Source: Craspedostauros australis (lineage: Eukaryota). Taken from it: 64,000 bases of DNA. A program made the position numbers and the translations under genes. Under the pieces are notes generated by a model. That model was given only the letters and a program-made list of their open reading frames with translations. It was not told the origin of the DNA and made no database searches. The stretch covers positions 1 through 64,000 of the forward strand of contig JALAGF010005483.1 in NCBI GenBank assembly GCA_030167865.1, given 5' to 3'. Positions 1-64,000 of the stretch are shown piece by piece (the stretch's first letter is position 1; each line of letters begins with the position of its first letter).

Positions 1-1580
1 GCGAGACACTGGGATGGAGTTGAGCTGATCGAAGGAAGGCACATCATCAGTGACAGGGTTCACGTCGTGATTGCGCATCCAGTCGAGGGAGTTCTCGATG
101 TCGCGCGCACGTTCACGTGGAGTCTGACCTGGACGGGTTGGGATCATCTGGTCGATCTTCTTGAACTCTCCAGTTGGATCCAACGAATCAGGCTTGCCAT
201 TGCGCATCCAGTTCAACACGTCATCGATGTCCTTGCTGCGCTCCTCTGGGGAGCGACGAGACACTGGAATNNNNNNNNNNNNNNNNNNNNNNNNNNNNNN
301 NNNNGGATGCCAGCTTGTCGAATGGAACGTCGGCATCGCTGTCATCAGCATCGGTTGGCTTCGTGTTGCGCATCCAATCAAGGGCGCTCTCGATGTCACG
401 AGCACGATCCTCTGGAGTCTGGCTCTTCTTCTGTGGGAGCATCTGGTCGATCTTCTTGAACTCGCCAGTTGGGTCGTCCTCATCGTTCTTGCCGTTGCGA
501 GCCCAGTTCAGGACATCATCAATGTCCTTGGTGCGTTCTTCTGGAGAGCGGCGAGAAACTGGGATGGAGTTGAGCTGGTCGAAGGATGGGATCGAATCCT
601 CATCAGGCTTCAATCCCTTGTTGCGCATCCAGTCAAGGGCGCTCTCGATGTCTCGAGCACGGTCCTCTGGGGTCTGACCTGGACGGGTTGGCATCATCTG
701 GTCGATCTTCTTGAACTCGCCGGTTGGGTCATCCTCGGTATCTTTGCCGCTGCGCATCCAGTTGAGCACGTCATCGATATCGTTCGCGCGCTCCTCTGGA
801 GAGCGGCGGGACACCGGAATGGATCCAAGCTTGTCGAATGGGGCAACAGAATCGTCGCTGTCGTCGGGCTTCAGCCCCTTGTTGCGCATCCAGTCAAGGG
901 CGCTTTCGATGTCTCGGGCACGATCCTCTGGAGTCTGGCTCTTCTTCTGTGGGAGCATCTGGTCGATCTTCTTGAACTCGCCAGTTGGGTCGTCCTCATC
1001 GTTCTTGCCGTTGCGCATCCAGTTGAGCATTCTTTCGATATCCTTGCTGCGTTCCTCTGGAGAGCGCTTCGACACTGGGATGGAGTTGAGCTGATCGAAG
1101 GAAGGCACATCATCAGTGACAGGGTTCACGTCTTGGTTGCGCATCCAGTCAAGGGCGCTCTCGATGTCGCGAGCACGTTCTCGCGGGCTCTGGCCTGGTC
1201 GAGTTGGGATCATCTGGTCGATCTTCTTGAATTCGCCGGTTGGATCTTCGCCGTCATCCTTGCCGCTGCGCATCCAGTTGAGGACATCATCGATGTCCTT
1301 CGTACGCTCCTCTGGTGATCGGCGGGATATTGGCAACATGGAATGTGCTTGGAAAGATGGGTCGGTCTCGTCTTGGTCCACGTTACTGGGCTGGTTGCGC
1401 ATCCAGTCAAGGGCGCTCTCGATCTCCCGAGCACGATCCTCCGGAGTCTGACTCTTCTTCTGTGGGAGCACCTGATCGATCATTCTGAACTCGCCAGTTG
1501 GGTCCAAGTCATCGTCGTTCTTGCCCTTGTTCCGAAGCCAGTTCAAGATGTCATCGACATCCATGCCTCGTTCTTCAGGA
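1..1580 (-). repeat. Second coding tandem array, 255-261-bp unit with a ~516-bp higher-order period
   Basis: GTCGATCTTCTTGAA recurs near 151, 446, 701, 962 and 1217. PQKKSQ-type and PTRPGQ-type units alternate; GGCTCTTCTTCTGTGGGAGC is at 421 and 937. Confidence 0.9.
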
Positions 1581-4500
1581 GATCGCTTCGATCCTGGAAT
1601 GTGGGACGAGGGAGCCGGCAAGTCGCTTTGCGAAGCGGCAACGTCCAAGGGTGCTCCAGTGTTTCGGATCCAATCCAGTGCACGTTCGATGTCGTTTGCT
1701 CGATCATCCAACGATTGCTTGGGCTTGAATGGCAGCTGCTGGTCGATTTTGCGGAATTCTTCAGATGCGTCGTCATTTGTCGGTTTCCCGTTTCTGAGCC
1801 ATGTGAGTATCTGGTTCTTGTCGTTGAGCCTGTCCTCTGGTGTGCGCAGGGTCACTGGAAGCGACTTGATTGTCTTGAACGGCTTGTTCTTGGCAGTGGC
1901 GGAAGGTTGGACGCCTTGGTTTCGCATCCAATCCATGGCTGCTTCAATATCCTTCGCTCTATCATCTGGAGACTGGCGGCTCTTTCGTGGCATGGCTGCG
2001 TCGATCAGCTTCATCGTGCCACCAGGATCCATGTTGGCTGGTTTCCCATTTCTGATCCACTCAGCGATTTTTGAGGCTTCGTTGAACCGATCTTCAGGGC
2101 TGTTCTTCGTGGCTGGGACAAATCCCGCTGCTCTGTTGAACTCGTCCACGAAATCATCAGTGGGTTGGAGACCTCTGTTGCGGAGCCAGTCCAACGCCCC
2201 TTCTATCGCTTGCGCTCTGTCGCTGGAAGATTGGCTACGCTTGTGAGGAATGATTTGATCAACCTTGTTGAACTCTCCTGTTGGGTCATCGGAGTCTGAC
2301 TTTCCACCTCGGATCCAAGAGAAAATCTTGTCTAGGTCATCGGTACGTTGCTCTGGGGTACGCCGAGGCATGTTGATGCTTCCTTTCTTTTCGAACGAAT
2401 CAACGTCCTCGTCAGGCGTGCGGAATCCATTGTTTCGAATCCAATCAATCGCACCTTCGAGTTGCTTCGCTCTTTTCTTTTTCGACTGCTTCTTTGGGCG
2501 TGACATGAGTTGATCAACCTTCTTAAATTCGCCCACTGGGTCCAAACTTGCGGACTTCTGGTTGCGCAGCCAGTCCAAGATCTGCGCTTCAGTTCCAGCG
2601 CGTTCTTCCGGAGATCGCGCAGAAGATGGGAATGTGCCAAGCGGTTTGAAAGCTACGCCACAAGGCTCGTTCTCAGCACCCAGGTTTTGAGCTTGTCGCA
2701 ACCAATCCAATGCCCCCTCGATGCTACGAGCGCGATCTTCTGGTGATTCACCACGCTTCTTGGGAAGAACGGAATCCAATTTGCGGAATTCGCCAGTTGG
2801 ATCGAACAAGTCATCATCCTTGCCCTTGTTGCGCATCCAGTTCAGAGCATCTTCGGTGTCCTGGGCACGTTGCTCAGGGGTGCGAATTGAGCTTGGAATC
2901 ATCCCAAGCTTGTCCAACACCGATTCGGTATCATTGTCGTCTGGGGCCAGGTCGTTGTTACGCAACCAGTCCAATGCACCCTCGATGTCACGAGCGCGAT
3001 CTTCGGGGGACTGGCCACGCTTGATTGGCATCATGGCATCCAGCTTGCGGAACTCGCCGGTCGGGTCCAGGAGGTCATCGTTCTTGCCCTTGTTGCGCAT
3101 CCAGTTCAGGGCGTCTTCCATGTCCTGGGCACGTTGCTCAGGGGTGCGACGTGGTGCTGGGACTGCTCCGAGCTTCTCGAAGTCGAGGATGGCATCGACA
3201 CCATCAGCGCCAACGCTCTCATTTCTCAGCCAATCCATCGCGCCCTCGATGTCACGAGCGCGATCTTCAGCAGACTGGCCACGCTTGATTGGCATCATGG
3301 CATCCAGCTTGCGGAACTCGCCGGTCGGGTCCAGGAGGTCGTCGTTCTTGCCCTTGTTGCGCATCCAGTTCAGAGCATCTTCCATGTCCTTCGAGCGCTG
3401 CTCTGGCGTGCGACGGGACATTGGCACGGAGCCAATAGCATCAAAGCCTGGAATGGCATCGACATCATCAGGACCCACACCCTTGCTTCGCATCCAGTCA
3501 AGAGCACTCTCGATGTCACGAGCGCGATCTTCGGCAGACTGGCCACGCTTGATTGGCATCATGGCATCCAGCTTGCGGAACTCGCCGGTCGGGTCCAGAA
3601 GATCGTCGTTCTTGCCCTTGTTGCGCATCCAGTTGAGCGCGTCTTCCATGTCCTGTGCACGTTGCTCTGGCGTGCGACGGGACATTGGCACGGAGCCAAT
3701 GGCATCAAAGCCTGGAATGGCATCGACATCATCGGCACCCATACCCTTGCTTCGCATCCAGTCAAGAGCACCCTCGATGTCACGNNNNNNNNNNNNNNNN
3801 GACTGGCCACGCTTGATTGGCATCATGGCATCCAGCTTGCGGAACTCGCCAGTTGGATCCAAGAGGTCATCGTTCTTGCCCTTGTTGCGCATCCAGTTCA
3901 GCGCATCTTCCATGTCCTGTGCACGTTGCTCAGGGGTGCGACGTGGTGCTGGGGCGGAACCCAACTTGTAGAAGTCTGGGATGGCATCGACATCATCGGC
4001 ACCCACACCCTTGCTTCGCATCCAGTCAAGAGCACCCTCGATGTCACGGGCACGATCTTCGGCAGACTGGCCACGCTTGATTGGCATCATGGCATCCAGC
4101 TTGCGGAACTCGCCGGTCGGGTCCAGAAGATCGTCGTTCTTGCCCTTGTTGCGCATCCAGTTGAGCGCGTCTTCCATGTCCTTCGAGCGCTGCTCTGGCG
4201 TGCGACGGGACATTGGCACGGAGCCAATGGCATCAAAGCCTGGGATGGCATCGACATCATCGGCACCCATACCCTTGCTTCGCATCCAGTCAAGAGCACT
4301 CTCGATGTCACGAGCGCGATCTTCGGCAGACTGGCCACGCTTGATTGGCATCATGGCATCCAGCTTGCGGAACTCGCCAGTTGGGTCCAGAAGATCGTCG
4401 TTCTTGCCCTTGTTGCGCATCCAGTTCAGGGCATCTTCCATGTCCTGGGCACGTTGCTCAGGGGTGCGACGTGGTGCTGGGGCGGAACCCAACTTGTAGA

Positions 4501-7500
4501 AGTCTGGAATGGCATCGACATCATCGGCACCCACACCCTTGCTTCGCATCCAGTCAAGAGCACCCTCGATGTCACGNNNNNNNNNNNNNNNNNNNNNNNN
4601 NNNNNNNNNNNNNNNNNNNNNNNNNNGATTGGCATCATGGCATCCAGCTTGCGGAACTCGCCGGTCGGGTCCAGAAGATCGTCGTTCTTGCCCTTGTTGC
4701 GCATCCAGTTCAGAGCATCTTCCATGTCCTGTGCACGTTGCTCAGGGGTGCGACGGGACATTGGCACGGAGCCAATGGCATCAAAGCCTGGAATGGCATC
4801 GACATCATCGGCACCCATACCCTTGCTTCGCATCCAGTCAAGAGCACCCTCGATGTCACGGGCACGATCTTCGGCAGACTGGCCACGCTTGACGGGCATC
4901 ATGGCATCCAGCTTGCGGAACTCGCCAGTTGGATCCAAGAGGTCGTCATTCTTGCCCTTGTTGCGCATCCAGTTGAGCGCGTCTTCCATGTCCTGGGCAC
5001 GTTGCTCAGGGGTGCGATGGGACATTGGCACGGAGCCAATGGCATCAAAGCCTGGGATGGCATCGACATCATCGGCACCCATACCCTTGCTTCGCATCCA
5101 GTCAAGAGCACCCTCGATGTCACGAGCGCGATCTTCGGCAGACTGGCCACGCTTGATTGGCATCATGGCATCCAGCTTGCGGAACTCGCCAGTTGGGTCC
5201 AGAAGATCGTCGTTCTTGCCCTTGTTGCGCATCCAGTTCAGGGCATCTTCCATGTCCTGGGCACGTTGCTCAGGGGTGCGACGTGGTGCTGGGGCGGAAC
5301 CCAACTTGTAGAAGTCTGGAATGGCATCGACATCATCGGCACCCACACCCTTGCTTCGCATCCAGTCAAGAGCACCCTCGATGTCACGNNNNNNNNNNNN
5401 NNNNNNNNNNNNNNNNNNNNNNNNNNNNNNNNNNNNNNGCACGGAGCCAATGGCATCAAAGCCTGGGATGGCATCGACATCATCGGCACCCATACCCTTG
5501 CTTCGCATCCAGTCAAGAGCACCCTCGATGTCACGAGCGCGATCTTCGGCAGACTGGCCACGCTTGATTGGCATCATGGCATCCAGCTTGCGGAACTCGC
5601 CAGTTGGGTCCAGAAGATCGTCGTTCTTGCCCTTGTTGCGCATCCAGTTCAGGGCATCTTCCATGTCCTGGGCACGTTGCTCAGGGGTGCGACGTGGTGC
5701 TGGGGCGGAACCCAACTTGTAGAAGTCTGGAATGGCATCGACATCATCGGCACCCACACCCTTGCTTCGCATCCAGTCAAGAGCACCCTCGATGTCACGA
5801 GCGCGATCTTCAGCAGACTGGCCACGCTTGATTGGCATCATGGCATCCAGCTTGCGGAACTCGCCAGTCGGATCCAAGAGGTCATCGTTCTTGCCCTTGT
5901 TGCGCATCCAGTTCAGGGCATCTTCCATGTCCTGGGCACGTTGTTCAGGGGTGCGACGGGACACTGGCACGGAGCCGATGGCATCAAAGCCTGGAATGGC
6001 ATCGACATCATCGGCACCCATACCCTTGCTTCGCATCCAGTCAAGAGCACCCTCGATGTCACGNNNNNNNNNNNNNNNNGACTGGCCACGCTTGATTGGC
6101 ATCATGGCATCCAGCTTGCGGAACTCGCCAGTTGGATCCAAGAGGTCATCGTTCTTGCCCTTGTTGCGCATCCAGTTGAGCGCGTCTTCCATGTCCTGGG
6201 CACGTTGTTCAGGGGTGCGACGGGACATCGGGACGGAGCCAATAGCATCAAAGCCTGGGATGGAGGCGTCACTGTCGGCGATAATGCCCTTGCTTCTCAT
6301 CCACGACAAGACATTTGCCATATCCTCTGCGGTCTGCTCTGGTGATTCGTGTCCTTGTGTTGGGAGAGATGCGTGGATCTTTCGGAATGCTCCTGTCGGA
6401 TCACACTCATCATCGTTGGTCCCCTCATTGCGCAACCAGTTCATGATATTCGCAATATCCGAGGATCTCTGTTTTGAGTCTTGGTCCAGAAATTCCATGG
6501 ACTGCAGTTCTTCCAAAGAAGGGATTGCGTGATCACTGTCAGGGATCAAGCCCTGGGACCTCATCCAGTTCATAGAGTTGAGGATATCGCTTGCTCTGTC
6601 TTCGTCGCTTTGGCCAGGCTTGTTTGGCAACGAAGCATCGATCTTGGCAAACAACCCAGCGTGGTCAAAGTCTGGTCCTGCGACCTCTTTGTCGCTTCTG
6701 ATCCAGTTGAGGATATCATCGTATGTGCTCTCGTCGTATGCTGGTGAGCGATTCGTCGCAGAAAAATCAGTGTTCTTACCGAAGACGTCATCCTCGTCGT
6801 CGTCATCGAATCCTGGGGCCAGACCGCGGTTGCGCATCCACGACAGGCCGTCCAGAATCTGATTTGCGCGTTCGGTTTCACTCTGCCCGCTCTTCGCGGG
6901 CAAAGCGGCATCGAGCTGGGCGAACATGCCGGTTGGATCCAGCGAGTCGTTCTTGTCACCTCTCAACCAATTGAGAATATTCTGAAGGTCCTGATTGTTT
7001 CCAACGCCACCTGCCGCAGCGGCAGCTGTTCCGAATGGCATCGTGACCATCGCGTCGCTTTCGATGGTACCAAAGTCATCGAGGTCAACACCATTCTCGC
7101 GCAACCAGTTCAACGCATTTTCCATGCCCTTGGCTCTGTCCTCGGCATCTTCGCCTTCCTTCTTGGGAAGCATGAGATCGAGTTTAGAGAAAACGTCGGC
7201 AAAGTCGAGGACATTGTCGTTGCTTTCGCCTCTGAGCCAGTCGAGGGCCGCGTCAGTGTCGGACGATCTCTGCTCAGCTGTGCGGTACTCGATGGGTGCA
7301 TCGCCCGACTTGGGGAAGAATGTGATTCCGTCCTCCGGATCCTCATCAACAAGGCCTTGGGAACGCAGCCAGTTGAGCGCGCCCTCCATATCTGCGGCCC
7401 TTTCATCGAACGATTCATAATCCCCTGGTGGGATCAAATCTTCAAGTGCGGCGAAGGGCGAGATCGGATCGTTATCGGTTCCACCCTCACGAAGGAAGTC

Positions 7501-10500
7501 GAGAATGTTGTCGAGGTCTTCTTTTCTGGCCTCGGCAGATCTCGCCTTGATTGGCATCGAAGATGAGAGCAGGTCGAAGGTGGGGACGAATTCGTTGTCG
7601 TCAACATCCAGTCCCTGAGATCTGAGCCAGCTGAGAGCGTTTTCCATCTCCTTGGCTCTGTCTTCATCGGATTGACCGCTCTTCTTTGGTAGAAGCGCGT
7701 CGATCCTGTTGAACTTGGAGTCGTCGTCGTCGTCATCGTCGTCAGCGCCACCCTTACCTCTCAACCATGCCAGTGCGCCTTCGAGGTCATCTGCTCTCGA
7801 GCCGGCAAGGTCGCCTTCGATCTTGCCAAACTCATCGAATTGGATATCAGAAGTGATGTCGTCACCCACATCCGTGCCATTCTTGCGCAACCAGTTGAGC
7901 GCGTTGGACATGGCCTCTGCGTCTCGTTCCTCCTTCGATTTGACGCCAAAGCCAGGCATCATCGAGAATGGATCGTCGGTGTCGTCCAAGGACTCGGCAT
8001 CATGGTTGCGGAGCCAGTCAAGGGCGTTGGCCATTTCCTTGTTCCTCTCGTCGGGGCTGCGTCCGAGTGCATCGATGGTGCCAAACTTCTCATCCAAGCC
8101 AGAAAAGTCTGGAGACTCCTGATCGAAGTCTGCGCCGTTCTTGCGAAGCCAGGCCAAAGCTCTCTCCATCTCCTTGGCCTTTCGCTGTTCTGCAGTACTC
8201 ATGCCGGAGAGGCCGAGTTCAGGCGAGTCGTCTTCGTCGATGTCGTTCAGTGAAGCTGGTTGTTCGTTCTTGCGCAGCCATCCGAGCGCGCTCTCGAAGT
8301 CGGAGTCCTTGCCCAGACCTCCTGGGATGGACATGCTGTCCAAAGACTCGAAGCCTGCGAGGGATGGGTCGGCATCGGCATTGTCTCCCACCGAGGCATT
8401 GTTCTGACGGAGCCAATCCAAGGATCGGGCCATTTCGTTGGCGCGCTTCTGTTCTGCGGTTTCGGGGAGAACCGGTACGAACGATGAAAGGTCGTCAGCC
8501 TTGGTGGATTGATCATCAATGCCTGGCACGGACGACTGTTGGCGCGAGCGCATCCAGTCAAGTGCGGAGGCGAGGTCGCTGTTGGTTTCCCCCGTCGGGA
8601 TCCCTCCTGCGATCTTCTTGAAGCTCGCGACCGACATGGCAACCGACATTTCGTCGTCCATGTCAAGTTCGGCGTCATTGGTTCTCAACCAATCAAGCGC
8701 GTTCGCCATCTCTGCGGCACGCTTCTCCTCCTCCGTCATCGCACCAAACGCTCTGGATGCCATCGGCGTGGCGGGACCTGCAGAAGCTTCGTCGTCATCG
8801 TCCGCTCCGCGCTTGCGGAGCCAGTCGAGGGCGCTGCCGAGATCACTTGAACCTCCGGCGGCGCCACGTCCACCGGCCTTGCTGAGCACGGAGTCGATCT
8901 TCTTGAAACTTGCGACAGTCTCATCGTCGACGTCGGTTTTGGTCCGGAGCCAGTTGAGGGCGTTGTCTAGACTGGGGGGACCATCGTTGTCGGCAGACTT
9001 CGGCATGAGAGAGTCGATCTTCTTGAAAGTGGCGACGGAGAATGCGACCGACATGTCGTCGTCCATGTCGAGCTCTGCGTCGTTGTTCTTCAGCCAATCC
9101 AACGCGCTCGACATCTCCTGGGCACGCTTCTCTTCTTCGGTCAGTGGCCCGGACGGTTTCTTCACGGTCTCCTTCGGCTTCGGAGCTGGTTGGTTCTCGG
9201 AGTTGTACCAGGTGAACGTGTCGTTCAGCTGCTTGGCCATGTCCAGATCCATTGCAAGGTGGTTGTTGCGGAGCCAGTCGATCTGTCCGTCCTCGGACAT
9301 GCCGCGTCTGATGTCCGCCCAGAGCTTGGCGAGTGCGTCGATCTTCTTGAGCTTCTCCTTGTCGGATTTGCCCATGCCAGCATCGTCCATGGTGAACTTC
9401 TTCTTTCTCCACCACGAAAGCGCCTCCTCGATTTCCTTGATGGTCTTCTTGTCCTTGCCCTTCTTACCACCCCACGCCTGGAGGATCTTGCGGAGCTTGC
9501 TGGCCTCGGGCTCGTCGGAATCGTCGAGGTGGAATCCCTTGCTCTTGTTGCGGAACCAATCGAACACGGTGGTGATCTCGTCGGCGATCGTCTCCAAGTC
9601 TTCGGGGCTTGTGTCCGTCTTCTGCCAGAAGTGGGCAAGCTGTTGGGCTTTGACGTATTTGTCGGCATCCTCCATCGCCTTGTCGATCTTGATGTTCTTG
9701 CCGTTTCTCTTCCACCAGCCCATGGCATCATCGAGCTCCTTCGCGGTTCTCTTCGCCTCCTTGGCAGAGAGATGCTTGAACTCGTGCTCGGCAAGACCGA
9801 GGTCGCTGTGCCATTCGGAGACGGCATCGAAGAGGTGCTTTTGACGTGTCATGGCAGGAACGGCGTCGAGACGCATCTCAACATCGTCGTAGTCCTTGCC
9901 CTTGTTCTTCCACCAGTTCATGGCGTTGATCATGTCCTTCACAGTCTTCTCGGACTGCTCTGAATCGAAGTTGTTTGCATTCATGCGGCACCATTCCATC
10001 ATGCAGTCCTTGAGGCGCATCAATTCCTGGCGCTGGGCTGGTGTGATGTCCATGCTTGCAAAGTCGAAGTGTTGCCCGTTTGCGCGCCAAAGATCGATTG
10101 CGGAGACAAGCTCCTTGGTGAGGGCCTTGGAACGCTTCCAAGTGAAGTCCTGGCCGATCTCACGAGGCTTCCAGATGTCCAACAGTCCCTTGATGTTGTT
10201 CACGTTGACGATGTCGAAAGGCGAGGCCGTTTCGATGTCGAACTTGTCGCCGTTCTTGCGCCACCAGGACAGGGAGCCCAGGATGTCATCCGCGACATCG
10301 TCAGCGGCGTCTTCGTCGAGACTTTCGGCTGCGGTCAAGCGCCAATCGATCATGGCCTGTTGAAGTCGGCGGAACTTCTCGCCTTCCTCGCCCTCCATCT
10401 CAAACACGGCAGTGTCGTACTTGTTGCGGCGGAACATGATGAGGGAATCCGCGATGTCCTTCAAGTTCTTGGAGGTGCAGTTTGCTTTGTATCCCCAAAC

Positions 10501-12552
10501 GGACATGAGGCCCTGAGCCTTCTTGAACTTGGCAACCTCTTGCGGGCTGGCCGCGTCAAGGTTGAGCTTGTATCCAGTGCTCCTGTACCACTGCATGACC
10601 TCCGTCATCTCCTCTCCCATCATCTTGACCGCACGAGGGTCCAACTCGTCGCGGCGAAGCTGGATGAGGGCGTGCTTCACCTTCTTCAAGGCTTCGGCCT
10701 GGAGCGGGTCAAGGTCTCCCACCGGGGTGTCCTTGTACTTGGCCCACATGGAAAGTGCGCTCTTGATCTCCTTCATGCGCTGATCCAGAGGATCGCCGTG
10801 CTTGAACCCGAAGTGTGCCAAGAGGCTCTGCGCCTTGCGGAACATCTCCTCCTCCTCCGCCGTGGCGGCCATGGGGTCGTAGGTTTCGGCGTTCGCGCGC
10901 CACCAGGAGACGGCATCCTGGATATCGCGAGCGCTGTTGTCTTCGTTCAAACGCCAGTCCACGAAGAGGTCCTGCACACGCTGCATGGGGTCGGACTTGT
11001 AGAACGGATCGTTCAGGTCCAAATCACCGGACATGAACAGCCCGAGAGAGCCGAGTATGTCCTTCGAGAGCTGCTGGGCTCGTTTAACGTCGTCAGACGG
11101 ATCGAAGCTCTCCCAGTTCTGCTGGGGCAAGTCGACGAGGTCCCACGACCCGAAGAGTTGATTGACCTTCTTGAACTTGGCCTGTTCCTGTTCAAATTCC
11201 TTCATGTCCTCGACGTGCTCGTCTCCTCTCTTCTCCCACCAGGTGAGCGAGTCGCGGATCTCGCGTGCCTTGCGCTCAGCCTCGTTGCCGATCTTGTCCC
11301 ACTTGCTCATGGCGTTGCTGACCTTGATGGCCTTCTTCACCGTGGGGTCGTAGTCCTCGGACGACGGCGGAACGTAGTCCTGGTTCATGGAGCACCACTC
11401 GACGATCTTCTTCATGCCTTCGATGCCACCGAAGTCCTTACCGAGACTTGCCGCGAGGTCATCGGCGTCGTCAGCGGCGTCGTCGACGGTGTGGTTCCAC
11501 CAATCCACGGCATTGCGCATCTTCTTGGTGCGCTTCTCCACTTCGGCGGTTGGGAGGTCCGCCTTTCCGGTCTTGGAGGCCTTCCCGCCTCCGCCTTCGG
11601 GACCAGGTAAAGCCGAACGCAGCTCTCGCTCTTTCGCGTTCTCCTCCTGCTTGGCCTTGAGCATGCTCATGAGGTCAGGCATCTCCTCGGTCTTGAACTC
11701 CGTCTGGTTGGAGAAGATGGACATGCCATCGTCCACCGTGGACGTGTCATCTATCTCCCACCAGTTGTCACTGCCGGAGGTCTTGGCCTTCTTGGCGGCC
11801 CCTCCTGCCTCCTTCGGCTTGCTGGCCCCTCCAGATCCTCCAGGATCGGTACCGGCACCGTCACCTGCACCGTCTTCCTCCGCGGCTTCTGGCCTGGTGA
11901 GCCATGCCATCGCGCTCGCCATCTCCATGGCACGTTGCGTGGCCTCGTCCGCGTTGGACTTCGCCTTGACAGTCGAAGATCCCTGACCGGGGTACTTCGC
12001 GGACATGGATGTTCCGACCGAGCGGTCGTCATCGAAAGCCGATTGCTTGGGACCAGCCCCCAACATGCGAGTCAAGCTCGCCATGAGGGAAGGTCCTTGG
12101 GGTGCCTCCTCCGGGCGCGGCGGCGGCGATTCGGGGTGTTGAATCAGCGCCGGCGGCGGCCCGATTGGCACGTCCACAGGCTCCGGAGCCGGTGGCTGCG
12201 GCGGTGCGGGCTGATGGCGACCCGCCACTCGCACAGGCGAAGACACCGCAGCCGCAGGTCTGGACCCACGCTGCGCGCCCGGTCCAGGGGCCTGTCCCTG
12301 CTTCGGCTTGCGAAGCTCGGGTGGGATCTCCATCCCAGGCCCGAAGATCGGCGCCGGACGTCTTGGTCGGAACAGCTCCGGCGGCGGATCGGGTGCCCTG
12401 AAGGTTGCGCGGCGGTTAGGCGGCACATAGGGCATGCGGGTGGTCACCACAGGCACGCGGCGACGTTCGCGGTCACGGCGTTGCTGCTCGATGCGCTCGG
12501 CAGCCTGCCTTTCCTCCTCTTCCTCCTCGGGTCCAAGTGTCCACCAAGCCAT
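1..12552 (-). CDS. Giant Trp-motif tandem-repeat protein of unknown function (>4,100 aa, 3' end outside window)
   Basis: ORFs 4426..12552 and 221..4549 encode the same repeat and are separated only by N-gaps, which account for the frame changes. Bases 270..1 also translate without a stop (IPVSRRSPEERSKDIDDVLNWMRNGK...DQLNSIPVSR). The N-terminus is Pro-rich with no signal peptide, followed by the recurring motif RAxE/D(I/M)ExAL(D/N)W(M/L)R. Confidence 0.9.
2790..6260 (-). repeat. Near-identical coding tandem array, 264-bp (88-aa) unit, at least 13 copies
   Basis: GACTGGCCACGCTTGATTGG occurs at 3009 and 3273 (264 bp apart) and continues with that period. Unit: RDIEGALDWMRSKG...RRTPEQRAQDMEDALNWMRNKGKNDDLLDPTGEFRKLDAMMPIKRGQ. 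The array contains four N-gaps, so copy number is uncertain. Confidence 0.95.
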
Positions 12553-12624
12553 GATGAGATGAAGTTGATGTTCAGTTGGATTGTCCTTGCACGTTCAAAG
12601 AAAACGATAGATCCGAATCGATCC

Positions 12625-12975
12625 TTGTCTGTCCTGTCCTGTCCTGTCTTGCGATGTGCTTTGCTTTGCTGTGTTGCGTTGCGTTGCGTTGTGCTGTCTC
12701 GTGCTGTCTCGTGCTGTCCTGTACGAGTAATCGAGCGTGCCGAATACCTATACTCTTCTACACGTTCCTACACTTTCCTACACTACCTACACTACTACAC
12801 TTCAAAGCTATCAATACGAAGCTGGGATGGGTCCTGTCCTGCGTTGAATCGATGAAAAGACTTGTCTTTCCAAGATGCCGTCGTCGTCGTCGTCGTCGTT
12901 GCTGTTGCTTTCGCCGTTGCTGTTGCTGTTGCTGCTGTCGCCAAAGGCTTCGGTAGCTCCTGCTCCTGCTCTTGC
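12625..12975. repeat. Cluster of simple repeats ((CTGTC)n, (GCGTT)n, (GTC)n, (GTTGCT)n) upstream of the giant gene
   Basis: Directly visible short tandem repeats. Confidence 0.8.
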
Positions 12976-15341
12976 TCTTCTCTGTTCAGATGCCAAGTAC
13001 CAACGATGCACACGATATGAAACCGTCTGCACAATCGATACCTACGTTCGTTTGCACGCTTACAAGCTCGCTTGCTTTTTATTTGTTTTTGTTTGTTTTT
13101 AGGTTGCTTGCTTGCTTGTCTGCGGGCGTACGCTCTTGCTCTGTATGATAGAAACTTGTTATCTGCTCTTTGCAAACTGTTGTCTGCTCCTTGCTCTTAC
13201 ACTTTCCTGTCTGCATCTGCTATGAGACGATCGGCGGAGAGAGGTGCTGGGGAAAGGTTTGCGACACGGGAAACCGCGGAGATGAACCAAAAACCCGCTG
13301 TTGCTCGCTTCTCCTCGTGGTTGGTCCCCGCACAAGCATCAGCACCCACACGGATAGCCGTACGAGCCACGAGTATTGCCGCACCGGAGAGGGGAAGAAA
13401 ACGCGGAACGAAGAGACCCAAAGTGTCACAACCACACACCAGCACCGAGCGCGAGACGTGACACAAGGAAAGCCAAAACAGTCGTCGTACACAAGAACCA
13501 CACAAACAAACCTAAACGGCGACAAAGACCTCCGCCAGCGGCGCGGCCAGAGGAGTGAAGAGCGAAGGCAAGAGACCGAGGAAGGCCAGTGCTAGTGCGT
13601 ACTGCGCGTCGCAGCAAAGCGAATACTCCACGCTCAGATCGGCCGCACAGAGGTACGAGCTGCGAGTGCGGTCATTCATCCTTGGGACATCGAATCCGCG
13701 CCCGCTCCATGGCACGCCCATACCATCCTCGTACAATATGTACCACACCCTCGTGGACCACCCAGCACCAACTCTCGCGTGTGACAAAAACACAACGAAA
13801 ATAGGATCGGCAATCCGGACGCCCAAAGCCGTTCACAAGACTGTTGTTTGACGATTGCGCCGTTTTGGGTGACACACAACGGGACATTAAATCCTCCCTT
13901 TCGTAGATTTGTACGCAGAAGCCTACCGAAGGTGCCCAAGGCGAGATTTGGCGACGAACTGCTTTGAGCACGGCCTGGCGTGTCCCAAACGTGTCACTGC
14001 ATGGTCATAGCAAGAACGAGAAAAGACTGCTGTGTAGAAATCTACGTGAGGAGCAGCAGTAGAAGGGTGATAGTTGTGCCGACGCCGATGTTCCTGTTTC
14101 TGACAGTTTCGCTCTGGCGTTGTTCCGTTGGTTGTCGAAACAGGAGGACGTGTGGAACCTCTGCTTCTTCTACCACTTCGGAGAGCAGACGGAGAATGCA
14201 AAACACCGAAGGGGCGCTGCATGGCGGCAGTGCTGACCCTTGTCGCTCGTATCGCGCATCCTCACACCCGTTCCCTTGCGGAGGAAGTTGGATGAACCAC
14301 GAGCTGAAGCCCAACGCCGGTTTGTTTGCGCCGAGAGGAAGTCTGTTGGGCGTAGATATGAGTCACGAGAGAAGAATAGTCACACAAAGCGAAAGAATGC
14401 CCTTATGCGGTCGTACGTGTCGAACGGCTTTGTATTCCCACTTGTCGAATTGTCGACTCGCACGAACATATGTCTTGATTGACATTTCGGACGGCCAAAA
14501 AAACAGACACAGACACAGGCACAAATGGAGAAGGGGATGCACGATAAACCGAAAAAGACATGACTCAATTTCGGCAGCACGGTGCAACAACGAGTTTGGT
14601 ACAATCTCGAAGCACCGCGCTGTGACACTGCGGGGACGATCTTGCGCACCTGTCGTCTTGGTGTGGCGATGATCGTGGTGGTAGTACGACTAGTTGTGGT
14701 ACTGTGCGGGGTGGATGTGGATGTGGGTGACACGATTTGTGACCACAGTGACTACTGTAAACACACAGAGTAACAGATCCCAAATCGGAACAACGCCCCA
14801 ATTCCAACACTGCTGTCCCAAGCACATACGGCTACGACGACGGCGACGACGACGGCCACGAACACGAGGAGGACGAGAAAAGCAAAAAGCACAAGAGATC
14901 AAGAGGCCAACGACGTCCCCAGAGGCGGATCCACTTGTGATACCGACATCGATATCGCCATCAACATCGACATCAACATCCACACCCATTACGTCGGTTG
15001 AGACTTTTGCTTGCGCTTAGCTCTTGGACGCGAGCTTGAATCCTGGGTGCAACGGGCAGAGCCTGAATGCGTGCCGCGTGCGTTGGCGGGTTGGGCGTGG
15101 ACGCTGGTTCGGATACTGGCCCAGGCATCGGTCACGAAGCTGGCATCGAGAGCACGGCGCGCGTCTGCAGGACCTGAGGCGGGAGGGAGGAGAATCGAGG
15201 GAGTGCGCGAATCGGCGCACTGTCTGCGGCATCGTCCTCGCCATCCGCTCTTGTCGGGTCTGCCTCTGGTTCTGACGCGCAGAACAGGATATTCCAGACG
15301 ACGGCGTCCGCGTCAGCATCAGCATCAGCAACGCAGATACG

Positions 15342-18300
15342 ATGGGCGCCCCTCCATCGGCCGACGGCACCAGCGAAGATGATGACTCCAGGATACGCGT
15401 TTACTTCCGGCTGCGGCCAATGAACAACCTGGAAAAGTCACGGAGGTCCAAAGACTGCGTTGAGCTGCATGACGACCCCAAGATACTCACGGTCGATGCT
15501 CCGCTGCAAGGGGAATACGACTTCTCGTGCGACATGGTACGTTCCACATTGTAGCTGGCGAGTGCTGGGAGCTTCGTGTGGGAATGGTGAATCTTGATGC
15601 ATGAACGCAAATCACCCAGGACTCAGGCGGCCAGTGACGAGGAGGGAAAGCAGGCCACGCTGTCGTTGAGCTGTGATCTCGAACGCATTCAATGGAGTTG
15701 GCTCATGCCATTTTGGGTGAGGAGCGTTCGAATGATCTCTCAATCCTTCACCGTGCACAACCTCAACCGTCGCTGGCTTCAAACTTGTCTCCAACAACAA
15801 AAATGGCGAAATGGGTTACTGGGTGCGTCACTGGACGGCACCATCTATCGACCTTGAAATTGTTCACGTCATCACCACCAATATCATATACTCTAATACC
15901 GTTGCCAATCATATCATACCATGCCATATCATACCATACCATACACGCAAAACCAGGTCTTCGATGAAGGTGCATCACAAGATGAAGTCTACCACGAAGC
16001 TATCTCTGGCATTCCCCGTCGATTAATGCGAGGGATGAATTGCGCAGTCGTTGCGTATGGACAGACTGGGACAGGAAAAACTCACACAATGATCGGAGAA
16101 GGGCTAGGTGCTGAACTCAACGCAAAAACGAGGCACCTTCGAAATCAACCATACAACGAGAATGGCAACGAAAGCAGGAGCAGCGACAACAGCAACAATA
16201 ACGACAACGACGATGGCACGCTCGAGACTACCCACGGGAGCAACGAAAGGACTGCAGGCGCAGGCATCGCCGCACATAAAGAGAGCGACCCGTCAAGGTC
16301 AGAAGGGATAGTTCCACGGGCCGTTGCAGACATGTTCGATTTGATCCGCCAGGAACCCAAGTCAGTCGAGTACGTTGTGCGGTGCTCCTTCGTGGAGATA
16401 TACCTCGAGAAGATTGTCGATCTGCTCAACCCCGCATCAACGGAAGCCATCGGCATTCACAGAGATTCGGAGGGCTTCACCAACGTGTACGGCGCCTCGG
16501 AGGTTTGTTGCGTCAAGCCAATGGACGTCATCTGTTTGCTCGCACGTGGAAATGCGCACCGGACGCAGTCGTCCACAAATCAGAATGCGGATTCCAGCCG
16601 ATCGCACGGGCTGGTTACTTTGCGGGTAGATCGAACCGACACTGCGACTGGGCAACACCGCACCAGCCGATTGCAAATGCTTGATCTGGCAGGCAGCGAG
16701 CTGGCGCGGACCAAATCATCACGGCAGATCGAAAGCGCGGTGATGGCCGAAGGCAAGATGATCAACCAATCGCTGGCCTGTCTTTCCAACATGATCCGAG
16801 CGACCCTGGCAAACCAGGGCAAAGACCGCGCGGCTGTCCATCCTGATAAATACGCAAATGCCTCGAAGCTGGCGAAACTGTTGCAGCCGAGCTTCGGAGG
16901 CAACATGTTCACGACGATCATATGCACTGCCTCGCCGTCAAGCTACAATATCGGCGAAACGATCAACACAGTACGGTTCGCGCAACGAGTTCAGAGGATA
17001 CGCAATTCGCCAAAGATCTGCGAAAACCTCACGGTCCATGCCTGTCGACAAAAGCTAGCCGCATCGCAAAACAACGTGGATGGTCTGAGCACGCTCGTCA
17101 AAGTTCTGGCAAAGGAATGCAACAAGTTCGCCAAGGCGAACTCGGCAGCGGGCGTGCATATCACCAGCAAGACAGTTTCGAATATAGTTGACCAACTGGC
17201 GGAGCTAAGTCAAGATGATGAAACCGACGTAGGTGATGGCATCGACATCATCATCAAGCCAAAGCACGGCACTACACAGCATGGCGGTGGTGATGGTAAC
17301 GATGACGATGATGGCCAGGGCGACGGCAACGATTTTGTACCGGCCGCGAACGAATTCAGCGAACGTGCACGGAGGGAGATCGAAAGCGCCAACCAGGCCA
17401 GAGATCGGGCCGAGAATACCACCAGGGATATAATGTCTGAGCTCACTGCCCTCAGAAGCCAAAATGAGATCCTCCTGAAGGAGAAGGAGAAGCTGGAGAA
17501 TGAAATGAGTGACACCAAAACAGAAATGAGGAGCCTAACCTCCCGGATGGCTGAAACTGAACACAACCTACGAACCAGCCAATTCCGAGAGAACGAGGCA
17601 ACGACGTTCCTTCGGCTCTTCCGCAGCTTCTACCTCCGCCTGCTCAAGCACAAGGCGGCGCAAGGCAACAACGATACCAGCGCCATTTATGCTGAAGAGA
17701 TGAATCGCAAAATCCCAGGCGTTCCGGAACTGGAGGATCTGATCGACATCGATACACTGATGATGGCAAGCGGCCTCATCGAAGAAGATGAGGTCGGACA
17801 AGACGCCAATGCCCCAGACTACGTCCCCTCCAATGATGCGCTGTCACGAAGCGGGGCGGAAGCAGAGCAGGCAAAGCAGAGGGAGACAGAACTCGTCGAA
17901 GCCATGAACAGCTCGGATAAGCACGCCGAAAGCAACGGCGCTTCATCAGGGGAATTGCTGTCCGCAGTCCACCGTGCCGAGCCCGCGCAATTGACCAGCT
18001 ACCGACAGAAGCTGGTGCAATCGCCCGCGGGGCTCCTGGCGATGAAAAAGGAGAAGGAGCTGGAAAGGGAGCTTCTTGATTTGTCATCCAAGTGTATCAA
18101 CCTCCAGAACGCCGTCAACGCTGAAAAGGCCATGGTCGAGGCCATGTCCTCGAGGCAAGGCGCGCTTGGCAAGATCAAGACCGCGCAAGAAATGAACACG
18201 CTGCGGCAAGAGCTTGAACGCAAGTCAAACGACCTCCAAGCAATCGTGCTCAAGATGAACGAGCTGCACCTAGTAAACAAGACATTCGACGAGAAGGTGG

Positions 18301-20876
18301 AAGCCAGGGAAAGGCATGCATCGTACCTCGAGGAACATCTCTCAGACTTGCAATCCAGAAATAGACGATTGGTCATCGAAAGGCAGGAGGCTGAGAAGCG
18401 GTTACGGGAGGAAAATTTGCACCTGAAGAATCTTTTGGATGGGTATTCGGTCCGGGTTTGGCAGATGGATGCAAGCGAAGGTGGAGCTTCGGATATTGAT
18501 CAGAAGCTCCGTCTGTTAGTCCCATTCAATGGTCCCACACTATCTGAGCAGCAACAGGATGAGGGCAAAGCGGAACGACGATACTCCATCGAACAAGCCC
18601 TGGAGGACATCGCGATGCCTGAGATGGCGGAGCTAGTATCCGCGTCAGCTCAGACTGACGAATCGAACCTCAACCGCGAGAAGGTGGAATGGATCGAAAC
18701 CTCGATCCAAACTGACCCTCCGCCCGAAGGTGTAGACAGCGAGGTACAAACTGAGGCTCCTGAACAACAAGACACCTCGATACAAACAGAGACTGTGGCC
18801 ACATCCGATTTTTCTCTACAAACGGAGACCGTGGCCATGTCTGACTTCTCCCTGCAAACTGATGCGGTGGCGCTAGCCGACACCTCGGCGCAGACGAGCG
18901 ATGTGGTGCTGGCAGATTTCTCAATTCAAACAGACGACATTCCATCGCAAAGCATTTCCTGCCAAACAAACACAATCGAATTCCGTGCTGTTGAAGCGCA
19001 AACGGATGAGCCACCGGAGCCGCGCGATGTGCACATCCAGACGGACGAAATCCTCAGTCCAGAGACGAACGACTGCTCCGCGCAAACGAACGACCAGCCA
19101 ACAATGAACGAGGTTTGCATCCAGACCGAAATTACGGGGGAGATATCTGAAGGACAGCCTGCACACTCTGCACCACCCGATGATGCCAATGTAGAGGCAG
19201 CGCAGGAGGAAGAACAAGAGGACACGGCGACGAAGCAGCAGCAGGAAGCAAGAAAGCAAACGGAGATGGTGGAAATGGCGATTCAAACGGAGACCGAGCA
19301 GGGCATTGATCAAGCGATGCAGACAGAAGAAAAAGAAGAAGCAACAGCAGCAGTTGCTGAAGCCCCCGTAATCACAGTAGAATTCGGCGCGCAGACGGAT
19401 GAAGAAGTTGTCGATGCGCCCGCAGCCACGGTGGAATTCGGCGCGCAGACAGATAAAAGCGGTGAACTGCAAGCTGTGCCCAACATCGAGACGGCAACAG
19501 TGGCAACCCAAACTGACCTTGAGGAGACGGAAGAGGAAGGTGAGGAGAAGGCGAATGCGCATGCAAATACGAAGGAGGAGAAGCCCCCTTGTTCAGAAAT
19601 TGCGATTCAAACCGACGAGCTGCCGTATGTCATCGATGTGGCTGGGAGCCGATCGGTTGACACCGGTTCTCTGGCTGATTCCGATCATCACCCGCATCCG
19701 ACCACCAGCAAGGCTGCCCAACAATCCAGGTACAGTCACTCGCACGAGGCGAATTTTGAAGGATCGATGACAAGTATTGGCGACAGGTGGAAGCAACCGC
19801 GGCATTCTGCCATGTCGCACAATACGAAGTCGGGAGATGAAAGCGACGATTCGCTGACGATCCCAAGCATAACACAGCTGAAGGGAAAGTTCTCTAAGAT
19901 GGCGAACAACAGCTCCGCCGACACATACGCGAAGGCCAATTCGTCGATGTCCTCGTTCGGCAAGCTCACGCCTGTGTCATCAAAGTATAGCGATGGTCCG
20001 TCTCACAAGGAATTAGTCACGCTATCACGAGCGTCGGTGGCACGTCCGCCGCTATCGCAGGGCATACACCATCCAGCACATGCAACAGCAGCCGCGGTGA
20101 GTGGCGTTGGCGGGGTCAGCGTGCGAAGACGGTCAGCGAAAGATGGCGCGGACACTTCCGGCGTCCCGGAATGGATGTCCAAGCGCAAGGAGATGGGGCT
20201 CCAACCAGATGACGGGGTGAAGAATCCCGCTCGGGCTGCGGCGGGCAAGGCCCACGTGAGGAAGAATAGCATGGAATTCGGCAGCCCGTCTCAACTTGGC
20301 TTGTCGCCAAGACGCAGTCCAAAGCCCGTGATCAAACCGAGCATGGGAGGTGGAAGTCAGGTGGAATGGATGCAAAAGCTGAAGCAGATGGGCAAGAAGG
20401 TCGACGATGATTCCACTTCCACTGCATCATCTGTTCATGAATCAAAGTCACCGGTCCCTCCTCCGAAGTCGCCCGTCTCAAAGCAGCAGCAGGGTTCGCA
20501 GCTGGAATGGATGGAGCGCTTCAAGCAGATCGGAATGAAAGGCGAGGAGACTGTAATCGAGGCGTCGGGCACAATACCAAGTACGCGTCAGCATGATGAC
20601 GACGACGACGACGGGCTTGTAGCAGACGATGGGCAACCGGAATGGAAGAAGCGGTACAAGCAGATCGGTCAGAAAGGAGTGGAGGAAGTTGTTATTGTGG
20701 AGAAGGCACACAGAGGTCGGGCTTCCGGCTTCGACCCGCAGCGCTTTGCCGGCGAAGGCCATGACGAAGAGGAGCTGGAGCGCATCAGAAAGGAGGAGAA
20801 GCGGGCAAGGAAAAAAGAACGCAAGGCGATGAAGAAAGCCAAGAAGGCTCAAGAACGGATGCAGGCCGAATATTAG
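15342..20876 (+). CDS. Kinesin motor protein, kinesin-1/KHC-like, with extended tail (2 exons: 15342-15536, 15957-20876)
   Basis: Exon 1 has RIRVYFRLRP. A phase-0 GTACGT...CAG intron (15537-15956) joins it to VFDEG. Motor motifs: P-loop AYGQTGTGKTHTM, SFVEIYLEKIVDLL, switch I SSRSH, switch II DLAGSE, INQSL, SFGGN. A coiled-coil stalk follows. Confidence 0.93.
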
Positions 20877-22171
20877 TGAGAATGTAGCATAATTGTGGGT
20901 ACACCGTCGAAAACTAGATACTATGTCACATTGCGTAGAGTGTAGCATGCACGAGTGCAACTGGGAGTGGCAAAAGGTGGTTTCGGACACTCCATAATTG
21001 TGCGCGTGGATTCTCACACGTACGAATACGAGTGCCGCGATCATCATTTGCCTTGCATGTGCCGGTACGGGACCGCCACCGTCTGCATGCCAATATGTCT
21101 GCGTGCCTCTCTTTTCACCATAGATCATACCCCTCGTCTGGTTGCCCACATTTCTCCTCACTGTCTGAGCCTCCATCAGCATTGGCCTAATACACAATGT
21201 GATGGGTCCCTATTTCCCCAGCTACGTGTTCGGCGGCCTCATTCCACTTCACCACAATGGAGAGACTCCAGCAAGCCAGGCCAATGCTGTTGGCTCTTCA
21301 AACAGGAGGGACTCTTTCCCTGATGAACAAAGGAGCAGGCCTTGACTGGATGTCGTCTCCTGCTCTCCATGTTATAACATGTCCATCCTCCGGCAGAAAT
21401 GGAATACACAGACATCCAGAACAAGAGGAATGGTGAGCAAACTGGATGCAAGTTGTGCAGGTTCTATTCCGGTTGACTGCAGACGGTTGCGATGACATAT
21501 AACAGCAGCTTCCAAAGGGTCGCCCCGCGCGTCATACAAATACATATTCACTTATAACATGTCATGTCGCAGCGAATGAACAACAACCGTTGGGAATCCG
21601 GTCATGCCTGTGTCTCCTTACTGAATTCAATTTCAACATGCCGCAGCTTACACAAACGCTACAGAGCCGGATGAGTTTCGTTCTTCGAATTGTCATCGTT
21701 CGATAGATGAAGTCGATCTATCCAACGGACAGTCCAGAAACGGGGGATGTCCAGACGAAGAGAAGAAACGCATGATGTCGGACACGTCAGCCGACACAAT
21801 CGTCCACGTTCTGATGTGTGAGAACTACTTGGTGAATTCTGTGACGCCAGCTCCGGTTTTGATGTGATAGGGCAAGAAGGAACACCACGGAGATGAAGGT
21901 GACGATGGTGCGTGAACGGTCGGTTTTGAGAAGCAGACAGCCGTTTGGACAGTGTTGAGCGCAATGGCAGATAGCTGAATGGAGTACGCGAAGTAGGGGT
22001 AGTCGAGTGCTCCGTTTCTGTGCCTGCATACCCTTTACCGATTGCGGATCAGGACTCACGAGAGCGGAAGACTTGGGGCCATCTGCTCTCTCTCTCTCTC
22101 TCTGCGTGTCTCTGTGTGTCTGTGTGTGTGTCTCTGGAAAGTATTCAAGAAGTGGCTGCATCCTTCCCATC

Positions 22172-22993
22172 ATGGCAGTGCCCCAATCGGCGCGGCTTCT
22201 CTTGATTTGCTGCGTCGCTCTTCATGCAGGGCGAGCGGCGTTGTGCGATGCCCTCGCGCCCGGATGGCACGTGATGCCGAGCGCAAGCACGGGTTCACGC
22301 CCAGGTTCTGGCGCGCCGCCGGGTGCGAACCTGAGAGGCAAGACCGAAGGCCAGGGACAACCATGGCAGCAGCGACGGTGGCAGAGCAGAAGGATACGGA
22401 GATGGCCAGCATCCGCAGTTGGAAGCACATCGGTTCTGTTCATGAAAGATGGCTGGTTCGCGCCTGAGGAGCCGGAGGAAGGAGAGTTGGTGACGAGGGA
22501 GATGCTGCTGCGCGACATGCTGGAGGATCCCGTCGTGCGGAAGAAGCGCAAGGGCAAGAACAAGGGCGGCTACAGACCTTTGGACAATCGGGACAACCTC
22601 CCATTCGTCATCAAGCAAACCACGCCCGATCCCTACACGCACCCAGAGAAGAAGAAGGCCAAGGTCACCAAGCCGCCACCGCTCCGTCGCACGGATCTGG
22701 ATCAGCACCTGACGCCGTCCAAGCTGTACGAGAAGGACGGCGACGCGTCGACCTTGTTAGGTGAATTCAAGCTTGACAAGTCGACGACGAGCGGCGATGT
22801 CATCATCATCGGCAGTCACGAATTCGAGGTCCAGAAGGCTCGTTGCCAGTACAAGTATGTTGGCGGGAAGAGGTTTGTCATGGTGCGGAAGATTCTGGAG
22901 GTCAAGGAAGTCGCGAGAGTCGCACAAGAGGACTTCATCTCTCAGCAGTTCCATCAAAGCGACGAACTCGATCACCCTCCCAAGCTAACATAG
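22172..22993 (+). CDS. Hypothetical protein, probably plastid- or secretory-targeted
   Basis: Clean ORF with coding-like composition. Hydrophobic N-terminus MAVPQSARLLLICCVALHAGRAALCDA-LAP, then a Ser/Arg-rich transit-like stretch and a globular-looking C-terminal region. Family not recognised. Confidence 0.7.
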   Translation: MAVPQSARLLLICCVALHAGRAALCDALAPGWHVMPSASTGSRPGSGAPPGANLRGKTEGQGQPWQQRRWQSRRIRRWPASAVGSTSVLFMKDGWFAPEEPEEGELVTREMLLRDMLEDPVVRKKRKGKNKGGYRPLDNRDNLPFVIKQTTPDPYTHPEKKKAKVTKPPPLRRTDLDQHLTPSKLYEKDGDASTLLGEFKLDKSTTSGDVIIIGSHEFEVQKARCQYKYVGGKRFVMVRKILEVKEVARVAQEDFISQQFHQSDELDHPPKLT

Positions 22994-23322
22994 GTACATA
23001 CGAGTGCGCTGGCACATTGGCGTGTCTCCGCTCTTGCTCAATCATCGTACTCGTACGTATGGTGGGTTGTAGATAGAGTGCTGTTGGTACTAATATGTTA
23101 GTACATACCTGCCAGACTATTCGAGTTATAAGACAAAGGGAGAGCGTGTGTGTGTGCGGATTAGAGTGAAGTACTCCAATAGAGTCCGTGCTTATCTTCA
23201 AGCAACACCATGCTCGACTTCTCCATAGTATTACTTGCACCTACCTACTACCAACAGTGCACTCACAGTACACCCGCAGTACACCCACAGCTATACCTAC
23301 GAGTACGCACTCGAGGACCCGC

Positions 23323-24472
23323 TCAGTCCTCTGGCAACTTGGGCCTCCATGCGCAATATGTGGCAAGCCCCACTGCTGGAAGCAACAACGTGGACAGTGC
23401 GATCATCGTCGCCTTCTTGTCGATGTCATCAACGGAAGCATCTGAGGTGTCGCTGACACGAAGCTTGTAGTCCAGGGGGATCATGGCGGCACCTGCTACG
23501 TTCAGAACAACGAAATCGACCGAGCTGACACAGCCAAATTGCGATGTCGAAAGGAGGGACTTGTACCCATCCAGTAGTTCCCGAAAATTGTCGATGTTGT
23601 CAACGATACCCATGGAAAACGGGAGGCTGAAGAGAGCAGCGATAACTCCATAGTTGACGACCTTGTTCTCCAATACGTTGCGGCTGAACCATGCCATTTC
23701 AGACAGCGTTTTCTTCTCAACGGGCTTTGCCCGAAACGTCAGGTATGGGGCTTGGATGAAGAAACAGGATGACGGTAAGGGGCAAGGAGTGGAAGAGATG
23801 GTATTATGAGCATGGAGACTCACATGATGCCGATGTCATTCAATCATACTACGAGTAGGATGCACACACCAGGAAGCATCAGGTTGCGAGGTCCGCTTGC
23901 TGTGGACAGAGCAATCTCATTCACGTACCAACACCGATATAGCCTAAACCGACCGATGATGCTGCGAACGGCGTGATCGGCAATCCACGCTTTGACCCCT
24001 GGGGCACCGCCAAGCAGGCGATGATGATGGGCATGATGCCCAGAGAGTTGAAAATGACCAGAAACAGTTCATTGATGCCCTGCGGCTTGGCGGGGTTGGC
24101 GAAGACTGCCTGTAGCATGTTCTTGTCGAGATCCGGAGATTCTGGCGACAGAAACAAGATGACGATCAACAAGGCAACCCAAAGACCTCCGAAGACTGGA
24201 TTGAAGTCCCAGCTGGGTTCGTCGTCATTTCCGCCCTCGACAGACGAAGCCTTCGATGTTGTCGCCTGAAGACAAGTGTTGGTAGTCTTCATACTTCGCT
24301 CGAGTGGATGCGAGCATGGCGACTTGTTGCAAATCTGCTGCTGCTGCTGCTGCTGCTGCAGGTGCATGGTTCTGGCGGAATGCGAACGTCCCACGATGAC
24401 GAAGCCATCGGATCTGCCTTGCCACAGGCAAGCCAGCAAGGCCGAGAGCATGAATGATGGAGCAATACGCAT
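23323..24472 (-). CDS. Multi-pass membrane protein, DUF2834-like, plastid-targeted, copy 1 (exons 24472-23929, 23750-23323)
   Basis: Signal peptide ending SDG-F, then a transit-like region. IFNSLGIMPIIIACLAVPQG...PF and PYLTFR resemble cyanobacterial/plant DUF2834 proteins (from memory). A phase-1 GT..AG intron at 23928-23751 restores the frame. Confidence 0.75.
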
Positions 24473-24541
24473 GGTGCTTGCCGATCGCGCTTGTATACTC
24501 GTGTAGTATTGTACTCGTACGAATGATGAAGAATGTGCAAG

Positions 24542-24598
24542 TGTTGGCGTTGGCGTTGGCGTTGGCGTTGGCGTTGTGCGAGTACGAGTACGAGTACG
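24542..24598. repeat. Compound microsatellite (GTTGGC)n + (GAGTAC)3 at the duplication boundary
   Basis: Directly visible. It starts a few bases beyond where similarity to copy 2 ends. Confidence 0.85.
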
Positions 24599-26742
24599 GT
24601 AGAGACATTCGACTGTGTGAATAGATCGTATTTGTGTGGAGTTCGTGGTACTTGTTGGAGTGGCTTGCGCTGACTCTCTCTCGGGACGGAGCAAGGAAGA
24701 AAGAGAGTACGACTATGTACGTACGCACGCGACAACTCGGTGGTGGGCGCAATGCTCGTTTTGGCCACCAGGGGAGTGAGGCGTCGGATCTTTGGAATGT
24801 TGATGCCAAAACAACTTTGAATCTTTTCCTCACCCAAATCATCGCAGGCGCGAGCCACCGCAGTCTACTCTAAGGAGTAATACATGAAAGCACATAGAAC
24901 CCTCAAACAAGCGAAAGCATATGCAAACAAGGTGATCGCATAGAATAAAATGATAGCTTAAAACTCTAGTTTCTGACTTGACAAACTGTTTTGTGTCAGA
25001 CCATGCTATCTCCCTAGTAGCTGATGTTGTACAGACTGCATTGGTTTCCAATGTTCCCCTGTCCACTTTTTGGGTTTTTGCCTCTCCTTTCACATTTGTT
25101 GTTTTCCCTTGTGGTATCCAACATGTTATTGCTGCACGATTTCCACAACTTGTGCAGATGAATGTAAAAGTTGTGGGACTCTCCTCTGTGGTTGGACTTC
25201 AAAATATCGATTGCAGCCAGCTCTCCACGGAGAAAGAGAGAGAGCAATTGTATTTCTCCACTCTAATTGACTTGATGCCGTTGTTTATTACTTTGGTGAT
25301 GTTTTTTCGACAAGTGGGGTTGACCGGTTTTGCGTGGCTGATGATGAGCACCACTGGAGAGTACGAGTATGGTTGTGGTGCGTGCCGTCGCCTCCTTCTT
25401 CGAGTAGTATTCTCGCCATTGGAATAAATGCGTTCATCGTTGACGCGGTCGCTGCCGTGGGCTAACGCTCTTTGCGGACGACGCAGATGGTTCTCGGCAT
25501 GTTATTCGTCTGCGTGACGGAACCAAATCACCGCGCAAGCACCACGACACGTGGTGGAGTGAAGATGGTAATCCTTCTGCAACGGTTGCGGAACTATCTG
25601 GTCGTGCAGGTGGCGGTGTGATCCCATCGTGAGCGTCGTTCGCCTGGCCAACTCGTATGCCTCGAAGATGGCCTTGGCGCTGTCCCCTCGTTTCATCAGT
25701 TGGATACAGACTGCGTCTCTTCGGCGTTTGGCGTTGTCCTTTGCCATTCCGTCGTTCTGGTTGAAAATGTGAGCGCGTGGTTTTGCTCTTCTGAATTTGG
25801 CGCACTTCTGTCCATCGATTTCTAAGTGATGTCCTACCTGATATTTATTTAGCTACACCATGGGCCAATTATTTGTCGCTCGGACTGCAAAAGGTGCGCT
25901 GAAGCACGATTATTTTCATGGTAAGCCCGTAATGAGACGTTAAGTTGGACAATGATTGGAGAGATTACTCGCAGAAAACCAGGCGATACGACACAACGAA
26001 ACTCGTCACACAAAACTGGGCCCACCAGCGATCGCCCACCACAGCCTCGCTCGCGATGTCCGCCATCTCCACTACTCCGCGGATGCCGTCATAGCATTAC
26101 TCTGTGCATGTGCTTCCTCGTCTGGTGCGTTTCACATCTCCGAAATGGCGTGTTGCAGAATGGCGCTTCCTTGCTGTTTCTTGGCTTCGCCATTTCTCTC
26201 TCTCTCCGCTTCGTCCACTCTATTTGCTTGTGTAGTCGTAATGGTAGAGCAGAGTACGTCCCAAGGTGTCGTAGATCCGCGAAATGTTGCATTTGCTTTG
26301 TGATGCGTTGTTGGTGGGTAGTGATTCCAGTCATCCCTGCCGCTGAATTGTTTGCTATTATAGTAGAATATAATATATAATATATTAATATATTATACAT
26401 CCTTCGTCGACATCTACTGATCCAGTTGACATCCCCTCCCTTCCGCTCTCATTCTTATTGCAGTCTGCGGTCGGTACAATCCTTTTTCGTTCGGATGCAC
26501 GTATATGCATGAAGCCAGTCAGGCAACTACGATGCAATACTGTATCATGGCATACGGCACGAAAACGCGTGAATTTGAGTCATGTACGAGCTATTATATG
26601 TTTGTAGTGCTCGCTCACTCTCAAGCAGCGGCATCATGCTCTACTCCTATTTCTGCAATCGTACATCCGTCCGAGACTATCCCAAGGACTATCTGCCTTC
26701 ACCCACAACGCTATACCTACGAGTACGCACTCGAGGACCCGC

Positions 26743-27872
26743 TCAGTCTTCTGGCAACTTGGGCCTCCACGCGCAGTATGTGGCAAGCCCCACTGCTGGA
26801 AGCAACAACGTGGACAGTGCGATCATCGTCGCCTTCTTGTCGATGTCATCAGCGGACACATCTGAGGTGTCGCCGACACGGAGCTTGTAGTCCAGGGGAA
26901 CCATGACCGCACCTGCTGCGTTCAGAACTAGAAGATCGACTGAGCTGACACAGCCCAATTGCGATGTCGAAAGGAGGGACTTGTACCCGTCCAATATTCC
27001 TTGAAAGTTGTCGATGTTCTCAACGATGCCAAAGAAATATGGGAGGCTGAAGAGAGCAGCGATAACTCCATAGTTGACGACCTTGTTCTCCAATACGTTG
27101 CGGCTAAACCATGCCATTTCAGACAGCGTTTTCTTCTCAACAGGCTTTGCTCGAAACGTCAGGAACGGGGCTGGACGAGGAGAACGAGTTTGGGTGACGA
27201 AGAAGTGGAAGAAGGTGGCAGTGTGAGCATGGAGATTCACATGATAGATCAAGGCATTCTACGTCCCATGGCACACACCCACAAGCAGCAGTTCGCGGGG
27301 TTCGCTTGGCATGGACAGAGCAACCTCGTGCACGTACCGGTGGTGAAGTATCCCAAGAAGATCGATATCACTGCGAACGGCGTGATCGGCAATCCACGCT
27401 TTGACCCCTGGGGCACTGCCAAGCAGGCGATGATGATGGGCATGATGCCCAGAGAGTTGAAAATGACCACGAAGATTTCATTGACGCCCTGTGGATTGGT
27501 AGGACTGGAAATGAACGTCCACAGCATGTTCTTGTCGAAATCCGGAGAGTATGGCGTAAGGAAGAAGCTGAAGATCAACAAGGCCACCCAAAGACCTCCG
27601 AAGACTGGATTGAAGTCCCAGTTGGGCTCGTCGTCATTTCCGTCCTCGACAGACGAAGCCTTCGACGTTGTCGCCTGAAGACAAGTCTTGGCAGTCTTCA
27701 TACTTCGCTCGAGTGGATGTGGACATGGCGACTTGTTGCAAATCTGCTGCTGCTGCTGCAGGTGCATGGTTCCAGCGGAATGCGAACGTCCCACGATGAC
27801 GAAGCCATCGGATCTGCCTTGCCACAGGCAAGCCAGCAAGGCCGAGAGCATGAATGATAGAGCAATACGCAT
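26743..27872 (-). CDS. Multi-pass membrane protein, DUF2834-like, plastid-targeted, copy 2 (exons 27872-27338, 27170-26743)
   Basis: Paralogue of the 23323-24472 gene with the intron at the same position (27337-27171, GT..CAG, phase 1) and an identical C-terminus (...AWRPKLPED). Confidence 0.75.
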
Positions 27873-28534
27873 GGTGCTTGCCGATCGCGCTTGTATACTC
27901 GTGTAGTATTGTACTCGTACGAATGATGAAGAATTGTTTTAATTCTGCGAAGAATGGCGAAAGAGATCGATCGATCCATCATTTGCTCTCTTCCTGCTCT
28001 TGGTGGATGTTCTTTCCCTTCACCCGGAGGCGGGTGGATACCGTACTCGTACAATGGAGTCATGCGTTTGTTGCATAGGTCGTGGCTCGTGCCTTGCATA
28101 GCTCGTACTGTGGTACATGACAGTGCGAATGGAGAAGAACTCAGTCATTGCATTTGTTGGGGAAGATCACATCAAACTTGAAGGTGCACACATGGTGGAA
28201 GTTCCACTCTCTCCTGATCCAGAACAACGAGAAGCCATTCGCCACAGGACGTGCAGAGCAATAAATCCCAAGGGGGTGCCGCTGGAAGAACAAACCCGTT
28301 TCTGAGAAACGTTGATGTGTGGCAGTATCTTGTGATGTCTTCTTTTCTCCAAGCAGTCGAGTTTGTCGATGAATAGGTCACGAGTAACCACGATAGATCG
28401 AGCGAACACACATCAAACCAACCAGAGAGGATGCGCGAGAGAAGATCCACCCGCCTGTGCCTCCATCATCCACACCACAACCACAACAAGCCACAATCTG
28501 CCAAGTCAATCAAGAGCAGAGAAAGAGCGCGACA

Positions 28535-29344
28535 ATGCGTTGTGCACCAAGGATACGAGAGATCACGCGGATGCGTCGTCAAGTTCAGGCTGTCCCAGCC
28601 AGAAGACTGGTACATCTGCGCCGTTCCGCTGCAAGGATCTGCGGCGTCTCCCATTTGCTTGGCTCTTCTTCTTCTCATTCTCCGAGTACTAGTATGTCTC
28701 GCAGTTCGTCATCATATGCGAGTTGTCTGGTTCGACAGAGTCCAGTCCGGAGGTACAGCGAGACGCGGGCAAGCCTTCAGACAAGTGGGGGCAGCAACGG
28801 CAGCAGCGACGGTATCTTTGTGAGAATACCAGATCCGACATGGTCGTTGGAAGACTTGGAATTGACTAAATCCCAGGAACCTGTCGCTTTGGTTGAATTG
28901 AAGGATTTGGCGCGAAAATCGCTGCTTCGGATTGACGAAAATGGCACCGATAGCAGAAGCGACAACGACTTGTGTTCGAGTCTTCAGCAGGATCTGGGGA
29001 ATATGCTTCACATGGTGGAGCAGGTGCATTCGTATTCTCTGTCGCAAAAAGAAGCTACTGATGACCACGGCAACAACGATATCGACGGCGATGGCCGTGA
29101 GCTTTCAGCAACGCAGAAGCAAAGGCAAGACAGCGAGATCTACGACCGTGTGCGCGGCGTGACAAAGGCTCCGGTTCGACGGAGCGATTCCGCGGGAGAC
29201 ACATCTGCTTCCAGCCACACCGAAAGCCAGAGCGGTGTTGTCGATGATATGGAAGCCCATGCAATCTGGGAGAGCATGCTGAAGCCGAAGACCAAGAGGG
29301 TTGGAGGAGGCCATCACTATTTCTCCGTCATCACGAAGGACTGA
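28535..29344 (+). CDS. Putative organellar Glu-tRNA(Gln) amidotransferase subunit C (GatC/GatF-like)
   Basis: Arg/Ser-rich presequence-like N-terminus. PTWSLEDL, ELKDLARKSLLRI, LQQDLGNMLHMVEQV and a C-terminal HYF resemble the GatC pattern. Similarity is weak and judged by eye. Confidence 0.5.
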   Translation: MRCAPRIREITRMRRQVQAVPARRLVHLRRSAARICGVSHLLGSSSSHSPSTSMSRSSSSYASCLVRQSPVRRYSETRASLQTSGGSNGSSDGIFVRIPDPTWSLEDLELTKSQEPVALVELKDLARKSLLRIDENGTDSRSDNDLCSSLQQDLGNMLHMVEQVHSYSLSQKEATDDHGNNDIDGDGRELSATQKQRQDSEIYDRVRGVTKAPVRRSDSAGDTSASSHTESQSGVVDDMEAHAIWESMLKPKTKRVGGGHHYFSVITKD

Positions 29345-29837
29345 TGAGATACTTGATGGCGAGCAGTGCTCCTGCTCCTCTCTCTAGAGAGTCTTCATGT
29401 ATGCTCATTGCAGTGGAGTACGAGTCGACGACTCCACAGAGGACTGGTTGCCGTGTTCGCAGCCAATGTCTCCATGGGATCCGCCCAGCTATTCCTGTAC
29501 GGATCCGCCTCCTCCTCGTGCTCACACACAGCGCAATGATAGTTACTGCACCACCACAATCTTCTGCACACCAAACAGAAAATAATGAGGCGGCGCGAAT
29601 CATGATCTTCGGGCTGCTCCTATCATACCACCCTATGCATCCTCCCATCAAGCTTCGAATGCCATACTCCGGTACTCCACAATTCTTGCATTGTCAAACT
29701 AACTAATGATATCGCACTGTCAATGGCACCATACTACTCCACTCCAGTATATCGTTGTTTTACATATGTGCTTATATGCTGCCCACAGTTCATCATCATC
29801 ATCTTGCCTGCTCTGTATCATTTTCCTCTACTTTGCT

Positions 29838-32618
29838 CTACTTGTCTCTCTCATCGACGAACGAAAGTTCCCAAAAATCAACAGGTGTAGATGGCGGCGA
29901 GAATTGTGCGCGATGTCTGCAGTGGTACTGGAAGTCCTTGTCCTTTCCAAATGCCTTAGCGCCCTTGCCTTCCATCAGAGCACGATAGAAGTCAGCACAC
30001 TCCCTGCATTCGAAGGTTGGCATCTTCTTGCGCTCTGCGCGTTCTCTGACAACTTCGTTGAACTTGAATGCTGGGTCAGGGTCTGGATGTGACTTTGGCT
30101 GCGGTGACGACTCTGGATGTGGCTGCGGTGATGGCAGAGGCACCGGCATGCACAACGACAACATCGACGGCTTGCCTCGTGGTGATCGGGTTTCCCGCAA
30201 CGCGCTGTGGCTCTTGCCATCCATCCGCATCGGCATCTTCGGTTGCTTTTTTGGGTTGTGCTTGACTTGAGCTGGTGCGGGCTTGGCAAACTTTGCAGAT
30301 GTTGATCTCTTTGTTGGGGTGTTTGTGCTTCTGTTCGACTTGTATGGATTGATGATGGTTGGCTTCTTCGGCGTAGCGTTTGCCCTTCTCTTCGTTTGCG
30401 GTGTTGCGACCACGCACTGAAGCTTGCTTTGCCTGTATGTAGCCTTCGGAGCGTTCACAAAGTCTCTCGCGTTCTGATTGCAGATCCAGCCGTCGCTGTT
30501 GCTCACTTCCTTTGATTCCTTTGCAGGTTGCAGCATCCGTTGGATGAACCGCCTCGTAGCCGGAGTTGTTTCAGCCTTGCTATCGTTGCTTTTGCTGCCA
30601 CCGCCATCATCGCTGGTGTTGCTGTCAGCGCCTTCTCTGGCATTGTCCCTCTTTGGGTTGGCCACTTCGCAGGATGGCGGGACAGCTCCATGGCCATCTT
30701 CTTGATGCAACGAGACGGAATCGGACGCCTTTGCTTGCGATGGCTGATGTTGAACCTTGCACACATTTCCAACGGTTTGAGACGTCGTTCTGGACATCGC
30801 GCAGTTATCGACTTCGTCAGTGGTGATGAATTCTGGTGTGCCGTTGGTGGGAGGGGATGTTGCGACACCATTGGCAGCACCATCGCCAGCATCACCATCG
30901 CCACCGCCATTCGCTTCGTCAGCGTCGTTGCTTGTGTTGGATTTGAGTTTAGTGACATCGCTGTTGAGTGTACACACGCTGGGATCATCACACTCCACGG
31001 CATGGTTGTTATCATCTTCATGATTGGCGCGAACACTTCTGCTTTTGGTGGCATTGGCATTGGCGTTGTTGTTGACGCTGTTGATGGAAGGGAGGAGGTT
31101 GCGTCGCAGCATCTTCACCGTCCGCTTTTGATGCGAAACAGCGACGGGGTTACACTTGGCGAGGTTGTCCAGCGGGGCTGTCGGAGTCTTGTAGATCACA
31201 GTGGAATGACGCCGTGTATTTCGGGGCTGGTCAGGGATGACGAATTCGTTGATGAGCGTTGATTGGAGTGTGCTGATCCAGGGCACCATCCCAAGAGTTT
31301 GCGTCTGCGTTTGTGTCTCTGCGTCATCGGGGTATTCATCTTCTGGGCTGACCGTTCTTGGCACGGGTGGGAAGATTGGGCGCAACGGGCGGAAGTCGGG
31401 CGTCACGATCTGGCTTTCGCTGTTTTCTGCATTTGTGATTGCATGCAAGGCAGTGTCACCGTCAACAGGAAGAGATTGGTTCTGTTCGTGAGTGGATTTT
31501 GACGCAGAGGCGACGGATGGCTTGTGTGGTGTCGTCAGTGGGTGTGGTGGAGTTGAAATCCGAAGCGGGTATTGCTGAGACGTGGGATTGATGCGACACT
31601 GAACCGGTTTGGACAACGGTTGCTGCAGCCGTCGCTCCCGATCTTCCGTCGCTGTTGCATACTGTTGGAATGTGGATTTGATGAGGCCGTACTTGGACTG
31701 TACCTTCGCATACTGCTCGTACGCTAGAGCAGCCAAAGGCCAACCAAACAAGATGCAGTAGAGCTGAGGGATGGAATGGATGGCCGCACTAGTGTGAGTG
31801 GCTGTGCTTGCGCCAACGGAGGCAGCAACGTCACGAGGCTCTTTGAGAGATGGCGGTGCCACCGAACGCGATCGGAGATGCTGCTGACGCGGAGACTGTC
31901 GTGCTCTCCACGTCTTGCTTCTGCCATTGGGATCATCCCTGTCACTGTCACTGTTGCTGTCACTGTCGCCATTGGTGTAATGATCACCACATTCGTCATT
32001 GCGGTGTTTTCGCCGATTCGAGAGCCTCCGCTGGTAACGTGATGCCGCAGGAACGGACCGTCGCGGTCTCCGTGGTTCCTGGCGTGATTTCTCTGGTTGG
32101 TCTATTTGTTCCTGTTGCGCTTGCATCCGACGGCGAATCTCACGTTGGGCCCAAGGGTTCGGAAGGGATGGAAAGCGCAACGGCGGTTGCTGGGGACAAA
32201 GTTGCCCTTGGCTTGTTGCATCGCTCGCACGAGTGGAATCCTGATTTCGCTGCGGACATCGTTTGCGACAATGCGAAATCACGGGCGATGAAACGCATGG
32301 TGCAGATGGGATTGCTTGTGGCGCATGCTGGGATGCTGAGGAAGGTGGAAGCAATGGCACGGGCAATGACGAAGGTTGCGGCGTTACGGCGCGCCGTCTT
32401 CGCTTTCTGTTGTGCTTGCAGTCAGGCTCGTCTTCTTCTCGTTGCTTTGGACGTTCGTTCTTGTGGCTGCGTCGTCCAACGCGCTGCTGCTCATCATGGG
32501 ATGATGATGACACCGGCAGATCAGGAAGCGGCGTGTCGGTCTGCCTCTTCTTGACGCGTCCACGGCGTCGTATCTCAGCGACGATGTCCAGAGGCATGGT
32601 GGCTCTTGTTCTCCCCAT
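29838..32618 (-). CDS. COM1: CtIP/Sae2/Com1 DNA end-resection factor
   Basis: The C-terminus FKFNEVVRERAERKKMPTFECRECADFY...CRHRAQFSPPSTPVDFWELSF carries the CxxC, RHR and TPxxFW motifs of the SAE2/CtIP C-terminal domain. The rest is low-complexity; the start codon and possible in-frame introns are uncertain. Confidence 0.88.
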   Translation of the reverse strand: MGRTRATMPLDIVAEIRRRGRVKKRQTDTPLPDLPVSSSSHDEQQRVGRRSHKNERPKQREEDEPDCKHNRKRRRRAVTPQPSSLPVPLLPPSSASQHAPQAIPSAPCVSSPVISHCRKRCPQRNQDSTRASDATSQGQLCPQQPPLRFPSLPNPWAQREIRRRMQAQQEQIDQPEKSRQEPRRPRRSVPAASRYQRRLSNRRKHRNDECGDHYTNGDSDSNSDSDRDDPNGRSKTWRARQSPRQQHLRSRSVAPPSLKEPRDVAASVGASTATHTSAAIHSIPQLYCILFGWPLAALAYEQYAKVQSKYGLIKSTFQQYATATEDRERRLQQPLSKPVQCRINPTSQQYPLRISTPPHPLTTPHKPSVASASKSTHEQNQSLPVDGDTALHAITNAENSESQIVTPDFRPLRPIFPPVPRTVSPEDEYPDDAETQTQTQTLGMVPWISTLQSTLINEFVIPDQPRNTRRHSTVIYKTPTAPLDNLAKCNPVAVSHQKRTVKMLRRNLLPSINSVNNNANANATKSRSVRANHEDDNNHAVECDDPSVCTLNSDVTKLKSNTSNDADEANGGGDGDAGDGAANGVATSPPTNGTPEFITTDEVDNCAMSRTTSQTVGNVCKVQHQPSQAKASDSVSLHQEDGHGAVPPSCEVANPKRDNAREGADSNTSDDGGGSKSNDSKAETTPATRRFIQRMLQPAKESKEVSNSDGWICNQNARDFVNAPKATYRQSKLQCVVATPQTKRRANATPKKPTIINPYKSNRSTNTPTKRSTSAKFAKPAPAQVKHNPKKQPKMPMRMDGKSHSALRETRSPRGKPSMLSLCMPVPLPSPQPHPESSPQPKSHPDPDPAFKFNEVVRERAERKKMPTFECRECADFYRALMEGKGAKAFGKDKDFQYHCRHRAQFSPPSTPVDFWELSFVDERDK

Positions 32619-33257
32619 CGTTCTTGCCGTGACTGCCAATACTAGCACGTGTATGGTGTACGTAGCACGAAGGTCTCGCGGTGATGGTCTATTGATTTAT
32701 GGATGTGATCGTTGGCTTCACTTCCTGGAGAACATGGTGGGAACACCACTCCGGCTCAATGTTGTCGGAATGGAGAGATTGGGACACCACCTCCGATGTT
32801 TGTCGCCATGCCACGCCATGACACAACAGAGAACTTCCACCACAAAACTCGAATCACCTCTTGGCATCAACTTTTGCCACGGTCGTGACTCTCTTGGCCC
32901 GTTTGAATCTGGCGGCAATTTTGGGCGCGAGGGTTCTAATCGATCGAATCAAACACGCGCAATCGCGCGTTACGTGTTTGGACCACGGGAACAACCTCAG
33001 CAAACACACAATCTGAACTACTCGTGGAGAGTACACGTTGTTGTGGAGCAGAACAGACCAGAGCTGGGCACATCAAAGGAGCATGTACGAGTAAACGTAG
33101 AGTGTACCATATTTGTACATTGTCATGTATGGCATAATATTATAGAATACTCTATTCTATATATGTTATCATATTGTATTGTACAATAGTATTCCGCGCT
33201 ATTTTACGCGCGCACTTGCAACTCGCTGCCGTACCACACCAACACTTCATGTCATCT

Positions 33258-34577
33258 TCATTTCTCATGCATCCGTGTGACGAGAGGCAGCTTTCGGAAC
33301 CTCCCCTGAACCCACACACGGCGTCGCTTCGTTCGCGTGCCGTGATTGACGTAAATCCTGCGGATGTAGTCCAGCTCCAGCACTTCGAATCCGGCATCGA
33401 CGAATAATTGCCGCACATCTTCAGTGGTGAAGTAAAAGCACTTGGTGCCATCGTGCTTCTGGTAGAAGTTCTCCTTCACCCGCTTCCCGCGCGACGTCCC
33501 CAGCTTCAGCTGGACCTCATCGTACCGCCCGAAATCTCGAAAGACCAGCACCCCGTTGGGCTTGAGGGCGGAGGCAACATTGCTCGCCGCCGTTGGCATT
33601 TCTGCTGGATCTATGGCGGACAGGCAGAACAGCAGTGATGTGACGTCTGCCGCTCCGATGCATTCTGGTGGCATCGTTGTTGTGAGATCGCACACCATGC
33701 CAAACGCTCCTCCTTTCACACGATCGCCGGCATCGGAGATGACCATCCTGCCGTCCGCGTTTTCTTGGTCATCGCGTGTTGCCTCTCTTTCCGTCGCATC
33801 GGCATTCGCAGACTCCGCTATCCTTCGGTTGTATTCGACGAAACGCTCGTCCTGCTTCATGAGCTCGATCGCTGTCCGGCTCAAATCCAATCCGTAGATG
33901 GTCGAAAACCGAAACCTCATGGGCTCATCATCAGCATCATCTCCCTTCTCAGCGCTCGCCCTCATTTTCGCCAGATTCTCCTCCAGGAATGGGAACAACG
34001 CGTTGCCAACCCCGCATCCCAATTCCATCATCGTCCGGTTGCATCTCAACCCTTCGCCAGATCCATCGCTGCTCTGCATGGAAAAGTCGTTGGGAAAGGC
34101 CTTCTCGAGATAGTGCCGATCCTTGAAGAAGCCGGTTCCGTGGTTGGAGTAAAAGAGATCCCAGATGCGGTCCTCGGATCGGAGCTGCGAGTGCGCGGTG
34201 CTCGGGATTGCGCATTTCTCATCGTTGTCATCGAGCAAGTTCTGCACCCGCTCTTGTTCCTCCTTGCTCCAGCCTTCATCCACGATCCACACTTCGTGCT
34301 GCAGCACCTTCTCATCTTCGAGCGTGAGATTACCCTCGCCCGTCGCCCTAGCTGCTGCGGTGCTCGTTGCGGTGCTCGTTGCGGTGCCCGATGATGACGA
34401 AGCCACAGCCGTTGGGATTGCCACGGCAGAGGATGGTCCATTGGCGTTGCTCAAGTTGTGAAACAGGGCACAATATCGCGCGGCCACGGACGTTTCTGAA
34501 TGTGTTTGCACCCTTCCAGATCCTCCATCCAGGTGGTCCCGATCTCGATGTCGGCGAGAGTCTTCCAATGTCGCCAT
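33258..34577 (-). CDS. METTL6: tRNA N3-methylcytidine methyltransferase, METTL6/METTL2/Trm140 family
   Basis: WDLFY...FFKDRHYL, SAM-binding ELGCGVGN, LFCLSAI, LKPNGVLVFRDFGRYD, ENFYQKHDGT, RVWVQGRFRK. Confidence 0.88.
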   Translation of the reverse strand: MATLEDSRRHRDRDHLDGGSGRVQTHSETSVAARYCALFHNLSNANGPSSAVAIPTAVASSSSGTATSTATSTAAARATGEGNLTLEDEKVLQHEVWIVDEGWSKEEQERVQNLLDDNDEKCAIPSTAHSQLRSEDRIWDLFYSNHGTGFFKDRHYLEKAFPNDFSMQSSDGSGEGLRCNRTMMELGCGVGNALFPFLEENLAKMRASAEKGDDADDEPMRFRFSTIYGLDLSRTAIELMKQDERFVEYNRRIAESANADATEREATRDDQENADGRMVISDAGDRVKGGAFGMVCDLTTTMPPECIGAADVTSLLFCLSAIDPAEMPTAASNVASALKPNGVLVFRDFGRYDEVQLKLGTSRGKRVKENFYQKHDGTKCFYFTTEDVRQLFVDAGFEVLELDYIRRIYVNHGTRTKRRRVWVQGRFRKLPLVTRMHEK

Positions 34578-36989
34578 CCTCGTAGTTCTTCCCTCTTCCT
34601 TCCTGATATGGGCTGCGACCTGCAATGGCCAGCGATGCGCTATTCAAGTCTTCCTACTCGCAGAGAGTTGCCTTGATTGTCCTTGACTCCCTTGGATTCC
34701 GTGGTGGACTGTTCGGTTGGCAGAGGTCTGCATCATCTCGCCTCGCCTCGCCTCATCAGGTTGTTGCGCTGTCGTTGGTTGCCACGAACACGACCCATGA
34801 TTTTGGATCTCGTTGTTCTGTGTGGTTGGTGTGTTGTTGGTTGGCTTTGTTTGTTTGCGGCCACACATTTTTGTGTGGTGGTTGGTTTGTCAAACAGGTG
34901 GAGTTCTGGACTCGCGCAAGGCGCCAACCCTGACGTACCTAGGACAGACGGTGGCTTCCGAAGAACAAAGGGTGATGCTGTCGTTAATTGTTTCCATCTG
35001 GAAGAAGTCCGATCAGGGTATTTTTAATTGGACAACCTTCGGTGAAACCTGGCGAAATACGCTAATTCACCAATCATAGCCGAGTTCGTCATCTGCTCCG
35101 TGATATATGAGTACCGTTCCAGTGGTGCACGGGACGAACAATCTGTCGAATGCCATCAATGACAAAAATGGCCGAATCGTTGATAAAAAGCCGCCGCCTC
35201 CTTTGACAGCCCAAAAGCCTACAAGAGAAGATGTGTCTTCTTGTCTTGACATGACCATGGGACTTGCGCGCTCCTCCATCCACACGCCAACACGAACAGC
35301 CCGTTCGAGCATTGGAACAGAGAGGCAACAGAATCCGCAACGAAAGCGACAACGATGCGCGTTCGATGTCCCGTGCGACACAGCTCCAGAGAACAGGATT
35401 CGGGAGAGGCCTTTGATGTATTCGGCTTGGAATCACCTTGCCCACAATGGCCCCGCTTGGTCTTGGAATTGGTTGTGACCGAGAAACCGGGAAGACTTCT
35501 TCTGCGCTTTGGTTGCGTCGCCGCCTCTTTCGCTTTCGCCATCGCCACAGGTGGTGGACACCACCAGCGTCGTCGCCCAGGCCGCGTGCATTGTTGGTGC
35601 GCTCGTGGAGCGGAGTTCCGACACCAGCAACAATAGCGAAAGTTAAATACTTGCGCGGCTCCTCTTGTGTTGGTGTGAGTCTTTGCTCCCAACACCATCA
35701 CACACATCGCACACATCACACACATCATTCTCACTGTGGTCATCAGCGCCAACGACCTTTGGAGCCAGACACCGTGCGCCTCCTGTTGGATCTAGGACAT
35801 TGCAAGATCATTTCAGCAACCTCGTCCATTCCTCCATTCCTCCCATCATCATTCACAACCACAGCGCCCTTGGGAACACAGAGCACAACAGACTCCAGAA
35901 AAGGAACACAGATACAGATACAGATACAGACAGTTCGTGCAGATACTTGACGACAAGACAGATAGAGTTGGCAACTGCGGAACATAGCAGAGGTGAGTTG
36001 ATGAATCCTTTGCATCATGGCATCATGGCATCATGGCATCATGACACTACTACCATACAGCTCGTCGAGGCCCGCAGATCAGGCGCCAAAATCAAGGGCG
36101 AAATGACCAAACGTCGTGCATCGGAAGGAACGGGGGCGCTGGGATGGCGCTCTGGATCTCTGCAACACTTGCAACGCGAAAGCGCAAGGAGCAGCATTGC
36201 CCATGATTCATTCGTCAGATCATCGGCTTGAGCTTAGGCTTGAGCTTCAGCTTAAGCTTGGCTTTGCCTGACACATCACCGCACAGGACAGCATCGTCAG
36301 GACAGCATCGTCAGGAATTGCAGGACCCTTCACGAAGTCGTCAGACCTCCATCGACAGACAACAAGGTCACAACAGAGTACTCCACTCTATTGCAGATGG
36401 CCGCACTCTATTTGGAGAGCCCAATCAGCTGCTGCACCAGGCGAGGCACAACTATGTGCCTCTGCCGGCAGTTGGCGCTCATATTTCGCAACGGATGATT
36501 GACGGGCATGGCCATGCCAGCACCGCAAGCCATCGCGCCAAGTACTTCCAACATACATTACTCTGGACACCTCTGATGCGATGGCGGGAGCTCGTAAGCC
36601 ACGCGCCGATGAGTGGCAGACTTGCTCAAAATGAAGACAACCTGAGCCCCGGCTCCTCGTTCTCGCTGGGAAGCCCCAACTCAGTCACCAACTCACACTC
36701 TCCGCGTTCATATCTCTCACTCTATTGACACAAAGCACGTATCACTGCTCTGCTCAATTCTACGCTGCTCTATTTCACTGTCTGCTCTGCGCACTCATTT
36801 GGAACCCCATGCAAGCAGGTATCTGAACGCCACCACACCATCCTCCACCAGAGTACAGCAGAGTACGTCTCTGAATCGTACCTGCGCAGTACACCTCATC
36901 CAATTGCCGAGCACAGCATAGCCGCAGCAATACCGAAGTACGAGTCGATCAAAAACAACTCACATCGAGCCAAACCGGCAGCCCATAGC

Positions 36990-38579
36990 ATGCCACCTCT
37001 TTCCAGCACTTCATCCATCATGCCGACCAACTCATCAGCGACACCGCCGATCCGGCCATCGCCACGTATCCCGGTCGAGTTGCAAAAGGTATTCCTGGCA
37101 TCCCAGGCCGGCGCAAATGTCGAGGAAATCAGTGCGCCGAAGAGGGGTCTCGGGTTCAAGATCTTCCGTCGTCTTGGCATGGGCACCGCCAACAAGCGGA
37201 AGAAATTCGCCAAGATGAGAGCCCCATCGTTTTCATCCCTCATGTCCGAACGCAGTTCCGAGACCGCAGGTTCGCAATCCAAGCGGATCATCCAGCGTCA
37301 AGAACAAAAACAGGTGCGTCGAACTGTCGCTGCTCTGCTCCCTTCCACATTGTGCTACGAATACTGCACGTTCATCTCCCGCAGACTTGCGCCTAAGTAC
37401 ATTGGATGTTGTTGCCCGCTTTTCATCCTGCGTGCACCACGAATGATGCCACAAGGGGTTCAAGTGCAACGAAACAAATGACACGAAACGAAGTGATGCA
37501 CAGCAAACTCATCGATCCGCATTCATTTCTCTTTGTCGCTCTGCCTATTCGTACTCGTGGGAGTATCATACATCGCATTGCTCTACCCTACCCTACTCTA
37601 CTCCACTCCGCATTTCATCGGGATCATCCCAACTTTTGGCGCGTGCTCTGTGGCGGTGCAGAAAAAAGTCGTTGAACTTGATTCTCCGCAAACCTTCCTG
37701 GACAAAGAATTGCAAGCAAGAGGGTACTCCATAAAGAAGTACTGCAGCTTGGAGGGCGGGTACTACTGCCGACCAACGTCCTTGCAGCAAGCAAGCTACG
37801 GAAGCGCCCTCAGCCAGGCCGTGCGAGCATCCGATGCCTCCACCCTTCGAAAAATCTTTGACGCTGGACTGTCCCCAAACCCATGCAACAACTACGGAGA
37901 ATCCTTGGTCCACATGGTCTGTCGCCGAGGCGACGCCAAGCTGCTGCGCGTCATGCGCAGCGCCGGTTGTTCTATGCAAGTGACTGATGATTACGGCAGG
38001 ACGCCGTTGCATGATGCATGCTGGAGAGCAGACGCAAACTTTGAAGCCGTGAGCATGATCCTGGAGGCGGACAAGAATTTGATCAATCTTCTGGATTGTC
38101 GTGGCGCCGCCCCGTTATCCTATGTCGGAAGTGAGAGGTACGGCGTCTGGATTGAGTTCTTGAAGTCCAAGCTCGACCGCTACTGGCCCCGCCGGCAGAT
38201 ACTGCCAGGAGAAGACCCATTCGATGACATGCCGCCATTATGCCGCAGACAACCTCATTCGACACCCATTCAGGATCCAGATCACGCCCTCCCCCTGGAC
38301 GTCGCGGCGCTGGTGGCCAATGGGCGGATGAAACCTGAAGATACACTGTACCTGGACGATGACTCGGACGATAGCTCTTGTGGCTCCTACGATAGCTCCT
38401 ACGACGGCAGCGACAGCGAGTTTGACGACGACGACAGCTACGACAGCGACGAGGATTCGACATCGGACTTTGATGAGACAGAAATGGCCGAGTTCTGCCT
38501 CCGAGCTGGAGGGCCAATGGCTGTCGCAAATAAATGCTTCGGCGGAATGGAACGTGGCATGCCTCTCAAGACCCAGTGA
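36990..38579 (+). CDS. Ankyrin-repeat protein, paralogue A (exons 36990-37313, 37662-38579)
   Basis: NPCNNYGESLVHMVCRRGD, DDYGRTPLHDACW and DCRGAAPLSY ankyrin repeats; acidic D/S/Y tail; phase-0 GTGCGT..CAG intron. Confidence 0.85.
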
Positions 38580-39856
38580 TGCGAATCATGTCACTGACTT
38601 CACTCCTCCATATTGGCGCACAGGCAGTGGGCTCGTCATGATCGCACCATGGCATCCACGCCATGTATAACAAGAGACGTCGTGCACGATCGCACCGTCG
38701 TCGCAGTCATGACTGGAATGGCCGCAGCAGCAAGGACAAGGGAAGTCCACCGTCGCACACAGATGATGGTGTTGCTTCAGCATCGTGCGTTGGCACAAGA
38801 ATGGGGAAAAGAAGAAAACTGCACCAACAGCAGGTCTACAGGAAAACCGACAGGGGAGCCATCGGCAAGGAATACGCACGTATTATGCACAGGAAGCACA
38901 ACCTCGAGGAGTCCAGCAGGGTGAGCCGATGAGAAGGGCAGAGATGCGAGGATGATGGCGTTGAGTACGGCAATGCCGCGGCAACGGTATGTCTTCACAA
39001 CCAAACAAAAAGTGCACGAGTCAAAATTACCGGCTTTACTTCCAACTACTCTCCACATCTTCCTTGGAAGATGTGGAGAGGACGTCGAGAGCACTTTTTG
39101 GTGAGACACACCTCTCCATACGAGTAGAGTCCGCGCAGAGCTTTTAGAGACGGTGCAACTGCGTCGATCGTGACTGCGTTGATGATGATGATGATGATCC
39201 TCATCGTCATCATGATCTCCATGATCGCTATCGCAGTTGCACACAAACGTCATGGAACAATCTGCAGCACTTACATGCAGCACGTATCACCAACGACGTG
39301 ACGGTGTGTTTGTGCAGCAGTATTGGATCTTCGAACGAAAGCGAGCCGGAGCAGAGACCTGGTAAGCCTGCCAGCGACAATTCCTCACGCCGAAATCATC
39401 CTTTCCAGGAAGACGCCAAACGACGGAGTCACAACATCCTACAAGTACTCACGTACTTGTTGGATCACTCTGTTCTACGTACATCGTTTCGTGTCGTAAT
39501 ACCAATGCTGAGGGAAAGAAATCCGCATCCACGCATGCGCGCACATACATGCATACTAGTACATAATGGCACGAGTGAATAGCACATCAGAACATGGTAC
39601 ATACTGCGCATCGACTCCCGCACATGATACATACGTAGGCGTAGAGTGGGTACAAACACAAAGGATGCCGACATACTGTGTATCAGACCTACCTACATAC
39701 GAGTATGTACAACGAGCAGAATGGTCTCCAGCTGGTTGGATTATGAGAGTACTTTCTGCAGTTAGTTGAAGGGTGGTCATAGCCTCCCCTTGATGGAATC
39801 GAGGCGTAACATGCTCTGGAACAATCAACATTGCGGAGATCGTACGGCTAGAGATA

Positions 39857-41185
39857 TCACAGCAGCGGACGTTGGTAATCGTACGAGGAAGAGTACTCGT
39901 ACTCGCATGGTGGCATGAATAGTTCTTCCAGCGCAAAGAGACTGCCTTGTGCCAAGCCGAAGACATCCGGAGAGCTACTGTTGCTACCACCAACGGCACT
40001 TCTGCATGTCACCCGTGGGTAAATGCCAACCAATTCATTCATCCCAACAGCTGTTTCAGAAGGCAATGCTGTCGCTGTAGCTATAGAGGCAGCTGTAGTT
40101 GTATCAAATGGTGTGGATGGTACCGCAGGCAAGCGTGCAGGCAGCTTTACTTCTTGCAAAGCTCGCATCAGTTCGTCTTCGCTTGGTGTCATGGAGGCTG
40201 ATATAATTCGCTGACATTGCTCTCGTGAAGCCCACACGGCACATTCCACTTCCTCCGGGCAAAGATCGAGTTCATCGCCGATGCCAGCCACGCCGTGATA
40301 CCTCACTGAAACCTTCCCTCGACAATACACAACAATATGATGAGCCTTGATTGGCGTACCCGCTTCGGACATTGTGGGATAGACCGACTCCCAGATGCAA
40401 GTGGGTTGGATGGAACCACGATCCATGATCAAACCAGTCTCTTCCTTCACTTCCCTGCAAACCGCATCTAGGATCGACTCGTTCGGTTCCAGGGTTCCGC
40501 CCGGAAGCACCCACGCGCCTGGGAATGATCGCATGTAGCGAGGACGACGCGTGATGAGGATTCGTCCATCGTCATCCATCGGGATCCCGACCACCGCCAG
40601 CTGAACGAACTCTTTCCGCAACGATCCGTCGGCTACTGCCTTTTCTGTTGCCCGGCGTGCAGCATCTTGGGTCGTTGGGCATGGCATAGAGCTCATCGTT
40701 GGGAAGTCCCGTGCACGACCGAATGGAATCCACTGCCGCGTCTGCTGCTGCTGCTGCGCCATCATGGAGGTATCATTCTTCCCGGTTGCGAGGCTAGTAT
40801 CCCCGGCATTTGGATCCGTCTGTGATGGTTGCTGCGAGTGGGAGAAAGAATGATCAGGACTCGGGGCGCACTGTTCCAGACTCAGGGCATCGCTGACAGA
40901 AGCAAACGATGGGGGCAAACGTGTTAGCATTCTATCATAATGAGACGGTCGTCGTTGCCGCTTCTGCTGTTGCTCCTGCTCACGCCGTTGCTGCGATGCG
41001 GACTGACAGACCGCATAGTGCAACACACGGTTATCACTCGTGTGGCTGCTGTCTGTGACGAAAGGATCTGTTCTGTCGACCTGCGCTTGTCGCAAAGCAT
41101 CAAAGACAGACATGCCGAATCGACACGGCTGCGAGCCAACGAAGACTTGTGCCTTGGGAGCATTGCGCATGAACGGGACGATCAT
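39857..41185 (-). CDS. NUDT17: Nudix hydrolase, NUDT17-like
   Basis: ILITRRPRYMRSFPGAWVLPGGTLEPNESILDAVCREVKEETGL contains the Nudix box. WESVYP and HHIVVY are typical of the NUDT17 group. Confidence 0.8.
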   Translation of the reverse strand: MIVPFMRNAPKAQVFVGSQPCRFGMSVFDALRQAQVDRTDPFVTDSSHTSDNRVLHYAVCQSASQQRREQEQQQKRQRRPSHYDRMLTRLPPSFASVSDALSLEQCAPSPDHSFSHSQQPSQTDPNAGDTSLATGKNDTSMMAQQQQQTRQWIPFGRARDFPTMSSMPCPTTQDAARRATEKAVADGSLRKEFVQLAVVGIPMDDDGRILITRRPRYMRSFPGAWVLPGGTLEPNESILDAVCREVKEETGLIMDRGSIQPTCIWESVYPTMSEAGTPIKAHHIVVYCRGKVSVRYHGVAGIGDELDLCPEEVECAVWASREQCQRIISASMTPSEDELMRALQEVKLPARLPAVPSTPFDTTTAASIATATALPSETAVGMNELVGIYPRVTCRSAVGGSNSSSPDVFGLAQGSLFALEELFMPPCEYEYSSSYDYQRPLL

Positions 41186-41707
41186 TGCGATTGTTGTGTG
41201 TGCGCATGTGCATGCCTTTTTTCGTTCTGTTCTTATGGGGCGAATTGATGGCAAAGATACCATACTATCGTACTCGCACCACCACAGTACGACTAACATA
41301 GTCGTACACCTACAAATACCGGCGTGCGACTACTCGCAGTTGTATTTTAGATCGTCTCATGGCTCGTACTACAATGAAATCAAGGCGCCACTCGTTTTGA
41401 GAGTATTCCAGGTCGCACAAGAAGCTCTGCTGCAGCATGTTGCTCAATTGCATCTCAAGAAGGCATTCCAATACGTCATGAAATGACCACCACTTCTAAC
41501 ATGCTGTGCACATATAATACTAGTACTTTTACCCTACTGGATTATGCTTGACAATGGTTAGCGCCCTTCCCTCTTGTCGACCATCGATGGCACTTCGCAT
41601 GCTTTGTGTAAAAACTTCTCTCTTTTTGCCAAACACACTCACACTCACTCACTCATGGAGGGGAGTGTAGAGCAAGCAGTCCTCCTCAACACCACGAGTG
41701 GTTGAGC

Positions 41708-43858
41708 TCATGGACTCTGAACCTGCGGGACAGCCCGCACTGCTTCCATCATGGCTGGATCGGACATGGCCTTCCTAGCTATGCTTTGCATCTCTGGATC
41801 CTCCATGAGTTCAGAGTTGGGATTGTTCAGTGCCTTCTTCGCCATCAGGTGCATGTCCGGGTCGTTCAGGAGTCGCCTGACATCCGAGTGAACCTTGCCG
41901 CCCTTCTGGTTGTTCTGCTGCTCCAGCTTCAGCTTGGCCTTTGCAAGGTACGACTTCGACGCTGCGTTCTCAGGATCGTGCTGCAATGCGGATGTGTAGG
42001 CCCGGATGGCGCCCTTGAAGTCGTTCATGAAGAATCGCGACAGCCCCAGCCTGGCGTGGGCCTTGCCGTAGGAGGGCTTCATCTTCAACGCCTGTTCCGA
42101 ATCATTGGCCGCCTCCGCGTATCTTTCGAGGTAGCACAGTGCTGCCGCACGGTTTGAGTAGTAGACATGAGAGTGCGGTCCCTTCGGGCTCAGGTCCAGG
42201 GCGGCCGAGTAGGCCTCGTACGCCATCTTGTACTCCCTGTTGGCCATGTGCGCGTTACCTCGCACCTTGTGCTTCTCTGCTTCCTTCAGATCGAGCTTGG
42301 CGTCGTAGTGCGTGCGGGTATCCTGCGACGATTTACGACCTCTCTGCGACTTGTCCCATTCGGAAACGACCGAGAAGCTCTGCCCAGCCAGGCTCATGTT
42401 GTCCACGGCATCACCGCTCGCTGCCAGTCGCTTGGCCGCCTTCTCTAGGTAGGATTTCGAGCTTTTGTTATCGGGTTCGTATTTCAAGGCGACCGTGTAC
42501 GCCTCCATCGCAAGTCTGTAGTTTCCCAGAAGGAAGTGTGCAAGTCCAAGACGCGCATGGGCCTTGCCGTAGTTCGGCTTCAGGGCGAGGGAACGCTCCG
42601 AGTCCAAGATCGCCTCGTTGAACTTCTTCATGCTCAGCAGCGCCGCTGCTCGATTGCTGAAGTAAACGTGCGAGTTGGGACCAGATGGGCTCAGCTTGAG
42701 CGCCTTTGTGTACGCATTGGCCGCCTCCTGGTACTCCTTCTTTTGCATGTACGCGTTCCCATTGGACTTCAGCTTCTCCGCCTCCTCGAGATCTTCTGGA
42801 TTGACCGCTGGAGCTGGTTCTGACGACTTCGATCCGCGGCCGGAAGGTGCCAGTCGTTTCGACAAGTCTGAAACGGCAGAAGGTTGTGAAGCTGCGCGTG
42901 GTTGCTGCTGCTGTTGCTGATGATGGTACGCCATGGTGTGGGCACCCTCGTCATCCTCTCCGCGGCGTTGACGCACCGAGCGGATGCGATCCATCCGACG
43001 TTGCTGCACCAAATCGAAGCTTTCCGAGACCACAGAAGCCTGCATGTCGCCCGAGCGTGCCTTTGATGCCAGCTTAGTGCGGAATTTGGCCACGACCTTC
43101 GAGAAGCGGTCTTCGTACACCTCCTTCTTTCGCGCGATGCGGTGGGCCTCGTCCGTTGGATCCGCTCGCGGTGTCTCGTTGTCCGGGTCGCGGAAGAAGC
43201 CCTTGCTCTTGACAGCGTGCACAAACTGCTCGAACAACGGCGATGTGATCATCTCGCTTTCCGCTCTGGCTCTGCTCCTGCCTTGCAGTGCGGAGAGACC
43301 CGCAGCCGCGATCTCCGCCAGACCGAGCGGGCCATGCAATGATGGGCCACTGGCCAGCCCGTTGAGCGGGTACTGACGATGGAGGTTGGATGGATGGCTG
43401 TCGTCGTAATCGTACCACCCGTAGTTGTGCTCCTGATTCTTCTCCTCCTCGTGCGGGCTCTCGCTGTACAGCACTTCCCTCGTCATTGTCTCGATGTCAG
43501 GGAAGTGCGTGACGTCGTCGAAGATGTCCGGATGCGGCAGCTCCTTGCGGAAGTCTGAGATCTGCTCTCGCGTCCTCTCTATGAAGGGATCGTTGCTGTT
43601 GACGACATGCAGCGTCGGCGGCCCCACGAACGCCCTGTTGAGGCTGTAGATGGCAACGCTGAGATAGTCTGCGTGCAGTCCCTCCGCCTCGAACAGGTCC
43701 TGCGGATCGTAGGAGCGGCGCAGCTCGCGGAGGTAGTCCAAGCAGAGGAGCACCATCTCGGCCTCCGACGGGATGTCGACCTCATCCATCATCTCGTCCA
43801 TGCCGCCGTCTTGTTGCTCGTTCATCCTTGATGGTGGTGGCTGACGATATTCCTCCAT
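41708..43858 (-). CDS. SGTA/Sgt2-like co-chaperone with two TPR triplets and a C-terminal STI1/DP region
   Basis: N-terminal VLLCLDYL...LSVAIYSLNRAF resembles the SGTA dimerisation domain. Two blocks AEKxKxxGN...VY(F/Y)SNRAAA...YGKAHARLG; Met-rich DPxM repeats at the C-terminus. Confidence 0.85.
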   Translation of the reverse strand: MEEYRQPPPSRMNEQQDGGMDEMMDEVDIPSEAEMVLLCLDYLRELRRSYDPQDLFEAEGLHADYLSVAIYSLNRAFVGPPTLHVVNSNDPFIERTREQISDFRKELPHPDIFDDVTHFPDIETMTREVLYSESPHEEEKNQEHNYGWYDYDDSHPSNLHRQYPLNGLASGPSLHGPLGLAEIAAAGLSALQGRSRARAESEMITSPLFEQFVHAVKSKGFFRDPDNETPRADPTDEAHRIARKKEVYEDRFSKVVAKFRTKLASKARSGDMQASVVSESFDLVQQRRMDRIRSVRQRRGEDDEGAHTMAYHHQQQQQQPRAASQPSAVSDLSKRLAPSGRGSKSSEPAPAVNPEDLEEAEKLKSNGNAYMQKKEYQEAANAYTKALKLSPSGPNSHVYFSNRAAALLSMKKFNEAILDSERSLALKPNYGKAHARLGLAHFLLGNYRLAMEAYTVALKYEPDNKSSKSYLEKAAKRLAASGDAVDNMSLAGQSFSVVSEWDKSQRGRKSSQDTRTHYDAKLDLKEAEKHKVRGNAHMANREYKMAYEAYSAALDLSPKGPHSHVYYSNRAAALCYLERYAEAANDSEQALKMKPSYGKAHARLGLSRFFMNDFKGAIRAYTSALQHDPENAASKSYLAKAKLKLEQQNNQKGGKVHSDVRRLLNDPDMHLMAKKALNNPNSELMEDPEMQSIARKAMSDPAMMEAVRAVPQVQSP

Positions 43859-44555
43859 CGTCTTGCACGGTGCTCGCGCCAGAGTCCTCTTGTGTTGCTG
43901 CTGCTGTTGCTGCTGCTGCTGTTGCTGCTGTCTGTGTTCTTCGAGATACGAATGCCAATTCGAGTACTCTGCTGGTGGTCGTGGTGCTGATGGTGTCTTG
44001 CGGATTGAATGCTTCTGCTTCTGTTGCTCGACGCAAGTCCACTCAACTCAAGTGAGGCAAAGTCACGGCAGCACGGGGCAAGGTAAGACGAGGTAAGACG
44101 AGACAAGTCCGGGAAGAAAGTTGTGGTGGGATACGTGCGCGTCTTTCTGTCTTCACTCACACCACCTCGTCTCTTGCGGCAACTGATGTCGAGCCAATGG
44201 TTTCCAATGATACCACACGCCACACGAACAAACTGAGGTTTCAAACCTCGCCTTCGTGACGCAACGCATGGTTAATACTATACAAAACGTCTATTTAACG
44301 GATAAATGGACACAACCTCGCTAACTTACAATCGGGCAATGGTTGCCTGCTGCGGAAGAACGGAAAGCACATGTATGTCAACGGATGCAAATAGCCGAAA
44401 AAGGACCGTTGGGCGTGAGGCTGATTGATTTGAGAAATTCGAACGCAGTCTTCCATCACAAGGCGAGATTTCGAACTGGGATGTGATGAACCTGGAGAAC
44501 GGTAACTTGAGTGATAGTATAGTAGAGTATGATAGTACACATTAAGGCAAAAATC

Positions 44556-44579
44556 TAGAGAGAGAGAGAGAGAGAGAGT
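44556..44579. repeat. (GA)n microsatellite
   Basis: Directly visible. Confidence 0.9.
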
Positions 44580-45515
44580 GTGTGTACTTCACTCCCTTCT
44601 CCGCTTTACTCTACTCTACTCGCTCTATCTATCTATCCATCTGTCTCTTTGGAGAGGCTCTCGTTCCCATCCACAAGCGTGGCCGTTCTCCTTTTTCCTT
44701 CGCTCGTGCAACAGCAACACGCCTCTTTTTCATGTTGGGTTCTCGTTGTTGGTCTGAATCGTGCCAGCAAATTGGGAATCGTGTTGTGGTCTGTATCCAT
44801 AGACTGCCATCGAATGTAGGAGTAGGGTCGACGACACACTTCGTTTTGCTCTCGTCGCTCGTGTCGCATTCATGCGTTGGCGAGATGCTGTGCCACTCGT
44901 GGTGGTTTGTGCCCACGCTCGTATGTACGTACTAGTACGACCTACCTTGCAAACGCGCGCAGTACACACAAACAAGCACCAGATGGCCACAGAAAAAGAG
45001 CCGTTTCACGATCTATCCCGTTTTCTTTCCAATATTTAACCTGCAGAAAGTGCCGCTTCCCACAAACACGCAGCACTTTTGTCGTCACAGGTCATACCAC
45101 GTTTCCTGACATGGCATCGGCCAACGCTCAGACGATGACCACGACACGAAATGCACTTTTCTTCGCACACAACACGCATTTGTTCGTATCTCCTCGTCTC
45201 TGACGTGTCCACACCCGTCACATTTTCACCTCCCGAACGCAAATGAAGAAGCGACGCTCCAACACACGCCACACTCCGTGCGAAAGAGTCAGAGAAGGTT
45301 GCGGGAAGTCTGTGCTGAAGAGAGGCGTTTGTGTTGCAACTTCCGCAAGAGGAGCTGATCGACTTCGACCTGGCAACAACGCACTCTTGCTTGTCGACCA
45401 CGAGGCAGAGAGTTGTACGTGCATACTCTGCATAAAAACAACTCCCATCAGAAACACAACATCGAAGCAACGAAGCATCGCCACCACCCAGCAGATCATC
45501 TCTTGCTTCCATCGC

Positions 45516-45552
45516 CTCAATTCAATTCAATTCAATTCAATTCAATTCAATT
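45516..45552. repeat. (TTCAA)n microsatellite upstream of ankyrin paralogue B
   Basis: Directly visible, six to seven units. Confidence 0.9.
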
Positions 45553-45624
45553 GGAGTACTCCAATCCAATTCACACACTCAGTTCACCACTTCTTCTCCG
45601 TACACCAACGCAACACTCGCAAAG

Positions 45625-47478
45625 ATGGGAGGCCCACGCGTTCCGAAGGCGCTGCAGAAGATCTTCCTCATGGCCCAGAGAGGACATGATGTCGACAAGC
45701 CACCAGAAAGCCTAGGCAGCAAAATCTTCCCTCACAGATACGCCAAGCGCAAGAGCAAAGGACCTCGTATCCCCGCTGCTCTGCAAAATATCTTCCTCAG
45801 GTCGCAGAAGGGCGAGGATGTGGTGGAAGCACCGAAGAATGGCGTGGCCACCAAGACCTTCAACGGCTTCGTGAGCGATGCTGAGTCCTCTGTTGGGACT
45901 GCAACCTTGCAACGCCGCGAGACTGCAGCGGAGGCAAGCCGCAGAGCCATCAAGAACAAGCCGAAGGAGGCGAAGAATGAGGTGAGTTGGTTTGAATGAA
46001 AAGTGCGAGGCGCTGGTTGTTGTGGAGTATACTCGTGGCACTATTCTCGTTGCCAGAGTGCCACATGTGAGTCTGGCTTTGTGTTGGACCTTGAACACGT
46101 ATATCTGGCCCTGGAGGCTCACACACCACACATCAATGTTCCATCCCCTACCCTCTGTGCCCAACTACGCCAACCAACGAACAAACCGCCTACACACAAC
46201 TTCCAATCACAGGCATCCCTGGACTCGCCTCAAGCTTTCCTTGACAAGGAACTCACCGAGAGAGGTTACTCGACCAAGAAGTACTGCAGTCTGGAAACGG
46301 CCTACTTCAACAGACCTACCGAATACCAGACGTCCAGCTACGGAAGCGTACTCAAGGCTGCCGTCTGCAAATCGGATGCCGTTCTCCTCCAGAAGCTTCT
46401 GGACACTGGTCTCTCACCCAACCCTTGCAACAGCTTCGGAGAATCTTTGGTCCACATGGTGTGTCGCAAGGGTGATCACAGAGTGCTGCAGGTCCTCCTG
46501 CGATCCAACTGCTCCCTCCAGGTCACAGACGACTTCGGGAAGACGCCGTTGCACGATGCCTGCTGGAGGGCGGAGCCATCCTTCGATACCCTGTCCCTGA
46601 TCCTGGACAGCGACCGGGACTTGGTGAACATCCTGGATACTCGCGGGTCATCCCCACTGTCCTACATCCGGCGTGAGAACTACGCAGCGTACATCAACTT
46701 CTTCCGATCGAAGATGGATCAATTCTGGCCACGCAGGGATGTGGCAGCGGAAGGCGAAGAGCTGGCGCCGTTGCTATGCACGCGCAAACCTCATTCAATG
46801 CCAATCCGCGATCCTCCCGGTGCATTGACGATGCACATGGCGAAGATGGTGTCGAATGGGCAGATCCCGCCCGAGGACATTCTGAATGCAGCGAATGAGT
46901 CTGACAGTGACACGGCATCGTACATGACATTCAGCTCTCGAGGAGTCAGCACATATGCTGGGTCATATGCTGGATCACGCGAGGACAACGATGATGACTC
47001 TTTCAGCGATAGTGACAGCGATAGCAGCTACTACAGTGATGACGACGAATACGACAGCGACAGCGACGATGATAGTGAGCTGTATCGAGATGCCGAACGC
47101 ATCGTGGGCGGTGGCAGAATGGGTGGAGGCGTTGGCACTGGAGCTGGAGTTAGAGCTGGCACGGTCATCAAAAATTTTCCCGCGCTTCAAGCACGCCTGC
47201 AGCTGCCACTGGAGCCTCAGCCTAGCATCCAGACTAGCATCCCACAAAAGGAACGACAGCAGCAGGAGCAACAGCCTCGGCCCGCATTCCCAACCCCTCC
47301 GGTGACACACGTGTCGAAGATGGTCTATCTCAGTGATGATAGCGACTACAGCTCGGATGATTATTCCGATTACTACGAGAACGAGATCGACAATGACGAG
47401 TTGCGAGAGTTCTCGATGCGTGCAGGAGGGCCGCTGGCTGTGGCACGAAGATGCATCGCGAGGCAGGAAAGAGATTGA
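45625..47478 (+). CDS. Ankyrin-repeat protein, paralogue B (exons 45625-45981, 46213-47478)
   Basis: NPCNSFGESLVHMVCRKGD, DDFGKTPLHDACW, DTRGSSPLSY. A phase-0 GTGAGT..CAG intron lies just before LDSPQ, as in paralogue A. Confidence 0.85.
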
Positions 47479-47794
47479 GTCGTCAAATTGGAAGAGGAAG
47501 AGTAGAATACGAAGTGCACACTTGAAGAATAATAGCTGTTCAACGTTAGAAAGTATGCAGAGTGATGCTCACCGTTGTACTCTGCTCTGCACGCAACGTG
47601 TTTCACGGCACGTGCAACTACGTATGTATTGCATGTACTCTACTCGTCTGCAAGCACCATTTCGCACTCATGCATAGTCTTCTCCCACCGCAATGGCGCC
47701 AAGAGCAGCAGCATATTTCTATCGACGTAGTGGACCATTGTTTGCCAATGTACGGGTATGCAGATATGGGACATACCCACACCGTCGTTCTAAT

Positions 47795-49869
47795 CTACAG
47801 CAACTGATCCACCTGCAAGAACGCCACCTCTCGCTCCAGCGATAGCCGTGACTCGAGTTGCTTCCATTCCCGCGCTGTCGGCGTCGTCGCTCTTTCCGGA
47901 TACGGATACTCCACGTCAGCCGGCAACGCGCAGCTCTGTCTCCACTGCTCTATCATCTTCAGCAGAGCATCGCGTACACTAGGCAACCGCGTGCACACCT
48001 TCTGGCGTTTGCCTTTCATGAGTCTTCGGACGAACAACAGTTGGATTTCCTGTTGGAGATTTCCGCTGGTCATGTACAAGTAGCCGTGGTTAAGCCCAGA
48101 CGAGATGGCAAGCGATCCAAAGTACTGCGGCAGGACGTATCCAGGAGCAAAGAGTTCCAAGATGGCACCACGCGGTGGTAGGAATGGAAGCGTTGCCAAC
48201 TGGGCACCGTGCGGCGAGATGACGATGTCGTAGGATGAAAAGAACGCGATCTGCTCTTGCATCGTCTTGTTCTCGAAGAACACCATGGGGACGTCGTCCA
48301 AGCCGGGTATTTCTCGTTTGAGGTACTTGATCATCGAGACGTCATTGAGCAGACTTCGGGCGATGTTCCGCTGTCGATTGAGGATGGCGATCTTGGGCAT
48401 GGTTCCGGCTTGCAGTGGCTCGCCGGTCGTGGGACATCCTGCTTGCAATGGAATATCGTAACGCTTCCGAACTGCATCTCCCAAGACCTGCATGTCTGTC
48501 GGTCGGTACACATTGTAGGGATACATGTCGATGTCTTCGATGAAAGGCGAGCAGTCCAGCATGCCAACCCGGGGACTGACGGTTTTGCGATGCACGTCAT
48601 CCGAGGACGTGACAATCCGCACCTGAAAGGCTTCCTGGAGTATCGTGAGGAACGATTGCGAACCCCGATAGAGGTTGGGGCCTGGGTTTTGAAAGTGCGC
48701 CGGCCATTGTTGGGGGTGGTTTGGATACACGAGGACGCGTTCCTTGTCTGGATTTTGGACCCAAAAAGAGACGCAGCGCACCATCTGCTGCAGGAAGTGT
48801 GGGAAATGGATAGTCCAGGGCATGCGGATTGGTTTGCTGAAGCGGCATGCGGCGACATTGGGAGCATCCGCAGGGACCGGGTTCTTTTCTAGGTACTCTG
48901 ACTGGCTGATCAATGCTCCATTCTCCGTCGGTACCGCCGTTTGGTTGACTATGACGCGCATATCTCGAAACTGAGGCATCGTCAGGTGCATGAGCTCCGA
49001 TGTTTCCTTTTGGCAAAAGTTGGGGTCATTCGGATATGGGTGATTCTGTATCGGAATCTCCTTCTGTGCAGCATCCGCACCATCAGTCGTACTCGTATTG
49101 CTGGCAATTGCGCTTGTCATTGCTGCTGCTGTTGTCGTCGAAGTTGTTGTTGTTGTTGCCGTCGTCGTTGCGGCTGCCTCGTGGAGAGCAGCAGCTCCGC
49201 CAGCTTGGTTGGATAATCTCGCATCGTCGACTGTATTCGCGTGAGAAGCATTCAGTTGGTCCGCATCGTCCAGCCGCGCATCGTCCTTGGTGAGTGTCGG
49301 GGGAGGAGCCAGCATTGCATCCTCCAGTGCCAAGTCCTCCTTTTGCGCTCTGAGGTAAGCATCGCCAGTGGCTTGGGTTGCGAACTGCGGGCGCAAACAT
49401 AAATGTCATGCATGTACGAGTATGCATGTGTGTGAGTGCGAGTGTGCGTTGGCGAGAGTGGGATGAGGATGATGGTGGCGTGAGATAGTGTGCTCCGCGA
49501 TTTCACTCAATGAATTGTCGCCGCGCACTCCTGTTGACTGATCAAGGCAAAGCGATGAAAAGCAAAGCGATGAAAGGCAAGGCAAGGCAACCTTGATCGA
49601 TTCGAGTCAGATGAGGCCACACGAGACAAGATCAAACAATGCGACAGAAGGAAGCCAACGTTTTCGCCATTGCTGCTGCCGCCGCTGCTGTCGCCACGCA
49701 CCCTCAATGCATTGGCAGATAGCCCAATGCCCACAAGAATGTACGGAACAATGTAAAGGAGTTGCTTTGAGCTGTTGTTGCTTGCTTCTTTGTTCGCAGA
49801 CTGGCCTTTCTTCGCCAGTTTCTTGTCCTTCTTGGCCTTCTTCTTGGGTTCGGTCGATGCATCCATCAT
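47795..49869 (-). CDS. Glycosyltransferase family 61 (DUF563) type II membrane protein (exons 49869-49702, 49384-47795)
   Basis: KIAILNR...RSLLN, FENKTMQEQIAFFSSYDIVISPHGAQLATLPFL...ILELF. Exon 1 supplies a Lys-rich tail and a transmembrane helix; phase-0 GTGCGT..CAG intron. Confidence 0.85.
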
Positions 49870-51092
49870 TCTCGTTCGTCGTTCATTGATGTGAAGTGAT
49901 TGGGGCTGGAGAAGGGTCAGTGGCTCTCTTGGGAGTGCTGGGCGAGTAGTCGTATTGTATCTCCATCACTTGTCCAAAGTATGGCCGTTGCTGGGTTGTG
50001 GTGTGTCATCATTTGCTCGGTTGCGACCGACGCACATTCATCTGTTTTTTTGTTGCCGTTTCATTGTCTTAAATTATTGAAAGGTATTTTATTTTGACTT
50101 AGCTTACTAATGTTCATTCATGCGAATGTTATTCGTAAGGGTGCGGAGATATGGATAAATATCGTATAACTTCGAACGCAACAACCGCATCGAGTCCGTC
50201 ATTCATGTGACTGAATTGATCCCGCACGATCCAGCCTGACCAAGTGTGTTCTGTTTCTCCTGCGGTTGTTGTGGTGGTGGTGGCCTTGTGCGACGAACAT
50301 CCACGAGATTGGGGACGTAAACGAGGATTGCGTGCTGTTGGTGGACCAACGAACCGATACGAACCAAGATCGCCATCAGAGAGCCTCCGCTGAGGCGCAG
50401 TCAGGAAGATCATAGTTCGTCTCAAGGTCGTACGACTACAATACCCACCCTCCCGCACTGGACCAGGGCCCTCCAGCCGACACAATACGACTGCAGCAAC
50501 GGATACAGATACAGATACAGATATAATACATACATAATACATACGGACGGAGACACATAGTGCCGATACGTATGGTACGGATACGCTCATCTACTCTGTT
50601 GCCACTCTGCTTCACAAGTATAAGTCCATTGCACGTAGCATCCGTGCGAGCTGCGAGTACAAGTTGAGTGCTCCATACCAACACGCGCAGGGTCTACTCT
50701 CCAGCATCGATCACATAATATTATAATAGAATAGGATAGACCGCAGCTCGCACCGGAGGACGAGTGCAGGTCGTTGCCCAAAACCCCGTCAGGGCCCTGC
50801 TTGCCCAACAGAATCTGACCGAAGCACGTCAGAAGAGGGAACGGATACGACTAGTAGTGCTATACGGTCCACACGTTCATCGTTGGGCCATTGGGTGATC
50901 TTGGAGACCGAAGCGACAAGATTGGCCACCACGCCGAATCCCGCTCATTACGCCATCGCCTCCACACGAGTATCGTACAGCCCCGCCAAGTCCCCCACTG
51001 CTCGTACGACTACTCGCACTCGCAGGTACACCATACGATCGCAGAACGGCCGCGTCCAGAACTGCAAGCACAAAGCAGTCGCGGTGCACACG

Positions 51093-52253
51093 ATGGCTGC
51101 CGAACCACGATTGTCGGCCCACGACGTGCTGGACGCACTCAGCTTCGGACCCTCGCAGAGCCCAAGGAACGAATCGAATGCATCCAGCCAAAATGGAAAC
51201 AACGAGGATCCCAGGCAGCAGCACCAGCGGTTCAGCGCAAACGCAGGCATGTATGGAGCATCGTCATCGTCTTTCCCCACGCAACCGTACAAAGACCAAG
51301 CGGTGTTCGATCCCTTGGCACTGCCACCGGCTGCCCCACCGCCACCTCCACCGCCCAGCGACTCTGATGCTGCGTCCGTGCGTTCCATTACCACTGTAGA
51401 ATCCCTCTCCGGCGAAGCGTCCAACAACAAAGCCATGCGCTCGCAACAAAAGAATGCCGGTGCTTTGCCTGATTACCCAGTCACGTACCAGGAAGGAGCC
51501 GGTGCGCAGCCGACGACCTACATGGACCGCAGAGGCTTCGGCAGCACCGGGTACACGGAGCAGTTCACGAGCAATCGCTCCCGAGCGGCTTTTTCCAGCA
51601 CCAATCCCAACAGCGGTAGCAACGACGATCCCAACCACTTGCTGCTCCACAGCGGCGGAGACGTCAACATTCGACCCAACACCGGCGAGACTAATGATGA
51701 ATACGGCGGCATCGGCAGCCTCCGGGAGATCACGACGCGGCTGCGTTGGCTCACGATCATCACCTGCGGTGCTTCCATCGTTTGGGAAGGCTTCGCATTC
51801 CCCATGCGGCTGCTCGTCGACACATGGGTGCACCCTGCCCAGGTTGTCCTCGGTGGCTACCTTGCCGTCTTCTGCCTGCTCCTGCTCAGCGTCGAGCTCA
51901 ACTTCAAGCTTCGCGAAAACTTCGGCTTCCTCTACCATCCCTTGGGCCGCGCCTGGCTGCTTTTCCTCATGAGCGGCATGTGCTTCTGCATCCTGGCGGC
52001 ATGGTGGGAGACGATACTTGGCGTGGCATTCCTCGTCTGCTTTCTTGGCTACGCCTTTGCGTACTGGAAGTACCCCGAGTACCGCGCCTGGCAATCCTAC
52101 AGCGACAACGAGGTTTGGAACGACGTGCAGCAAGCCACCAGCCGCAGCGGCATCACATCCTGGGCCAACCCCTACAACCACGATCCATCGTCGCTGCCAA
52201 ATCTGCCATCGACGTTGAGCCAAGAGCGATCGTCGTTGTTGACGAAGTTCTAG
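51093..52253 (+). CDS. COPI-associated (Tvp15-like) membrane protein
   Basis: Four hydrophobic segments with YLAVFCLLLLSVEL...RENFGFLYHPLGRAWLLFLM, matching the FGFLxxxxGR signature; long disordered N-terminus. Confidence 0.75.
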   Translation: MAAEPRLSAHDVLDALSFGPSQSPRNESNASSQNGNNEDPRQQHQRFSANAGMYGASSSSFPTQPYKDQAVFDPLALPPAAPPPPPPPSDSDAASVRSITTVESLSGEASNNKAMRSQQKNAGALPDYPVTYQEGAGAQPTTYMDRRGFGSTGYTEQFTSNRSRAAFSSTNPNSGSNDDPNHLLLHSGGDVNIRPNTGETNDEYGGIGSLREITTRLRWLTIITCGASIVWEGFAFPMRLLVDTWVHPAQVVLGGYLAVFCLLLLSVELNFKLRENFGFLYHPLGRAWLLFLMSGMCFCILAAWWETILGVAFLVCFLGYAFAYWKYPEYRAWQSYSDNEVWNDVQQATSRSGITSWANPYNHDPSSLPNLPSTLSQERSSLLTKF

Positions 52254-53356
52254 AAAGACAGAGAAAGAGAGAGAGAGTAGTCAAATCCATGTCAGTGAAA
52301 TGTAGTAAACGAAACGATACGAAACGCAAGCCATCCACATCGATGTGGTGCAACATGTTATGCCATGAGATGCTCACTCTCTCCTCGCACAAGGAGTGTG
52401 CGTATTCAGCAATAGAATGGAGCAAGTCCAAGCAAGGGACACCATGAATGGAATGCGCCTATGTGCTGTGTATGCTATGTACGAGTACGTGTGGTGGCTT
52501 ACGACCTAGAGTATGGTCATGTCCCCTGGTGGAGACACGAAGTTCATGAAAGGCCGTAGAGAAATCCGTGAAGATGTGGTGGCTCGAGGCGGCATCTGAG
52601 CGTTCTCCTCCGTACTACACGCATCACGTGCGCGCCAAACCCGTGCCCACCATCGTCTGCTCTATTGGCACTGTACGAGCTACGAACATGCAATTGTGTT
52701 CCACGTAGGTCATCCCTCCTCTGGCTGGTACATATTCCACACCACAAGTCCTCTATGTACATCCCCATCTCAGTGCGAGGCTTCTTCACCATTTTGAGTT
52801 GGTTATTGTTAGAGTAATGATACAGTTATCGCGGTTGTTGTGGATGCTTTGCATACGTATGTACGCGCACGTGTACTAGTATGGCATGGCACATCACCCG
52901 TCGTTCCCCTCTTCTGGCCTTGCTCGTGATGGCCTTTGGTTGGTATGGTACTTGTGGGGATGGTGGAATGCACCTTGGGAGTGCTTGTCTGTTGGTCTGT
53001 TTGGTTTGGTCGTGCATGTTAGTTGGCTGGCCGATTATGTGCTTCCTGTTTGTTCTTTGATCGGCGCCGCCGCCTGCTTTCTTGCCACGGTCGCAAGGCT
53101 TCTTTGTCTTCGTTGTCTCTTGGGGCCACCTTGCCCTCTTCTCGTGTGTAGTTGTGGGGTACACTCATTTGCTGATGTGGATGTATGCCTAGTTCTCATA
53201 GCGCATGTAGGGATGGATACGGCCGTTCATGAGCAATGTGGCACTCGGTGCATTTTGTTGCGCTTTGTGCATTGCGCCTTGAACTTGCTGCTTGCTTCTT
53301 TGGTTGCGGCGCATCGTGGATAGATGCTCCGTACCTACTCGTAGGAATATGCAGTG

Positions 53357-54826
53357 TTAGCAATCGTGGCGGTATTCTTTGAGTTGCAGCCCGTTCCTGA
53401 GGAACCAGTGCAGGACGTTCGGGTCTTGGTCGGTGGCCGCCCTGACGACAACCGTTTGCCACGGAAGACCCTCCGTCCTTGCGAGGGGGTCGTTGACGAC
53501 GACGTTCCGGCCGCACCTATTGAGCTTCAACCAGTAGTGCATGGGCTTGAGGAATTTCCGGTACTGCAGTTCGCAATCGATCAGGAACTGTGTTAGGTTG
53601 TAGTTGGCCTCCATTGCCTCAGCGACAGCGAGGACGGCCTTCTTGGGAAGAGGACTTGTCTCCTTGGGATTGTTGAGCACGAGGCTCTTGAGCGATTTGT
53701 TGTTGCGGATGCAGTTGACCAGCGGGACTTCGTCATGGATGCGGCTTCCTCGGGAAACGAAGGATCGCAGGACGCATTGCGAAGGTGCCTCGGCCAGGAG
53801 GTTGAGGGTCGTGCATAGATTCTTGTTCTGCACATCGCAGAAGGAGCACTCAAGCTGGCGTATCTTGCCGGACTCTGCGCAGGCCCTGGCGATGGCAGGC
53901 ACGGCGTCCGATATTTGGAAGTTTCCCGCGATGGAGATGCTGTTGAGTCTGGAATCAGCTGGGAGGTTGGCGATGGCGTCTGCCAGCACGAGCCCGTCCT
54001 TGTCGTCCAGATCGCAAAGGCTGATGTCGAAGCTTTCCAGCTCGGGGAGCTTGTGGAAGATCTGCTTGATCCAGTTGGACTTGCAGTCGAGATGTCTGTT
54101 GTTGCGCAAGCTGAGCTTGGTGATGGGTGTTTGGACCTTGGCCCGTTTGCGGAGATCGCGGATGAGCTGGCCCATGTGCTCGACCTCGATGTCGCAGTCA
54201 TTGAGCCGCAGGCTGTCCGCGGCTGTGGGGAGGAAGGGGATGATCTGGATGATGTTGTCATCGCAGACAGCGGCATCGTCGTCCTGCAAGTTGTCATGAT
54301 GGTGGTGATGACGGCGGCTGCTGCTTTGGTGATGCTTGTGATGATGACCGTGATGGGCGGGGGTGATCTGGAACTGGAACTTGCGGAAGGAGGTGTTGTG
54401 CCTCGGATCCGACTGCACCTGCCTCTGAATGCGCGTGCAGCGGATGTCGATCTCGGTGATGGAGTTGTTCTCAAGGAACCTCCACTGCATGGAAGATGGG
54501 AGCCACGAGTCGAGGATCAGCTGCATCTTCTTGAGGTTCGCCTTCTTTAGGAGCAGAGGCAGCAGCTCCTTGCACACCAGCCGATGATCGCGCGGCTTGA
54601 GCCTCCAGCCGACGCGAAGGGACTCCAGACAATCCAGGGGCTGGTTGCGCACGACGGTGATCAAGTGGGGGAGGTCGTACTTGCTGAGCTGAGCGTCGGT
54701 CATCCCCAGCTTGATCTCCTTGAGCCTCTGTTGGGAGAGCTGCTGGCACATCTGGCGCATATGCCATGAGGCATTCTCGGCAATGGCCGAGGCCTTGAGT
54801 TTCCTGGAGATCTTTGGGATGTGCAT
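53357..54826 (-). CDS. RNI-like leucine-rich repeat protein
   Basis: LRLNDCDI, ITKLSLRNN, LESFDISLCDLDDKDGLVLADAI, LNSISIAGN, IRNNKSLKSLVL; C-terminal YWLKLNRCGR...VLHWFLRN cap seen in diatom LRR families. Confidence 0.85.
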   Translation of the reverse strand: MHIPKISRKLKASAIAENASWHMRQMCQQLSQQRLKEIKLGMTDAQLSKYDLPHLITVVRNQPLDCLESLRVGWRLKPRDHRLVCKELLPLLLKKANLKKMQLILDSWLPSSMQWRFLENNSITEIDIRCTRIQRQVQSDPRHNTSFRKFQFQITPAHHGHHHKHHQSSSRRHHHHHDNLQDDDAAVCDDNIIQIIPFLPTAADSLRLNDCDIEVEHMGQLIRDLRKRAKVQTPITKLSLRNNRHLDCKSNWIKQIFHKLPELESFDISLCDLDDKDGLVLADAIANLPADSRLNSISIAGNFQISDAVPAIARACAESGKIRQLECSFCDVQNKNLCTTLNLLAEAPSQCVLRSFVSRGSRIHDEVPLVNCIRNNKSLKSLVLNNPKETSPLPKKAVLAVAEAMEANYNLTQFLIDCELQYRKFLKPMHYWLKLNRCGRNVVVNDPLARTEGLPWQTVVVRAATDQDPNVLHWFLRNGLQLKEYRHDC

Positions 54827-57285
54827 AGTGGTTGTGGCTGAGATCGTGGCTGAGATCGGGGTTGTGGTGGCTGGATGGTTGTCCTGATTGTGACCGTCCT
54901 CCTGGTGATTGGCCAGACGCGTGTTTGGAGCGAAGCGAACGATGGTTGAAGGTGGATGGCCGCAGGCGATGCGTTCGTTTCGGTGGGGGCGCTGGCTTTG
55001 GAGTGGTTGTCGGATGGGATCTGCCTCTCGTTGGTGAACTTCTTCGTCCGAACAGACCTCGGATTGTGGGCGGAAATTGTGTCGATCGTATACTACTAGT
55101 ATAGGTGTCAGGGTCCCTGATTGTTCCTCTGGAGTTCTCGTGAGAGGTGAGTGAACTGCCTTTGGCGTGAGTGCTGCGTGAATGCCTTCGCTTGTGCGGA
55201 TCGATCGGTGCTGAACTGATTGCTTTTGACGTCTCCTGCCAATGATGACAACTGTTCTGACGCGGTGATCGCTTCTGTGAGCAGCTTGATACTTTGAAAT
55301 CTGTTGCTTCGGTGTTGGGTTCTTGTGAATATGAACTGTGCTTCGAAGTGCGCCAGGTTGGAGCTACGGCTACTCGTTGGGATTGTGCTTGTCTCCTTCC
55401 TTACAGAGTGTCTCTGTCTGTCGAGGTTGGGTTGAAGGGTCTGAGGGGTCTGAAGGCTTTGGAGGTGATGCCGACGGAATACTATGCTGTGGAATGCAAC
55501 TTAGTGGAATACGAGTATTCGCATGGTGCAAGCAGATCGTGATGAACCAGCCACGCACAAGGAGGTGTGAGAAGAAAAAAGAGAAGAAGCCCCGTGGAGG
55601 ATGGAGAGGAGGATGTCTTCGTTGGTACAGCCAGATGGTTGTGCTTTTGGCAGTGTTGTCAACGGCACGAACTGCACCTGATTTGATTGGTTTCTGGTGT
55701 TCTGGGTTTGTGGTATTTTCTAAATTTGTGTGCATTCTTCGCTGTTTCTGCTCCTGTGTCTGATTGGGTGAAGGTGATTGTTCTGCGTATTCGTGGGGCG
55801 CGCTGGCTCTCTGTTGCTTGTGGTCTCGTCTTCATCGCGTCACGCGCAGCCATGTCTCATTCCACCCGTGCTCCTTTTTACGCTCCCTTGTTCGTACGAC
55901 TCCTTACGGTCATTGCGTGTCTGCTTGTCTGTGTGTTTCCGTGTCGCTTCGGCTCTTCTGTCGAGTGCACCGAACATGCCGAATTGGTTCTTCGCTTCCA
56001 TTTGAGGTGTGGTGTCACTCCAAGTTTGGCGGTCAAACTTTATCCGGCCCAAGTTCGGTGGGAAGGAAGCGTTCTCCATTTAACGCCGCCGATGTCCGTG
56101 ATGTCGCTGCCATCGTGTCATGTCGCGAACTCCACCTGAGAGGCATCACAAAAACAGCCGCCAAGTGCGAATTCGATGCAAAACGGAGTCATCGTCGCCA
56201 GTTTGTTCGTCGAAAGAAGGAGGCGCTTCCCTCTTGACAGCGCGCACGTCGCATCGTGTCACGTTCGGGTAGAGCAAAGGCGACGAGAAGCGCGCACAGA
56301 ATTCAAGACTCCTTTCGTCGAAGGGTCTCCTCCGTTCGTGTCAAAAGACACGAACCAGCTGGCTGTCTGTTCGGACAAACTGGGGACGAAATGGTGCCGT
56401 CACCATTCCTTGAGTTCTCTCGCATTTGGCTTTGGAGCGCGCGTCGAGAGATCCGCAACCCATCGCAACATGAGGGCGAAATGCACCCTCCTTCCTGTTG
56501 CGTTGTGGAGTAATCCAAAACATGTTCTCGCACCGCCATCTGCTGTTGCCTCCTGCCTCACTCACTTCGTTTGTGGCACATGCGGCAACCGACACGAGCT
56601 ACTCTATCCGTTCGACCGAACGAGCACCAGCTTTCCCAGATGGCGAGGCTATCCCGTGCCATCTATTTCGAATTCCGCGGAGGCTTGGGAAGCTCTTTCG
56701 AGCTGCTCCACCTATTATACTAGTACTATCCTCCATTGCATAATAGAATAGTATAGTGGTATGGTATTCGTTGTGAAGTGAATGATAGGAGAATGGTTGG
56801 TTGGAGCACTGATTGCTATGAGCTGCCTATGGTACGGATACAAGCCACGAGTGTGGGTATCTGTATTGCTTGAGATGTTCGTGGGGGAAGGTCGTATTGT
56901 ACAAACTACATTGTGCTCGTGGATAGTCCATGCATGATCGCCAGCCTCTTTGGGATCTTCATCTCTGGCTGTATCCAATCAATCGATGGTACACTCTATC
57001 ATGCATCGCTCCAGACTTCTTGAAGTTCGCACAGTCAAGGCTGATGCACGTGGCGGAGCTTCGCATACTCGGCCTCTCCTGCCAATCTCTGCTACTCGCA
57101 CGGGCTCGGCACTCGTACGCCTATGCTTGTTTCTTTGGGCCGATTTCACCAGAATGAAGACAACGTCGGTCGCAATTGTTGCCCAACCTGTTGCCTGCAC
57201 AGAATCGCTCTTCGCGTCAACACCTATTGCTCGGCCTCGCTTCTTCTCGCCTGTTTCCAACCCTTCGGCTCTCCTCAGCTCGTCA

Positions 57286-58313
57286 TCAGAGACAGCAAAG
57301 GGGCAGTATGAAGAGTAGTGGCAGCAGCAAAGGTACCGCAACCATCGACAAGCCGCACGTGCATGGGCTGATCACGACGAAGAACAGGATCAGCCCCAGC
57401 ACTGAGCAGCTCACCATGAAGCATCCGCCCCGCAAGCGCCGATGCACGAACACCGTCACCCCGTCATCGTCAAAGATTGAAAGGCATCTATCTTCCTCAC
57501 CATGTGTCGTTCCTGCCGGATCCCCCACCGTCAACATCTTGCCCTTGGCGGAGAAATAAACATCCTCCATGGTAATGTAGGGATAGTTCTTCGTCACTTG
57601 CTGCCTCAGCACTCCCATGATTTCGTCTGCATCGGCTGTCTCACACTCCAATGTGCAACAGAGCAGCTACTCGTGATATTCCGTGTGGCATTTGCAGATC
57701 CATGGCAATGGAATGTTGGAATACGAGTACGCACGAAGGATGGAACCGCTCAAAGTCAAGAAGGTCCATTATGATTGTCAGCGGCCATCGTTTGTCCATC
57801 GTTGGCGCGCCGTACATGAAGGGATGCGGCAGCATATCACACGGCGTAATGCATCAAAAGCAATCAAAGCGACATGAGATTGTATGGTACGACAAGAAAC
57901 AAATGAATGGTGAGCGCTGGTCCGCAAATGCATTTCGCAAAAGTCACCATTCGCCTCGTTGATGCATCAGATGGAGAATATCACTTTGCCCGTCGACGAG
58001 TAGACATCCATAGGGTCGCCGCAAGCGTCACCTCCATCTACCATATTACACTGGCCACCACCATTCTTGGTGCTAGTGTCGTGCGTACCTTGCCATCCCA
58101 ACACTTCAGGAAGACGTTCCGCTTCTTCGTCATCTCGCCATTGGTGGCTCCTCCAACACCGTTTGGATCTGCGCTTGGGACAATCTGTTGCGCTCGTATG
58201 CGTTCACGCCAACCATCTATCGAACAATCAACATCTGCATCCCTGCCCATCATCTCCGTCGCAGTAGGTATGCCATCGTGATCGCTGCACGCTCGATGAA
58301 CTGTCGCAGCCAT
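57286..58313 (-). CDS. Ubiquitin-like domain protein with RLRGG followed by a hydrophobic C-terminal extension (exons 58313-58089, 57666-57286)
   Basis: A phase-0 GTACGC..TAG intron (58088-57667) joins NVFLKCWDGK to LLCCTLECE. DVYFSAKGKML and VTVFVHRRLRGG align with ubiquitin's QRLIFAGKQL and STLHLVLRLRGG. Confidence 0.8.
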
Positions 58314-58697
58314 GTATTTTATGGTGTAATAGTTTGCGTCAGCAGGATGCGAGGGAGAATGGCGGAGAGGATCCTGTACGAGTGTGTCGATGCCAAGATC
58401 CTGTTCGTGATCTTGTGCTTCAACAGGGACTGTGATGCTTCGTCGTCTCGCGTTGGGAGCTGGCGATGCAACCGGAAGCCAGCTGCGGAATGGCGTCCGT
58501 TCCCTGATGATCTGATGGTCTGTTTGGCTGCGATGTGATGCGATGCGATGCAGTGCGATATAATTGTGGTGCGGCGCAACGCGGTCCGATCCTTGTGCAG
58601 CTTGTCGGAACTCGTATCTGATTGCTCTCCTCTGCATTCAAGAGTACATCCATCGGTATGTTCCACGAATCCTTGAATGAAAGCCGAAGGCTTCACA

Positions 58698-58740
58698 ATT
58701 ACACCAACACCAACACCAACACCAACACCAACACCAACGA
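58698..58740. repeat. (ACACCA)n microsatellite
   Basis: Directly visible. Confidence 0.85.
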
Positions 58741-59222
58741 TGATCGTATGAACAACGCAACCGTGACCACAACCACAACCACACATACAGAACAGAACAC
58801 ACAATCGCGGCTTGGCGATCTTTGGCTGTGTTGGCGCCAAGAAGAACAAGAAACCGAAGGTTGGCAATCCATCACTCCAGCCTCCGTGATTGGCCCAAGA
58901 ACAACATCTTGGTGCAACCATGACGTCATCGCCGCAGGAATTGTCTCTGCCTCGGACATGTCCGGCTGTCTATCAAAGTTTGCCAGCGAGGCTAGATAGA
59001 TAGAGAGAGAGAGACAGAGAGAAGCCAATACCAACCAGACCACCAACAAGGCAGGAATGCGTCGATTCTGCCCAACTCAAGTTTGCTGTTTTATTCAATG
59101 TCCGATTACGAGCTACTCAACTGCGACCATTGGATACCAGCCTTCTCCGTGTTTGCAAATGACGATCCCTTCTGAGAAAAGGATAATATTATCCACAAGG
59201 ATTGTATGGTTGGAGAGACGAA

Positions 59223-61079
59223 TTACAACCCCATTCGAGCCATCGCCGCATCCGCAATCTGAGCGCGCTTGTGCTTCTTGACGCAATCGGAGCTGCAAAA
59301 TTTGAAGTCATGCAGGAAGAACAGACTCTTGCGCGGTTTGCGGCTGATGTCGCTGTTGCACCAGTGGCATCCAGTTCTGGTTGTACTTCCGACGGTGGAC
59401 AGTTTCTGCTTCTGCTTCTCCTCTTCGTCCTTCTTGGCTTTCTCAGCAGCCTCCAACTGTGCCTTGTCGGCGGCCTTCTTCTTCTTTTGGCGCGCTCGCT
59501 TCTGCCTGCGTTTCTCGGCCTCCTTTTCCTTCTTGGCCTGCATGGCGTCTTCCGTGAGGGCCGGTCCTACCTTGGCGTCCTTCCAATCGCAGTACTCTTC
59601 GCCGAGAGTGCCACGGGCCATTCGGAATGCCTCTCTGACCTTATCGTGAGCTGCCAGGAAGTACGGCGGTCGTCCTCGAACGTCGAGAACGCAGGGATCG
59701 GCATGTCCCTTGAGCAACAGCGCTGATACGCACTGCGCTGCGACGGCTTGGTCAATGGCCACGGACTCTGCTGCAAAGTGGAGCGGCGTGCTGAAGTTCT
59801 CACCAGCCTGGATATTGATTTGATCGGCGATGGTGTCAACCATCAACCACTCTAGAATTTTGTCGACATCGCCATCCATGGCTGCTTCGTGCAACGGAGT
59901 CAACGGCACAATCAGGGCCTTCTTCTTCTCCTCCTCTTCCTCGATCTCCTTCTCTTTCGCGTTCTCGGTATCTTTGATGGTTTCCAGTTTGCCACCAACG
60001 ACTGGGCCTTGTCCTGCTGCCGCACTATTCGGTGTCACATCAGAGGTGAAATTGGCATCTATTGACCGTGCAGCCATATGCATCATCACATCATGGGTAA
60101 CGCATACGCTTTCGAATGTCGGCCGGCCGATGTCGAATGGGACCTTGCGGATTCGGTCGTCGTCACGTGTGATGACATCCTTCACAGAATCTGCAAACAC
60201 CGTGCTGGTCATGGTCTTGGGACACGAAACCAGCACAAGGCACGCCGACTCGATGTGAGACTTCCAGCTCAGCAGCGTCTCGTGAATATCTTCCTTCAAA
60301 GATATCTCACCTGCACGCCGCAGCTGCGCTCCCATCGATTTGGCCTTTCGCTTCGAGTTGTCCTGCGCAGACTGGGCCTTGCCCTGCCCCTTGCGGATCG
60401 TGTAGCGTTGGCATGCTCGATGGATGAGACACTTGTCACGCTTGAAGACGCCACCTGCGAACCGTCCGCTACGAATCAGGAGCACCACCACTGTTTGCTG
60501 CTGCAAATTCGCGGACAGCGATCGAAACAACGAGCATTGCTGCGCGATTCCAACGCCAGGCGTCCTCAGCGGCTTTGGAAGCAGTGAGAGCGGCAACACC
60601 ACCTCGTTGTCATCGTCGATTGGAAAAGCTGGCGCGTTGGCGGCTGAGAGCTGCTGGTGGATGAGATGCCTATTCTCTGCGACCTTCTTGTTTCTGCCTG
60701 GCTTCTGCTGCTTCTGTTTGTGCGCCTGTGCTTGTTTTCGATGGGGCTTGTGCTTTGAACTCTCATTCTGTTGCTCGTCTTGTCTCCGTGCGTCATTGGC
60801 GACGCTGTCACTGCTTTCGACGCGACTGCCATCAGCAGCACCTTCACCTTCGTCCCCTGACGACAGACCAGAGTCGTCTTCGCTGTCGTCGCTTTGCGAG
60901 TCAATCGCACTCTCATCCTCGGAAGATGACGTGTCTGCATCATGGTGGTAGACCCTGCCTGGGACGGCATATTGCTGACTCTTCACTAGCTCATCATGGT
61001 TGCTTTGGACCCTTTTCTCGGCCTGCTCCAGCAGCTTCAGTGCCTCGCTGGTGTACAGTAGATGCGTCTCCATCGTCAT
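59223..61079 (-). CDS. VMS1: Vms1/ANKZF1 ribosome quality-control factor (VLRF1 domain, ankyrin, coiled coil, treble clef, VIM)
   Basis: SGRFAGGVF...HRACQRYTIRKGQGKAQSAQD...KSMGAQLRR (VLRF1); TPLHEAA and TPLHFAA ankyrins; CHWC...FCSSDC; terminal R-x5-AA-x2-R. Confidence 0.92.
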   Translation of the reverse strand: MTMETHLLYTSEALKLLEQAEKRVQSNHDELVKSQQYAVPGRVYHHDADTSSSEDESAIDSQSDDSEDDSGLSSGDEGEGAADGSRVESSDSVANDARRQDEQQNESSKHKPHRKQAQAHKQKQQKPGRNKKVAENRHLIHQQLSAANAPAFPIDDDNEVVLPLSLLPKPLRTPGVGIAQQCSLFRSLSANLQQQTVVVLLIRSGRFAGGVFKRDKCLIHRACQRYTIRKGQGKAQSAQDNSKRKAKSMGAQLRRAGEISLKEDIHETLLSWKSHIESACLVLVSCPKTMTSTVFADSVKDVITRDDDRIRKVPFDIGRPTFESVCVTHDVMMHMAARSIDANFTSDVTPNSAAAGQGPVVGGKLETIKDTENAKEKEIEEEEEKKKALIVPLTPLHEAAMDGDVDKILEWLMVDTIADQINIQAGENFSTPLHFAAESVAIDQAVAAQCVSALLLKGHADPCVLDVRGRPPYFLAAHDKVREAFRMARGTLGEEYCDWKDAKVGPALTEDAMQAKKEKEAEKRRQKRARQKKKKAADKAQLEAAEKAKKDEEEKQKQKLSTVGSTTRTGCHWCNSDISRKPRKSLFFLHDFKFCSSDCVKKHKRAQIADAAMARMGL

Positions 61080-62271
61080 TCTCACTGTTGTTGCCGTTGT
61101 TGTTGTTCTTCTTCTCGCTATCGTACGACTACAAGGAATCCGATCGTGTTCTTGTTGGTTTGCTGAGTGTATGAACCTTGAATTTGTGATCGTTGTTGGT
61201 TTGTTGCTCTTGGCCGCTGTTGCGGGTAGGTACGATACGATTGTTTCATTCTGTTTGTGTCATTTGTGTTGCGGCCACGAACGTGTGGTGGTGATTCACA
61301 ACATGGCACCGTTGCCGTCTCTCTTTGCTGTTCGTTTCGATTCTTGGAACGTCTGAATAGTGCACGAATGGGAAAGTGCAGTACACGACTGGAATGTGAT
61401 CGAATGGGTCTCACGCGCAACGGCCTGGGATAGTGGTAGGTACGAAGCTAGATAGATGTCGTGGAAACACGATCGGTTGTGTTTGAGATTGATACAACTA
61501 TCATCGTGAAGTACGAGTTGCGAGTACGACCAACGCGCATGAGCTACAATCAAGAGTGAATAGATCGTACGCATGCAAGGCATCACCAGTTGGCAGATCT
61601 TGATGTGAGTGGTGGTGATTGATTGCCGATGATTGCCAGTAAGAGAGAGTCGGTGAGGAGCAGAAGTAGATCGTACCCATCGAAGTGTAGGTAAGTATGC
61701 ACTTCGCGGCTGGCAGAAGTGAAGTGGCTCTTGTTCATATAATTAGTCGTCCTTGCAGGTCGTACTGGTGGTCATTGTAGCCAAGAGGAAGGATTGGATC
61801 ATGGATCTGACAGAAGTGAAGGATGCCTGCCTTTGCACGAACCGCTCTTCACTGTTCCCAAGTCGGGACCGTTCGGACAGAACAGGAAAAAGGAATCGTG
61901 GATCTCGGAAATACCTGGTACGACTCGGAAGGATGAGCACATCACACTTCGCTCCCTCCGCACCTTACCCGTTCTCTGTTTGTGCTGAGGCAGATTTCTT
62001 CCTGCGATCAAAGTTCAGCATCTGAGATCCAGCACCGGATGGGAGGTGATACTCACAAGTGCGTGCAGACACAGGACGGACGGGGCAGATATCATAGTAT
62101 ACTTTGAGAACAGGAACACAAAGCAGCATCACCGCGACCAAACGAGACAGCATCGAAACTTTGTCATACCCACCAGTGTGACACCGTGCTGAGACTGAGA
62201 CTGAGAGTGAGACTGAGACGGGCACCGGTACCGTCTTCTGCTCAAGATCGCACACTCACAAAGCCCACCAC

Positions 62272-64000
62272 ATGGAAATGATGGCTCCGCTTTCCGAGAA
62301 CCAATCGACCAAGATGCCTGAGAGTCCCACCACCATGCCATCGGTGACGGAGATGCCTCGATCATCTCCGCCGTCACTCCCTTCAACAGACAACGCTGCA
62401 AAGACAAGGAGGAAGGAGAAACGCAGGAGCGGCGAAGGCTCCGGCAAGCACAACCTGGGTCTGTCTGAGCTCTCCAAGCAACTGCGCATCCTGCAGAATC
62501 AGAACAAGGTGCAGCAGATCGAGATCGATCGCCTGGAGAGGCAGCTCAAGCTGCTGGCGGACTTGCAGAATGTTTCGGTTGGAGACCTGCGCAGCGCCCT
62601 CTTGAAGGCCTGCCAGGGCGAGGCCCATGCGGAGCTGCAGAGGACAGTGGCGTCGCTGAAGGCGCAGCTGCAGGCGGCGACGCTGGCCAACCAGAAGGGA
62701 ACCAGCATCAAGGAGGTCTCCGCATCCAACGACATTGCGAATCTGCAGCTGCGCCTGGGCGAGATGGAGGAAGTCGAGGATGGGCAGAAGGCGGAAATCA
62801 AGAAGCTGTATGCCTACTTGGCGAAGGAGAAGGAACGTGCCGCACGGTTCAAGGCCAAGTGTGCCAGCCAGCGATCCGAAATGGAGCAGATGAAGGCCCA
62901 GGCGGAACGGGAGAAGCTGGAAGTTGACGACTTCATGAAGCAGCTCAAGGATTACCAGGCCAAGCTCGCCTTCATGGAATCCACAGTGCGGCTGCAGCAG
63001 AACGAGTTGGACGAGTGGGCGGCGCTGGGCAAACGGCTCAAGGCCAGCCAGGATGACAAGAACAGCATCATGGAGATGCAACGGTCGGAGGCGGACGAGG
63101 CGCACATGAAGCAGATGCGCGATCGCTTGCAGGCGGAACGGGAAAGCAACAAGAAGCTGGAGAATGCCATCCGAGCCGCCAAGTTCGACATCTCCGCACT
63201 ACGCGACGAGGCCAACCGTGCCAAGATGTTCGAAGCGAAGAGCCGCAGCGATGCTGATCTGGAGGTTCAGATATGCAAGGAGAAGGTGGGCGTGCTGGAG
63301 GACCAGCTGACGGCGACCAACGAGAAGTACAAGCTGCGCAATGACCAGTTCAAGGCCAGGTTTGCGCTGCAGGGAGAACGCATTCAGGATCTGGAGCAGC
63401 AGCTGTCTTCGCTGTACGTGGCGTTCGAGCTTCTGAAGAATGACCGCAGCGCGGAGGATGCCACTCGTGAGGCATTGCGCGCTAACCTGGCAACGGCGGA
63501 CGCTACCGTGGCACAGCAAGTGGAGGAGATGGAGAAGAAGAAGCGCGGTGGCGCCCATCGCAGTCAATTGACTCCGACTCCACCAGCACCGCCGTCGCCG
63601 TCGACATTCGCAGCAACAAGAATGGCGACGGCAGCAGCAGCAGCAGCGAGTCCGGTAGGCAATGAACAGGCGAGAGTGGATGCGCCCGGTCTCTCGTCTC
63701 CGCCAGTATCCGCACGAGCCCCAGCCCAAACGACGCCATCGTCAACCAGATCGCCATCTCCCGCGCGCTCTCCCACCAACGCATCGGAATCTCCGCAGGG
63801 TCACAACAAGCTTGTGATGACAGGGCAGATCCTGCTGCGCACGAGCGGCATGGTGAAGCAGTGGAAGAAGCGGACTGCCAGCCTGTACCAGTCGGACAGC
63901 AGGTACAAGCTGGTGGTCTTCGCTGACGAATCGTCCAAGCAGAAGGTGTTCAGCGCACCTATCGGTGTGTCGCGAGTCGAACAGTTTCCGAGGCAACAGT
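62272..64000 (+). CDS. Coiled-coil protein with a probable C-terminal PH domain (3' end outside window; absent from the ORF track)
   Basis: The frame from ATG 62272 (MEMMAPLSEN...LSELSKQLRILQNQN...) reaches the window end. Long heptad-rich region, Pro/Ser linker, then LVMTGQILLRTSGMVKQWKKRTASL, which resembles PH-domain strands 1-2. Confidence 0.8.
   Translation, partial: MEMMAPLSENQSTKMPESPTTMPSVTEMPRSSPPSLPSTDNAAKTRRKEKRRSGEGSGKHNLGLSELSKQLRILQNQNKVQQIEIDRLERQLKLLADLQNVSVGDLRSALLKACQGEAHAELQRTVASLKAQLQAATLANQKGTSIKEVSASNDIANLQLRLGEMEEVEDGQKAEIKKLYAYLAKEKERAARFKAKCASQRSEMEQMKAQAEREKLEVDDFMKQLKDYQAKLAFMESTVRLQQNELDEWAALGKRLKASQDDKNSIMEMQRSEADEAHMKQMRDRLQAERESNKKLENAIRAAKFDISALRDEANRAKMFEAKSRSDADLEVQICKEKVGVLEDQLTATNEKYKLRNDQFKARFALQGERIQDLEQQLSSLYVAFELLKNDRSAEDATREALRANLATADATVAQQVEEMEKKKRGGAHRSQLTPTPPAPPSPSTFAATRMATAAAAAASPVGNEQARVDAPGLSSPPVSARAPAQTTPSSTRSPSPARSPTNASESPQGHNKLVMTGQILLRTSGMVKQWKKRTASLYQSDSRYKLVVFADESSKQKVFSAPIGVSRVEQFPRQQ

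Follow-up and report, generated by a model that had tools for sequence, protein, structure and literature searches.

The window, a 64,000-nt stretch of the Craspedostauros australis genome equal to positions 1-64000 of contig C5483, contains the N-terminal 4,127 or more residues, namely the first two-thirds, of a real and very large diatom protein, whose true repeating unit is 88 aa long and consists of a predicted three-helix bead and a flexible linker. Judging from sequence matches between contigs, which also suggest their order, the gene very likely extends through contigs C6428 and C2546 to C6556, where it ends (20074-15164, minus strand), and we regard as highly probable the architecture of a head, beads, 43-aa repeats, a membrane helix and an LRR domain. 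The product is probably a type II protein that crosses the membrane once and has a huge tail in the cytosol; we consider this topology the most likely because homologues found on single contigs keep the same order. This inner tail is conserved, amounts to 0.5-0.7 MDa and is made from a domain without a family. No description of the protein family was found in the literature searched, most subscription journals lying outside the search.

The reading frame lies on the minus strand and opens at the ATG at 12552, a start supported by the M-x-W-W-T/S-L-G N-terminus that homologues conserve; this motif is possibly a membrane-interface or partner-binding tag. Since the window begins at the first base of the contig, the gene runs off the contig end. 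Six N-free segments lead down to base 1 (2157+208+254+258+1160+90 = 4,127 codons), each stop-free in one frame, and five N-runs split them (271-304, 3785-3800, 4577-4626, 5389-5438 and 6064-6079), the frame being shifted over two of the five (4577-4626 and 271-304). The initial annotation had described more than 4,100 codons with no apparent intron; the stop-free length holds, but with five interruptions and two shifts neither the copy number nor the absence of introns inside the gaps is fixed. It had also seen no signal peptide, and in agreement neither a signal peptide nor a hydrophobic segment was found in the two long window segments measured, whose best 19-residue Kyte-Doolittle values are 0.93 and 0.68. 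The repeat protein is real coding sequence: near-identical adjacent units show 12 synonymous versus 2 non-synonymous codon differences, and over all unit pairs the mismatch is 0.38, 0.25 and 0.56 at codon positions 1, 2 and 3, respectively. The parts of the gene in the window are listed in Table 1.

Table 1. Parts of the giant repeat gene located in the window
Feature	Position	Strand	Basis
Start codon and conserved M-x-W-W-T/S-L-G N-terminal motif	12529..12552	-	Most homologues reaching the N-terminus share the start
Residues 1-330: low-complexity Pro/Gly-rich head with a lone Trp helix at residue 217	11563..12552	-	Composition, motif list
Residues 331-1120: Trp-rich, conserved, single-copy, all-helical region	9193..11562	-	Homologue identity, AF2, bead HMM
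Residues ~1121-1580: lone A-L-x-W-L-R helices and partial beads, 41-48 aa apart, with acidic linkers	7813..9192	-	Motif list
Regular array of 85-90-aa units (three-helix bead and flexible linker of ~24 aa), still open where the contig ends	1..7812	-	Motif list, AF2, HMM
Recently expanded block of 264-bp units	2961..6263	-	87-95% nucleotide identity of neighbours
Second young block, period ~255 bp, continuing onto C6428 and C2546	364..1504	-	Nucleotide matches
50-N assembly gap with a frame shift across it	4577..4626	.	N-run and frame reading

The head has a composition of 13.9% P and 10% G. Residues 331-1120 share 27-54% identity with 18 homologues, are modelled by AF2 as 31 helices (mean pLDDT 71, pTM 0.35) and are matched weakly by the bead HMM; this region is an older, divergent version of the repeat, and the N-terminal region is present as a single copy in the own genome (G000). 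A bead consists, in order, of a Trp helix, a short F-K-K-I-D helix, a P-K-K-x-G-Q loop and another Trp helix. By a strict pattern, 76 of 107 Trp residues stand in the core motif, of which 68 follow one another at regular 41-47-aa intervals from residue 1153 on, so that the earlier count of about 80 Trp repeats was fair. The repeat HMM detects 33 nearly complete beads across the window but none in two reversed and two shuffled controls. A single motif had been proposed to run from about residue 210 to the window edge; there is indeed a copy at residue 217 and a regular array later, but the stretch is not uniform, being divergent at ~330-1120 and composed of lone helices at ~1140-1580. The recently expanded block contains four of the five assembly gaps.

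In the AF2 model of two units (alignment of 53 related rows), the beads have pLDDT values of 82-90, the linker falls below 50 and the pTM is 0.40, and separate three-helix beads with predicted helix lengths of 16, 8 and 17 are joined by flexible linkers. The structure prediction that the initial annotation had proposed as a check thus fits its "beads on a string" and does not favour its "helical solenoid", and the structural unit is the 88-aa pair rather than the 44-aa half-unit. On the basis of this model and of isolated copies in the IQ-motif proteins described below, the bead is predicted to be an autonomous module. Its helices are amphipathic (hydrophobic moment 0.29-0.43) and net negative (-0.3 to -1.4), the P-K-K-x-G-Q loop is basic (+2.5) in acidic surroundings, and invariant Trp/Arg residues are present.

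The proposed HMM search against Pfam gave no full-length match of the bead to any family; the matches are partial (11-34 residues) and mostly concern one UBA helix, in keeping with the view that the repeat belongs to no characterised repeat family. As for TPR, HEAT, armadillo, ankyrin and spectrin repeats, among the 25 families listed of 47 there were only a PknG_TPR fragment of 32 of 340 positions (12/53 alignment members) and PPR_2 (3/53), and the corresponding profiles did not match single units. WH2/nebulin-type profiles matched neither the bead nor either half at E up to 10, in a search where the HMMER filters discard most weak matches; a resemblance to WH2-like helices was downgraded, because no profile matched and the helix is modelled inside a three-helix unit. 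PF26170 is a precomputed annotation on several homologues. In fold searches, none of 77 Foldseek matches of the bead model reached E up to 0.001 and the best VIA match had Z 4.7 (rmsd 3.1, 61 aligned), while the N-terminal model gave no Foldseek match at E up to 0.001 and a best VIA match of Z 6.6 (rmsd 4.5, 75 aligned); neither VIA match is above background, and such background-level results do not make the two folds new. The repeat profile reached a best E of 0.18 in a PDB sequence search, and among 99 pattern matches in prokaryote genomes there were no relatives. The ESM Atlas yielded no usable hit with either of two queries, a result that speaks neither for absence nor for novelty.

The continuation of the gene was traced through matches between contigs. 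Window bases 270..1 match C6428 at 264/270 and 246/249 bases, C6428 matches the start of C2546 at 362/362 bases, and within G000 beads were found on C5483, C6428, C2546 and C5407 only. No read or contig overlap was found for the C2546-C6556 join; the tail of C2546 matches C6556 alone (7/7 matches), and the best G000 match to the membrane/LRR end of the homologue P0017 is C6556 (55%, E 4e-83), open to the contig end. Together, the three contigs supply additional repeats as well as a 43-aa repeat of a second kind, a single hydrophobic segment and a plant-type LRR domain capped by cysteines; the joined product has at least 6,481 aa, with at least 41 three-helix beads and about 20 Pro/Asp-rich 43-aa repeats. 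The description as a giant intracellular protein therefore stands in part: the repeats are probably cytosolic, but at its C-terminal end the protein very likely has a membrane segment and an LRR domain capped by disulfides. A short paralogue lies 10 kb away on C6556. By eye, W-x-R, F-D-K/R and S-I-P are visible in both the 43-aa repeat and the 88-aa unit. An origin of the 43-aa repeat from half of the 88-aa unit is unsupported, the half-unit HMM scoring above the best of 20 shuffles in only two of four regions and by a few bits.

The hydrophobic segment is Ala/Gly-rich and exceeds every other 19-mer in hydrophobicity in all LRR-ending proteins measured. In the own gene its 19-residue Kyte-Doolittle value (KD19), a measure of hydropathy only, is 1.82, and the residues before it are acidic, not basic; KD19 is at least 1.6 in five of nine independent giant-type sequences and a marginal 1.38-1.50 in the other four. 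The segment aligns with the textbook membrane helix of the short C6556 paralogue (KD 2.92, with KRR before it). Cys accounts for 6 of 6,157 residues before the segment versus 10 of 374 after it, and ten Cys columns are retained in 11 or more of the 12 ectodomains. The part before the segment comprises at least 6,100 residues in the own gene and 1,322-4,747 in full-length homologues. The ectodomain has ~370 aa and ~7 LRRs, with no N-glycosylation sequon in the own copy; the C6556 part scores 75.8 bits with Pfam LRR_1 (cut-off 20.6) and 54.6 with LRR_8, and shows 7 LRR core motifs, these profile scores reaching the window gene through the inferred contig join. Among solved structures, the best relatives of this domain are the ectodomains of plant receptors (113 sequences, E up to 1e-5), and the LRR type is shared with plant GSO1, FLS2, HSL1 and TMM. 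In plants, LRR receptor kinases and receptor-like proteins have type I topology, with a signal peptide and an N-terminal LRR, whereas in the giant diatom protein the order is reversed and there are ~7 LRRs only. No kinase family was detected in the segments scanned or in full-length P0020.

Eight homologues are full-length on a single contig, extending from an M-x-W-W/F start to the LRR end: P0017 (2343 aa), P0019 (1705), P0020 (4754), P0023 (4797), P0026 (5126), P0039 (4804), P0046 (4893) and P0048 (4763), which form five 90% clusters; in addition, the N-free L034 sequence of 5,073 aa runs from bead 1 through to the stop. The number of beads ranges from 4 to 36 among full-length relatives and is 44 in one partial relative, which makes the previously suggested fixed "ruler" unlikely. 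The same bead occurs in diatom "IQ calmodulin-binding motif-containing proteins", a name given automatically (KAG7343005.1, KAG7372097.1; own copy G000:C5407:16918-24855): in all 10 proteins above the Pfam IQ cut-off among 25 scanned, isolated beads were present in 3-6 C-terminal copies. Unlike the giant, these proteins are without membrane segment or LRR, and their beads lie isolated in low-complexity sequence. Some relatives are named as transcriptome peptides (MMETSP0017, MMETSP1061), and the named relatives are all raphid Bacillariaceae (30 proteins looked up by name; most matches are without a name). In a quick-search N-terminal tree, in which several rows were cut at approximate bounds, the own gene clusters with P0069 (100) and stands outside the groups of Cylindrotheca and Pseudo-nitzschia. 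In a quick tree of ectodomains, the own copy groups weakly (0.85) with the short paralogue and not with the other giants; it is 43-49% identical to giants that share 53-85% with P0017, and is the most divergent copy.

As to function, we tentatively favour a multivalent tether that links an LRR at the surface or in a lumen to a polymer of the cortex, a reading that we hold at somewhat under even chances and for which we infer both the binding partners and the cellular site. The LRR domain would bind a protein or glycoprotein beyond the membrane (at the cell surface, in the raphe canal or in a vesicle lumen), while the beads, with their invariant Trp/Arg and basic loop, would attach along a repeating acidic cortical structure, each contact being of low affinity and the whole of high avidity; F-actin bundles, or a protein coat covering them, are the most plausible such structure. 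Because the bead helices are net negative, binding to an acidic polymer fits through the one basic loop alone. The acidic linkers and the 43-aa repeats would form an extensible spacer of a few hundred nanometres, and the soluble IQ-motif protein with the same beads would dock on the same structure under Ca2+/calmodulin control. Nebulin, WH2 arrays, nesprins and the apicomplexan glideosome-associated connector are tandem actin-binding repeats or giant membrane-cytoskeleton linkers. The giant diatom protein may be compared with them in its great length, many near-equal units, variable copy number and proposed tether role, whereas there is no sequence match and actin binding is here putative.

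Several other readings must be weighed against this tether. A place in silica-wall patterning is unlikely, though it makes use of the same topology: the protein would span the membrane of the silica deposition vesicle with the LRR in the lumen and the beads on the cytoskeleton, and would position structures such as the canal raphe, keel or fibulae. The acidic ectodomain (net charge -37) and the limitation of named relatives to Bacillariaceae, a family characterised by its fibulate canal raphe, suit this role, but the G000 copy has the most divergent ectodomain among the giants. Slightly less probable still is an LRR receptor that lacks a kinase and serves in cell-cell recognition or mechanosensing, much as MRM2 or plant receptor-like proteins work, and whose tail would be a scaffold for signalling in which every bead provides one docking site. 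The ectodomain is plant-receptor-like and a short paralogue is nearby, and the available part of one source (10.1101/2024.04.15.589526) ties to mating pennate LRR proteins of the same layout, including the MRM2 family (HOM02SEM009752) with an N-terminal intracellular part, one membrane helix, an outer plant-type LRR and no kinase. According to that part, however, MRM2 has ~50 intracellular residues, while the giant proteins have 1,300 to >6,000, with two repeats without a Pfam family; 4,000-6,000 aa of repeats under purifying selection exceed signalling needs, and the bead is present also in proteins without a membrane segment.

We judge improbable a narrower version of the tether, namely a role in gliding, in which raphid myosins or an adaptor grip the beads, the LRR holds a secreted trail strand and the long linkers give compliance; equally improbable is its fuller form, in which the LRR grips the adhesive trail, 30-45 or more beads are elastically coupled to raphe actin-myosin, and the calmodulin-regulated IQ protein acts as a clutch. 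The topology suits this role and every named relative comes from a raphid diatom; two sources describe the membrane-spanning connector of the adhesion motility complex as unidentified (10.1101/2023.03.27.533254; PMC13104615), the lower speed of cells compared with their myosins is interpreted as compliance by the authors who describe it (PMC11420354), and the IQ partner family suits Ca2+ control of gliding as treated in PMC7335047. Against it, a 370-aa LRR domain reaches ~10 nm by our estimate and cannot cross the raphe alone, well over 100 matches to such LRR domains in G000 indicate an ectodomain type not specific to motility, and no bead lies on contigs carrying myosin heads; no Naviculales, where a universal connector would be expected, are among the names seen, a weak point with 30 proteins looked up. 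It is very unlikely that the hydrophobic segment does not span the membrane and that the protein is instead a scaffold of the cortex, soluble or peripheral, with Trp helices in the membrane surface, which is near the idea of the initial annotation. Marginal hydrophobicity in 4/9 sequences and the amphipathic helices would allow it, but the ten conserved Cys occur only past the segment, the segment aligns with a clear membrane helix of the paralogue, and the bead helices are net acidic and confidently predicted only as a three-helix unit. Hardly credible is a polyubiquitin trap made of UBA-like ubiquitin-binding domains. UBA domains (PF24899, PF22562) are, like the bead, small three-helix units with an A-L-x-W-L helix, UBA_DHX29 matches 34/53 and UBA_7 28/53 alignment members at E up to 0.1, and the summed score exceeds the cut-off on the 1,160-aa segment. 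Only that helix matches, however, each match spanning 11-22 of the 48-55 profile positions; one bead alone reaches 15.7 bits versus a cut-off of 27 (positions 31-41 of 55), and helix lengths of 16, 8 and 17 and the missing loop of the Met-Gly-Phe type, which UBA domains possess, do not fit. The fold searches of the bead model listed no UBA fold, which does not in itself speak against one.

Known pennate type II LRR membrane proteins are numerous, and those described have tiny inner tails. A giant inner tail, together with a bead common to a second family of giant IQ-motif proteins, suggests that raphid diatoms possess a cortical system so far overlooked. A membrane-spanning bead-LRR chain would be a link of the type called for by models of diatom gliding and wall building, and the gene is a single-copy, taggable candidate for the membrane link required by the actomyosin gliding model, or for a link in canal-raphe patterning. 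Such a gene fragments assemblies and is easily overlooked, being spread in its own genome over four contigs with at least seven gaps, and most database entries of the family are fragments labelled "hypothetical protein".

The giant repeat gene on the minus strand starts with an ATG at position 12552, and no stop codon occurs in any of the six N-free segments between there and base 1 of the window, giving 4,127 codons in total. The frame is broken by five N-runs and shifts across two of them, which is expected because the gap lengths are guessed inside a repeat array. The initial annotation, which counted more than 4,100 intron-free codons carrying a Trp motif, therefore holds for the number of stop-free codons and for the motif, but not for an uninterrupted readable length, since true length and introns within the gaps cannot be read. 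A strict pattern for the core motif accounts for 76 of 107 Trp residues, and from residue 1153 a regular run of 68 Trp is spaced by 41–47 aa, with one double step where Phe stands in place of Trp. With a repeat profile, 33 near-complete beads (the three-helix part of the repeat) were found in the window and none in two reversed and two shuffled controls. The array includes two recently expanded blocks with periods of 264 and 255 bp. Between neighbouring young units most changes are silent (12 synonymous vs 2 non-synonymous codon differences in the two closest pairs), and when 20 units are compared in all pairs the mismatch at codon positions 1, 2 and 3 is 0.38, 0.25 and 0.56; the repeat frame is real coding sequence under purifying selection.

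The C. australis assembly (eukaryotic, 65.9 Mb, 6,734 contigs) contains the repeat on C5483, the contig of the window, and on three others, C6428, C2546 and C5407, and a second search returned the same four. Over the last 270 window bases, C6428 agrees at 264 positions, and C6428 is identical to the start of C2546 over 362/362 bases. C2546 consists of one 795-codon open frame that passes at its end into a second, Pro/Asp-rich repeat, and the sole match of this tail elsewhere in the assembly is C6556. The frame on C6556 (1,636 codons, open at the contig end) holds a 43-aa repeat in about 20 copies, interrupted by two N-gaps; after it come an acidic stretch, one hydrophobic segment, the LRR domain and the stop codon. 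Because C2546 and C6556 do not overlap, we infer their join from homologues. Word-based searches supplied these: of 8,000 scored candidates close in length 18 matched, as did 2 of 2,710 longer and 6 of 7,999 shorter candidates. Further homologues were added through cluster membership. In eight proteins belonging to five 90% clusters, 1,705–5,126 aa long, a single contig or transcript covers everything between the conserved M-x-W-W/F start and the LRR end, and in the metagenome locus L034 the stretch between the beads and the stop comprises 5,073 gap-free codons. The assembly contains one copy of the N-terminal region, and the protein has at least 6,481 residues with C6428 and all N left out. 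The gene encodes a conserved giant protein, whose full architecture is hidden when the window is viewed alone.

The repeat unit of 88 aa consists of two unequal halves. An AlphaFold2 model of two units from 53 aligned rows predicts helices at 3–18, 30–37 and 46–62 of each unit (pLDDT 82–90), with a linker of pLDDT below 50 and a pTM of 0.40. The same three-helix stretch occurs isolated in other proteins, 3–6 beads standing at the C-terminus of all ten proteins above the Pfam IQ cut-off among 25 scanned, which gives the proposal of beads on a string, predicted by the model, independent support. Invariant or nearly invariant positions are two Trp-x-Arg pairs, Asp-Pro-x-Gly, a Phe and Arg49. A basic loop (+2.5) joins helices 2 and 3 in otherwise acidic surroundings of loops and helices. 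Residues 331–1120 share 27–54% identity with 18 homologues and are modeled with 31 helices (pLDDT 71, pTM 0.35), their overall arrangement not being confident. As had been anticipated, no characterised family was matched over the full repeat: Pfam searches gave partial matches, chiefly to one UBA helix. A UBA assignment is not supported by sequence, a single bead scoring 15.7 bits against a cut-off of 27 with the overlap chiefly in one helix. In the openly accessible literature covered, we found no description of the protein or the repeat; some homologues carry a precomputed assignment to PF26170.

HMMER, run as a full scan with the profile of the repeat, retrieved 468 representatives at E up to 0.001; the 150 listed were classed by sequence patterns into 127 giant-type, 13 IQ-type and 10 other. 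On C5407, the IQ-type frame shows IQ-like motifs by eye, lone Trp helices, about 12 copies of an acidic repeat P-S-x-L-Q-K-Y ... P-I-x-W-V-V-D and four beads at its C-terminal end; conserved relatives of 2,200–2,800 aa exist in Nitzschia and in unnamed records. By sequence, the bead domain is common to two giant families, LRR-ending and IQ-type. Divergent isolated beads also occur in low-complexity contexts, with neither IQ nor LRR, in the proteins P0099 (seven beads) and P0154. A variant repeat whose short middle helix reads L-A-x-L-A-G-I/V-P was found in P0171, P0018, P0019, P0150 and P0214, and makes up almost all of P0171 (2,270 aa). Entries P0008, P0009 and P0010 stop at about 1,950–2,020 aa, with non-repeat or hydrophobic text right after a bead helix, as if gene callers had read into an intron; some relatives thus seem to bear introns where the present gene is intronless.

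Coordinates of genes and open frames in the window and on other contigs of the assembly
Feature	Location	Strand	Remark
Kinesin motor gene	window 15897-20876	+	1,659 codons; PF00225, E 1e-69
SAE2/CtIP-like	window 29838-32696	-	Pfam
NUDIX	window 39857-41329	-	Pfam
Hop/STI1 TPR protein	window 41708-44047	-	Pfam
Glycosyltransferase 61	window 47795-49405	-	Pfam
Long open frame	window 53357-55363	-	668 codons; no Pfam family above cut-off
Vms1/ANKZF1-type release factor	window 59223-61259	-	Pfam
Long open frame	window 62182-63999	+	606+ codons; no Pfam family above cut-off
IQ-type bead gene (L023/L024)	C5407:16918-24855	+	2,645-codon intronless frame
Short type II LRR protein (L031)	C6556:4844-2958	-	clear membrane helix

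A plant-type LRR forms the C-terminal domain, and ten Cys columns in it are retained in at least 11 of 12 sequences. Cys is rare ahead of the hydrophobic segment (6 of 6,157 residues) and more frequent past it (10 of 374), and because of this concentration and the lack of a signal peptide the sequence points to an N-in, C-out topology. The segment is the most hydrophobic stretch in every LRR-ending protein of this kind measured and aligns with the membrane helix of the L031 paralogue. Against this topology, the segment is weak (19-residue Kyte-Doolittle mean 1.82; at least 1.6 in five of nine independent sequences and 1.38–1.50 in four), acidic residues precede it, and the ectodomain has no glycosylation sequon. 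The initial interpretation is kept in part, for a repeat with no full-length family match and for beads on a string, and the claim of an intracellular protein very probably gives way to a membrane segment and an LRR end. L031, which lies 10 kb downstream and has 42–47% identity to the giant's ectodomain, is possibly a local duplicate or co-receptor. The assembly has 151 or more matches to ectodomains of this kind; on C3280, C4522 and C4180, LRR genes of the same type lie in open frames of 2,000–2,700 codons, some with Thr/Pro/Ser-rich mucin-like stalks.

Named relatives come from Cylindrotheca fusiformis, C. closterium, Nitzschia sp. Nitz4, N. inconspicua, Pseudo-nitzschia pungens (taxid 37318), a Psemu1 model, which we take from its tag to be P. 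multiseries, and two Bacillariaceae MAG entries. All are raphid Bacillariaceae, the names being those of 10 of 26 word-search matches and 20 of the 150 listed representatives, with most matches unnamed; among 99 pattern matches in prokaryote genomes there was no relative. Since two relatives carry transcriptome-peptide names, relatives are expressed. The present ectodomain is the most divergent among the giants, with 43–49% identity to the others, which have 53–85% to the homologue P0017.

At the membrane, the protein would resemble type II LRR receptor-like proteins from pennate diatoms such as MRM2, described in 10.1101/2024.04.15.589526 (citing Schulze et al. 2015) as having a short intracellular N-terminus, a membrane helix and an outer LRR; the short inner tail is the feature that our protein lacks. 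Expanded LRR families are reported for Seminavis in PMC7335047. The protein is probably a variant of the type II LRR membrane proteins known from diatoms, distinguished by a repeat domain that matched no family over its length. Its parts would comprise a binding domain on the outer side, a segment crossing the membrane, a long spacer that is disordered and a string of identical putative binding modules. Our leading, still tentative reading is a tether linking a ligand outside the cell or in a lumen to a repeating structure of the cortex, probably based on actin, with the IQ protein using the same docking site in a calcium-controlled way. Full-length relatives carry between 4 and 36 beads and L034 has 44, numbers that agree with avidity and reach better than with a fixed form of the ruler suggested at first. 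Taking 3 nm per bead, 3–9 nm per linker and 41 beads, simple arithmetic gives a rough reach of 250–500 nm, to which the second repeat may add up to about 400 nm.

A role in silica-vesicle patterning of the canal raphe, which would agree with a range restricted to Bacillariaceae, is unlikely, though the least so of the readings ranked below the general tether, and behind it comes a kinase-less receptor like MRM2, with which the ectodomain agrees but the tail does not. More doubtful again is a specific form of the tether, the membrane-spanning connector of the adhesion motility complex in gliding. According to 10.1101/2023.03.27.533254, the link across the membrane that the complex requires “has yet to be identified”, a gap stated similarly in PMC11420354, PMC13104615, PMC13056149 and 10.1101/2023.03.06.531300, and the passages of PMC12452890 covered here name no connector; the giant protein, if it had this role, would supply that link. 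The predicted topology and raphid names agree with it; however, no naviculoid is among the names seen, and the present results contain no tie to the raphe. A soluble scaffold is less probable still, and a ubiquitin trap very improbable.

Around the giant gene, short simple repeats with periods of 6–25 occupy window positions 12640-12934, immediately upstream of its start codon. The kinesin gene is divergent from it at a distance of 3.3 kb, this eukaryotic neighbourhood being weak evidence. Elsewhere in the assembly, the small contig C1467 carries three actin matches in both orientations.

Follow-up and report, generated by a model that had tools for sequence, protein, structure and literature searches.

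A candidate multivalent array of LC8 motifs in the disordered tail region of a diatom-specific kinesin heavy chain

The conversion of a disordered chain into a duplex rod by LC8 (DYNLL) is known from a nucleoporin, a transcription factor and KANK1, the last being the most recent case (PMC12803091). In the nucleoporin Nup159, a disordered run of motifs, the DID, binds a stack of dimers of Dyn2, the yeast LC8, and thereby forms a rod of the beads-on-a-string kind, which serves structurally (PMC5963919, PMC12803091), the linkers between its motifs being 4-5 residues long (PMC12803091). According to the KANK1 preprint, the L2 linker of that protein holds at least 15 individually weak, non-canonical LC8 sites separated by uniform linkers of 3-4 residues and changes cooperatively, upon binding LC8, from a disordered linker into a rod of more than 50 nm with one long-linker hinge (PMC12803091). 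ASCIZ/ATMIN carries a TQT array in a disordered, acidic C-terminal region, with 11 motifs in human and 7 in fly, including a TMT, and was described in 2018 as having the most LC8 sites of any partner (PMC5963919). Among cytoskeletal motors, the heavy chain of myosin Va has a validated LC8 (DYNLL2) site with a TMT anchor in the tail, beside coiled coils (PMC6607443).

Analysis of a stretch of 64,000 nucleotides (hereafter, the window; contig JALAGF010005483.1 of assembly GCA_030167865.1) from the diatom Craspedostauros australis points to a further candidate. Judging from its sequence, the protein encoded there is probably a diatom-specific kinesin heavy chain with a kinesin-1-like motor, in which a disordered region, directly behind the stalk, offers LC8 a multivalent series of sites. 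A literature search returned no kinesin with an LC8 array, in line with the remark in a first-pass annotation of this DNA that no described kinesin of such architecture was known to it. The open frame at 15897-20876 of the plus strand matches kinesin (Pfam PF00225, E 1.1e-69) and belongs to a two-exon gene (15342-15536 and 15957-20876, plus strand), the spliced product of which comprises 1704 aa. The features of the gene and protein are as follows.

15342-15536, plus strand: exon 1, with the start codon (ATG at 15342) and the first 65 motor-domain codons, open until the GT donor at 15537
15537-15956, plus strand: intron of 420 nt, GT..AG, recognized by sequence inspection; splicing restores the frame
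15957-20876, plus strand: exon 2, a single open frame of 1639 uninterrupted codons that runs on from the motor until the stop codon at 20874-20876
15939-17000, plus strand: exon 2 part of the kinesin motor domain, with the P-loop GQTGTGKT, SSRSH and DLAGSE (PF00225, E 1.1e-69; PF16796, E 2.9e-15)
17001-18473, plus strand: helical stalk ending in VWQ, with the blocks NLRTSQFRENEA... and ...NDLQAIVxKMNELHLVNK... conserved in the diatom family (alignment consensus)
18504-18533, plus strand: KLRLLVPFNG, an instance of the family-wide motif R-[ILV]3-P-x-x-G directly after the stalk, conserved in relatives (family sequences)
18576-18587, plus strand: RRYS, a conserved basophilic Ser site lying past the end of the stalk and ahead of the first QT motif; relatives have ERRxS[LI]G (alignment A1)
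18636-19130, plus strand: QT block 1, 13 eight-residue motifs at residues 959-1123, with spacings of 19, 13, 12 (seven times), 13, 15 and 13 residues; pLDDT <50
19131-19268, plus strand: acidic Gln/Glu-rich gap of ~45 residues, a possible hinge, containing K-Q-T-E (Q at 19257), a poor anchor
19269-19616, plus strand: QT block 2, 6 motifs with spacings of 12, 24, 18, 21 and 33 residues, holding the sole canonical TQT
20166-20669, plus strand: four x-E-W-[MK]-x-[KR]-x-K-[EQ]-[MI]-G repeats (EW repeats) of the distal tail, starting at 20169, 20364, 20505 and 20640 (from the sequence)
20766-20870, plus strand: C-terminal helix rich in Lys, Arg and Glu, predicted by AlphaFold2 (fragment residues 789-823, pLDDT 94-97)

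The exon junction (...FSCDM/VFDEG...) agrees with the N-terminal sequences of relatives, P0010-P0013 among them, and the hallmarks of the kinesin superfamily, namely the P-loop, switch I (SSRSH) and switch II (DLAGSE), are readable in the translation. AlphaFold2 predicts a helix over the end of the stalk (18405-18473), and R59, R60 and S62 of the RRYS site are invariant in alignment A1.

The best matches among solved structures are kinesin-1 heavy chains (E 7e-50, 173.7 bits), followed by kinesin-8 (163) and KIF4 (156). In a quick IQ-TREE analysis of 34 rows, with five named rows left out, the 17 rows of the family grouped in a separate clade (SH-aLRT 99) that excluded the fungal kinesin heavy chains (KHC). 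The tail of kinesin-1 is characterized by the IAK autoinhibition motif, QIAKPIR, which is absent from the kinesin protein studied here. The first-pass annotation had placed KLRLLVPFNG, at coordinates that we confirm, where an IAK-like motif would be expected; however, given that the family clade is separate from the fungal heavy chains, we regard this analogy as a loose resemblance at the sequence level. Membership of kinesin-1 is thus no more than a possibility. The diatom protein resembles kinesin-1 (KIF5/KHC) in its N-terminal motor, in its long helical stalk and in the short hydrophobic-Pro motif that comes after the stalk, whereas for its stalk blocks, QT array, EW repeats and GGKPxxxxPRRF motif no counterpart was found in kinesin-1.

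The whole protein holds 21 QT dipeptides, one of them in the P-loop and the other 20 at residues 964-1283 (18651-19613 of the window). Composition-preserving shuffles of the 338-aa segment that contains these 20 yielded 4.0 +/- 1.8 (maximum 11, n=20000). Nineteen of the 20 sites fit [AILVCMT]-Q-T-[DENS], the remaining site being K-Q-T-E, and the series of successive spacings within the two blocks is joined by intervals of 45 and then 9 residues between them. The segment is strongly acidic, with 80 Asp+Glu versus 12 Lys+Arg, and is rich in Thr (41) and Gln (33); throughout the array, AlphaFold2, run on an eight-row alignment, gave pLDDT <50 and no secondary structure, so that the array is predicted to be disordered. 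The first-pass annotation's description of ~19-20 QT motifs in an acidic, disordered segment is borne out, and every heptad that it listed is present in the translation. Ser or Thr precedes Gln at only one of the 20 sites, which rules out an S/T-Q cluster of the ATM/ATR type.

The flanks of the sites can be compared with published LC8 rules. The consensus is [D/S]-4 K-3 X-2 [T/V/I]-1 Q0 [T/V]+1 [D/E]+2 (PMC3078936); positional preferences given elsewhere are for a polar residue at -4, a non-aromatic one at -2 and a non-hydrophobic one at +2 (P, D or E best), without internal Pro, with a mid-sized residue at -1 being stressed; RQT, an accumulation of like charges and a small residue at -3 are among the deviations that disfavour binding (PMC6607443). 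In the array, 18 of 19 sites have D, E, S or T at -4 and 16 of 19 have D or E at +2, while the residue at -2 is small, and in no case aromatic. Position -1 is I at seven sites, A at six and L at two, with V, C, M and T once each; thus, a true TQT anchor occurs at just one of the 19 sites, and L, M or C take four. With most anchors being I/A/L-Q-T, many of the sites would be weak or non-canonical. The Lys or Arg favoured at -3 is missing, and the charged -1 of the K-Q-T-E site in the gap recalls the RQT non-binder of PMC6607443. A rule filter that admitted T/I/V/L/M/C as the anchor, demanded a polar -4 together with P/D/E at +2 and tolerated no disfavoured residue was passed by 12 of the 20 array sites, nine of these with T, I or V at -1; the sites outside these 12 include six with Ala at -1 and the K-Q-T site. 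The same filter was passed by 98 of 158 QT sites in the tails of relatives versus four of 128 in the motor and stalk of the family, and by four of 324 in a control set of 75 other, unrelated kinesins.

The array is not confined to C. australis. The diatom family comprises about 45 relatives, which have motifs, mostly canonical TQT[D/E], at the corresponding place, in numbers from 1-2 up to 15, compared with the 19-20 found here. This family-wide distribution contradicts the first-pass view of the array as an added extension and supplies the range of motif numbers (1 to 15) that a survey of orthologues, suggested by that annotation, was to bring. At least one QT follows the stalk in 32 of 37 family members with tails of >=60 aa, and the QT counts of 13 of these 37 were matched by at most two of 2000 shuffles. 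Among 143 motifs of relatives, position -1 is T (74), V (30) or I (16) in 120, position -4 is mostly E (58) or D (57), and D and E predominate at +2 (79 and 36) and +3 (43 E and 26 D); Ala stands at -3 in 52. Centric-type members retain one ASTQT and a GTMTD after the stalk. The last motif of block 2, IAIQTDELP, keeps its position in relatives, with the Q/T columns and T404, D405, L407 and P408 invariant in alignment A1, and even where the arrays of relatives cannot be aligned, the core and flank preferences are unchanged. The spacing is similarly constrained: in 15 members with >=4 motifs, 123 of 124 spacings are of 12 residues or more, 29 of them exactly 12, and one lies below, whereas 44.4 +/- 4.2 would be expected to measure <=10 residues if the motifs were placed at random (minimum 32 in 2000 trials). 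Since an eight-residue motif plus a linker of 3-5 residues amounts to such a spacing, it fits the Nup159 and KANK1 geometry reported in PMC12803091.

Because flank rules, predicted disorder, conservation and the spacing limit all agree, these data support reading the QT sites as LC8 motifs; the non-canonical anchors of the C. australis protein, the strongly acidic segment and the absence of Lys/Arg at -3 weaken it. At the level of motifs, flanks, disorder, conservation and spacing, the LC8 proposal of the first-pass annotation is therefore supported, whereas its added-extension component is not, its kinesin-1/IAK component is a resemblance, and the anchors are mostly other than TQT. The QT sites could instead be functional through a reader other than LC8, for example, as an acidic docking or spacer region regulated by CK2-type phosphorylation of the Thr that precedes D/E-D/E, or through a diatom-specific partner recognizing x-Q-T-[D/E], an explanation we consider unlikely. 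Acidophilic kinases recognize S/T-x-x-D/E, and the mainly acidic +2 and +3 positions resemble such sites; the anchors of the C. australis protein, mostly non-canonical for LC8, and the conserved RRxS site adjoining the array point the same way. However, a kinase site accounts neither for the invariant Gln and the 12-residue minimum spacing nor for the preferences at -1 (beta-branched or hydrophobic), -2 (small) and -4 (polar), and the LC8 literature searched names no other reader of TQT-type motifs.

Another explanation, which appears rather improbable, is that the array is an entropic, acidic low-complexity spacer without a specific partner, left over from an old tandem repeat of which the QT[D/E] cores have changed most slowly. 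A 36-nt repeat (2.2 copies, 79%) is still detectable in the array, seven spacings are of exactly 12 residues, and the number of repeats varies widely among relatives. Instead of a footprint, the 12-residue period may reflect an ancestral repeat with a unit of 36 nt. Used as a query against 1.84 billion representatives, the array gave 10 matches at E <=0.001, none from the kinesin family, and is thus not alignable as a domain; three of the 10 (P0128, P0129 and P0131) are bacterial cell-surface-like proteins with GTQTD-type repeats, showing that QT[D/E] arrays exist where LC8 cannot be the reason. P0127, a further protein with a QT array, retrieved nothing but itself in a homology search. Nevertheless, the 36-nt repeat is the sole DNA repeat detectable in the array, which is thus not a recent tandem array. 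DNA identity among the 36-nt units is 44% and falls to 34% in their flanks, yet QT is kept with varied codons (Gln as CAA 13 times and CAG seven times, Thr with all four codons), indicating selection at the protein level. Moreover, the non-alignable arrays of relatives share core and flank preferences, and a spacing below 12 occurs just once in 124 even between diverged, irregular units. Finally, the array might lie outside the mature kinesin owing to an unrecognized intron or a separate transcript. Run X1, presumed to be RNA, yielded one contig at 20179-20935 and tiny fragments, which carry no information on the intron or the QT array. Still, the array is in frame within the 1639-codon exon and flanked on both sides by blocks that align with relatives, and in the transcriptome-derived relatives P0023 and P0025, motor and motifs occupy one complete ORF; we hold this possibility to be highly improbable.

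Under the LC8 reading, the stalk would pair two heavy chains through parallel dimerization, with the coiled coil assumed from kinesin biology. Both grooves of each LC8 dimer would then receive a motif as a beta-strand, one from either chain, which would set the dimer register and zip the two tails into a ladder. Block 1, with 13 sites at a period of 12-13 residues (the eight-residue motif plus a linker of 4-5), would become a stacked beads-on-a-string rod of ~35-40 nm, a length scaled from KANK1 by analogy; the acidic gap of ~45 residues would serve as a hinge, beyond which six sites would follow at looser spacing. Such a rod would lengthen and stiffen the link from the motor to the distal tail with its EW repeats and basic helix, and how far it assembles would depend on the supply of LC8. 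LC8 (Pfam PF01221) was present in all 24 eukaryote genomes surveyed in an earlier study, including those of the diatoms T. pseudonana and P. tricornutum (PMC2239267), and by analogy with these its presence in C. australis is likely; none was found among the 17 large ORFs of the window.

These features relate the diatom protein to each of the described systems in a different way. The linkers of 4-5 residues in Nup159 match the 12-13-residue period of block 1 (PMC12803091), but the nucleoporin has five strong motifs, whereas the diatom motor heavy chain has 13+6 candidate sites, mostly with non-canonical anchors. KANK1, as portrayed in the preprint, is likewise a microtubule-related protein, and its two-block layout resembles the diatom array with the acidic gap (PMC12803091); unlike the motor itself, in which all anchors are x-Q-T, it is an animal cortical adaptor with anchors that are often non-QT. 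ASCIZ similarly has a high-valency array in an acidic disordered region, but it is an LC8-level-sensing transcription factor with variable linkers and low-occupancy heterogeneous complexes, and it is not homologous to the kinesin. Myosin Va is, like the diatom protein, a cytoskeletal motor heavy chain, and its site finds a parallel in the ASTQT and GTMTD of the centric-type kinesins; in contrast, it has a single site without an array and is an actin motor rather than a microtubule motor.

It is tempting to speculate, although we put this forward as no more than tentative, that up to 19 LC8 dimers zip the kinesin tails into a switchable, hinged rod of tens of nanometers, the highest valency proposed for any protein. 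A single clamp beside a coiled coil (one TQT and one TMT, as in the centric-type members) might have expanded stepwise, always keeping the 12-residue footprint, into a spacer of tunable length that separates the motor from a distal tail, the latter maybe engaging actin or membranes. In that case, a microtubule motor would use LC8 to construct a section of its own stalk. LC8 is not known to turn a kinesin heavy chain into a duplex rod, and if the LC8 reading holds, the catalogue of LC8 clients would reach a major algal lineage. Motor reach or autoinhibition could then be coupled to LC8 availability, and the diatom family would provide a natural series, from 1 to ~19 sites, for testing how rod length and cooperativity respond to the number of motifs, to the strength of their anchors and to the length of the linkers. 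The hard lower limit of 12 residues is a signature visible in sequence alone and could be used to search for LC8 arrays elsewhere.

The distal tail (19638-20873) has no Pfam match up to E 1, and a kinship of the EW repeats with the villin headpiece, which is present in the family member P0008, is accordingly unsupported. Three of the four EW repeats are predicted by AlphaFold2 to form short helices, and the repeats are found in relatives as well.

The window DNA is eukaryotic (~54% G+C), and the kinesin heavy chain is assembled from two exons, defined by the following features:

15342 to the GT at 15537, + strand: exon 1, starting at the ATG at 15342 and open in frame up to the GT (sequence reading)
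15955-15956, + strand: intron acceptor AG (frame regained after the join)
15897-20876, + strand: open frame of 1659 codons (ORF reading)

Splicing yields a protein of 1704 residues with an N-terminus of the normal kinesin type, the splice junction (FSCDM/VFDEG) agrees with the sequences of relatives, and Pfam finds a kinesin motor in the protein (E 1.1e-69). Soon after the P-loop, between HTMIGEG and GIVPR, the motor carries an insert of ~60 residues rich in Asn, Ser and Asp (window about 16100-16290, + strand); at this position relatives also carry inserts, which differ in length.

The protein contains 21 Gln-Thr (QT) dipeptides, one in the P-loop and 20 at residues 964-1283 (window 18651-19613), within a post-stalk segment of 338 residues in which 20,000 shuffles gave 4.0 ± 1.8 QT and never more than 11. 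The QT array noticed in the first-pass annotation is thus real and far beyond chance. Nineteen of the 20 tail sites match [AILVCMT]-Q-T-[DENS], the remaining one being K-Q-T-E, and the segment as a whole has 80 acidic versus 12 basic residues. Successive QT are spaced by 19, 13, 12 (seven times), 13, 15, 13, 45, 9, 12, 24, 18, 21 and 33 residues. At the DNA level, Tandem Repeats Finder reports only one 36-nt repeat (2.2 copies, 79%), and the twenty QT-centred 36-nt units have a mean identity of 44% (maximum 78%), with 34% in the flanks outside the core; Gln is encoded by CAA at 13 sites and CAG at 7, and Thr by ACG at 8, ACT at 5, ACA at 5 and ACC at 2. By these comparisons the array is no fresh DNA repeat, and the low identity of units and flanks, together with the mixed Gln and Thr codons, shows that the QT core has been retained in the protein as the underlying DNA diverged.

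The tail sites were compared with published rules for LC8 ligands. The consensus reported by Rapali et al. (2011, PMC3078936) is [D/S]-4 K-3 X-2 [T/V/I]-1 Q0 [T/V]+1 [D/E]+2. As described by Jespersen et al. (2019, PMC6607443), Gln occupies position 0, flanked at -1 and +1 by mid-sized residues that are H-bonding or hydrophobic; P/D/E are favoured and hydrophobics disfavoured at +2; -2 is without bulky aromatics, -3 prefers large side chains, and -4 is polar, such as Asp, with no hydrophobic larger than Ala; internal Pro counts against binding, as do many like charges. At the window's 19 sites, position -4 is D9, E6, S2, T1, A1; -3 is F5, V4, T3, I2 and others; -2 is S9, A4, E2, G2, H, C; -1 is I7, A6, L2, V, C, M, T; and +2 is D10, E6, N2, S1. 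A filter requiring a T/I/V/L/M/C anchor, no disfavoured residue, a polar -4 and P/D/E at +2 passed 12 of the 20 window sites and 98 of 158 QT sites in the tails of relatives, compared with 4 of 128 in the motor and stalk of the same family and 4 of 324 in 75 unrelated kinesins. Since the flanks lay outside the initial observation, their agreement with the LC8 rules constitutes an independent fit.

Relatives were searched in 5.8 billion proteins and 48 sequences were retrieved, ~45 of them close (E < 1e-110), with generic kinesins following at E around 1e-38; the named close relatives are all diatoms (Cylindrotheca, Pseudo-nitzschia, Attheya and Cyclotella). A marker of the stalk end is present in 45 of 46 family rows, the window's included, and missing from P0022. 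Eight rows stop <60 residues past the marker and have no tail, and 32 of the 37 tailed rows carry at least one QT within 400 residues after the stalk, the other five having none. QT counts matched by at most 2 of 2000 shuffles occur in 13 rows, the window's and those of relatives P0002-P0006, P0009, P0014, P0019, P0027, P0031, P0040 and P0043 (5-15 QT each). The anchor in relatives is mostly canonical TQT: over 143 motifs, -1 is T74, V30, I16, A10, M7, L4, with -4 E58, D57, N10, -2 S45, G24, A22 and +2 D79, E36. In P0023 and P0025, from transcriptome assemblies marked complete, motor and QT motifs lie on a single ORF. Centric-type members, which have one ASTQT followed by GTMTD, form one subclade in a quick tree, and the window's protein, together with P0002 and P0003, belongs to the subclade whose arrays are largest. 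Given these shared QT tails and the tree placement, the array represents an expanded family feature rather than an extension confined to this protein. A subgroup of ~930-975 residues (P0010-P0013, P0015, P0017 and P0021) ends directly after the stalk, without the QT array and distal tail; P0010 and P0011 stand beside the window's subclade in the quick tree, so that this subgroup has apparently lost its tail or had it split off.

Spacing gives a further test. Of 124 successive spacings, taken from the 15 family members that have four or more motifs, 123 reach at least 12 residues and 29 of these measure exactly 12; the single shorter one is 9, with 10 and 11 unrepresented. Random placement with the same site numbers and spans (2000 trials) gave 44.4 ± 4.2 spacings of 10 or less and never fewer than 32. 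Twelve residues correspond to an 8-residue motif plus a 4-residue linker; linkers of 3-4 residues are described for KANK1 and of 4-5 for Nup159, and short uniform linkers are argued to favour cooperative rods (KANK1 preprint, PMC12803091). A bound object of fixed size would set just such a lower limit in arrays that are otherwise diverged and irregular; the alternative source of the limit is a minimal ancestral repeat unit.

AlphaFold2, run on residues 881-1704 with an alignment including seven relatives, predicts that the stalk ends in a helix and that the array lacks secondary structure throughout (pLDDT <50). Outside the array, the region after the stalk carries these elements:

18504-18533, + strand: R-[ILV]3-P-x-x-G motif, here KLRLLVPFNG, past the stalk end but ahead of the QT motifs, conserved in family alignments A1 and A2
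18576-18587, + strand: ERRxS site, here RRYS, in the same interval and also conserved in A1 and A2
20166-20669, + strand: four x-E-W-M-x-K-x-K-x-x-G repeats in the distal tail, seen in relatives too

KLRLLVPFNG lies exactly where the first-pass annotation had placed it, and its likeness to the kinesin-1 IAK motif is only loose. Against solved structures the motor scores best with kinesin-1 heavy chains (E 7e-50, 173.7 bits), followed by kinesin-8 and KIF4, and some sources label relatives kinesin family 5. Two kinesin-1 genes are reported for Thalassiosira pseudonana (Richardson et al. 2006, PMC1434745). In a quick maximum-likelihood tree of 34 motor domains, however, 17 family rows form one clade (SH-aLRT 99), separate from the group with fungal kinesin heavy chains (five named rows missed by the P-loop pattern were left out), so that kinesin-1 is only a possible assignment and the IAK analogy no more than a resemblance. 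Long family members have the sequence ERRxS[LI]G with little or no variation, and RRYS is a candidate regulatory phosphorylation site. Three of the four EW repeats are predicted as short helices, and a C-terminal basic helix is confident (pLDDT 94-97). P0008 ends instead in a villin headpiece (PF02209, E 7.9e-13), the last helix of which looks similar to the EW repeats; Pfam gave no link between the two at E up to 1, and an actin-binding role for the repeats is only an idea.

On the model of Nup159, ASCIZ and KANK1, the two heavy chains of the kinesin dimer would be held together by LC8 dimers, with one motif in each groove. The first block of motifs (18636-19130; 13 sites in 165 residues) might then form a rod of roughly 35-40 nm, scaled from the >50 nm given for 220 residues of KANK1, and the 45-residue acidic gap (19131-19268) could act as a hinge, as the KANK1 preprint proposes for that protein's single long linker (PMC12803091). 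The second block (19269-19616; 6 sites spaced by 12-33 residues) would be more flexible. Known valencies are 5 for Nup159, 3 for Chica, 3 for Bassoon, 11 for human ASCIZ and 7, including a TMT site, for fly ASCIZ (PMC5963919), and at least 15 for KANK1 (PMC12803091); among motors, myosin Va has one validated LC8 site, with a TMT anchor (PMC6607443). Full-text literature searches found no kinesin heavy chain described with an LC8 motif array, in line with the first-pass statement. If true, the tail would represent a new LC8 client class, possibly with the highest valency proposed so far.

Several features speak against LC8. The window's protein has only one TQT anchor, along with six Ala-Gln-Thr and four sites with L/M/C, and the array is strongly acidic, without the favoured basic -3; Jespersen et al. 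(2019, PMC6607443) report that many TQT peptides do not bind LC8 and that charge crowding disfavours binding. Moreover, among the 10 matches to the array in 1.84 billion representatives, P0128, P0129 and P0131 look like bacterial cell-surface proteins and carry GTQTD-type repeats, indicating that QT[D/E] arrays can arise without LC8.

As to LC8 itself, Pfam identifies ordinary genes and no LC8 in the 17 largest window ORFs; the survey of Wickstead and Gull (2007, PMC2239267) lists LC8 in all 24 eukaryote genomes analysed, those of T. pseudonana and Phaeodactylum tricornutum included. On balance, we favour, with some reservation, a multivalent LC8 array in the kinesin tail as the best-supported explanation, with LC8 binding, dimer register and rod formation being sequence-based predictions.

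Three other proteins, P0122, P0123 and P0127, are apparently eukaryotic and contain long x-Q-T-[D/E] arrays, with no Pfam domain and no relatives found. In P0127, an ORF from a transcriptome, ~20 such motifs and TMTD variants come after a helical N-terminal region, and P0122 has ~40 alternating GMQTE/ELQTE units behind an apparent signal peptide.

The ORFs at 29841-61259 look like ordinary eukaryotic genes, encoding a SAE2/CtIP C-terminus, a methyltransferase, ankyrin-repeat proteins, NUDIX, a TPR protein, glycosyltransferase 61, a COPI-associated protein and a Vms1-like release-factor protein (bVLRF1 and VATC), and Pfam finds no LC8- or dynein-related gene among them. On the other side of the kinesin gene, at 221-12594 (- strand), two huge open frames of 1506 and 2722 codons, with a run of N between them, encode dozens of ~45-residue repeats, each with A-L-[DN]-W-[ML]-R-x-[KN]-G, to which Pfam gives only weak UBA-like matches without a stretch; together they look like one giant repeat protein adjoining the kinesin gene.
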